The notes below the pieces were generated by a model that did no database searches, was not told the origin of the DNA, and was given only the letters and a program-made list of their open reading frames with translations. From contig PFXB01000127.1 of NCBI GenBank assembly GCA_002791435.1, positions 1 through 24,241 of the forward strand: DNA of 24,241 bases. Direction: 5' to 3'. This document shows positions 1 to 24,241 of the stretch, piece after piece. Source of the DNA: a candidate division WWE3 bacterium CG_4_9_14_3_um_filter_43_9 (GTDB lineage: Bacteria > Patescibacteriota > CPR3 > GCA-002780085). The position numbers and the translations under genes were made by a program. Numbering within the stretch: the stretch's first letter is position 1; the number at the start of each line of letters is the position of its first letter.

Positions 1-909
1 GCTATCGCTCAGGTTCTAGAAAGAAAATTGATCTTCGGATTTACCCTTTTCTATATTCCTTATGGCCCGCTTTGCAACTGGAAAAATAGAACTCTGACTT
101 TGGAGATACTCAAATCTCTGACCGACTACCTCAGACCCAAATCCAAGGCTCTCTTTTTGAAAATCGAACCCCCGGCTGAAAATTCAGCCACTGCGGCGGA
201 AATCTTCTCCCGGCTTGGATTTACTAAAGTTAAAAAATCCATTCAGCCGCAACAGACTGCGATTATCAATCTGGCTCCAAAATCTGAGACCATTTTTGAC
301 AATTTTGAAAAAGATACGCGCTACTCAATCCGCCGTGCGCAGCGGGAAGAAGTCAGCGTTAAACATTTTACCAATCCTTTAAACCTGCAACCGGTGAAAG
401 AATTCTATAATCTCTACGAGACAACCGCCAAACGTGGCAAATTCCCGCCCCGCCCTTTCTCTCAGTTTGAAAAAATCTGGCGGACGATGGCGCCCCAAAA
501 CAAAGTTATGATCTCGCAAGCCTGGTTTAAAGAAATTATCTTAGCTGCAGCTTTGATTCTCAAATCAGGCAAGAAAGCCTTTCTGCTCTATGCCGGTTCG
601 GTGCGGGATGAGGCTTTCAAAAATAAATTCCCGACTTATCTTCTTCAATGGGAGATTATACGAGAACTAAAAAAACAAGGTTTTCAAAGCTATGATCTAT
701 GGGGAGTCGCCCCGGACTCCAATCCCAAACACCCTTGGGCCGGGCATACCCTTTTTAAGCGCGGGTTTCGTGGACGCGAGACAGAATACTTAGGCAGTTT
801 TGACCTACCTTTGTCTCCCTGGTATAAAATCTATACCTTTTTAAGCAACAGCCGCTATTTTCTGGCCGGCTTAAAAAATTCTAAGATCAAATCTGATGCC
901 AAAAAGTGA
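1..909 (+). CDS. FemABX-family peptidoglycan bridge peptidyltransferase (5'-truncated by window edge)
   Basis: Frame is open from base 1 (AIAQVLERKLIFG..). Motifs YIPYGP, FLKIEP, IQPQQTAIINL, TRYSIRRA, YDLWG, FKRGF are typical of FemX/FemAB GNAT-fold enzymes. Confidence 0.88.
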   Translation, partial: AIAQVLERKLIFGFTLFYIPYGPLCNWKNRTLTLEILKSLTDYLRPKSKALFLKIEPPAENSATAAEIFSRLGFTKVKKSIQPQQTAIINLAPKSETIFDNFEKDTRYSIRRAQREEVSVKHFTNPLNLQPVKEFYNLYETTAKRGKFPPRPFSQFEKIWRTMAPQNKVMISQAWFKEIILAAALILKSGKKAFLLYAGSVRDEAFKNKFPTYLLQWEIIRELKKQGFQSYDLWGVAPDSNPKHPWAGHTLFKRGFRGRETEYLGSFDLPLSPWYKIYTFLSNSRYFLAGLKNSKIKSDAKK

Positions 910-948
910 ACCCTGCTATAGTGAAACCGGCTGCCATCGATCTCTAAT

Positions 949-1860
949 ATGATTTCTAATCAGTTTGTCTATCCCTTCTGTCATTATATGCAATCGAAGG
1001 CCTACGCCGGTTTTATGCAGAAACTGGGCTGGGAAGTTGAAATAATTTCAACCCGCGCTGATCTGGTTTATCTTTATTCTAAAAAAGTTCCCCTTCTTGG
1101 CTCTGTTGCCAAAATCCCGCGCTCGACCGTTTCCTTACCCATGGATCTGGTTGATCAGGCTGCCAAAGAGAAAAAGGCGCTTTTTGTGAAAATAGAGCCT
1201 TCTGCCACGCTTGACAAAATGGACGCTTTACCCGAAGGATTCAGGAAAGACTCGCCCATTTTGCATACCAAAACCATACTTGTCGATCTGGCTCCGATTC
1301 CGGAAAAGATTGAAAAAAGTTTCAAGGGTGACGTGCGAACCTGTATTCGTAAAGCTTTGAAAGAAAATCTGGTCGTGCAAGAAAGTAACGATCTCGGCCA
1401 GTTCTATGCTCTTTTTGAAAAAACCGCCAAAGAGCGGGGATTCTATCATCCTTACAAAAAGCAAATGAAAAACCTTCGGGATGCCTTTTTCTCACAAGTA
1501 AAACTTTTTTTGGCTTTTCAGAAGCCTCTCGAAAAACATCCTGACCCGCTGGCAGGCTGTTTTGTAATCACACACAATCAGGTTGCCTACTATAAATATG
1601 CCGCCTCAACGCCCGCAGGCAGGAAAAAGGGCGCCAGCTATCTTTGCCTTTGGAAAGCTATGGTAGCCTGCAAGAAAACCGGCTGTCACACTTTTGATCT
1701 GGAGGGAATCGCAGACGAACGTTACCCCCAGACCCGAAAATACCGCAACTTTACCCACTTTAAGCAATCCTGGGGCGGGAAAGAAATTACCTACTTGGGC
1801 TCGTTTGCTAAACCGTACTCGACTTTTTACAAACTTCTCAGTAAAATAGAATTGATTTAA
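949..1860 (+). CDS. FemABX-family peptidoglycan bridge peptidyltransferase, second paralog
   Basis: FVKIEP, TILVDL, VRTCIRKA, AYYKYAAS, FDLEGI, FKQSWGG motifs; parallels the upstream paralog. Confidence 0.85.
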   Translation: MISNQFVYPFCHYMQSKAYAGFMQKLGWEVEIISTRADLVYLYSKKVPLLGSVAKIPRSTVSLPMDLVDQAAKEKKALFVKIEPSATLDKMDALPEGFRKDSPILHTKTILVDLAPIPEKIEKSFKGDVRTCIRKALKENLVVQESNDLGQFYALFEKTAKERGFYHPYKKQMKNLRDAFFSQVKLFLAFQKPLEKHPDPLAGCFVITHNQVAYYKYAASTPAGRKKGASYLCLWKAMVACKKTGCHTFDLEGIADERYPQTRKYRNFTHFKQSWGGKEITYLGSFAKPYSTFYKLLSKIELI

Positions 1861-1868
1861 AAAAGCCT

Positions 1869-1936
1869 GTCATTCTGGCTCGTCCAGAATCCGATTCTGG
1901 AATCACCCTCCGAATCGGAGGGATACCCAGAATGAC
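1869..1936. repeat. GTCATTCTGG...CCAGAATGAC palindromic REP-like element (copy 1)
   Basis: 10-bp terminal inverted repeat with internal hairpins; similar copy at 13927-13993. Confidence 0.85.
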
Positions 1937-2084
1937 GATAATTCTTTAGCCAGTTGCCAGAAGCCGGTAGCTTTCTAAGTCGAACTTTTGCATTTTGACT
2001 TTTGACTTTTTTATTGGTGCTTCTCCGTTTCGTCCGCCTCCGTCAGATGGACGGATCAACGGACTCCAGTCGAAGAATAATCCT

Positions 2085-2163
2085 ATTGTTCGATCCGCCA
2101 GCCGGCGGAGAGAACTACTTTCGGTTTTATTGTTCGATCCGCCGAGTCGGCGGAGAGAACTAC
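2085..2163. repeat. Two tandem GTAG-tagged REP-like hairpins (TGTTCGATCCGCC..GGCGGAGAGAACTAC)
   Basis: Near-identical units at 2085-2118 and 2129-2163; 2131-2163 is the exact reverse complement of 6384-6416. Confidence 0.85.
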
Positions 2164-2204
2164 CTTAATTTTGACTTTTAACTTTTTACTTTTGACTTTT
2201 CTTT

Positions 2205-3386
2205 ATGAAACTAATCCATTTTGCAGACCTTCACCTTGGCATGGAAAATTACGGGAAAACCGACCCCGAAAGCGGTTTATCGACCCGGTTGTTGGACTTT
2301 TTGCGTTCCTTTGATTTCATGGTGGATTATGCTTTGGAAGGGAAGGTTGACGCCGTTCTTTTTGCCGGCGACGCTTACAAAAATCGCGAGCCGACCCAAA
2401 CCCATCAGCGCGAATTTGCCAAGCGGATTTTAAAACTTTCCAAAAACCAAATCCCGGTCGTACTCCTAGTCGGCAACCACGACACGCCCAATGTCGCGAG
2501 CAAAGCCAACACTTTGGACATTTACTCCACTTTGGAGATGGACAACGTTTTTGTCATCCGCACTCTACAGCTTATTGAAATTCCACTGCACAATGCCGAA
2601 TTTGCCAAACTGCAAGTCATCGGTCTCCCCTGGCTTTCCAGAAAAGAATTTGAAAACTTGGCCCAAACTTTACCCATTCTCTATAAAAATATAAAACCGG
2701 AATATCCGACCGTAACCGTTGTCCATGGGACGGTTGAGGGAGCGGTCTATGGCAGTGAACGAGCGTTAACTTTAGGCAAAGACCCCATTCTGCCTCTTCC
2801 GCTTTTAACCCATCCTGCCGTTTCCTATGTGGCCTTGGGTCATATCCACAAAAGGCAAATTTTGTCACAAGATCCGCCGACTCTCTATTCCGGTTCTCTG
2901 GAAAGGGTTGATTTTGGTGAAGAAAAAGAAGAAAAGAGTTTTGAGCTGGTCGAAATCAATGACCAAAAAAAGGCGAAGCACCAACCGATTTTAACGCCGG
3001 CGCGCCGTTTTCTAACCCTCAATTTCGATCTTTTAGGTGAATCTTTTGATCCCACCGAAAAAATTCTAAAAGTAGCTCAAAAATCGGACTTAACAGAAAC
3101 CATTGTAAAGGTTGTCTTGAATATCTCAACCGAAAATTTAGAAAGATTGAGAGTGGCGGAAATTAAAAAAGCCATTGAGGAGAAAGCCCATCTTTTGGCG
3201 GGAATTACCAAGAACGTTGAACGCTCGGTGCGGCAAAGACTGGAGGGCGTTTCTGCAGAAACCTTGTCGCCCTTGCAGGCTTTGCAAATCTACTTTGAGG
3301 CTAAAGAGTATCCCAAAGAAAAGATTAAGGTCTTGGAAAAATACGGCCGGGAGCTGATGGAGGAATTTAAAGAAATCGCTGGCTAG
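2205..3386 (+). CDS. sbcD: Exonuclease SbcCD subunit D (Mre11-like metallophosphoesterase)
   Basis: HFADLHLG, FAGD, GNHD and LGHIH phosphoesterase motifs; lies upstream of an SMC-like ATPase. Confidence 0.95.
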   Translation: MKLIHFADLHLGMENYGKTDPESGLSTRLLDFLRSFDFMVDYALEGKVDAVLFAGDAYKNREPTQTHQREFAKRILKLSKNQIPVVLLVGNHDTPNVASKANTLDIYSTLEMDNVFVIRTLQLIEIPLHNAEFAKLQVIGLPWLSRKEFENLAQTLPILYKNIKPEYPTVTVVHGTVEGAVYGSERALTLGKDPILPLPLLTHPAVSYVALGHIHKRQILSQDPPTLYSGSLERVDFGEEKEEKSFELVEINDQKKAKHQPILTPARRFLTLNFDLLGESFDPTEKILKVAQKSDLTETIVKVVLNISTENLERLRVAEIKKAIEEKAHLLAGITKNVERSVRQRLEGVSAETLSPLQALQIYFEAKEYPKEKIKVLEKYGRELMEEFKEIAG

Positions 3387-3405
3387 GGTTTGACGTTTTT
3401 GAAGG

Positions 3406-3571
3406 GTGTCATTCCTGACCCCTTTTGTGTCATTCCTGACCCCTTTTGTGTCATTCCCGACCTGATCGGGAATCCCGTTGGATTGTCCTTTTTGCCCACG
3501 GGATTCTCACGTCGTCCCCGCCCCCGCCTGCCGGCGAGGCAGGGATTCGGCGGGGACTCCTCAGGATGACA
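3406..3571. repeat. Composite palindromic element with 21-bp tandem duplication
   Basis: GTGTCATTCCTGACCCCTTTT x2 (3406-3447), then hairpin GTCATTCCCGA-CCTGA-TCGGGAAT, ending GGATGACA at 3571. Contains a 32-bp module (3523-3554) matching the reverse complement of 6472-6503 at 30/32. Confidence 0.85.
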
Positions 3572-3728
3572 CTGGCGGCAGGCAGAGTAGGTTTTCCTGT
3601 CTGCAGCAGACAGGAATTTCAAATTTTAAATTCCTAATTTGTTCACTCTTTGAGTGAAGAAATGTTTAATGTTTAAAAATTAGAAATTGATTAAAAATTG
3701 AAAATTAGAAATTGGAAATTAAAAAAGT

Positions 3729-5939
3729 ATGATTCCAGAAAAACTGAGTCTTAAAAATTTCACTTCCTACGGCGACGACAACCCGCCTCTTGATCTTTCC
3801 AGAATGCATCTTGTCTGTCTTTCTGGCCCCAATGGCGCCGGAAAATCTTCGCTTTTAGACGCTTTTACCTACGCTGTCTGGGGCGAGGCTCGCGGAAAAT
3901 CGCCGGACGATTTGGTGAGGCTTGGACAAAACCTCATGGAGGTCGAATTTGAGTTCAGACTGGACAAGGCCTGCTACAGAATTCAACGCGCACGTAATTT
4001 GAAAAGGGGGTTAAGCGAGCTTTCCCTTTTTAGCAAAACTGCCAAAGGCAAACAGTGGTCCAATCTGACCGAAGGCACCATTAAAGAAACGCAGACCAGG
4101 CTGGATCAGATCTTAAAAACTTCCTATGAGACTTTTGTCAATTCGGCTTTCCTGCGCCAAGGCAGGGCTGACGAATTTACCCTCAAAGGACCGACTGAGC
4201 GTAAGAAAATCTTAAGCGAAATTTTAGGCTTGCAGATTTACGATGAGCTGGAAGAAAAGGCCAAAGAAAACGCCAAAGCAAGGGGGCAGGAAATTTTGCG
4301 GCTGGAGACTCAGTTGGGCGAAATCGAAAATGAATTGGGACAGGCCGAAATCAGACAGATGCAGTTGAAGCAAGCCGAGGAAAAAGTTTTAGGCCTGGAA
4401 CAAAAATTGGCGGAGACTGAACAACAAATCAAGCTTTTGACCGAAACCAAAGAGGTTCTTTTGATCGAAAAGGCTAGTCGGGAACAGCTGGAAAAATCAA
4501 TCAATCGCCAAAAAAGAGAATTGAGCGAGCGGCTGATCCAAAAAAAGAAAAAGGAAGAACAGATCCTCAGGCTCAAATCCACTCTAACCCGTAAAGATGA
4601 GATTGAAAAGAAATACGCCTTAAAAATGAGCCTGCAAAAAACAAACGACGAGCTGAACGAAAAACAGTCGGTTTTGATAAAACTCATCGCTCAGAAATCC
4701 GGGCTGGAAAGCCAACTGCAATCTAAACAAGCGCAAAACGAGCAGGAAATCGCCAAACTTCTCGTTCAATGTCAAAACCTGAAACAAGAAGGTTTGAACC
4801 TAAATGAGCAGATCGCCAAAACCAAGGACAGTCAAAAACGCTGTCCTTTGTGCGGTAATCCCCTCGGTTTAGAACAGCAACAAGATGTTTTGAAAAAACT
4901 GAATCTGGAGCACGACCAAAAACTTAACCTCTATCAAAAACACCGGATGCAGATTCAAAAGTTGCAGGCCACTAAATTTGAAAACGAGCCTCTGCTCAAA
5001 ATCCAAGAGATGATTAAAAAGAATGATTACGACGAGGAAAAACATCGGTTGGTGAAATCCCGGCTTCTGCAGTTGAAGGGAGTGGAGGAAGAAAAAACCA
5101 CCCTGGAGACAGTTGGCGCCACTCTAAAATCAGAGGCAGAAAACCTTAAAGCGCAGGAGGAATCGATGGGTGAGGTCCAAAAAACTCTGGCCGAAGAACA
5201 ACAAGCTTTCGCCCAAACACGCGATGTCGCTTTGGAGATTGCCGAAAATCAGAAATTGTTAGCAGAAAAAACGCTCGCTCAAAAATCTCTCCTGGCTGAA
5301 GAAAGGGGTGCACGCGCCATTTTAGGCGAAGCGAAGGGACTGGTTTCCCGCAGCGAACAGCTTTCCGGACTACGCTTGCAGAAAATGGCGGAGCGGGATT
5401 TCTTTTCACAAGAGAAAAACAATTATGAAGAGTTAAGCCTGGCTTTCGGGAAAAAGGGAATCCAGGCCATGCTTATTGAAACTGCCATTCCGGAAATCGA
5501 AGAAGAAACCAACCACCTTTTGGACAGGCTGACCGATGGCCGCTTGAGAGTGACCTTACAAACCCAAAAAGACACCAAAAAAGGCGACACTGTTGAAACT
5601 TTGGAGATTGTGATCGCAGACGAGCTCGGTTCGCGCGCTTATGAAATGTATTCCGGTGGTGAAGCTTTTCGAGTTAACTTTGCCTTGCGGCTGGCGCTTT
5701 CCAAACTCTTAACTCAGAGGGCCGGAACCAAACTTCAATTTCTGGTGATTGATGAAGGTTTCGGCACCCAAGACACCCAGGGCCGGGAACGCCTGGTGGA
5801 AGTTATCAATGAGATTAAGGATGACTTTGAAAAAATTCTAGTGGTTACCCATCTTGACGAATTGAAAGAGCTGTTTCCGGTGCGGATTGAGGTTGAAAAG
5901 AAAACTGACGGGTCGCATTATAATTTAGTGGGGATCTGA
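3729..5939 (+). CDS. sbcC: Exonuclease SbcCD subunit C (Rad50/SMC-like ATPase)
   Basis: Walker A GPNGAGKS, long coiled coil with central CPLC zinc hook, signature YSGGE, Walker B/D-loop LVIDEGFGTQD, H-loop VTH. Confidence 0.95.
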   Translation: MIPEKLSLKNFTSYGDDNPPLDLSRMHLVCLSGPNGAGKSSLLDAFTYAVWGEARGKSPDDLVRLGQNLMEVEFEFRLDKACYRIQRARNLKRGLSELSLFSKTAKGKQWSNLTEGTIKETQTRLDQILKTSYETFVNSAFLRQGRADEFTLKGPTERKKILSEILGLQIYDELEEKAKENAKARGQEILRLETQLGEIENELGQAEIRQMQLKQAEEKVLGLEQKLAETEQQIKLLTETKEVLLIEKASREQLEKSINRQKRELSERLIQKKKKEEQILRLKSTLTRKDEIEKKYALKMSLQKTNDELNEKQSVLIKLIAQKSGLESQLQSKQAQNEQEIAKLLVQCQNLKQEGLNLNEQIAKTKDSQKRCPLCGNPLGLEQQQDVLKKLNLEHDQKLNLYQKHRMQIQKLQATKFENEPLLKIQEMIKKNDYDEEKHRLVKSRLLQLKGVEEEKTTLETVGATLKSEAENLKAQEESMGEVQKTLAEEQQAFAQTRDVALEIAENQKLLAEKTLAQKSLLAEERGARAILGEAKGLVSRSEQLSGLRLQKMAERDFFSQEKNNYEELSLAFGKKGIQAMLIETAIPEIEEETNHLLDRLTDGRLRVTLQTQKDTKKGDTVETLEIVIADELGSRAYEMYSGGEAFRVNFALRLALSKLLTQRAGTKLQFLVIDEGFGTQDTQGRERLVEVINEIKDDFEKILVVTHLDELKELFPVRIEVEKKTDGSHYNLVGI

Positions 5940-5970
5940 TGAAGAAACTGATTTCAAAGGAAAACTTTCT

Positions 5971-6387
5971 ATGCAACGCTTTTTAATCCCTTTCCTGTTG
6001 CTAACCTTGGCTGCCGGAGCCGTGCTCTTCTATCTTTGCGAAACCCATTCACCCTTTACGGACGGAAGTGAAATCAGTCTAAAAATCTTGCTCTTTTTTT
6101 TCTTAGCTTTCTGGACAGAGCTGTGGTGCGTTGTCACTCTGCTTTTCTATCTTTTACGCTTGGCTTTCGGCAAAATCGACTCTCCCCGCCTCATCTTTCG
6201 GCAATCTTTACGCCATGGGGCGTGGGTGGCTTTTTTTGTCGTTTTTTTGCTCATCTTTCAACTTTTAAAGGTTTTACAACCTTTGAATATTCTTCTTCTG
6301 GCGGCTTTCCTTTTTTTCTTAGAACTTTACTTTAACCGTAAGAATTCCCCGCCTGTCCACAAAACAATTCAAAGCCCAAAGAGGTAG
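5971..6387 (+). CDS. Hypothetical integral membrane protein (about 4 TM helices)
   Basis: 138-aa hydrophobic ORF co-oriented between sbcC and metG. Confidence 0.7.
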   Translation: MQRFLIPFLLLTLAAGAVLFYLCETHSPFTDGSEISLKILLFFFLAFWTELWCVVTLLFYLLRLAFGKIDSPRLIFRQSLRHGAWVAFFVVFLLIFQLLKVLQPLNILLLAAFLFFLELYFNRKNSPPVHKTIQSPKR

Positions 6388-6607
6388 TTCTCTCCGCCGA
6401 CTCGGCGGATCGAACAGTAACGGAGGGTAGTGTCATCCCGTCCGCCACCGGTGTCATCCTGAACTTGCCTGCCCGCCGAATCTCTGCCTCGCCGACAGGC
6501 GGGGTGAGGGATTCAGAATCCCGTGGGAGTGAGGGAAGGAAATTTCGTAGCGGCGAACTTGAGTTCGCCATGATCTGGGAACGTGGAAACCTAAAGGTTT
6601 CCGCTAC
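6384..6607. repeat. Cluster of REP-like modules including a REP doublet (REPIN-like, 6547-6607)
   Basis: GTAG hairpin 6384-6416; TGTCATCC heads at ~6431 and ~6452; 32-bp module 6472-6503; inverted pair GTAGCGGCGAAC-TTGA-GTTCGCC ... GGAAACC-TAAA-GGTTTCCGCTAC. 6516-6607 recurs inverted and diverged at 15333-15425. Confidence 0.85.
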
Positions 6608-6716
6608 CAGCCAGAATAAATAGTCGAGTTTCCAAGACGGGTAAAATCCAGAGAAAGGCTTTGCAGTAACCCAAAAATAGATTCGACCTCCCGCTTTCTA
6701 CTGCCTAAAACAGTCT

Positions 6717-6752
6717 TTGCTTAAAATTTGCCAGTTATGTTAAAATACGAGT
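6717..6752 (+). promoter_or_regulatory. Putative sigma70 promoter for metG, probably giving a leaderless mRNA
   Basis: TTGCTT (6717-6722), TG-n extended -10 TAAAAT (6741-6746), 6 nt before ATG 6753, no SD. Confidence 0.55.
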
Positions 6753-8195
6753 ATGGCTCAAGGAAAGTTTTTCATCACGGCTGCAATCCCCTATGTTAAT
6801 GCCGCCCCTCATTTGGGACATGCTTTGGAAATTATTCAGGCAGATGTTACCGCGCGCTATGCAAAATTGATAGGTCATGAGGTTTGTTTTTTAACCGGAG
6901 CGGATGAAAACTCTCTCAAAAATGTCCAATCGGCTGATAAAGAAGGAATAACTCCCCAGCAACTTTGTGACCAAAATTCAGCCAAATTCCGCCAACTCTA
7001 TCGCGATTTAAATATCTCTTTAAATATCTTCCAGCGCGGAACAGACCAAAAAAAACACTGGCCGGGTGTTTACAAACTTTGGCAGGCCCTGGAGGAAAGC
7101 GGAGATATTTATAAAGGCAAATACGCCGGTTATTATTGTGTCGGCTGTGAAGCTTTCTATCAGGCAGGCGAGCTTAAGAATGGAAAGCTTTGTCCCGAGC
7201 ACGCAACTCCCCTGGAGTGGATTGAGGAAGAAAACTATTTTTTCCGCCTTTCCCGCTATCAGGAAGCTTTGCAACACCTTATCCAGAGCGACGAATATAA
7301 GATTATTCCCTCTTTCCGCAAAAACGAAATTTTGACTTTTTTAAATGAGGGATTACAGGACTTTTCTATTTCCCGCTCGAAGAAGCGGGCACGAAGCTGG
7401 GGCATTCCGGTGCCCGGCGACCCTGACCAAATTATTTACGTTTGGATTGACGCTTTGGATATTTATATGACCGGCATCGGTTTCGGCTGGGACGAGGCCA
7501 ATTTCGCCAAATGGTGGCCGGCTGATTTACACGTCATCGGCAAGGGAATCATCCGTTTTCATGCACTCTTCTGGCCGGCGCTTTTAATGTCGGCCAAACT
7601 CCCTTTGCCCAGAAACTTATTCGTTCATGGGTATATTACCCATGGCGATCAGAAAATGAGCAAATCGCTGGGCAATGTCGTTGATCCCTTTCCTCTGATT
7701 CACAAATATGGGATTGATCCTTTACGCTATTTTTTACTCTCTCAGATTCCGGCCTATCAAGACGGAGACTTTACCGAAGAAAAAATGAGAAGCGCTTATC
7801 AGGCCGATCTGGCCAATGGGCTGGGCAATCTCGTTTCGCGGGTGGCAACCTTATGCGAAAAATCGAATTTGGATCTTTTAAAAACCGATATTAGTCTCTC
7901 TGAAACCTGCCCGCGTTATCATGCCACTTTGAAAAGCTTTAATTTTAACCTCTCTTTAGGCCTTTTGTGGGAACAGATCCGGGAAATTGACCGCTTCATC
8001 GATCAAAAGAAACCTTGGGAGTTGCTGCAGAAAGGATCGCCCGAGATAGGCAAAGTCTTGCAGGCAGCCGTCGATGAAATCCGCAAAATCGGACTGTTGC
8101 TGGCCCCTTTTCTACCCCAAACCGCTCTCAAAATCCAGGACCAATTCAAAAATCCCAAAATTAAAGTACAACCATCTCTTTTCCCTCGTTTGTAA
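6753..8195 (+). CDS. metG: Methionine--tRNA ligase, short form without C-terminal tRNA-binding appendix
   Basis: PYVNAAPHLGH (HIGH), TGADEN, CVGC..CPEH knuckle, SWGIPVP, YVWIDAL, KMSKSLGN. Confidence 0.97.
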   Translation: MAQGKFFITAAIPYVNAAPHLGHALEIIQADVTARYAKLIGHEVCFLTGADENSLKNVQSADKEGITPQQLCDQNSAKFRQLYRDLNISLNIFQRGTDQKKHWPGVYKLWQALEESGDIYKGKYAGYYCVGCEAFYQAGELKNGKLCPEHATPLEWIEEENYFFRLSRYQEALQHLIQSDEYKIIPSFRKNEILTFLNEGLQDFSISRSKKRARSWGIPVPGDPDQIIYVWIDALDIYMTGIGFGWDEANFAKWWPADLHVIGKGIIRFHALFWPALLMSAKLPLPRNLFVHGYITHGDQKMSKSLGNVVDPFPLIHKYGIDPLRYFLLSQIPAYQDGDFTEEKMRSAYQADLANGLGNLVSRVATLCEKSNLDLLKTDISLSETCPRYHATLKSFNFNLSLGLLWEQIREIDRFIDQKKPWELLQKGSPEIGKVLQAAVDEIRKIGLLLAPFLPQTALKIQDQFKNPKIKVQPSLFPRL

Positions 8196-8209
8196 ACTTT
8201 GGAGCGAAG

Positions 8210-8986
8210 ATGTCTTTTTTAATCGACACCCATGCACATTTGAATTTTCCGGAGTTTGAGACCGATCGCAATGAAGTCATAGCCAGAGCTTTCGCTGGCG
8301 GAATAAAAGTCATCATCAACCCGTCTTCCTCTGTGGCAACGAGCAGAACTGCGGTAAAGCTGGCCCAAGCCTACCCTCAGATTTTTGCGGCTGTAGGAGT
8401 ACACCCTTACGAGATTGATACTTTCTCTGCCTCTGCCTTGGAAGAATTGATCCTCAAGCCTAAAGTTGTCGCCTTAGGCGAGTGCGGATTGGATTTTTTC
8501 CGCAGAAAGAACCGCGAAATACTTGAAAAACAAAGGGTGGCTTTTGAAAAACAGTTGCGGCTGGCAGAAAAATACAATTTGCCTGTGATTGTCCATTCCA
8601 GAAATGCATTTGACTTGACCTTGGCGATTCTCAAAGAATACGATGTCAGGGCGGTTTTCCATTGCTGGTCATATGGATTGAAAGAAGCGTTGACGGCAAT
8701 CAAGAGCGGTTATTCCATTTCTTTCACCGCTATAGTGACTTATCCCAACGCCGATCCGATCCGGCAAACAGCCGCCGCCATTCCGCCGGACAAGTTCTGG
8801 TTGGAAACTGATTCGCCTTTATTGCCGCCTCAAAGCCAACGGGGTCAAAGAAATGAACCGCAAAATCTTTGGGAAATTGCCCGCCAGGTGGCGGATTTAA
8901 GGCAAGTTGACCTGAACATTCTGGTTGAGAAAACTAGTGTTAATGCCATCCGTTTTTTTAAGCTTAAAGATCTGAAAAAATGGTAA
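8210..8986 (+). CDS. tatD: TatD-family metal-dependent DNase
   Basis: DTHAHL, GVHP, GECGLD, VHSR, HCW, ETDSP motifs; conserved metG-tatD adjacency. Confidence 0.95.
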   Translation: MSFLIDTHAHLNFPEFETDRNEVIARAFAGGIKVIINPSSSVATSRTAVKLAQAYPQIFAAVGVHPYEIDTFSASALEELILKPKVVALGECGLDFFRRKNREILEKQRVAFEKQLRLAEKYNLPVIVHSRNAFDLTLAILKEYDVRAVFHCWSYGLKEALTAIKSGYSISFTAIVTYPNADPIRQTAAAIPPDKFWLETDSPLLPPQSQRGQRNEPQNLWEIARQVADLRQVDLNILVEKTSVNAIRFFKLKDLKKW

Positions 8987-9035
8987 AATAGACATGCAAC
9001 TTTGTTAAAACAATTTGTCGTCCCATACAGGACAA

Positions 9036-9216
9036 TGTCATCCTGAGCGAAGTCGAAGGATCCCGTAGGAAGCAAGTATGGAAAGCTTAGCTTTCGAAAA
9101 GCAAACTTAAAGTTCAAAGTGTAAATCTCAAAACCTAGTTTAAAGTTAAAAACTTTTTGGCTTTAATCTTGCGTCAAAAATGGAAACCTGGATTCCCTTG
9201 TCAGTTGGGAATGACA
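9036..9216. repeat. Composite TGTCAT...ATGACA element enclosing an AT-rich ~7-mer tract
   Basis: Head TGTCATCCTGAGCGAAGTCGAAGGATCCC (9036-9064), tail GGATTCCC...GGGAATGACA (9190-9216), AAAGTT-type tract between them. Confidence 0.75.
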
Positions 9217-9267
9217 GGCATGGCCAAAAGTGACATTCTGTTTTTAAAGGACTAACCGAAAAAAGCC

Positions 9268-10743
9268 ATGAAATCTCAAAGAGTCATCGAAATTGTCATT
9301 GGTCTTGTAACCTGGCTGGCAATCACTTCTCCGATCTGGGCCTCATTTTTAATTCCGAAAGTAATGGCCTATTTTATCATTCTCATGGCCGTCTATTGGC
9401 TTTACAAATCCGCCAAGTATGCCGTTTCCGCCGTTTTTGGATTTATAACCATCAAAAGAAACGAAAAAATGAATTGGCTCTCCTTGGCGCAAAAGCATCC
9501 CGACTTTGAAAAGGTTTCGCACATTGTCATCATTCCCAACTACAAGGAATTGGAGGAAAAAATCCGCATTAATTTGCAATACCTGGCAGCTCAGACTTTA
9601 TCATCTCGCAAAATCATCGTGGTCTTAGCCATGGAAGAAAGAGAGGGAGCGGAGGCTAAAGCAAAAGCCCGTCATCTCAGCGACGAATTTGGCGACACTT
9701 TTGGCCTTATTACTGCCACTTTTCATCCTGATCTTCCCGGAGAACTCAAGGGCAAGTCATCCAACGAAGCCTGGGCAGGAAGAAAGATCAAGATGGATCT
9801 GGTTGACCGCAAAAACATGGATATCAATTTTCTAACCATCACTTCTTGTGACGTCGATTCCCTTTTTAACCCTCAGTATTTTGCGGCTTTAACCTGCCTT
9901 TTTTTGAATGATCAAAACCGCTATCGCAAATTTTGGCAAGGCTTACTCACCGAATATGCCAATCTGGACAGGACCATTCTGCCCGTACGCCTGGTCTCTG
10001 CCATTGATTCGGTCCTGAGAATGGCCCTGCCGTTCCAGGAGGGATTCTTTCTGCCTTATTCCACCTATTCAGCCAGCCTGAAAATGGTTTTCGAGGTGGG
10101 TTTCTGGGATACCGACATTATTCCCGAAGATTGGCATATGTTTTTTAAATGTTTTTTTAATCTCAAGGGAGAGGTGGAAACGATGCCTATCTATCTTACC
10201 AATCATGGAGATTCAATCGAGGGGAACGACTTTTTTGATGCTTTGAAAAACCGCTATGTGCAAAACCGCCGTCACGCCTGGGGAGTGACCGATATCCCCT
10301 ATATTATCGTGCAATGGGCCAAACACCCGGAGATTCCTTTTTTCAGGAGAACTCTTTTAGTGATTCGCTCTTATGAGGCTCATTTCCTGTGGCCCACCTC
10401 CTGGTTTCTTTTGACTTTGGGGGTAAATCTGCCGGTGGTTATCAATCCTCAGCTCAAAGAAACCGTCTTGGGTTACAATTTTTCCATCTTTGCGAGAAAT
10501 ATTCTGGCCGTGTGTTTGGTTCTGACCTGTGCTTTTATTATTCTCGATCTTCTCTCCCATCCGCCGCAAAATAAGAGTGACAAAATCTGGGTTCGGATCC
10601 TCTCCTTTCTGCAATGGTTTTTAATGCCCTTTATTACTCTTTTTTTAGCCACACTGCCTGGATTGGATGCGCATACCCGGATTATGCTCAATCGCCGAAT
10701 TGAGTATAAGGTTTCTGAGAAAAGAGTGGGGAAAGGTCATTAA
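9268..10743 (+). CDS. Membrane-bound family 2 glycosyltransferase (processive synthase-like architecture)
   Basis: N-terminal TMs, IPNYKE, KGKSSN, CDVDS (DxD), IPEDW, QNRRHAWG, C-terminal TMs. Confidence 0.85.
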   Translation: MKSQRVIEIVIGLVTWLAITSPIWASFLIPKVMAYFIILMAVYWLYKSAKYAVSAVFGFITIKRNEKMNWLSLAQKHPDFEKVSHIVIIPNYKELEEKIRINLQYLAAQTLSSRKIIVVLAMEEREGAEAKAKARHLSDEFGDTFGLITATFHPDLPGELKGKSSNEAWAGRKIKMDLVDRKNMDINFLTITSCDVDSLFNPQYFAALTCLFLNDQNRYRKFWQGLLTEYANLDRTILPVRLVSAIDSVLRMALPFQEGFFLPYSTYSASLKMVFEVGFWDTDIIPEDWHMFFKCFFNLKGEVETMPIYLTNHGDSIEGNDFFDALKNRYVQNRRHAWGVTDIPYIIVQWAKHPEIPFFRRTLLVIRSYEAHFLWPTSWFLLTLGVNLPVVINPQLKETVLGYNFSIFARNILAVCLVLTCAFIILDLLSHPPQNKSDKIWVRILSFLQWFLMPFITLFLATLPGLDAHTRIMLNRRIEYKVSEKRVGKGH

Positions 10744-10783
10744 AATAACTCAAAACGCAACTGGCAGCCGACTGTCCACCGAA

Positions 10784-10875
10784 AACAAGAGAAACAAGAG
10801 GTTAACAAGAGGTTTCTCCTCTTGCAAGAGGAGAAACCTCTAACAAAACCTCTAACAAACCTCTAACGTCTCTAA
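10784..10875. repeat. Perfect 34-bp palindrome flanked by short iterated repeats
   Basis: 10808-10841 AGAGGTTTCTCCTCTTGCAAGAGGAGAAACCTCT is its own reverse complement; AACAAGAG x3 on the left, AACCTCTAAC x3 on the right. Confidence 0.9.
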
Positions 10876-11065
10876 AAAACGGAGGGAAGTGGGAAGGAGG
10901 ATTGCAGAAGTATTCCTTCTCCTTAAAGGAGAAGGAGAGCCCACCAAGTCGGCGGAAACTCCAGAATCCAGGAAAGAGCGATTCTGTGACAATTTGGATA
11001 AGATCAAGGATGACACCTTTACCATGGTCGTCCTTTCAGGTTAAATTTGAAAGAGAGGTTTTACT

Positions 11066-11497
11066 ATGTCTTGGTTTGCAAAAAAATCGCTTATCAAAAA
11101 GAGGGTAGTTTCCAACTCTGAAGATCCAAAAAGATTAAAGGATAAATCCCTCTTTCCCAAGCTTTCAATCTTTCAAGACAAATCAAGCGAATTTTCATTG
11201 ATTGGAATTGCGCTTGTGTTTTCAAGTCTGCTCGTCATCCTTTCCTGGCAATACTCATTTCTTCCTCCCCAAATTCCCTTTTATTACAACTTAAGCGGGG
11301 GCGAAAGACTGGCCGGCAAAGAAATTCTCTGGTTGGTTCCGTCAGTCCTGGGTATTTTTTCGACCATCAATCTCACCTTGGCCCAACTGAACTATAAGCG
11401 CGAGCCTGTCCTCTCGCGGGTTTTGATCATTGCCCTATTTTTTATTATTTTCTTAAGTTTTCTTGGCGTTTTGAAGATTATTGGTTTGGTGATTTAA
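11066..11497 (+). CDS. Small membrane protein (DUF1648-like)
   Basis: Three hydrophobic segments and LPPQIPFYY motif; stop abuts the next ATG (TAAATG). Confidence 0.65.
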   Translation: MSWFAKKSLIKKRVVSNSEDPKRLKDKSLFPKLSIFQDKSSEFSLIGIALVFSSLLVILSWQYSFLPPQIPFYYNLSGGERLAGKEILWLVPSVLGIFSTINLTLAQLNYKREPVLSRVLIIALFFIIFLSFLGVLKIIGLVI

Positions 11498-12571
11498 ATG
11501 GAATTTCTGCTGGTAGTCTTCATCCCATTCATAACGACTTTAATCTTGACTCCCCTAGTAATGCGGTTGGCTCTCCGATGGGGATTTAAAGATGATCCTC
11601 AAACCCACCACCACCCGGCGATCCTGCACCGTAAAGCCCTGCCTCGCGCCGGAGGATTACCAATTTATATCGCCTTGGTTGTCTCGATTTTGATCTTCTG
11701 CCCTTTGGAAAAACACTTAATCGGCTTAATTTTAGGAGCCACTATTATCGTAATCGACGGACTTTTGGATGATAGATACAACCTTCATCCCTTATTACGT
11801 TTTATCTCGCAATTTGTAGCCGCCGGAATAATCGTCCTCTCCGGGGTCGGGATCACCTACATCACCAATCCTTTCGGCGGACTCATCCGTCTGGATGTCG
11901 TCAATATCACTCTCAACTTTTTCGGCGAACACCATCTCTTGCTTCTGGCTGATCTTTTCGCTCTCTTCTGGATCGTGTGGACGATGAATTTGGTCAATTG
12001 GTCCTCGGGAGTTGACGGACAAATGCCGGGGTTTGTGATTATTGCTGCCGGAACCTTGGCTCTGTTAGCACTTCCGTTTACGACTTATGACGCCAGCCAA
12101 TGGACGGTTATTAAAATCTGTCTGATGGTTGTCGGAGCCACCTTGGCTTTTTTGATTTTTAACTGGCATCCGGCTAAAATCTTGCCGGGAGACAGCGCTT
12201 CCATGCTTTTGGGTTTTTTCTTGGCGGTTCTGGCCATTCTTTCCGGAGGCAAAGTGGCCACCGCAGTTTTGGTTTTAGGAATACCCACTCTGGATGCGGC
12301 CTGGGCAATTTTGCGGAGAGTAAGCAAAAAAAGGCTTCCCATCTGGGGAGACCGGAAACATTTGCACCATCAATTGCTTGATCTGGGTTTGAGTCAAAGA
12401 CAAGTGGCAGTGATCTATTGGATTCTCACGGCAATTTTAGGAAGTGCGGCTTTACTTTTTTCGGGCCGTCAAAAACTGTGGCTCTTGATTGTCTTGGGGG
12501 GACTTTTAGCCTTCTTCTTAATTCTCATCCACCGCTTTATGAAAGCAAAAGCCAAAAAAGTAACAGTATAG
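11498..12571 (+). CDS. Undecaprenyl-phosphate HexNAc-1-phosphate transferase (WecA/TagO/MraY family)
   Basis: PRAGG, GLLDD, N..N...GVDG, FNWHPAKILPGD, DRKHLHHQL motifs; polytopic. Confidence 0.92.
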   Translation: MEFLLVVFIPFITTLILTPLVMRLALRWGFKDDPQTHHHPAILHRKALPRAGGLPIYIALVVSILIFCPLEKHLIGLILGATIIVIDGLLDDRYNLHPLLRFISQFVAAGIIVLSGVGITYITNPFGGLIRLDVVNITLNFFGEHHLLLLADLFALFWIVWTMNLVNWSSGVDGQMPGFVIIAAGTLALLALPFTTYDASQWTVIKICLMVVGATLAFLIFNWHPAKILPGDSASMLLGFFLAVLAILSGGKVATAVLVLGIPTLDAAWAILRRVSKKRLPIWGDRKHLHHQLLDLGLSQRQVAVIYWILTAILGSAALLFSGRQKLWLLIVLGGLLAFFLILIHRFMKAKAKKVTV

Positions 12572-13016
12572 CCAACATCTGGGTTAAAATTCCGAAGGTC
12601 TTTTTCCCGAAAAAAAGAGTGTTACGGCGGACATCCTGATCTATGCTGATATGGATATTTTCCCAACCTTGAAAAAAACGGGAACGACAATGAAAAAAGT
12701 AAAAAGGAATCCGCATGGCATCCGGCAGGATGGCCATTCCAGCACAGATCAAAATTAACCAAAATTTAGATGTCGAAAAACCTTCCCGGAAGGCAAAAAA
12801 CAAACCCAGACCCAGCGATAAGAAGGAATCTATGAGAAGGACTACAAAGGCTTTCTTGTCTCGCAACAGATTGGTAATACTCGTTGTCCAGTGAGGAATG
12901 GCATCCAAAACAAAGTGCGAAAAAAATGCCAGGATAATTGCCAGGAAAGGATTTTGGATTTTAGCAGCAATGACAATTCCTGCCACAGCATGGGGAGTTA
13001 AAAACATGAGTTTCAT
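12537..13016 (-). CDS. Membrane protein, putative metal-dependent hydrolase (YdjM/DUF457-like)
   Basis: HAVAG, SHFVLDAIPH and LPD motifs with several TMs; its 3' end overlaps the convergent WecA-like gene by 35 bp. Confidence 0.7.
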   Translation of the reverse strand: MKLMFLTPHAVAGIVIAAKIQNPFLAIILAFFSHFVLDAIPHWTTSITNLLRDKKAFVVLLIDSFLSLGLGLFFAFREGFSTSKFWLILICAGMAILPDAMRIPFYFFHCRSRFFQGWENIHISIDQDVRRNTLFFGKKTFGILTQMLAILLLFWLLLS

Positions 13017-13081
13017 CTTAAATTTTTCAATTCATTTTGTCAATTAAGTTGTTTGTATTTATTCGGTTCTTTCCAGTAGAT

Positions 13082-13177
13082 TGTCATTTCGAGTGAAGCC
13101 GAAGGCGTAATCGAGAAATCCCTTCTGGTTTTTAAAAAAGGGGTCCCTCTCCGCCAGCTGGCGGACTCGGGATGACA
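13082..13177. repeat. TGTCAT...GATGACA composite palindromic element
   Basis: Head TGTCATTTCGAG..TCGAGAAATCCC; tail contains CCGCCAGCTGGCGG hairpin and GGGATGACA. Confidence 0.75.
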
Positions 13178-13275
13178 GTTTTAGCCATTTCGATTCACTA
13201 AACAGCAACTTCAAAATTACACTGTGTTTGGAGAAAACTGAATAGTTACAGTTGCTTCAAAGTGGTTTTTAAGGG

Positions 13276-13310
13276 TAGACATTATTTTGAACTTGACGTA
13301 TATTGTGATT
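13276..13310 (+). promoter_or_regulatory. Putative promoter, probable leaderless start at ATG 13311
   Basis: TAGACA (13276-13281), 17-bp spacer, TATATT (13299-13304), 6 nt to ATG, no SD. Confidence 0.55.
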
Positions 13311-13856
13311 ATGGAAAAGTTACTCAAGGGAATGTTTTTCCAAGAAATAGTCGATCAGGTTCACGGACAAAAGGGTGAAAAGGCTCTCTGCGAACTGGAA
13401 AGACAGTTCGGCAAGCCACTCACTTTCTCCAACTTCAAAGGATATCCGCTGGAAGATCACCTTAGACTCCTAGAACTAGGCTCCAAAATTATTTTCAAGG
13501 ATAAAGACAGAAAGGAAGCTATCTTTGAGATGGGTAAACTTTCCTGGCTGACTTTTGCCCAAAGCATGGTGGGAAAAACGGTGCTGGCACTGTACGCTAA
13601 AGATCTAAGGAAAACCGCCCTTTCCATTGCCAAACTCTGGGGAATGATAACTAACTTCGGCGTGCGCGAATGTCAAGATTTGGGAGAAAGAAAGGTTAAA
13701 ATCATCATCAAAGAAGATCCGCGTCCACCTGAATATATTGTTGGGGTCCTAAGCGGCGCGGTTGAATTTTTTAAGGCTGTCCCTAAGATAGAAACGAAAG
13801 TGTTCTCATCTGAGCATTGTGAGTTTATCGTCAGCTGGGAAAACCCCCGGACATGA
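13311..13856 (+). CDS. DUF2378 / TIGR02265-like protein (H-NOX/V4R-like fold), paralog 1
   Basis: KGMFF, FKGYP, FAQSMVGK, PRPPEYIVGVLSG and terminal VSW pattern. ATG 13311 is preferred over the track's TTG at 13287 because of the promoter spacing. Confidence 0.75.
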   Translation: MEKLLKGMFFQEIVDQVHGQKGEKALCELERQFGKPLTFSNFKGYPLEDHLRLLELGSKIIFKDKDRKEAIFEMGKLSWLTFAQSMVGKTVLALYAKDLRKTALSIAKLWGMITNFGVRECQDLGERKVKIIIKEDPRPPEYIVGVLSGAVEFFKAVPKIETKVFSSEHCEFIVSWENPRT

Positions 13857-13926
13857 ACTACCACGGCCTGCCGCCGTGGTATCCTCCCCGCCTCCCTTTT
13901 GGTCATCCTTATCTAGTCTATTTTAC

Positions 13927-13993
13927 GTCATTCTGGCTCAGTCCAGAATCTAATTCTGGAGCCCCCGCCGAGTCGGCAAGTCACCAGAATGAC
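13927..13993. repeat. GTCATTCTGG...CCAGAATGAC element (copy 2)
   Basis: Same termini as 1869-1936; interior carries the CCGCCGAGTCGGC module. Confidence 0.85.
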
Positions 13994-14107
13994 AGTAATG
14001 TACTTCTCCATGCTCCCGCCTTTGTCGGTATGAGTCGAAGCATAATAATTTTATTGTTCGACTTTTATGGAGAACTACCTTTTTGACTTTTGGCTTACTT
14101 TTGACCC

Positions 14108-15190
14108 TTAAGTTTTGCCCGTCAATTGGTGTAATCTCTTCAAGGCTCTCTTTTCTTCATAATACCCCAGCTTTGCCCATCTGACCGCTTTTTCCAAAAC
14201 CCCGATCGAAGCATCATAGGTTGTTCGCTCCACCGGAAAGGGGTAGCCGTCTTTGCCGCCATGGGCAAAAGCAAAACGGGCCGGGTCGCGAAAGGAAGGG
14301 GCTTGGCCGTAGATTAGTTCGGCAATCAAAGAAAGCGCCCGCAGTGTTTTTGGACCGACACCTTTTGCCGACAACAAGGCTTCAAAATCTTGAGGTTTGG
14401 TTTCTTTGACGAATTGTAAAATTTTTTTGAGTCTGCCAAGATCAAAATCCTCGGCATAGATCGGGTGGTGGAAAGGCAGTTTAAGGGTATCGATTTTTTG
14501 GAAATGACTGACGAGCCCGGCAGGCGAGATTTCATTTACGAGTTTTGTTTCCAACTTTCTGATCCCCTGGCTTTGAGAAGCGATTAAGTTTAAAACGGCG
14601 GTTTCTTTCCGATCGCAGCAGATCGCGTTTTGCGGCTCCTCTACAAAACTTTTTACCGTTTCCGAAATCCAATGATAGCGCCGCGCCATCTTATTTTTCT
14701 CATTCATACCCTGCTGAATCACAATCCATTTCCCCTGATCGGTAAAAATGAAATTATGATGATAAAGCTGGTAACCATCCTGCAGGGCACTGCTGTCGAC
14801 TTTGGCCGACATTTTGGAAGCGTACACCAAGGGCGCGGCATCAAAGCCGTATTGTTGGCCGAAAGCTTCAATCTCGTGCGGAGTTTTTCTGGAAGTTGCT
14901 CCCTTGCCGCCGGCCATAAAAAAACCTGTTTCTTTTTCCAAGCCTTTCAACCCTTCCTTGAGAGCTCCGGTCGTGGTGGTGGTTAATCCTGAAGAATGCC
15001 AGTCAAAACCCAAAACACAACCTAAAGCCTGAAACCAGAAGGGATCGGATAATTTGTAAAGTAGATCAGAAACGCCAAAATCCTCAATGATATATAAAGC
15101 GATCTGCCGCGCCAACGGTACCATGCGTTCGAAAAGCCATTTGGGAGCACTGCCAAAATGTAAGGGCAGCTGCGCCGTTCCGACTTTCAT
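14108..15190 (-). CDS. DUF763 domain-containing protein
   Basis: LPLH.G.AP.WL..RM, LSDPFWFQALGCVLGFDWHSSGLTT, GGKG, DGYQLYHH, FAHGGKDG.PFPV signature. Confidence 0.92.
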   Translation of the reverse strand: MKVGTAQLPLHFGSAPKWLFERMVPLARQIALYIIEDFGVSDLLYKLSDPFWFQALGCVLGFDWHSSGLTTTTTGALKEGLKGLEKETGFFMAGGKGATSRKTPHEIEAFGQQYGFDAAPLVYASKMSAKVDSSALQDGYQLYHHNFIFTDQGKWIVIQQGMNEKNKMARRYHWISETVKSFVEEPQNAICCDRKETAVLNLIASQSQGIRKLETKLVNEISPAGLVSHFQKIDTLKLPFHHPIYAEDFDLGRLKKILQFVKETKPQDFEALLSAKGVGPKTLRALSLIAELIYGQAPSFRDPARFAFAHGGKDGYPFPVERTTYDASIGVLEKAVRWAKLGYYEEKRALKRLHQLTGKT

Positions 15191-15332
15191 CTTAATCTCC
15201 TTTTTGAAAACCCGAAGATATACCGAAAGTACAACAGGTCGAACCTGTTTTTTGGGTTGCTGTTGCGCCTTATCAAAGCTTAGCTTTACTTGGCAAGCTA
15301 GGTTTCCATCTTAAATTATCATGGTTATCGCC

Positions 15333-15446
15333 GTAGCGGAAACCTTTAGGTTTCCATGTTCTCGGATCATGGCGATTCTTGCTGTTGCCGCTACGAAGTC
15401 TCCTTCCTTCATTCCTACGGGATTCAGCATCCAGTACGGGATGACA
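15333..15446. repeat. REP doublet element, inverted diverged copy of 6516-6607, with ATGACA end
   Basis: GTAGCGGAAACCTTTAGGTTTCC...GCCGCTACGAAG...ACGGGATTC...GGGATGACA. Confidence 0.85.
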
Positions 15447-15500
15447 TAGGTTTAATTTTTAATTCAGAATTTTTAATGTTTAAACCTTAAAAATTATAGA

Positions 15501-15620
15501 TTCCCACAGGCTTTACGCCGTGGTACTCTGAAATCGCAGGTTCCCGTCGAATCGGCGGGCGACTTCGTCGAATATTTTTGAAGGATTCACCCACGGGTAA
15601 ACCCGTGGTTCTCTCCTGCG
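15501..15620. repeat. Small hairpin-ended element (possible non-autonomous IS200/IS605- or RAYT-type remnant)
   Basis: Hairpins CCACAGGC-TTTA-CGCCGTGG and perfect CCACGGG-TAAA-CCCGTGG (15591-15608); ATTATAGA occurs on both sides (15493-15500, 15621-15628). Confidence 0.45.
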
Positions 15621-15643
15621 ATTATAGACAAACTTAATTAGAA

Positions 15644-16493
15644 GGGTAATTCCTGATTTTAGCCACTAAAATCGATCACTTTTTTAAACAAACGGTCTGT
15701 TTGCAATTTGACATCCAACCTTCGGTAATTATACCTCCAAACATACTCACCAAGAAAGAGAGGAAGATATTTTCTTTTAACGCCTCCCTTGGCCGCCAAC
15801 TTTCTTTTTAGGTATCCCCAAAATCCTTCCAGTCCATTAATGTGATTTTTGCCCCGGACATATTCCTTTGCTCCGTGTTCTACCGTTCGGTGGACATATC
15901 CTTTAGCCGCTAGTCCGGTGTAAGCTCTCCAAGTATCGGAACAAACCCTTGAGCCGGCCTTGACTTTCCTGGTAATGATCGGCAGCAAATCTATCGCTTC
16001 GGCATCCTCAATCAACCTGGCAAAGACCTTGCCTTGACGGGTTAAAATGCCAAACACGGGTTGTTTTGTTGTTCCGAAGCCTCGTTTGCTTTCCGATTCT
16101 TTTTTAAGCTGACTTTTCCGTTTGTTTTTCTTCTGCCCTCCCAGATAGGTTTCATCTACCTCTACTGTTCCGGAGAAAACTCCGGGAACATCTTGCACCA
16201 TTACTTTTCTGGCTATACCCACCGTTTTCTCCACCGAGTAATGGCTAACCCCGTTTGTGCACTGATGGTCCTTAGGCTATGCCCGAGAACAAACCAAAAC
16301 AGAATCTTTTTCCAAACCGTTTTCATTAGCCCTAATCAGGCAATCTTTGGTTTCCACCCGTATCGGCAGTTTTTACACCGTTTTTTACTCCTTCTGACAG
16401 AGTAAAACTTTCTGTTTTGACACCGAGGACAAGAATATCCCTTCATAACGACCTAATTATATCATTGTTGGTGGTCGTTTTCAGGACTTACCC
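15644..16493 (-). mobile_element. IS1595-family insertion sequence, 850 bp, degenerate
   Basis: Imperfect TIRs GGGTAATTCCTGA.. / ..TCAGGACTTACCC; direct repeat ATTAGAA at 15637-15643 and 16494-16500; encloses an ISXO2-type DDE transposase. Confidence 0.88.
15659..16446 (-). pseudogene. IS1595 (ISXO2-like) transposase pseudogene
   Basis: ATG 16446 gives zinc ribbon CPRC..CKNC. In-frame TGA at 16336-16338 and a frameshift near the C4 run 16249-16252 precede the DDE domain (VEVDETYLGG, CSDTWRAY, VEHG, HINGLEGFW, YLPLFLGEY.WRYN). Confidence 0.88.
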
Positions 16494-16632
16494 ATTAGAA
16501 AACGTGCCTATGGTGTGCCTGTCCGCTTGCCTGGCGGATCTATACGCTAAACCAATTTGGTTTACCTATAGAAATTACTTTTGAGTTTTGACTTTTTACT
16601 CTTGACTTTCCTTCAGCCAGCTGCGTTATTTT

Positions 16633-16668
16633 TTGAATTTTTAGGAAAGTTGAGTATATAATAACTTT
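16633..16668 (+). promoter_or_regulatory. Putative promoter, probable leaderless start at ATG 16669
   Basis: TTGAAT (16633-16638), consensus TATAAT (16657-16662), 6 nt to ATG. Confidence 0.6.
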
Positions 16669-17217
16669 ATGGAAATCGATTATGATAAAAACCAGGTCCC
16701 TGGATATTTCCTGCTGGAAGACGTGAATTTCGTCAGAAAGGAAAAAGGGCCGTTCGGTATCACCAAACTTAAGAAAATATTTCCGGAAATCGACATTGAC
16801 AAGATCTCGCCCTTCCGCAAATATCCTCTAAAACACGAACTTGCGCTCTTGAAAGCCGCCGCTATTATAATTTACGGGGACGATTCGCCGACTTCTTGGG
16901 CCAAGCTTGGCCGGCACGATTTTGAAACCATGGCCAATTCAAATTTAGGCAAAGTTCTAATCTCTCTTTTTGGCAAAGATGTGGTTAAATTAATCAAAAA
17001 CGCCAGCCGGTTTTTTCACTTCTTCGCGCCGTTTATCACCTTTAGTTATCAAGAATTAGACAAACATCATGCCATCTTCACCATTGAGAACGATCCCTAT
17101 CCCAGGGAATATTATCTGGGATACTTCCTGGCTCTGAGAGATTTTATTGGAAGTCATGGGATAATCACGGTTAAGGATGCCGGCGGCAGAAAATATATTT
17201 ATGAAGTCTATTGGTAA
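16669..17217 (+). CDS. DUF2378 / TIGR02265-like protein, paralog 2
   Basis: VPGYFL, FRKYP, LG..DFET..NS.LGK, PYPREYYLG, terminal YEVYW; aligns with paralogs 1 and 3. Confidence 0.7.
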   Translation: MEIDYDKNQVPGYFLLEDVNFVRKEKGPFGITKLKKIFPEIDIDKISPFRKYPLKHELALLKAAAIIIYGDDSPTSWAKLGRHDFETMANSNLGKVLISLFGKDVVKLIKNASRFFHFFAPFITFSYQELDKHHAIFTIENDPYPREYYLGYFLALRDFIGSHGIITVKDAGGRKYIYEVYW

Positions 17218-17271
17218 AAAGATAGTCTTATGCCCGATACGCAAACGGTTAATTAAACAGGGAGAATCCGT

Positions 17272-17814
17272 ATGGAAAGCGAAAAAGAAAAAGTTCCTGG
17301 TTTCTTTTTAATCGAGGATGCCAATTTTGTCAAAAAGATGAAAGGTCCACGCGGCATTGAAAAACTAAAAAAATTGCTGCCAAGTCTTAATCTTGACAAA
17401 CTCTCGCCGGTACGCAAATATCCTTTGACGCAAGAAATCGAGATGTTGCGCGCGACAGCCAAAGTGGTTTATGGAGATGATTCGCCTGCCTCCTGGGAAA
17501 AATTGGGGCATCATGATTTTGAAACCGTCAGAGATTCAAGTTTGGGAAAAATCTTGCTGTCTTTATGGGGCAACAGCTTCGTCAATCTGGTTAAAAACGG
17601 TAGCCGTCTGTTTTTCTTCTTCGCTCCTTTTGTGAAATTTACGTACGAAAATCTTACCGAGCAGGGAGCAATTTTTACCGTTGAAAATAATCCCTATCCC
17701 AAAGAATACTACCTAGGTCTTTTTAAATCCATCCAAAATATGGTTAAAGCCGGCGGAGAGATAACCGTGACTAAGGTGAACCCCAAAAAACATGTCTATC
17801 GTCTCAAATATTAA
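17272..17814 (+). CDS. DUF2378 / TIGR02265-like protein, paralog 3
   Basis: Clear tandem paralog of 16669-17217 (VPGFFL, RKYPL, YGDDSP.SW.KLG.HDFET, FAPF, NPYPKEYYLG); GGAG SD upstream. Confidence 0.7.
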   Translation: MESEKEKVPGFFLIEDANFVKKMKGPRGIEKLKKLLPSLNLDKLSPVRKYPLTQEIEMLRATAKVVYGDDSPASWEKLGHHDFETVRDSSLGKILLSLWGNSFVNLVKNGSRLFFFFAPFVKFTYENLTEQGAIFTVENNPYPKEYYLGLFKSIQNMVKAGGEITVTKVNPKKHVYRLKY

Positions 17815-17817
17815 CTG

Positions 17818-18561
17818 CTACAGGTTAAGCATGGCCAACATCAGAAGGATTCCTAAGCCGATGCCTAAAAACTGGTTTAAAGCTTGTGAAGGATGAAGTT
17901 CTTTATGGAGTTCAGGCAAAAGATCGGAGCCGGCGATATACAAAAATCCGCCGGCCGTTGCCGGCAGAATATAAAGATAGATGTCTTCAATTTTGATTCT
18001 CACCAAAATCACAACCAAAACCCCCAGCAAAGCTGCCAGTGCCGAAATAAAGTTATAAAGCAACGCTTTTTTACGGGAATAGCCGGCGTGAAGCAAGACC
18101 CCAAAATCGCCGATCTCCTGTGGAATTTCATGGGCTAAAACGGCCAGAGTGGTTGTGATCCCCAAAGTAAAGTTGGCTAAAAAACTGCCGGCAATCAAAA
18201 CCCCATCCAGAAAATTGTGCAGTCCGTCACCGATCAAATTCATGGTGGCAATGCTGCTGCTATGCTCTTTACATTCAGGGTCGTGACAGTGGTGCCACTT
18301 GACCATTTTTTCCAACGTAAAAAAGAGAAAAATGCCGCCCAGAATCAGGAGAGAAATTTTGATCTCCAACCCCATCCTCTCGTAAATATCTGGAATAAGG
18401 TGCAGGAAAACGTCTCCGAAAAGAACGCCGGTGGCAAAAGAGACTAAAAAGGAGATGATCTTTTTTAAATCCTCTTTTTGGAGCGGTAGGAACAAAACCC
18501 CGACTAGGGAGATTGAACTGACAATCAAAACCGCCACCAAAGAATAAACTGCATTAACCAT
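17818..18561 (-). CDS. ZIP (ZupT-like) divalent metal transporter
   Basis: FLHLIPD, His/Cys loop HHCHDPECKEH, GDGLHNFLDG, HEIPQEIGDFGVLL, SDLLPEL. Confidence 0.95.
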   Translation of the reverse strand: MVNAVYSLVAVLIVSSISLVGVLFLPLQKEDLKKIISFLVSFATGVLFGDVFLHLIPDIYERMGLEIKISLLILGGIFLFFTLEKMVKWHHCHDPECKEHSSSIATMNLIGDGLHNFLDGVLIAGSFLANFTLGITTTLAVLAHEIPQEIGDFGVLLHAGYSRKKALLYNFISALAALLGVLVVILVRIKIEDIYLYILPATAGGFLYIAGSDLLPELHKELHPSQALNQFLGIGLGILLMLAMLNL

Positions 18562-18576
18562 AAAAAATAGTATACC

Positions 18577-18600
18577 AGCTTCACTTTAGAAAGTGAAGCT
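18577..18600. promoter_or_regulatory. Perfect 11-2-11 inverted repeat upstream of the ZIP gene (operator or terminator)
   Basis: AGCTTCACTTT-AG-AAAGTGAAGCT, directly upstream of TG-n-TATACT (- strand), which lies 7 nt before the ZIP ATG. Confidence 0.55.
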
Positions 18601-18718
18601 ATGTAATTCTTTCTCCTAAAATCATTTTAGGAGGCTTGACTAAGCAGCGGTTGAATTCTTTGAAGAAGTGCTTGAGACCGGATTGGGTGGCTTTGCCGTG
18701 GGTTTGCGCGTTGGCCAC
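18598..18718 (-). pseudogene. Orphan 3' fragment of an allele of the ABM-like gene
   Basis: 121-bp direct repeat of 19626-19746 with 6 mismatches; encodes VANAQTHGKATQSGLKHFFKEFNRCLVKPPKMILGERIT*. Confidence 0.9.
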
Positions 18719-18940
18719 AAGAAATCTCCACCCATCGGTAGACAGAAAGCCGTAGGGTAAAAATTGTATTCAGAAAAAACTAATCACGACACAACGTTTT
18801 GGCTTTCAAGGCTAGATTTTCCAAGTAGATATTAAATACGAGAAAAAAGGCAATCACCCGCCCCTGGATTTATAAAAGAAACAATTTTGCCATACTTGTT
18901 GTTGGGAAGGTTGTTAGCTTTAGTGCGGATTTTCCGGCGA

Positions 18941-19573
18941 TTAATGACTATGGACAAAACCGGCAGCTTCTTCAACATTGACTGTTTTGGTTTCACGATC
19001 ATCTCCGTATTGGACCAATAAATTTCCACCCGTATCCATTACTAGCCCTTTCCTGCCGGAAGAACCGGTTACACTAACTTGGGCTTCGCTTGTATAAACC
19101 ATTTTAGGATTATCTGGACTGAGGACATAATAACCACGGTCTTTTAACCATCCTGCTTTTCTTGGATCGTCGGTGACGGGTAAAACGATTTCATCGGGTT
19201 GAAGTCCATCTGTTCGCGGTTCAGAAACTCCTCTTCCCAATAAAACTAAATGTTGGATGTCAGTAATATTGACGGTAGCCACAGGGGTTCCGTCCTGCAC
19301 AACAGTAGCGTACAGTTCCGGACTGTCTTTGCCAAGCAAACCCAGGGCCGTCAGACTTATTTTTAAACCCGGGACATCCAATTTTTCACCGCTCAACTCA
19401 TATTCAAAAACACCCAAAGAAGCTGCGGGTCTTTCTCCTTCCGACGCCAGTGTCTTTTCTACTTCAGCTGGTTCAGGAGTAACCCCCTCCGGTCCTTTAC
19501 CACCACTTAAAACAGCAGCAGCTCCGGCAAGAGTGGCGACTTTTAGAAACGTCTTTCTGCTTATTTTCGGCAT
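18941..19573 (-). CDS. Hypothetical exported protein with Tat-like N-terminus
   Basis: SRKTFLK followed by a hydrophobic stretch; strong AAGGAGG SD. Confidence 0.75.
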   Translation of the reverse strand: MPKISRKTFLKVATLAGAAAVLSGGKGPEGVTPEPAEVEKTLASEGERPAASLGVFEYELSGEKLDVPGLKISLTALGLLGKDSPELYATVVQDGTPVATVNITDIQHLVLLGRGVSEPRTDGLQPDEIVLPVTDDPRKAGWLKDRGYYVLSPDNPKMVYTSEAQVSVTGSSGRKGLVMDTGGNLLVQYGDDRETKTVNVEEAAGFVHSH

Positions 19574-19626
19574 AATATTCCTCCTTCTTTTTGTCTTTTC
19601 TTTTATTTTATCATATTCTATAACTG

Positions 19627-19980
19627 CTATATAATTCTTTCTCCTAAAATCATTTTAGGAGGCTTGACTAAGCAGCGGTTGAATTCTTTGAAGAAGTGCT
19701 TGAGACCGGATTTCGTAGCTTTGCCGTGGGTTTGCGCGTTGTCGACTTCCCAATATAAAACGTAGGTGAGAGCCTCTGGTTTACGCGTAAGCTTGATGGC
19801 CGGCTCGCCTCTTTTGGCGCCGCCGAAACTGGTCGGCCGGTGAGTCCGCTTCAGATAGCGCACGTCAAAGACTCCCGGAAATTCGGTATGGTGTTTGATA
19901 ACTTTGCGGATCAGTTCTTCGAACATCTCTTCTTTTTCTACTCTGACGTCATAGATGCAAACTTCAACAAAATGAGACAT
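19627..19980 (-). CDS. Small protein, probable dimeric alpha+beta barrel (ABM/YciI-like)
   Basis: ATG 19980 with AGGAG SD (preferred to the track's 20094 start); pattern EV..YDV..EKEEMFEE....PGV.DVR...Y..YWE...H. Confidence 0.6.
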   Translation of the reverse strand: MSHFVEVCIYDVRVEKEEMFEELIRKVIKHHTEFPGVFDVRYLKRTHRPTSFGGAKRGEPAIKLTRKPEALTYVLYWEVDNAQTHGKATKSGLKHFFKEFNRCLVKPPKMILGERII

Positions 19981-20008
19981 GTTTTTACTCCTTTGGACAA
20001 TCAAAAGG

Positions 20009-20428
20009 TTAAATTGCAGTTTCAAAAATTTCCGGCGGTTGTTTCCCAAAATCGCTGTATCGTAACCAAAAAGGGGCGATTCTAAACCACACACCCGCGG
20101 GCGACTCGAAATAGTCTTTCCACTCGGGATGAATATTCAGGGTATATTCTTTGGCTGCCCTTGCCTCTTTGCCGTAAAGTGCGCAGACTTTGCCGTCAAG
20201 CTGAACAGTCGGGTCATTTTTCAACCCGCCAATAACGAGTGCCACTTGATTATTTTCTTTAATGTTTGGATATTTCCGAGTATTTGTCTCGGTAAAAACA
20301 TACATCTGAAAGTTGTTCTGAATGGTATAAACCAAAACTGCCGCCTCTGGTTTGCCTTCAAGACTTGCCGTGGCTAAAACACACAAGTCATTCTTTTTTA
20401 AAAACTCAAGCACGTCTTTGCTGGTCAT
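20009..20428 (-). CDS. Pyridoxamine 5'-phosphate oxidase-like FMN-binding protein
   Basis: CVLATAS.EGKPEAA, TRKYPNIKENNQVALVI, VQLDG motifs. Confidence 0.88.
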   Translation of the reverse strand: MTSKDVLEFLKKNDLCVLATASLEGKPEAAVLVYTIQNNFQMYVFTETNTRKYPNIKENNQVALVIGGLKNDPTVQLDGKVCALYGKEARAAKEYTLNIHPEWKDYFESPAGVWFRIAPFWLRYSDFGKQPPEIFETAI

Positions 20429-20454
20429 CGGATTTTCTCCTTGTTAAAAAAAGT

Positions 20455-20880
20455 TTACGGCGCTGCTTTTTTGGCTCTTTTGGCTCTTAGTTCAGTCAAT
20501 CCTTTTGCTTCCAGCTCGTCTGCTTTTCTGCGGGCTTCTAAAAATTCCTTATCTTTTGCAAGTCTTCTAAACCACTCACTCTCATAGAAATCTTTGAGGG
20601 TGGCTTTGGCGGATTGAAGATAAGCCACAATTTCCGGGTCACCAGCATGTTCAGGATAATAATCAAACTCAGGAACCGCTCCGTGATATTTTTGAGCCTG
20701 TGGACTTGCGGAGAGTAAATTAGATTCAACCGTAACATCTCGGTTAACATTGCCTTTATGGCAACAATCCTCGAAATCCAAAATCGCCTGGTCTGGGTAC
20801 CCTAATTCAATTCCATCCTCTAAAATTTCCATTATGGTTTCTGGTAAAATTAAACCGTCTTGTTGAGCTGCTTTAAGCAA
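20455..20880 (-). CDS. Hypothetical protein; true start uncertain (frame is open upstream)
   Basis: Protein-like ORF co-oriented with neighbours; the reading frame continues upstream of the track's TTG. Confidence 0.55.
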   Translation of the reverse strand: MLKAAQQDGLILPETIMEILEDGIELGYPDQAILDFEDCCHKGNVNRDVTVESNLLSASPQAQKYHGAVPEFDYYPEHAGDPEIVAYLQSAKATLKDFYESEWFRRLAKDKEFLEARRKADELEAKGLTELRAKRAKKAAP

Positions 20881-21246
20881 AGAACGCTCTTCTTGAGACC
20901 ATGCCTTAAATCCTCCAAATCCTTCTCGTGCATCAAATCGTTCAACACCTGGAATCTGAGTATGTTTTGTTTTCCATTCTATTCCTTTTATTTTGGTGAG
21001 GAGACTGATTTCGTAGTGAGATAAAAAGACAAAAGGAATAAATCTTCTATCCTTTTATCCCGTCATGAAACTGAGTTCTGAAACCAGTTCCGAGTATTGC
21101 GCTTCAACCTTAAGATTGGAGATATGACAAAATTGCCCAAAGCAATTTAAAATCAAAATTAGCTCGCTTGGGCGAGCAAAAGGAAACCTGCCTGCATAAG
21201 CAGGTACCATGAGCGTCAGGCTCAGGGAGATTCATATTTTGTACTT

Positions 21247-21699
21247 TCAATGTTGACCCGTAAGTTTGTCTCTAATGCTCCTCGCTAGATAGAATACTCT
21301 TTCCGCTCTTAGTAAAGATTCATTTTCCTGCTCCGTAACCGCTCCTGGGGGGAATGTCTCAATTATTCGCTCTCCGCCCATTTCATCCCTTGCCATCCAA
21401 AGTGCTATCTCTCCTTGCGATTCCAGATAGTCAGCCACCGCCAACCCTCCTTCGTCTATTGCCACTCTATTATCTAACCAATCTAATACGGTAGTATCTC
21501 TCTTCAAATATGCCTCAAACCTTTGCCGCAACAATCTTCCTTGCACAGAGATTGCATTGTCCCATTTACTAAGACCGGCGTTCCACGCTCCTATTGAAAG
21601 TTCAATCGTCCCTCTTTGTCTTTTCAAGATTCCTCTAGCTTCATGGACAATTTCGGAAAATTCTGCCTTTTCGGCAACAGATGAAAGTTGGTCGGGCAT
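21247..21699 (-). CDS. Hypothetical protein
   Basis: 150-aa ORF with GGAG SD; no family recognised. Confidence 0.65.
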   Translation of the reverse strand: MPDQLSSVAEKAEFSEIVHEARGILKRQRGTIELSIGAWNAGLSKWDNAISVQGRLLRQRFEAYLKRDTTVLDWLDNRVAIDEGGLAVADYLESQGEIALWMARDEMGGERIIETFPPGAVTEQENESLLRAERVFYLARSIRDKLTGQH

Positions 21700-21761
21700 A
21701 ATAGTAAACTCCGTTTTTTTAAATTTCTTTATTGAGATGTTTGATTATCCAGCTTATCATA

Positions 21762-21842
21762 TCAATTTTTCTTGCGTTCCGTATAATACTTTCTTCCCCT
21801 CAGCTCATCCGGTAACAAATTCTTATCTTTATCCGGGTACAT
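21762..21842 (-). pseudogene. Orphan C-terminal gene fragment, RarA/MgsA-like (copy 1)
   Basis: Encodes MYPDKDKNLLPDELRGRKYYTERKKN*; LPxEL.G.+YY resembles the RarA C-terminus. Confidence 0.6.
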
Positions 21843-21870
21843 TTCAGTTTGAACCTTCCCCTGTTCGGCT

Positions 21871-22425
21871 TCACCAATACCCTTTTCCGTAATGAAAGGT
21901 GTTTTTGCTCTGCATGACATAATCGTAAACTGCTTGCGAACAAAGCGGGATAAACATGGTTCCTGCATCGTATTTAATTTCACCTTTAATGTTTTCAAAA
22001 GAAATTTTCCTCATCATCGTCTTAAAACCTACTTTTTCGTAGAGTAGATAGGCTTCCTTTTTCAAGTCAACATTAAAGCAGGCTATATCGCACTTTTCCT
22101 TCTTCAGTAATTTTAATCCTTCTTTCAACATCTTCGTTGCAATACCTTTTCTTCTCATTGATTTTGCAACGCATACTCCACCCGTCCCGCCAAAAACTAT
22201 CTCCTTTTCGCCAAATTTAATTTTTCGTTTGAATAAACCGAGCATTCCGACAATTTTTCTGCCTTGATATGCAAACAGCCTCCCAAACTCTTGAGAGATA
22301 AAATCTTCTTCTATTGACTGCCTGTCTACATCACTAAAACACTCCTTTTGCAGCTTCAAGATAGAACTTTCTTGAAAGGGAGTAAGTTTCTTTTCTACGA
22401 TAAACTTAATTTCAATTTCATTCAT
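21871..22425 (-). CDS. GNAT-family N-acetyltransferase
   Basis: GGVCVAKSMRRKGIATKML (motif A, R-x-x-G-x-A), LYEKVGF. Confidence 0.92.
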   Translation of the reverse strand: MNEIEIKFIVEKKLTPFQESSILKLQKECFSDVDRQSIEEDFISQEFGRLFAYQGRKIVGMLGLFKRKIKFGEKEIVFGGTGGVCVAKSMRRKGIATKMLKEGLKLLKKEKCDIACFNVDLKKEAYLLYEKVGFKTMMRKISFENIKGEIKYDAGTMFIPLCSQAVYDYVMQSKNTFHYGKGYW

Positions 22426-22497
22426 GATGTTTCTTTTTTCTTATAATACTTCCTTCCTTTTAACTCCTCGGGCAACAGGTTGTTTTTTCGGGTAGAG
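22422..22497 (-). pseudogene. Orphan C-terminal gene fragment, RarA/MgsA-like (copy 2)
   Basis: Encodes LYPKK/(frameshift)/NLLPEELKGRKYYKKKETS*; its TGA overlaps the GNAT ATG as ATGA. Confidence 0.6.
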
Positions 22498-22692
22498 GCT
22501 CTATTCCCTCTGGACTTAATTTGAAACAGGCGACGGGCGTTGGCTGAAGTATAAATGATTCAGCATGATTCTATAAGTAAATTAATGGGCTATTAGTCTG
22601 GAAAGCTCGTTTAGTTTCAAAATGGTACTTTCTTACTAAAGAATACTGCGGGTTGAACGAAGTTAGAACCTGTTACTAACATTTTAAGAAAA

Positions 22693-24066
22693 CTAATTAC
22701 CGGATAATGCCTCTAGCAATTTTTTGGTAGCTCGATATTTGATATACTTACCCTCTCTTTCCCCAAGCACCAAGCCCACTTTCTCCAATTCTTTTATGTC
22801 CTTGGCGGCCGTTTGTCTGGAAATACTGCTCAGAATCGCATGAGAAGTAACGGTGGTATGCGTATTACTATCTGAAGCTAGATAATGCAGCAAATGTTTT
22901 TGTCTGTCTGTTAAATATAAATTTGTACTGATGATCTTGTCTATTTCCTTGTTTTCTGAAATTTTTCTAACGACGTATTCATTGAAATCATTGAGGGCTT
23001 GCATTATTTTCCTGATATGAAAATCAAAAAAATAAGTCGCGTCATATGCGTCTTGTTCAGAATAAATATATGCCATTGCATACTGAATAGGAGCTTTTTT
23101 GATAGTTAAAGAAATCGGTAGATACATAAACGTCCAATAATTCTTTCTAAGCAAATACCAGTAAAAAAGAGATCTTGCCAATCTGCCATTTCCATCTGTA
23201 AAGGGATGCAAGTAGCCAAACCAAAAATGTAAAAAAATGGCTTTAATGATTGGATGTAAAAATTTATTATCGTCCGCATCATTCGCATAATCAATTAGTT
23301 TCTCTATTTCTTCTTTGACAAACTTTTCTGCAGGCGGAATATGGGTTATATATTCTTGAGATCCAATTTGGCCCTGTACGACTATTCCGTCTGAATTTTT
23401 TCTTAATCTTCCCTGTTCTTCCCTCTTTATTGTTTTTTCAGTTAACATTCTATGTAACTCGAATAATAATTCTTTCGATAAAGGTTGATTTTTATAAACC
23501 TCATCAATTTTAAAAATCGTATTGTAATTATTTAAAATCATTTGTTCATCTTTATTCCTTGGCTCTCTTTTTTCAACAATCATCTTTTTGGCGGCTTGCC
23601 GTGTTGTATGTGCTCCTTCTAGTTGACTTGAGGCTATAGCTTCTTCTAAAATACCTCTTGAGATAAATTTCTGCTTATTTGAATCCGACAAAACGTCCAT
23701 CGAAGTAAATACTTGACCACCGGAACTAACATCAATTTTATGTAAAAATTCATCAACGTAAGACAATCTAATCCATTTAAAATAATCTCCTTTTTCACTT
23801 TTTATCGGTGTATCCCGCGAAACAATAGTCCTAAATTGCTTAATAAAAAACCAGGCTTCTTCAGAAGTAAAACCATGAGGAGTTTCTTTATGCTTTACTT
23901 CGTCCCAATATAAATATTGCGGCTCATTTCTTCTCTGTAAAAACTGAGCTAATTCTGCTATATTTTCAGTCTTGCCGAATATTTTCCCTCTATCTACTCT
24001 TTTTAAATCAGGCTTATCTAGCTTGAAATAGGGTAAAGTTAAATTTTTACTTGTCATATCTGTCAT
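22693..24066 (-). CDS. Fic-family protein with N-terminal inhibitory motif and C-terminal winged-helix domain
   Basis: HPFTDGNGRLAR catalytic motif; SSQLEG matches (S/T)xxxE(G/N); C-terminal ISRQTAAKDIKELEKVG HTH-like segment. Start may be 24057. Confidence 0.95.
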   Translation of the reverse strand: MTDMTSKNLTLPYFKLDKPDLKRVDRGKIFGKTENIAELAQFLQRRNEPQYLYWDEVKHKETPHGFTSEEAWFFIKQFRTIVSRDTPIKSEKGDYFKWIRLSYVDEFLHKIDVSSGGQVFTSMDVLSDSNKQKFISRGILEEAIASSQLEGAHTTRQAAKKMIVEKREPRNKDEQMILNNYNTIFKIDEVYKNQPLSKELLFELHRMLTEKTIKREEQGRLRKNSDGIVVQGQIGSQEYITHIPPAEKFVKEEIEKLIDYANDADDNKFLHPIIKAIFLHFWFGYLHPFTDGNGRLARSLFYWYLLRKNYWTFMYLPISLTIKKAPIQYAMAYIYSEQDAYDATYFFDFHIRKIMQALNDFNEYVVRKISENKEIDKIISTNLYLTDRQKHLLHYLASDSNTHTTVTSHAILSSISRQTAAKDIKELEKVGLVLGEREGKYIKYRATKKLLEALSGN

Positions 24067-24074
24067 ATTAGATT

Positions 24075-24140
24075 ATGTTAAATACATGTTAAGTATATGT
24101 TAATACTTAACATGTTAACATCCGGCTAAATACATGTCAA
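24075..24140 (-). promoter_or_regulatory. fic promoter overlapped by an ATGTTAA repeat/operator array
   Basis: - strand TTGACA (24140-24135), 17 bp, TAACAT (24117-24112); ATGTTAA at 24075, 24086, 24097 and 24112; 11-6-11 inverted repeat at 24086-24113. Confidence 0.7.
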
Positions 24141-24241
24141 TCCCATAATGCAAACAAGAGGAGGCGGAAAAATTCCAAGTTTCAACGGTGTTTTTAAGTC
24201 GAGCGCTGTGAATACCTGCAGGCTCTGCCGTGTGAGTTGAG

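Follow-up and report, generated by a model that had tools for sequence, protein, structure and literature searches.

Orphan 3′ ends of rarA and of an ABM-like gene precede accessory genes in a candidate division WWE3 bacterium

The window analyzed here, the whole stretch of 24,241 nucleotides of contig PFXB01000127.1 from a groundwater CPR (Patescibacteria) bacterium, ends in a run of genes that the ORF map assigns to one shared orientation, ten genes from rarA to a ZIP transporter gene. Listed in the direction of transcription, its features within the window are as follows.

22693 to 24066, minus strand: Fic-domain gene of 457 aa with an HPFxDGNGR motif (Pfam Fic, E 1.5e-18), the first gene after rarA
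22422 to 22497, minus strand: orphan RarA tail 2 of about 22 codons, ending ...LLPEELKGRKYYKKKETS (protein and DNA profiles)
21871 to 22425, minus strand: GNAT acetyltransferase gene of 184 aa (Pfam Acetyltransf_9/10/7/1)
21762 to 21850, minus strand: orphan RarA tail 1 of about 28-36 codons, ...EMYPDKDKNLLPDELRGRKYYTERKKN (protein and DNA profiles)
21247 to 21699, minus strand: hypothetical gene of 150 aa after RarA tail 1 (ORF, in all assemblies; no Pfam match)
20455 to 20880, minus strand: hypothetical gene of 141 aa (ORF; in some strains the call is 125 or 108 aa)
20009 to 20428, minus strand: PNPOx-like gene of 139 aa (Pfam PNPOx_N, E 4e-14)
19627 to 19980, minus strand: full ABM-like gene of 117 aa, its attached repeat copy being 19626-19746
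18941 to 19573, minus strand: 210-aa gene with a Tat-like N-terminus, a single-gene insert between the copies of a 121-nt repeat
18598 to 18718, minus strand: orphan ABM-like tail of 121 nt (repeat search and profile)
17818 to 18561, minus strand: ZIP metal transporter gene of 247 aa (Pfam Zip, E 6.6e-50)

Three orphan tails, one ABM-like and two of RarA, are the only ones in these 6.4 kb, and all lie on the gene strand. The original prediction, made from the letters alone, had named the same three and had placed each directly upstream of a different cargo gene (ZIP, the 150-aa gene and GNAT); repeat search and profiles confirmed the tails, and their placement was confirmed as well. Gene tails were the sole repeat that the repeat search found in common at module boundaries. 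Each has a full-length cognate, namely the ABM-like gene and rarA, whose 3′ end lies just beyond the window at contig positions 24274-24528 and whose full 412-aa gene is contained in other assemblies.

The ABM repeat (18598-18718 vs 19626-19746, period 1,028 nt) is 95% identical over its 121 nt, with 6 differences. The orphan copy comprises 38 codons plus stop and the attached copy the last 39 codons plus stop, and similarity runs out 1-2 nt after the stop codon. Of the 121 positions of a profile built from 86 homologues, the orphan matched 83-120 and no others (E 7e-20); the same profile had no match upstream of it. The gene itself is without a Pfam match; in a language-model search it falls among clusters that carry ABM, which serves as a lead only, and its family displays 60-75% identity across bacteria and archaea. 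ZIP was presumably an earlier direct neighbor of the ABM-like gene.

For RarA, a protein profile of the C-terminus searched against six frames of 17800-24241 matched at just two places, which lie on the minus strand and extend to the final profile position (E about 1e-3 each, 1.4e-6 combined); of the 172 profile positions, tail 2 spans 151-171 and tail 1 spans 136-171. With a DNA profile of the rarA 3′ end, the sole hits were 22438-22482 (E 1.3e-6) and 21781-21838 (E 5.4e-6), and tail 1, which begins less than 30 nt past the GNAT stop, also emerged from a genome-wide protein search (E 6.9e-5). The rarA repeats measure 42-58 nt at 73-88% identity, with tail 2 being 88% identical to the attached rarA end over 42 nt. 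Both orphans are of the common ‘YPDK..NLLP’ type and the attached tail is of a rare long type, and tail 1 finds its best match not in the resident RarA but in the C-termini of RarA from other CPR bacteria. Between the attached end and tail 1 we counted 9 synonymous and 5 non-synonymous differences (pN/pS 0.14, p<1e-4), and between the attached end and tail 2 there were 5 and 6 (pN/pS 0.27, p 0.03). The idea that the tails are synonymous-rich and allele-like is borne out, with significance for RarA; in the ABM pair, 3 synonymous differences face 3 non-synonymous ones, a count that is not significant. Since the tails diverged under purifying selection, they had once been functional gene ends. 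In another lineage, an array downstream of rarA (locus L078) contains a 68%-identical GNAT homologue at a distance of 1.8 kb, and GNAT too was presumably an earlier direct neighbor of rarA. Target-site duplication by a transposon was considered and rejected, the repeats being 42-121 nt long, diverged and with synonymous excess, and those of rarA being of a different type.

A fragmented, metagenome-assembled source genome (136 contigs, 88% complete) might raise the suspicion that such repeats are an artefact of assembly or binning, by a chimeric contig or collapsed strains. However, twenty contigs from separate samples, built with SPAdes, MEGAHIT and JGI pipelines, are colinear throughout the 7.6 kb, with identities of 99.6-99.9%, and unitigs break at the ABM core common to both copies, the depth of which is about twice that of its flanks; we regard the chance of an artefact as negligible. 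Among the same 20 assemblies there was no gain or loss of modules, and no excision joints were seen in the Logan contigs of 4 runs, a kind of contig that drops rare variants. Within the population, the array is a fixed scar with no sign of current activity, and the earlier suggestion of a cassette array finds no support.

The same geometry recurs elsewhere in the genome. On contig C7, uvrD is followed by a Fic gene and then by a uvrD tail, with 6 synonymous and 1 non-synonymous differences between the pair (p 3e-4); as in the ABM pair, similarity ends exactly at the stop codon, which is expected if donor and recipient had only the conserved gene in common. A further case is probably that of PMT, followed by AbiEii with its partner and then by a PMT tail. 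Altogether there are five modules, all of 0.66-1.8 kb and each with one or two intact genes. These observations bear on a purely local origin, in which the tails would be leftovers of a tandem copy deleted or decayed except for its 3′ end, or of slippage, with no foreign DNA involved. The ABM pair, so similar and with balanced differences, would be compatible with neutral decay of this kind. However, the RarA orphans are of another sequence type and closer to RarA of other lineages, the RarA and uvrD pairs display a strong synonymous excess, the ABM and uvrD repeats end at stop codons, protein and DNA profiles found no upstream gene remnants, and the inserted genes are unrelated to the flanking ones. 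Local duplication is therefore largely refuted for rarA and uvrD, and very improbable as an explanation of the tails in general.

The resident rarA itself carries traces of exchange. Residues 1 to about 335 are nearest to P0091/P0092 (70%), whereas the last 45 residues have 82% identity to P0107 vs 47-56% to P0091/P0092 in sliding windows, i.e., the body groups with one lineage and the last 40-77 residues with another, with the breakpoint placed only to roughly residues 335-375. On N-terminal data, a common clade with the long-tail group can be rejected (AU test, p-AU 0.0009), the C-terminal tree unites that group with the resident RarA (SH-aLRT 98.9), and the long tail type is so patchy over the N-terminal tree that at least 4 changes are required. 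Furthermore, in a different organism (G233, contig C75) the rarA end is 88% identical to ours in nucleotides and 96% in amino acids and is then followed by unrelated genes. Judged from these comparisons, the resident rarA is a mosaic whose attached tip appears to be laterally acquired.

Allele-like tails, a mosaic rarA and a repeated geometry together support a history of tail swap plus accretion, in which, as had been proposed, incoming DNA carrying a tail and cargo restored the gene and displaced the old tail with its neighbor; purifying selection and the tail types support it as well, as does RarA tail 2, which is still coupled to GNAT, its stop overlapping the GNAT ATG as ATGA, and the GNAT homologue past rarA at L078. 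To explain the three orphan tails, we tentatively favor successive C-terminal displacement by homology-anchored, integrase-free insertion, to which we give slightly less than even credence. A foreign fragment starting inside a conserved gene (rarA or ABM-like) would bring a 3′ end together with the donor’s downstream DNA and would join the resident gene by homologous recombination within the conserved gene body. Its far end would join near the resident 3′ end, either at an illegitimate or short-homology junction (homology-facilitated illegitimate recombination, HFIR, after DNA uptake) or by single crossover of a circular tail-plus-cargo molecule, so that the gene would be left intact with a new tail, and the old tail and old neighbor would move downstream. 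For rarA, the order would be, oldest first, rarA with the 150-aa gene, then tail 2 with GNAT, then the long-type tail with Fic, which, as it adjoins rarA directly, would be the newest module if the displacement model holds; for the ABM-like gene, ABM-ZIP would have come first, followed by the tail with the 210-aa gene. We infer this order, as well as the enzymology, for which host RecA and end-joining might suffice, with no dedicated integrase. The genome encodes RecA and ComEC, and MutS was not found in it (88% complete). CPR bacteria are said to retain recombination genes and DNA-uptake machinery (PMC12455944).

Some observations run against integrase-free insertion. The RarA tails are 12-27% diverged in DNA, and with an equally diverged anchor RecA recombination would be very inefficient; moreover, HFIR occurs at frequencies orders of magnitude below those of ordinary recombination (PMC5361080). 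The search for a donor with rarA next to Fic, or with the ABM-like gene next to the 210-aa gene, found none, the databases hold no empty-site relative (the nearest RarA is 70% identical), and in a genome 88% complete integrases could be missed. Two further points are the similar start of the tails left by two independent rarA events, within about 15-40 nt of each other and thus hinting at a preferred site, and a serine-recombinase element inside rarA of another CPR genome (G080).

In G080, a full rarA is followed by 8.6 kb of co-oriented cargo, comprising Schlafen/AlbA_2, DUF488 and others and ending with a 581-aa large serine recombinase, and then by the displaced C-terminal half of RarA, some 160 codons long, at about 70% DNA identity. 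There, rarA is proven to be the target of a serine-recombinase element, and the layout with its displaced tail is the same as ours. Consequently, it is quite possible, if on balance doubtful, that the tails in the window are attL/attR-type scars of tyrosine or large serine recombinase elements accreted at one site, of which the integrases and most of the content were later deleted, or that the modules are integrase-less satellites mobilized in trans. The shared start of both rarA tails would fit such elements, as would a cargo typical of mobile and defense islands (Fic twice, AbiE, GNAT), and replacement tails borne by an element predict the geometry and the synonymous excess equally well. However, neither a recombinase nor a remnant of one was found in the five modules, elsewhere on the contig or in the roughly 8 kb that precede rarA: the contig had no Phage_integrase, Resolvase or Recombinase matches and no remnants (tblastn, all E>0.6), and the search past position 24241, covering those 8 kb in longer assemblies, gave none either. 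In the genome, 88% complete, there are only two Xer-like tyrosine recombinases, located elsewhere than the modules, and no serine recombinase was found. Moreover, the modules are uniformly tiny, at least 4 target genes would demand several integrase specificities, the mosaic boundary of rarA seems to lie upstream of the orphan-tail starts, and the crossover lies 22-36 codons from the rarA end here vs about 165 codons in G080. Integrase independence, as had been proposed, may hold in view of the negative searches of the contig and its surroundings, but G080 makes it less certain.

Compatible with either mechanism of insertion is the idea that the tails were kept by selection as expression signals for the next gene, such as a promoter, a ribosome-binding context or translational coupling. 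The ATGA overlap between RarA tail 2 and GNAT and the natural end-to-start spacing at the other tails (37 nt between the ABM tail stop and ZIP, 62 nt between the RarA tail 1 stop and the 150-aa gene) are what it would predict. However, a consensus scan gave no promoter-like site within the tails, that of ZIP (18597-18569) being located after the ABM orphan tail and before the ZIP start, and an orphan tail with no start codon of its own is unable to give translational coupling. We thus consider selective retention improbable.

Displacement of this kind has precedents, and the locus does not represent the new system it had been taken for. For rhs loci, the same displacement model was published on the basis of single crossovers of circular intermediates (Jackson et al. 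2009, PMC2935791), and for T6SS effector-immunity arrays on that of homology-facilitated illegitimate recombination (Kirchberger et al. 2017, PMC5361080). As here, rhs, CDI and T6SS arrays consist of an intact gene followed by co-oriented dissociated 3′ fragments, each with an earlier partner; as in our rarA, attached tip and core are evolutionarily decoupled, and integrase-free mechanisms have been proposed. In contrast, their anchors are polymorphic toxins, their tips variable toxin domains and their cargo cognate immunity genes, whereas here the anchors are the housekeeping or conserved rarA, uvrD and ABM-like gene, the tails conserved functional C-termini and the cargo unrelated accessory genes (Fic, GNAT, a secreted protein). 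Furthermore, those arrays vary between strains, while ours does not among 20 assemblies, with no relative above 70% to compare. Integrative elements enter the 3′ part of a gene with a replacement end, and ICE/CIME accretion and tycheposon islands represent tandem stacking of such elements, or of derivatives lacking an integrase, at one att site. Here as there, direct repeats of the target 3′ end flank the insert, and repeated use stacks older modules distally; however, an integrase, att-core identity and an excision product were not found for the window modules, which are single-gene modules of 0.66-1.8 kb at several unrelated targets in one small genome. In naturally transformable bacteria, HFIR or insertion-duplication inserts foreign DNA by one homologous anchor and one illegitimate joint, as summarized in PMC5361080 (Prudhomme et al. 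2002; de Vries and Wackernagel 2002; Meier and Wackernagel 2003). With both joints inside the anchor gene, intact gene, cargo and orphan tail would be expected, as observed here; however, this work, as cited there, is laboratory-scale with near-identical anchors, whereas our case is deduced from sequence and its tails are 5-27% diverged. Integron arrays share co-oriented single-gene modules with the newest nearest to the insertion point, but here no integron integrase was found on the contig or in about 8 kb upstream of rarA, the repeats that the repeat search showed between modules are fragments of neighboring genes, not attC-type, and there is no strain variation. Layouts of this sort are already known, from toxin loci and integrative islands, and ours is not novel in kind.

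It is poorly understood how CPR bacteria, with their streamlined genomes and their dependence on hosts, gain accessory and defense genes. In at least one CPR lineage, single accessory genes came in beside conserved genes via 3′-end swaps, with RarA turning chimeric and yet not being broken; under either mechanism, C-terminal displacement reaches past polymorphic toxin loci. If the process is integrase-free, tiny genomes would gain genes at conserved genes serving as landing pads, and past transfers, together with their order, could be traced cheaply by searching for orphan tails; if it is integrase-driven, elements would have been pared to bare cargo in reduced genomes. More speculatively, and in our opinion unlikely, tail plus cargo might constitute an integrase-free mobile cassette class in ultra-small CPR, in which selfish or defense genes (Fic, AbiE, GNAT) would ride the 3′ ends of highly conserved genes (rarA, uvrD, ABM-like family) and would spread from lineage to lineage by DNA uptake and host recombination; the tail would then be a portable “att site” and would repair its target as well.

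As to the cargo itself, Fic orthologues are patchy (9/400 genomes of the phylum, 36-47% identity, in unrelated contexts), and the 210-aa gene, which is followed by a terminator-like hairpin at 18865-18846, has just 5 remote relatives in 1.8 billion cluster representatives.

The window is positions 1-24241 of a contig of 24,529 nt, in a genome of 0.93 Mb (136 contigs, 88% complete); all its relatives belong to one phylum and have small genomes. Homologues are named Patescibacteria or CPR in the protein sources, and the metagenomes holding the sequence are from aquifer and groundwater. Ten genes, counted leftwards from the contig end, lie on the minus strand. The features discussed here are:

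contig 24274-24528, minus: 3' end of rarA, just past the window end
leftwards from there, minus: rarA, Fic, GNAT, 150-aa, 141-aa, PNPOx-like, ABM-like, 210-aa (Tat-like N-terminus) and ZIP genes
~22422-22497, minus: orphan (displaced) RarA tail 2, before GNAT
~21762-21850, minus: orphan RarA tail 1, before the 150-aa gene
19626-19746: end of the ABM-like gene, attached copy
18598-18718: ABM-like orphan tail

The three orphan tails of the original prediction, one ABM-like and two from RarA, were recovered by repeat and profile searches alike. The ABM-like repeat spans 121 nt with 95% identity to the attached copy and a period of 1,028 nt; at the orphan, the family profile matches only positions 83-120 of 121, with nothing that corresponds to the remainder of the gene. 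For RarA, both strands of 17800-24241 were scanned with a protein profile built from C-termini and a DNA profile built from rarA 3' ends. Each gave two matches and no others, at 22438-22482 and 21781-21838; these lie on the gene strand and run to the end of the profile. Each orphan lies at a natural distance from the next gene, the stop of RarA tail 2 even overlapping the GNAT start (ATGA). A RarA-like YGKGY at the C-terminus of GNAT was rejected, as it is native to the GNAT family. Furthermore, an assembly artefact is excluded, since 20 contigs from different samples and assemblers present the locus identically (99.6-99.9% identity) and the core shared by the two ABM repeat copies is covered at about twice the depth.

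Attached and orphan copies differ mainly at synonymous positions, as the original prediction had stated, and this is significant for all RarA pairs but not for the ABM-like pair.

Substitutions between tail copies (synonymous, non-synonymous; pN/pS; p)
RarA attached vs tail 1: 9, 5; 0.14; <1e-4
RarA attached vs tail 2: 5, 6; 0.27; 0.03
RarA tail 2 vs tail 1: 8, 7; 0.20; 3e-4
ABM-like pair: 3, 3; 0.26; 0.11 (not significant)

Because of this synonymous excess, each RarA tail must have been a functional gene end for most of the time over which it diverged. Among the 120 nearest RarA homologues, the 'YPDK.KNLLP' type of both orphans is common; the long linker of the attached tail (DYKWSKDYVGPT) is rare and found in only five of them. 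The resident RarA is in fact a mosaic: residues 1 to ~335 are nearest to the homologues P0091 and P0092 (70%), and the last 45 residues show 82% identity to P0107 as against 47-56% to P0091/P0092. The N-terminal data do not allow the resident RarA to form a clade with the long-tail proteins (p-AU 0.0009), the C-terminal tree unites it with them (SH-aLRT 98.9), and at least four changes are needed to place the long tail on the N-terminal tree. A contig-terminal rarA tail on C75 of another genome of the phylum, G233, shares 88% (nt) and 96% (aa) identity with the resident one and is followed by genes without counterpart in the source genome; the rarA 3' end has thus moved between lineages.

The simplest reading of the array is sequential displacement. 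rarA would at first have adjoined the 150-aa gene, with tail 1 as its end; a fragment with tail 2 and GNAT would have arrived next, and one with the long tail and Fic would have been the last arrival at rarA. Independently, the ABM-like gene would once have adjoined ZIP, until a fragment with an ABM tail and the 210-aa gene inserted. The tail-swap history originally proposed fits well with this order, with the ATGA coupling of tail 2 to GNAT, with the mosaic RarA, and with locus L078 of another lineage, where a 68% homologue of GNAT again lies downstream of rarA. We consider it very probable that successive insertions swapped and displaced gene tails, a core common to both mechanistic routes weighed below. 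Downstream of rarA (933-2183) at L078 come a 250-aa gene, a fragment on the same strand that weakly resembles a RarA tail (3014-3088, profile E 0.066) and more small co-oriented genes, including the GNAT (4001-4549).

The same geometry recurs elsewhere in the source genome, on contig C7:

4563-6362, minus: uvrD, 599 aa
3135-4187, minus: Fic-MerR gene, 350 aa
3077-3148, minus: uvrD tail, 24 codons

The uvrD repeat (79 nt, 88.6% identity, six synonymous and one non-synonymous differences) ends at the stop codon. Fic-MerR, the genome's second Fic-family gene, immediately follows a gene for DNA repair, whose duplicated tail brackets it; the last codons of a convergent NYN-domain ORF (2545-3138, plus) are read from the antisense strand of the orphan. 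On C99, a PMT-family gene is probably followed by AbiEii with its partner and then by a short PMT tail. Other 40-200-nt direct repeats (C10, C14, C36, C77, C124, C127) are not gene tails but structured REP/MITE-like intergenic elements, and a C43 repeat was left out as a hairpin-containing leader. In 341 kb of control sequence drawn from other CPR genomes there was no true C-terminal orphan, a difference from the source genome that is not statistically significant.

The geometry, the synonymous excess and the repeat ends at stop codons fit homology-anchored and integrase routes of entry alike. We tentatively put forward a homology-anchored, integrase-free route, which is favoured by four unrelated targets in one small genome and by uniformly tiny modules with intact cargo. 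One homologous and one illegitimate joint inside rarA would place the mosaic boundary upstream of the orphan starts, where it indeed appears to lie. The original prediction had called for a search for an integrase beyond the window end; longer assemblies contain neither a recombinase nor a remnant over the ~8 kb upstream of rarA, and tblastn with recombinase queries found none on the contig. Also in favour of this route, the only recombinases found in the source genome, 88% complete, are two Xer-like ones, with no serine recombinase; it encodes RecA and ComEC, and MutS was not found.

That the tails are instead scars of decayed or trans-mobilised integrases is a possibility to which we give somewhat less credence, and for which another CPR genome, G080, is decisive, as a direct example in rarA (contig C5, 163500-177500; positions below are counted within this locus):

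744-1892: full rarA
8620-10365: 581-aa large serine recombinase, ending 8.6 kb of cargo
10473-10946: displaced RarA C-terminal half (~160 codons)

Here an element integrated in rarA brings a new C-terminal half to replace the original, which is displaced. Among the element's cargo are a Schlafen/AlbA_2 protein and DUF488, and a ZIP gene lies just past the orphan half. Integrase scars would also agree with the similar start positions of both rarA tails, cargo typical of mobile elements, the incompleteness of the source genome, and the 5-27% divergence of the tails, which is unfavourable for RecA.

In 400 other genomes of the phylum, further matches to the RarA C-terminus are few: besides G080, contig ends truncate those of G233 and G305, and G400 has two near-full-length copies, each on its own contig; these three were set aside. 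The unpublished genome G153, which the survey also lists, underlies none of the statements made here. Comparison of each genome's own RarA tail with up to 18 kb downstream revealed nothing convincing in 20 phylum-level relatives. Neither ZIP, a 210-aa homologue nor a tail repeat lies near two ABM-like homologues (73-74% identical), and Fic is missing downstream of two long-tail RarA relatives. Eight Fic orthologues from other genomes are free of tail repeats in the 1.5 kb around them, two of the three GNAT homologues lie away from rarA, and relatives of the 210-aa protein are too few for their contexts to be compared. No closer relatives exist for an empty-site comparison or to show module gain or loss, the next-best RarA being 70% and the next-best ABM-like protein 75% identical.

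Nothing indicates a working system, and the array is invariant across samples. Contigs of four runs, which miss rare forms, contained no excision or alternative joints; a candidate joint ('goes back 1801') turned out to be no more than an alignment of the attached rarA end to tail 2. A consensus scan found no promoter-like site inside the tails.

Thus, the observation was correct and its historical reading good, but the kind of process is already known. For rhs loci, the published proposal of 'C-terminal displacement' has circular intermediates recombine by one crossover, so that the old tip is pushed downstream (PMC2935791), which is the model originally proposed here, and the homology-facilitated illegitimate recombination invoked for T6SS effector-immunity arrays (PMC5361080) is equivalent. 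Unlike these cases, the targets here are CPR housekeeping genes and the cargo consists of unrelated single genes, an unusual setting.

The surroundings hold further repeats and mobile genes. Dispersed palindrome-rich, structured intergenic repeats of the REP/MITE-like kind occur within window 1861-15446 and on the six contigs named above, and longer assemblies (L032, 2047-2712) carry a 221-aa Y1 transposase gene (IS200/IS605-type or RAYT-like) two genes upstream of rarA. A short DDE_Tnp_IS1595 ORF (180-191 aa, 15659-16234), 1.6 kb beyond the array, is probably a transposase remnant. Elsewhere in the genome, on contig C93, one of the two tyrosine recombinase genes (15958-16449) is surrounded by 41-47-nt direct and inverted repeats, and this region (8018-16712) is a possible integrated element. 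Three stand-alone DUF2378/TIGR02265 paralogues (13287-13856, 16669-17217, 17272-17814) occur in this reduced genome, two in tandem directly adjoining ZIP. Finally, the family of the ABM-like gene (19627-19980) is unusually conserved (60-75% identity), its members are assigned by the sources to Patescibacteria, Elusimicrobia, Actinobacteria and archaeal bins, and their accessory-gene contexts vary, which suggests that this gene is itself frequently transferred.

Follow-up and report, generated by a model that had tools for sequence, protein, structure and literature searches.

A gene module bracketed by copies of an ABM-like gene's 3' end in a groundwater WWE3 bacterium: a candidate insertion with long target duplication

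Genes, repeats and cargo at the locus

The window that we analyzed, a whole stretch of 24,241 nucleotides (contig PFXB01000127.1) from the candidate division WWE3 bacterium CG_4_9_14_3_um_filter_43_9, carries on its minus strand an ABM-like gene, a gene for an exported-looking protein (the cargo) and a gene for a metal transporter (Table 1). A repeat search of the window found that the cargo gene is bracketed by a two-copy repeat family of 121 nt, 95% identical and 1028 nt apart, in which the last 39 codons of the ABM-like gene are followed by the TAG stop and one further base. Counted on the coding (minus) strand, the copies differ at repeat positions 3, 5, 30, 33, 34 and 116, which leaves positions 35 to 115 as an identical core of 81 nt; read in frame, three of the six mismatches are synonymous (in V, A and T codons) and three are not (D>A, K>Q and I>T). 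An earlier note on this DNA had reported the same repeat length, the same mismatches and their coding effects, the core and the included stop codon, and every one of these values was recovered when we measured them again; its placement of a Tat-like gene between the copies, in an attL/attR-like geometry, likewise agrees with the position of the cargo ORF at 18941-19573. The whole 0.93-Mb genome holds just these two copies, and their match (E = 1.8e-50) lies far above chance. BLAST alignments of the copies start at repeat position 6, so the homology proper may span 116 nt instead of 121 nt. Within the core lies a 21-nt perfect palindrome (10+10 with a 1-nt center), at 18613-18633 and again at 19641-19661.

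Table 1. Features of the locus in window coordinates
Feature	Position	Strand	Remarks
ZIP-family metal transporter gene	17818..18561	-	PF02535, E = 6.6e-50
Hairpin and promoter-like -35/-10	18562..18597	-	between tail stop and ZIP start
Distal repeat copy	18598..18718	-	orphan ABM-like 3' tail, in frame with its own TAG
Insert 3' part, non-coding	18719..18940	-	222 nt, abuts distal tail
Terminator-like hairpin with T-run	18846..18865	-	inside insert, 76 nt past cargo stop
Cargo gene	18941..19573	-	210 aa, exported-looking, beta-rich
Spacer	19574..19625	-	52 nt, AT-rich (21% GC), GGAGG ribosome-binding site before cargo gene
Proximal repeat copy	19626..19746	-	ABM-like gene's last 39 codons, stop, 1 nt
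ABM-like gene	19627..19980	-	117 aa and TAG stop
Orphan RarA/MgsA C-terminal tail	21783..21836	-	just upstream of 150-aa ORF; tblastn
Second orphan RarA/MgsA C-terminal tail	22437..22493	-	just upstream of GNAT gene; tblastn

The proximal copy belongs to an ABM-like gene of which the genome has one full copy only, and its product has 89 homologs, 60-75% identical to it, that come from Patescibacteria, other bacteria and archaea and share a conserved PPK(M/I)ILGER at the C-terminus. The protein matches no Pfam and no NCBIfam family. Its AlphaFold model (pLDDT 95), which Foldseek aligns with 2omo, 2gff and 3qmq at probability 1.0 and a TM of 0.64-0.85 (the upper value by target), places it in the ABM, or dimeric alpha+beta-barrel, fold and not in a Pfam family. 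In this predicted structure, the proximal copy encodes the last helix and strand. In the distal copy, by contrast with an intact gene, a stop codon precedes the tail and the 5' gene body is absent; beyond 18718, upstream of the tail, similarity to the ABM-like gene ends abruptly with none residual.

Between the distal copy's stop and the ZIP start at 18561, 37 nt further on, lie a hairpin at 18577-18597 (10-bp stem, fold z = -4.5) and a promoter-like -35/-10 pair at 18597-18569 that matches the consensus at 9 of 12 positions and has a TG; contigs with the empty site have this sequence unchanged. On the other side of the module, two further gene tails were found by comparison with the RarA of L011: the first shares 72% identity over 18 aa (E = 4e-4) and the second 74% over 19 aa (E = 6e-4). 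Three orphan gene tails, one of ABM and two of RarA, thus lie within 4 kb. Elsewhere, the genome encodes RecA and a ComEC fragment.

The foreign-looking insert itself is 907 nt long, holds one ORF and follows the ABM-like stop codon directly; the spacer is its first part and is missing from contigs that have the empty site. The terminator-like hairpin is a consensus match only, such sites being no more numerous than in shuffles. At its other end, the insert meets the distal tail at an illegitimate junction, 18718/18719, whose placement is uncertain by ~5 nt. Searches of the insert against Pfam, NCBIfam and known folds gave no match to mobility proteins and no recombinase, nor did the window and 16-kb syntenic loci show an integrase or recombinase in or beside the module; the two tyrosine recombinase genes of the genome are both on other contigs. 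An Rfam search of the window returned no match.

The earlier note had called the cargo Tat-like. An N-terminal signal of Tat type is indeed there (ISRKTFLK...), with RK in place of RR; this signal is degenerate, however, in that the motif S/T-R-R-x-F-L-K reads S-R-K-T-F-L-K, and TIGR01409 scores it at 14.2 bits, under the cut-off of 16.7. Neither TatC (PF00902) nor TatA (PF02416) was found in the organism's own genome, which is 88% complete, so that their absence is suggested rather than proven. A word search of 5.8 billion proteins retrieved solely the cargo's own cluster, and among 1.8 billion representatives there are five remote homologs, 28-38% identical, all of which have RR. No Pfam family matches the cargo, its structure model reaches a pLDDT of 74, and fold searches of the PDB and the AlphaFold clusters gave no convincing match. 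A tblastn search of plasmids found nothing, and the locus of the nearest homolog (L036) lacks an ABM gene and resembles this one in the cargo alone. With RR in the five distant homologs against RK here, and with no TatC or TatA found, the cargo looks to be of foreign origin. Five of the six population SNPs in its ORF are non-synonymous.

Empty and filled sites in one aquifer

The earlier note had proposed a search for an allele in which the ABM-like gene is joined directly to the hairpin and ZIP. Precisely this allele is present in six assembled metagenome contigs from six samples (ENA ERZ27293413, ERZ27293337 and ERZ27293334; JGI 3300025017, 3300025014 and 3300004196), in the order PNPOx, ABM-like gene, 37 nt with the hairpin, ZIP. 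The other outcome that the note had set against its reading, a longer decayed paralog running beyond 18718, is likewise not what the sequence holds. The samples form a time series of one aquifer and some reads may be common to the ENA and JGI assemblies, so that the six samples are possibly not independent. All six contigs are short (858-2161 bp, with 0.4-1.9 kb of flank on each side), and it is from such short assembled contigs alone that the empty junction is known; three of them come from MEGAHIT at k141, a word longer than the identical core of 81-91 nt. In place of the two copies, they have a single hybrid repeat, of proximal type at positions 30, 33 and 34 and of distal type at 116, and they match the window without a difference over as much as 1.38 kb of upstream and 1.88 kb of downstream flank. 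A private SNP in one of them, L027, at 19995 points to a separate genotype. The proteins of the cluster showed no reciprocal chimera.

The filled site is known from at least 19 distinct records; these come from the 22 ABM-encoding and 22 ZIP-encoding contigs that we examined and some further ones, all of which have it, always with a spacing of 1028 nt. The ABM-like gene is whole in filled and empty alleles alike. Logan contigs with flank from four runs all contain the module, and at k = 31 they break at the repeat and show no joints; in the same four runs, the word depth of module to flank is 0.76-1.1, a noisy ratio from which the empty allele would be at most a minority there. Four other contigs (L007, L008, L010 and L040) stop at repeat position 115 (18604-18606), one base before the last diagnostic site. 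The contig L034 (1057 bp with a 29-nt terminal overlap; 1057 - 29 = 1028) was considered as an excised circle and rejected: it is a k = 61 unitig whose ends fall exactly 60 nt past the two diagnostic SNPs, as unitig geometry at that k would have them.

An outgroup, L033 (~87% nucleotide identity in the ABM gene), has the order ABM, 165 nt, ZIP, DUF2378 and lacks the insert; on this comparison, the empty gene order is ancestral, and ZIP is the downstream neighbor in filled allele, empty allele and outgroup. The outgroup has T24 and an ATA last codon, and the empty allele has C24 and an ACA last codon.

Variation within the population is concentrated in the module, which has a diversity (pi) of 0.36%, with 8 segregating sites in 1149 nt against 5 in 4452 nt of flank (>10x; binomial p = 0.0015); filled alleles differ among themselves by 0.2-0.4% inside it. 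Two common SNPs, 18743 and 18788, fall in the 222-nt non-coding part. Nowhere in the locus is variation higher than in the distal copy (pi 1.8%), whereas the proximal copy shows no variation across 15 population sequences. There are two population alleles of the distal copy, which differ at repeat positions 24, 30, 33 and 34 (window 18695, 18689, 18686 and 18685). At positions 30, 33 and 34, allele B has the bases of the proximal copy; its states T24 and ACA differ from the C24 and ATA of the present proximal copy. These conversion-like alleles suggest that the two copies either interact or are free to decay. Short imported patches are common elsewhere in the window, and such patches, instead of age, could account for the module's excess diversity.

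How the module may have come and gone

The reading that we prefer, to which we give an even chance, is an insertion with long target duplication, followed by recombination between the two tails to yield the empty allele, and not a site-specific element. A foreign segment of 907 bp would have entered just after the stop of the ABM-like gene, with duplication of that gene's last 116-121 bases; its parts would run from the spacer and ribosome-binding site through the exported-protein gene to the terminator-like hairpin and 127 nt more. The duplication would leave the ABM-like gene whole on one side, and on the other ZIP would retain its original upstream context of tail, hairpin and promoter-like site. 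Loss by recombination between the repeats is the most likely source of the present empty allele; a RecA crossover (RecA is present), single-strand annealing or slippage inside the identical core of 81-91 nt would take out exactly 1028 bp. We infer the direction of this deletion, the enzymes and the foreign origin of the cargo. The identical flanks of empty and filled alleles, together with the diverse module, fit a recent derivation of the empty from the filled allele better than an old empty lineage. The earlier note had suggested that the exported protein might be a switchable trait, which overstates the case, because deletion by RecA or slippage would be one-way in each cell and regain would need DNA from a filled cell, for which the genome encodes RecA and an uptake channel of ComEC type.

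A deletion recombinant and an ancestral empty allele would have the same sequence, and there is a lesser but real possibility that the repeats are a passive scar and the empty contigs a never-filled ancestral allele still segregating, with no excision at all. The population would then be partway through gaining the module or would be keeping a balanced polymorphism. L033 shows the empty order to be ancestral, the empty sequence (C24, ACA) is exactly what the recipient must be, and a T24/ATA donor circle or fragment crossing over in the core would give today's proximal copy and distal allele B without homoplasy. Recombination in the population is frequent and short-patched, so that flanks could be homogenized; even so, empty and filled flanks are identical over ~3 kb while the filled alleles differ by 0.2-0.4% in the module, and a perfect core of 81-91 nt in a cell with RecA should produce some deletion anyway (PMC4627823). 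The outgroup states T24/ATA fit two histories equally, at two mutations each, the one an in-situ duplication then excision and the other a donor circle integrating into a C24/ACA recipient. A recombinase-free cycle by which this bacterium would assemble and reshape an accessory-gene region, in which single-gene modules loop out between the duplicated tails as small circles, transform neighbors and re-enter by a single crossover in a conserved gene's tail, has in our estimate a slim chance; it would take the stacked orphan tails and the contigs that end one base before the last diagnostic site as its traces.

It is unlikely, though rather less so than such a cycle, that the insertion is fixed in the species and that the empty allele is an assembly artifact, assemblies of low coverage having collapsed the tails and dropped the 1-kb loop. 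Merging by overlap was part of older JGI pipelines, none of the six empty contigs is long, assemblies do break at the repeat (the k = 61 unitig L034 and the four contigs that end at position 115 among them), and word depth in the four Logan runs has no clear module deficit. Yet one and the same junction comes from six samples and at least two pipelines, its flanks of 0.4-1.9 kb on either side are not bubble-sized, and in the three MEGAHIT contigs k141 exceeds the identical core, so that junction-spanning reads should exist. The private SNP of L027, the want of any reciprocal chimera in the cluster proteins and the reality of the empty order in a related species speak against an artifact as well. 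Far less probable is that the tails are the attL and attR of a site-specific element, CIME-like or Xer-exploiting, moved in trans by a tyrosine recombinase, with the 10+10 palindrome inside the core as the candidate crossover site. The attL/attR-like geometry at a gene 3' end, the palindrome and the two tyrosine recombinases elsewhere in the genome are what such an element would call for, and CIMEs are defined by attL and attR retained with the integrase gone (PMC6323972). Against this, nothing at the locus points to att/integrase recombination, the module neither contains nor adjoins a recombinase gene, the repeat, at 116-121 nt, exceeds the usual length of an att core, and searches at this and any other site in 60 relatives, in plasmids and among 1.8 billion proteins turned up no related element. 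We rejected the palindrome as a recombination site: it follows from the conserved PPKMILGE codons, is nearly present in the unrelated lineages L005 and L033, and has a 1-nt center unlike dif or att cores. Scarcely credible, finally, is a distal tail left by a second, tandem ABM paralog, its 5' two-thirds decayed or deleted and the Tat-like gene always between the two. The tail is in frame, has its own stop and is 95% identical, but gradual decay does not look like 95% identity that breaks off sharply, and the outgroup and the empty allele have one ABM gene abutting ZIP. The genome has a single full ABM gene, and similarity upstream of 18718 is absent, for which we also rejected a longer decayed paralog.

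Significance and relation to known rearrangements

Insertion with long target duplication, followed by loss between the tails, would make this locus a clean natural example of a single exported- or surface-protein gene gained and lost in a tiny genome with no obvious mobile-element machinery at the site, and one in which a single aquifer population shows both states. It would extend the class past restriction-modification cargo and past cultured, competent pathogens. The 1028-bp presence/absence difference offers a simple marker for strain dynamics in the time series of this aquifer, with the caution that the repeat breaks this species' assemblies and may collapse them. The locus does not reveal a new mechanism.

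Several known processes bear a likeness to it. Deletion between direct repeats by RecA, single-strand annealing or slippage (PMC4627823, PMC4948707) acts on repeats like these, of ~100 nt and 0.9 kb apart, and its product, one hybrid repeat with the exact loss of a 1028-bp period, is what the empty contigs have; the difference is that the process would here have to be read from contigs, in which an ancestral allele would look alike. Integrative elements at gene 3' ends and the CIMEs (PMC6323972) share with this locus the duplicated 3' end, the intact target, the attL/attR-like layout and the absent integrase. Here, however, there is no integrase relic, no conserved att core and no related element found, and the repeat is a plain coding copy. 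Homology-facilitated illegitimate recombination (HFIR) during transformation (PMC3240628) similarly places foreign DNA beside a conserved gene that can serve as the homologous anchor and leaves one sharp illegitimate junction, as at 18718/18719, but in its classical form it replaces recipient DNA and leaves no duplication; two tails need a circular or 'ends-in' intermediate.

The closest precedent is insertion with long target duplication (Nobusato et al. 2000, Gene 259:99; Furuta, Abe and Kobayashi 2010, NAR 38:2428, PMC2853133). The published class has repeats of more than 30 bp, a relative with an empty site and no mobility genes; the repeats often span a stop codon, and the species are mostly competent (PMC2853133). 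At our locus as well, the repeats exceed 30 bp, are single at the empty site and unique in the genome, and enclose an insert of less than 20 kb with no mobile-element gene. Repeat lengths are 46-423 bp there and 121 bp here, both well above transposon or att duplications, and in both the repeat spans the stop codon, the gene stays intact and the organism has genes for DNA uptake and recombination. The published surveys, which selected for restriction-modification cargo, proposed a role for cargo DNA breakage and for amplification via the repeats (PMC2853133), whereas the cargo here is one exported-looking protein. The host, too, differs, being a small-genome uncultured groundwater bacterium, and both site states occur in one natural population rather than in two sequenced strains. 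In its rearrangement, though not in its cargo, the locus fits this known class.

Layout of the module locus and its cargo protein

The minus strand carries every gene surrounding the module, a 907-nt segment that lies with its cargo gene between two copies of the end of an ABM-like gene. A repeat search of the window returned one two-copy family only, 121 nt long, 95% identical and with a spacing of 1028 nt, and these two copies are the only ones in the genome (E = 1.8e-50). Compared with each other on the coding strand, the copies differ at six positions (3, 5, 30, 33, 34, and 116), three of the mismatches being synonymous and three non-synonymous, and the mismatches flank an 81-nt identical core. 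The repeat ends 1 base past the ABM stop codon, and no similarity was found past 18718, where the edge is abrupt. The earlier note's account of this repeat, with its six mismatches, its core, its included stop codon, and the Tat-like gene between the copies, is borne out in every part.

Features of the module locus and its surroundings
Feature	Position	Strand	Remark
ORF upstream of PNPOx, 141 aa	20455-20880		
PNPOx-like gene	20009-20428	minus	first in transcription order
ABM-like gene, 117 aa	19627-19980	minus	after PNPOx-like gene
AT-rich spacer, 52 nt			between ABM-like gene and 210-aa ORF
210-aa ORF with Tat-like signal (cargo)	18941-19573	minus	
Non-coding DNA, 222 nt			between cargo ORF and distal copy
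Distal copy of ABM gene end, 121 nt	18598-18718	minus	
Hairpin			between distal copy and ZIP gene
ZIP transporter gene	17818-18561	minus	last in this order
DUF2378 stand-alone paralogues (three)	13287-13856, 16669-17217, 17272-17814		
IS1595-family DDE transposase-like ORF	15659-16234	minus	
Orphan RarA/MgsA C-terminal tails (two)	21783-21836, 22437-22493	minus	

The ABM-like protein has no match in Pfam or NCBIfam. Its family is tightly conserved, at 60-75% identity across Patescibacteria, other bacteria, and archaea, and the predicted model (pLDDT 95) matches ABM/dimeric alpha+beta-barrel structures. Because the last helix and strand of this protein, including the conserved PPKMILGER tail, are encoded in the repeat, the protein is intact only with the proximal copy (19626-19746); a stop codon precedes the distal copy, which is therefore an orphan. 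The duplication may have a simple selective rationale, in that the ABM gene stays intact, and it would also keep the original 116 nt upstream of ZIP, with the hairpin and a promoter-like site.

The cargo protein is nearly an orphan. Searched by words against 5.8 billion proteins, it matched its own cluster alone, and HMMER, run exhaustively on 1.8 billion representatives, yielded five homologues at 28-38% identity. All five carry the canonical RR Tat motif. The window protein reads S-R-K-T-F-L-K and scores under the cut-off of the Tat-signal model, and neither TatC nor TatA was found in the metagenome-assembled genome (0.93 Mb, 88% complete), of which the window is one 24.2-kb contig. We infer that the cargo gene came from a Tat-bearing organism, and our best guess is that its product is a putative exported or surface protein; the beta-rich model (pLDDT 74) gave no convincing structural neighbour. 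Within the cargo ORF, five of the six SNPs seen in the population are non-synonymous (F9S, G27R, T75K, T90A, and V101G); T75K and T90A are common, and they occur in every combination with SNPs 18743 and 18788.

Empty and filled alleles

Among the members of the ABM protein's 90% cluster is a variant, P0092, whose only difference from the window protein is its ending, ...GERIT, as encoded by the final codon of the distal copy. Six contigs from six samples encode it (three ENA MEGAHIT k141 and three JGI assemblies), and every one of them runs PNPOx - ABM - 37 nt - ZIP - DUF2378 without the cargo gene. By BLAST, they match the window without a difference over as much as 1.38 kb of upstream and 1.88 kb of downstream flank, and their single repeat agrees with the proximal copy at positions 30, 33, and 34 and with the distal copy at position 116. 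The empty allele for which the earlier note proposed a search, with the ABM-like gene joined directly to the hairpin and ZIP, thus exists at the level of assemblies. All remaining ABM, cargo, and ZIP contigs read are filled, with a spacing of invariably 1028 nt; JGI, ENA, and NCBI (GCA_002780085.1) together supply at least 19 distinct records of the filled site. An outgroup, the Logan contig L033, has an ABM gene ~87% identical and the order ABM - 165 nt - ZIP - DUF2378; as this order lacks the module, the empty order is ancestral and the module an insertion. Two of the three DUF2378 paralogues of the genome stand in tandem directly after ZIP, an arrangement kept in the outgroup.

It is improbable that the empty allele is an assembly artefact. 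The allele is known from short assembled contigs only (0.86-2.2 kb), and assemblers clearly have trouble at the repeat; Logan contigs from four runs (k = 31) break there with no joints (module-to-flank depth 0.76-1.1), the 1057-bp contig L034 represents a module unitig at k = 61, and four contigs end at position 115 of the distal copy. The same empty junction, however, came out of at least two pipelines and all six samples, the identical core of 81-91 nt is shorter than k = 141, the empty contigs have long flanks on both sides, one of them bears a private SNP, and a related species truly shows the empty order. We rejected L034 as a circle, its 29-nt terminal overlap being geometric. The four contigs L007, L008, L010, and L040, from four samples and all filled with distal allele B, end at 18604-18606, 1 base before the sole diagnostic site at the 3' end of the tail, and traverse the proximal copy unbroken; a trivial branch in the graph may cause these stops, or else a second continuation (a tandem duplication or circle junction).

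Gain or loss of the module

Diagnostic states of the repeat, counted on the coding strand
Sequence	Position 24	Positions 30, 33, 34	Last codon (116)
Outgroup L033	T	T, G, A	ATA
Proximal copy	C	T, G, A	ATA
Distal allele B	T	T, G, A	ACA
Distal allele A (window)	C	C, C, C	ACA
Empty allele	C	T, G, A	ACA

The sequence fits two histories equally well, each with two mutations. In the first, the duplication would have arisen in situ in an ancestor of type T24/ATA and each copy would then have changed once, which would make the empty allele a deletion recombinant. In the second, a crossover in the core would have brought a donor with outgroup-like states, circular or "ends-in", into a C24/ACA recipient equivalent to today's empty allele. 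The population argument leans toward deletion, in that module diversity is high while the flanks do not differ between empty and filled alleles. In a set of 15 long sequences, 8 sites segregate within 1149 nt of the module (pi 0.36%) and 5 within 4452 nt of the flanks (pi 0.01-0.02%), a difference with binomial p = 0.0015. Half of the module's sites (four of eight) form a single cluster. Diversity in this population is, however, patchy in the manner of short imported tracts, so the excess may not reflect age. If the empty allele is real, we lean slightly toward its being derived by deletion rather than ancestral.

Differences between contigs lie in tight patches (11734-11797, 14719-14740, 21203-21689, 21950-22077, 22124-22204, and 22851-22972), for example 15 SNPs within 81 nt in one contig only, with SNP-free kilobases between; this points to short tracts imported often by recombination, or to strain-mosaic assembly. 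The distal-tail alleles (18685-18695) differ at 4 sites within 11 nt. On the coding strand all four are C in the window allele, and the other allele shares three of them with the proximal copy and all four with the outgroup, a pattern resembling that of conversion or of a multi-base event.

No recombinase was found in the insert or nearby, and the two tyrosine recombinases of the genome are on other contigs. A perfect 10+10 palindrome in the core was rejected as a recombination site; it follows from the conserved PPKMILGE codons and is nearly present in unrelated lineages too. RecA is encoded in the genome, and a ComEC-type channel is partly visible at the end of a contig. A perfect core of 81-91 nt, its copies 0.9 kb apart, is the usual kind of substrate for deletion with or without RecA (PMC4627823). 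Deletion between the repeats would be one-way for a cell unless the module were regained from the DNA of other cells; of the "switchable presence/absence" suggested earlier, the presence/absence polymorphism therefore stands, both alleles occurring in assemblies, and the switch does not. The IS1595-like ORF, whose called length is 180-191 aa depending on the contig, lies 1.6 kb past the ZIP-DUF2378 block and is too short for a full transposase; no link between it and the module was seen.

Recurrence in the region and known systems

Two orphan RarA/MgsA tails (72-74% amino acid identity over 18-19 residues) each lie directly upstream of the next gene, a 150-aa ORF and a GNAT gene, respectively; RarA itself is beyond the contig end and is present in contig L011 at 187-1425. 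This geometry is that of the ABM tail before ZIP, so tail-leaving insertions are recurrent in this accessory region. The ORF upstream of PNPOx is called at 141, 125, or 108 aa in different contigs, and two contigs (L017 and L024) have a 1-nt deletion in it at 20829/20830.

Insertions with long target duplication comprise inserts without mobility genes between direct repeats of >30 bp (46-423 bp) (Furuta et al. 2010, PMC2853133). The repeat is single-copy at the empty site of a relative and often spans a start or stop codon, and the cases are mostly from competent species (PMC2853133). The module locus has all the structural attributes of this class, but its cargo departs from the restriction-modification genes of the published examples. 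CIMEs (PMC6323972) and HFIR (PMC3240628) also have parts in common with the locus, although each differs from it in a defining feature. The module locus is a well-documented case of a known rearrangement class in an unusual host, with population-level evidence.

Follow-up and report, generated by a model that had tools for sequence, protein, structure and literature searches.

The rarA gene of the candidate division WWE3 bacterium CG_4_9_14_3_um_filter_43_9 is followed, on its own strand, by two further copies of its 3' end, each of which stands in front of a different gene. These copies are best read as displaced rarA ends of about 25 last codons that are no longer translated, and the array as a whole is probably explained by serial, homology-anchored insertions that regenerated the rarA tail each time. 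The host is an uncultivated, ultra-small groundwater bacterium of the CPR/Patescibacteria, a group with tiny genomes and few classical mobile elements in which the route of accessory and anti-phage gene gain is poorly understood. Three generations of the same gene end can be viewed as preserved in layers at this locus, where single genes appear to have been slotted between tightly packed or overlapping genes with both neighbours unbroken and without an integrase. Because the ends are foreign and synonymously diverged, and the GNAT protein is more similar across lineages than RarA, the inserted DNA seems to have come from other lineages. If the phenomenon is general, horizontal transfer events in uncultivated bacteria, and the order in which they took place, could be read simply by computation from gene-tail relics, which would also point to a form of gene mobility described until now chiefly for restriction-modification systems.

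Results

Two partial rarA ends bracket a GNAT gene

The window, that is, the whole stretch of DNA analysed here, is C20:1-24241 (PFXB01000127.1; 24,241 nucleotides) of the 935-kb, 136-contig genome GCA_002791435.1. All features of the array lie on the minus strand, and in gap-free contigs they are ordered rarA (412 aa), a 207 bp spacer, a Fic-domain gene, tail 2 joined to a GNAT acetyltransferase gene, tail 1, and a 150-aa ORFan. Tail 1 (21762..21845; EMYPDKDKNLLPDELRGRKYYTERKKN and stop) and tail 2 (22422..22497) are both relics of a rarA 3' end of type B ('YP-K-KNLLP'), scoring 35.8 and 38.9 bits, respectively, with a position-specific scoring matrix (PSSM). Tail 1 reads MYPDKDKNLLPDELRGRKYYTERKKN from 21842 to its stop codon at 21762, and profile homology begins one codon earlier, at 21845; it starts 26 nt past the GNAT stop codon and ends 63 nt before the next gene. 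Tail 2 (22497-22422) begins with LYPKK, passes through a frameshift in an A-run and continues as NLLPEELKGRKYYKKKETS to a TGA codon (22424-22422), which overlaps the GNAT ATG (22425-22423) to give ATGA. The original prediction had placed both tails and described this ATGA coupling, and a minus-strand reading confirms both to the base.

The motif [DE]EL[KR]G[RK][KR]Y has three occurrences when the 935-kb genome is read in all six frames, each on the minus strand of this contig and all within 2.6 kb. A profile HMM of the tail was built from 64 distinct RarA ends (last 32 residues) of other organisms. Among 43,742 six-frame fragments of the genome it recovered the live rarA end (E = 1.6e-13), tail 1 (8.3e-8) and tail 2 (4.6e-6), the next best fragment having E = 1.2. 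Against Pfam the relic peptides (32 aa and 22 aa) gave no match at E <= 10, a search in which the model is underpowered at such lengths, the true 32-aa end itself reaching only E = 0.033. At the DNA level the three ends form a 42-nt repeat family with spacings of 1843 and 660 nt, in which identity to the live tail is 88% for tail 2 and 69% for tail 1. The live tail and tail 2 share identical runs of 13 and 17 nt, lengths that are marginal for RecA-mediated exchange.

The array is contiguous with an intact rarA gene

The tails had been assigned to RarA from motif similarity, and an intact rarA had been expected upstream on the minus strand, beyond position 24241. The gene was found there. Its stop codon lies 33 nt past the window end (C20:24274-24276), after a 28-N scaffold gap (24242-24269) that is one of 94 such gaps in the genome. 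The open reading frame beyond the gap, the live 84-aa end, matches the Pfam family MgsA_C (PF12002; E = 5.4e-20), which together with the HMM matches to both relics bears out the assignment; its translation ends in ...DKSLLPEELRGRKYYKKH (...GYAKDYKWSKDYVGPTTDKSLLPEELRGRKYYKKH) before the stop codon. The N-terminal 240 residues of the live gene stand at the end of contig C65, and in contiguous assemblies the intact 412-aa gene has its stop codon 207 bp ahead of the Fic start. Up to 30 contigs from independent assemblies (SPAdes, MEGAHIT, JGI) of the same population read the whole array without a gap at 98.4-99.9% identity and supply the 28 missing bases. An assembly artefact is excluded because these independent contigs carry the same array. 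That the source scaffold breaks at an N gap exactly behind the live rarA tail would suit a chimeric metagenome assembly, yet thirty contigs from three assembly sources and different samples span the array, and mere chance similarity is at odds with HMM E-values of 8e-8 (tail 1) and 5e-6 (tail 2). The reading of the tails as coincidence or chimera is therefore already refuted and retains practically no probability.

Among 30 assemblies of the population, all with the full array, no empty or intermediate site was found. Logan contigs from four runs included neither a variant lacking Fic or GNAT nor a circle junction, contigs being a kind of data that cannot reveal rare variants. A joint in the Logan contigs that 'goes back 1801' reflects nothing more than alignment of the live tail to tail 2. 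In one low-depth Logan contig, positions 22353-22483 are replaced by 163 other letters.

The Fic, GNAT and ORFan genes

Directly 3' of the live rarA lies a non-coding flank (24141..24241), whose gap-free sequence is found in L114:4960-5100 and which is absent from other Fic loci. A promoter-like site (TTGACA-17-TAACAT with TG, by pattern scan) and a ATGTTAACAT-type repeat array follow at 24065..24140 and constitute the conserved 5' part of the Fic cassette. The Fic gene (22693..24066; 457 aa) matches the Pfam Fic family (1.5e-18) and the PADLOC SoFic model (3.7e-42). Its product possesses the active-site motif HPFTDGNGR (HPFTDGNGRLAR agrees with HxFx[DE]GNGRxxR), the inhibitory-helix motif SSQLEG and a C-terminal HTH, and is predicted to be a SoFic-type, AMPylase-like protein encoded by a defence-type gene. 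Repeat arrays of the ATGTTAACAT type are also present upstream of 73-79%-identical Fic genes in L170, L171 and L173. Homology among the four Fic loci is confined to L114:5099-6527, the conserved cassette comprising promoter/operator and open reading frame. Spacers of 134 nt and 195 nt separate this cassette from the tails, and the latter, from the Fic stop codon to tail 2 (22498..22692), is not common to other Fic loci. These closest Fic homologues are not located behind rarA, and no convincing flanking repeat was found around Fic in L171 and L173.

The GNAT gene (21871..22425; 184 aa) encodes a protein that matches Acetyltransf_9 (4.2e-14) and Acetyltransf_1 (1.5e-9), both past the cut-off. 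Both of its termini are native to the family. Its C-terminal HYGKGYW was considered as part of a longer rarA relic, since rarA has GYGKGY, and this was rejected: the family ends in FHYGxGYW, which is invariant in 15 GNAT homologues. Homologues of Fic and of GNAT occur in many unrelated contexts, and inspection of the contexts of four close GNAT homologues and of 23 species-representative loci revealed no native rarA-GNAT junction, rarA being nearby only in L147.

Behind tail 1 lies the 150-aa ORFan (21247..21699), which belongs to no Pfam family and for which no homologue was found outside the host's own population. Two terminator-like hairpins stand 3' of this gene (21162..21205; pattern scan only), and the pattern scan found none on the minus strand between the Fic, GNAT and 150-aa genes. 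Judged from these pattern scans, the three genes may form one transcription unit that is read from the Fic promoter and ends at the hairpins after 21247. Scans of the window for tRNA, tmRNA and Rfam families returned nothing.

Lineage and divergence of the three rarA ends

The original observation that the peptide is retained while third codon positions differ holds for the two tails, which differ at 10 of 39 nt, seven of the ten at third positions, with 2 amino acid changes (P = 1e-4). The live tail differs from tail 2 by 8 nt with 2 amino acid changes (P = 0.003) and from tail 1 by 10 nt with 2 amino acid changes (P = 3.5e-4), all P values being from random-mutation simulation and the synonymous bias being inflated for those relics, the majority, that were first recognised by peptide similarity. 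Mostly synonymous differences are what would be expected of copies that diverged while still functional as gene ends, each in a different genome.

Tails 1 and 2 have the short form 'GYEMYPDKxKNLLP', as do the rarA ends of L147, L084, L090 and L036, and the resident rarA end has the longer form 'GYAKDYKWSKDYVGPTTDKSLLP' ('KWSKDYVGP'). The indel-type signature is independent of the peptide ascertainment bias. Tail 1 matches the rarA end of L147 at 17/21 residues. By these signatures the two tails belong to a different rarA lineage from the resident end, and the presence of another lineage's 'EMYPDK' in place of the resident 'KWSKDYVGP' argues that they are not in-place duplicates. The resident end has a composite history of its own. 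In a quick RarA tree from which the last 60 residues were left out, the resident protein (with L033 and L034) falls inside a clade of short-end members, the main long-end group lying elsewhere. A sliding-window comparison places residues 241-360 of the resident RarA nearer the short-end clade (e.g. 0.79 vs 0.53 identity), and within its last ~50 residues there is a patch that belongs to the other, long-end clade. On this evidence from alignment, the live rarA end is itself recombinant. The end of tail 2, KYYKKKE, resembles that of L032 (KYYKKKE and stop); the resemblance fits a single-crossover model, is of low complexity and is not counted as evidence.

These comparisons bear on a classical in-place 'insertion with long target duplication', by which the host rarA end would have been duplicated with each insertion, through staggered breaks and fill-in, and the copies would have diverged later in the same genome. 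Direct repeats of >30 bp around inserts without mobility genes fit the definition of this class given by Furuta et al. 2010 (PMC2853133), and in the same window a 121-bp repeat of the tail of an ABM-like gene has nearly identical copies. A dead copy should, however, freely gain replacement changes, and at this locus no more than 20-30% of the differences alter the peptide. The indel types 'EMYPDK' and 'KWSKDYVGP' differ by more than point mutation can account for, and the agreement of tail 1 with the L147 end goes part of the way towards demonstrating a match to a foreign allele. Because the copies are foreign-type and synonymously diverged, in-place duplication is disfavoured, and we regard it as unlikely.

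Arrays behind rarA in other lineages

A set of 112 rarA loci (~0.94 Mb, six frames) was assembled from 30 species representatives, 80 metagenome contigs, L147 and one locus of the host's own population. With a 13-residue PSSM, all secondary matches above 20 bits fell on the rarA strand 0.8-2.5 kb downstream of the gene, twice in the own locus and also in L109 and L147, and none above 13.5 bits was found elsewhere in about 1.6 million control positions. A frameshift-tolerant half-motif scan (at least 15.5 bits) returned five matches downstream vs none in a six-fold larger control space, and brought to light a further relic in L147 as well as a probable one in L084. The gene order in L147 is rarA, a gene for a 250-aa membrane protein, a relic, a 140-aa gene, a relic, and a GNAT gene whose product is 68% identical to the GNAT protein described here, the two RarA proteins being only 57.6% identical. 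In L109, two inserted genes separate rarA from a relic whose overlap with the start of an HD-domain gene is exactly the one present in L083, a relative without the interruption. In L084, a Bro-N/PDC-S13 gene separates rarA from the probable relic, which precedes an alcohol dehydrogenase gene. Since the relics abut the next genes, through ATGA here, an overlap in L109 and gaps of 10-24 nt in L147 and L084, these boundaries are read as native stop/start junctions. At least three other CPR lineages, L147, L109 and L084, thus appear to have the same architecture with other cargo behind rarA, the relic in the last of these being probable. In a test of DNA self-similarity between the rarA end and the 5 kb downstream, only the own locus and L109 exceeded all controls, and L081 and L147 exceeded only the 99th percentile.

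The content behind rarA is also variable among close relatives. In pairs of loci whose rarA genes are 85% or more identical, the upstream flank aligns in 10/10 and the downstream flank (at least 600 nt) in 3/10, the pairs not being independent of one another. The closest rarA relative, L032 (95% protein identity), has one tail, with an unrelated gene and a CBASS-type cyclase downstream. Within the L109 clade, the distance from the rarA stop codon to the conserved HD/dtd genes varies between -10 nt and +3.4 kb, and Fic genes often lie in this interval; a recognisable relic is kept in this dtd/Lon clade only in L109, and most rarA loci with variable downstream content have no relic. The cargo at this position repeatedly matches defence models, namely SoFic, CBASS-type cyclase and PDC-S13.

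The native neighbourhood of the GNAT gene can be considered in this light. The original prediction held that the gene had arrived together with the end of its native upstream neighbour. Tail 2 is of a foreign rarA type and the GNAT gene of L147 is also preceded by a relic, both in favour of this, but no uninterrupted rarA-GNAT junction was found, and the claim stands as plausible and unproven. A related view would make the tails passive passengers, such that foreign fragments consisting of a rarA end and its neighbour were inserted by illegitimate recombination at a tolerant spot and the tails had no role in targeting. That tail 2 and GNAT act as a unit in two lineages agrees with this view, as do the many unrelated contexts of GNAT and Fic homologues. 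It leaves unaccounted for, however, the landing of such fragments, in two cases here and repeatedly in other loci, exactly behind the recipient's rarA and in the same orientation, as well as the mosaic end of the resident rarA, and no rarA-tail relic above 13.5 bits occurred away from rarA in the control positions. We consider a purely passive role of the tails quite improbable.

The same signature at other gene ends

Duplicated gene ends around cargo are not restricted to rarA. A 75%-identical Fic cassette in L170 is bounded by 57-nt direct repeats that correspond to the last 19 codons of a penicillin-binding-protein (PBP) gene, and the two copies differ by 13 nt and 1 amino acid (P = 5e-5); this repeat was found by a DNA repeat search and is free of peptide ascertainment bias. 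A scan of 833 ORF ends of the host's own genome yielded two non-paralogous tail duplications above the control maximum, one at the ABM-like gene and one at a UvrD-type helicase gene. On contig C7 the 74-nt end of the helicase gene is repeated 1.43 kb downstream, and the cargo between the copies is a second Fic gene, Fic+MerR. The ABM-like gene in the window carries the 121-bp tail repeat mentioned above. The rarA 3' end had been proposed as an insertion hotspot. Relics in L147, L109 and probably L084 and the variable downstream content speak for this, but it is not specific to rarA, and the first reading needs to be corrected: hotspot behaviour appears to be a general property of conserved gene ends in CPR bacteria.

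No integrase was found in or beside the arrays, either here (from rarA to the ZIP gene, gene tables L114-L143) or in L147, L109, L084 and L170. The genome's two tyrosine recombinases (PF00589) are on other contigs, C15 and C93, and have the size expected for XerC/D. Relic 5' boundaries vary, lying 13, 7, 2 and about 0 codons before the LLP motif, and repeat lengths range across cases from about 40 to 121 nt. These findings can be set against the possibility that the tails are attL/attR-type scars of integrase-driven elements that targeted the rarA 3' end and brought a replacement end, with tandem accretion followed by integrase loss leaving CIME-like remnants. Arrays of partial target copies between cargo are a hallmark of serial site-specific integration, as in the partial tRNAs of tycheposons (bioRxiv 10.1101/2020.12.28.424599). 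Copies derived from an element would likewise differ at synonymous sites, and tyrosine recombinases do exist in the genome. Neither an integrase nor a fragment of one, however, is in or next to the arrays here or in the other four loci, the two recombinases being XerC/D-like in size and distant; the units are single genes of 0.6-1.8 kb; the relic boundaries differ among events; and unrelated target genes (rarA, PBP, helicase, ABM-like) share the signature. Because no integrase was found, boundaries and repeat lengths vary, and target genes differ, a site-specific element is disfavoured, and its involvement seems distinctly improbable.

Discussion

The observations are best accommodated by serial insertions that are anchored in homology and regenerate the rarA tail. 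Our inference as to how the events were ordered, which way DNA was transferred and by what pathway it recombined is as follows. Incoming DNA would consist of a rarA end and a cargo gene, and would recombine with the resident rarA within its conserved last block (codons LLPEELKGRKYY). Each such recombination would rebuild an intact rarA and set the cargo directly behind it, and the previous rarA end, still joined to its own downstream gene, would be pushed further along. The present array would then be accounted for by two insertions, one after the other, at the point where rarA joins its downstream neighbour. The newest layer would be rarA with its live tail, followed by promoter and Fic; the middle layer would be tail 2 joined to GNAT by ATGA; and the oldest would be tail 1 and the 150-aa ORFan, the oldest rarA neighbour to be retained.

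A dedicated recombinase would not be needed for this process, as the conserved gene end would itself serve as the homology arm. The exchange could occur by a single crossover with a circularised fragment, by a double crossover in which the tail copy is the short arm, or by a one-sided homology-facilitated event. The genome encodes RecA and a ComEC-like protein (ComEC-type uptake). In a tightly packed genome with overlapping stop and start codons, selection would favour insertions that duplicate the junction. By extension, conserved ends of housekeeping genes might act as portable landing tags for an integrase-free, RecA-dependent exchange of cassettes among CPR bacteria. Cargo between two tail copies could enter any genome that has the gene, could re-excise, and could stack into small defence islands, in the manner of an integron without an integrase and with Fic/SoFic-type genes as the commonest riders. 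We offer this wider proposal tentatively, and it may well prove too broad.

The class of events most similar to the array is insertion with long target duplication, which is attributed to Nobusato et al. 2000 (Gene 259:99) in the account of Furuta, Abe & Kobayashi 2010 (NAR 38:2428; PMC2853133). In that account one or a few genes without a transposase or integrase lie between direct target repeats of >30 bp, which may overlap the 3' end of a gene; the class is found mostly in naturally competent bacteria, and its cargo is selfish or of the defence type. The published cases are restriction-modification units whose nearly identical repeats (44/46, 417/423) match the insert-free allele (PMC2853133). 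As in this class, direct repeats of >30 bp here flank inserts of <20 kb that contain no mobility gene, only Fic and only GNAT. The cargo differs, consisting of Fic, GNAT and ORFans rather than restriction-modification genes, as do the copies, which are 69-88% alike, biased towards synonymous differences and of different indel types. Moreover, two events are stacked at one gene, and the host is a CPR bacterium. For an insert-free comparison, the nearest relative, L032, carries a single tail with different cargo, and the analogous L109 has an uninterrupted relative, L083.

Tandem accretion offers a second parallel. Prophage e14 in icd is an integrative element at the 3' end of a gene. In the islands formed by tycheposons, partial tRNAs separate the cargo (Hackl et al., bioRxiv 10.1101/2020.12.28.424599). 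As in these elements, the incoming DNA at rarA would supply a replacement 3' end, and older partial copies would be pushed inwards and separate the cargo. Tycheposons and e14 depend on a recombinase of the tyrosine or serine type and on a fixed att core, whereas the array described here has no recombinase, single-gene units and varying boundaries.

Homology-facilitated illegitimate recombination (HFIR) was reportedly described for natural transformation by de Vries and Wackernagel in 2002. According to the outline of HFIR in PMC3240628, a conserved stretch on one side anchors foreign DNA without the enzyme of a mobile element. The one-sided conserved anchor and the lack of such an enzyme are shared with the rarA array. 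HFIR usually replaces or deletes recipient DNA, however, and a retained duplicate of the anchor is atypical of it.

At rhs, CDI and T6SS effector loci, a new 3' end and its partner gene recombine into a conserved gene, and the old end and partner are orphaned downstream. The rarA array resembles this C-terminal displacement in that an old end and its partner are left downstream, but the end exchanged at those loci is a variable toxic domain, and at rarA it is a conserved, functionally neutral part with the cargo as a separate gene. Finally, the array is similar to integron cassette arrays in being a co-oriented stack of promoter-poor single genes with a short repeated site, a fixed anchor and possibly one upstream promoter. 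It differs from them in that neither an IntI integrase nor an attI site is present, and the repeat is the coding end of a gene.

Fic genes and the ends of other genes

The genome from which the window derives contains a second Fic gene, and this gene too has a housekeeping-gene end on both sides. At this locus (L174; contig C7:3130-6395, outside the window), a UvrD/PcrA-type helicase gene whose product terminates in SRFLDELPAELIEKWQV at the stop codon is followed by a 350-aa Fic gene with a MerR-type HTH and then, 1.43 kb downstream, by a second copy of the helicase end. This copy spans 74 nt, of which 68 are identical to the original, with a single residue altered and the mismatches bunched within 12 nt. 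A Fic cassette with 75% identity to the window Fic gene is bracketed at another locus, L170, by a 57-nt direct repeat (2075-2131 and 3605-3661) that matches the end of an opposite-strand PBP gene over its final 19 codons; the two copies differ at 13 nucleotides and at only one residue.

Upstream of the window Fic gene lies a promoter together with an array of ATGTTAACAT-like repeats (24065-24140). Both elements are retained 5' of the Fic genes of L170, L171, and L173, in genomic contexts that are unrelated. Because the promoter and repeat array are kept across these contexts, the mobile Fic unit is the promoter/operator plus the ORF, about 1.45 kb in all.

The GNAT family and nearby transposase genes

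The GNAT gene belongs to a 184-aa family (L147-L169) with an invariant C-terminal FHYGxGYW, which is scattered over CPR bacteria, including Levybacteria and Woesebacteria, and is also found in records bearing the labels Bathyarchaeia, Aenigmatarchaeota, and Promethearchaeota. The GNAT gene is preceded in some contexts by a small HTH gene and lies there beside toxin-antitoxin genes. An IS200/IS605-type Y1 transposase gene lies immediately behind the GNAT homologue of L145 (4624-5301), and another is located approximately 1 kb upstream of rarA on the opposite strand in L114 (2047-2712), a contig of the same population; no connection of either gene to the tail relics was seen.

The rarA gene end

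The 3' region of the live rarA gene, beyond the window end (residues ~360-412; L114:4800-4965), is mosaic. Like the RarA proteins of L033 and L034, the live RarA combines a body similar to that of the short-end clade with a patch of about 25 residues (GYAKDYKWSKDYVGP) resembling another clade, which points to an old exchange of the gene end. In one public assembly (L125; NCBI GCA_002780085.1, PEWD01000068.1:1-1002), the rarA gene call is split into two ORFs of 180 and 186 aa that overlap, reflecting either a genuine frameshift in that genome or an assembly error.

Strain-level variation

Downstream of the 150-aa gene (window ~20455-21210 and counterparts in L114-L133), same-population assemblies carry either a 141-aa ORF or a 51-aa ORF with one of 125 or 108 aa, and the ORF adjoining the PNPOx gene comprises 117 or 132 aa depending on the assembly. 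These differences represent strain-level variation of the same accessory stretch. A single low-depth contig (251 nt, depth 2.6) from sequencing run X3 matches both flanks of window 22353-22483, with 163 different letters where the window has the start of the GNAT gene and the core of tail 2; this contig may derive from a relative carrying a different relic.
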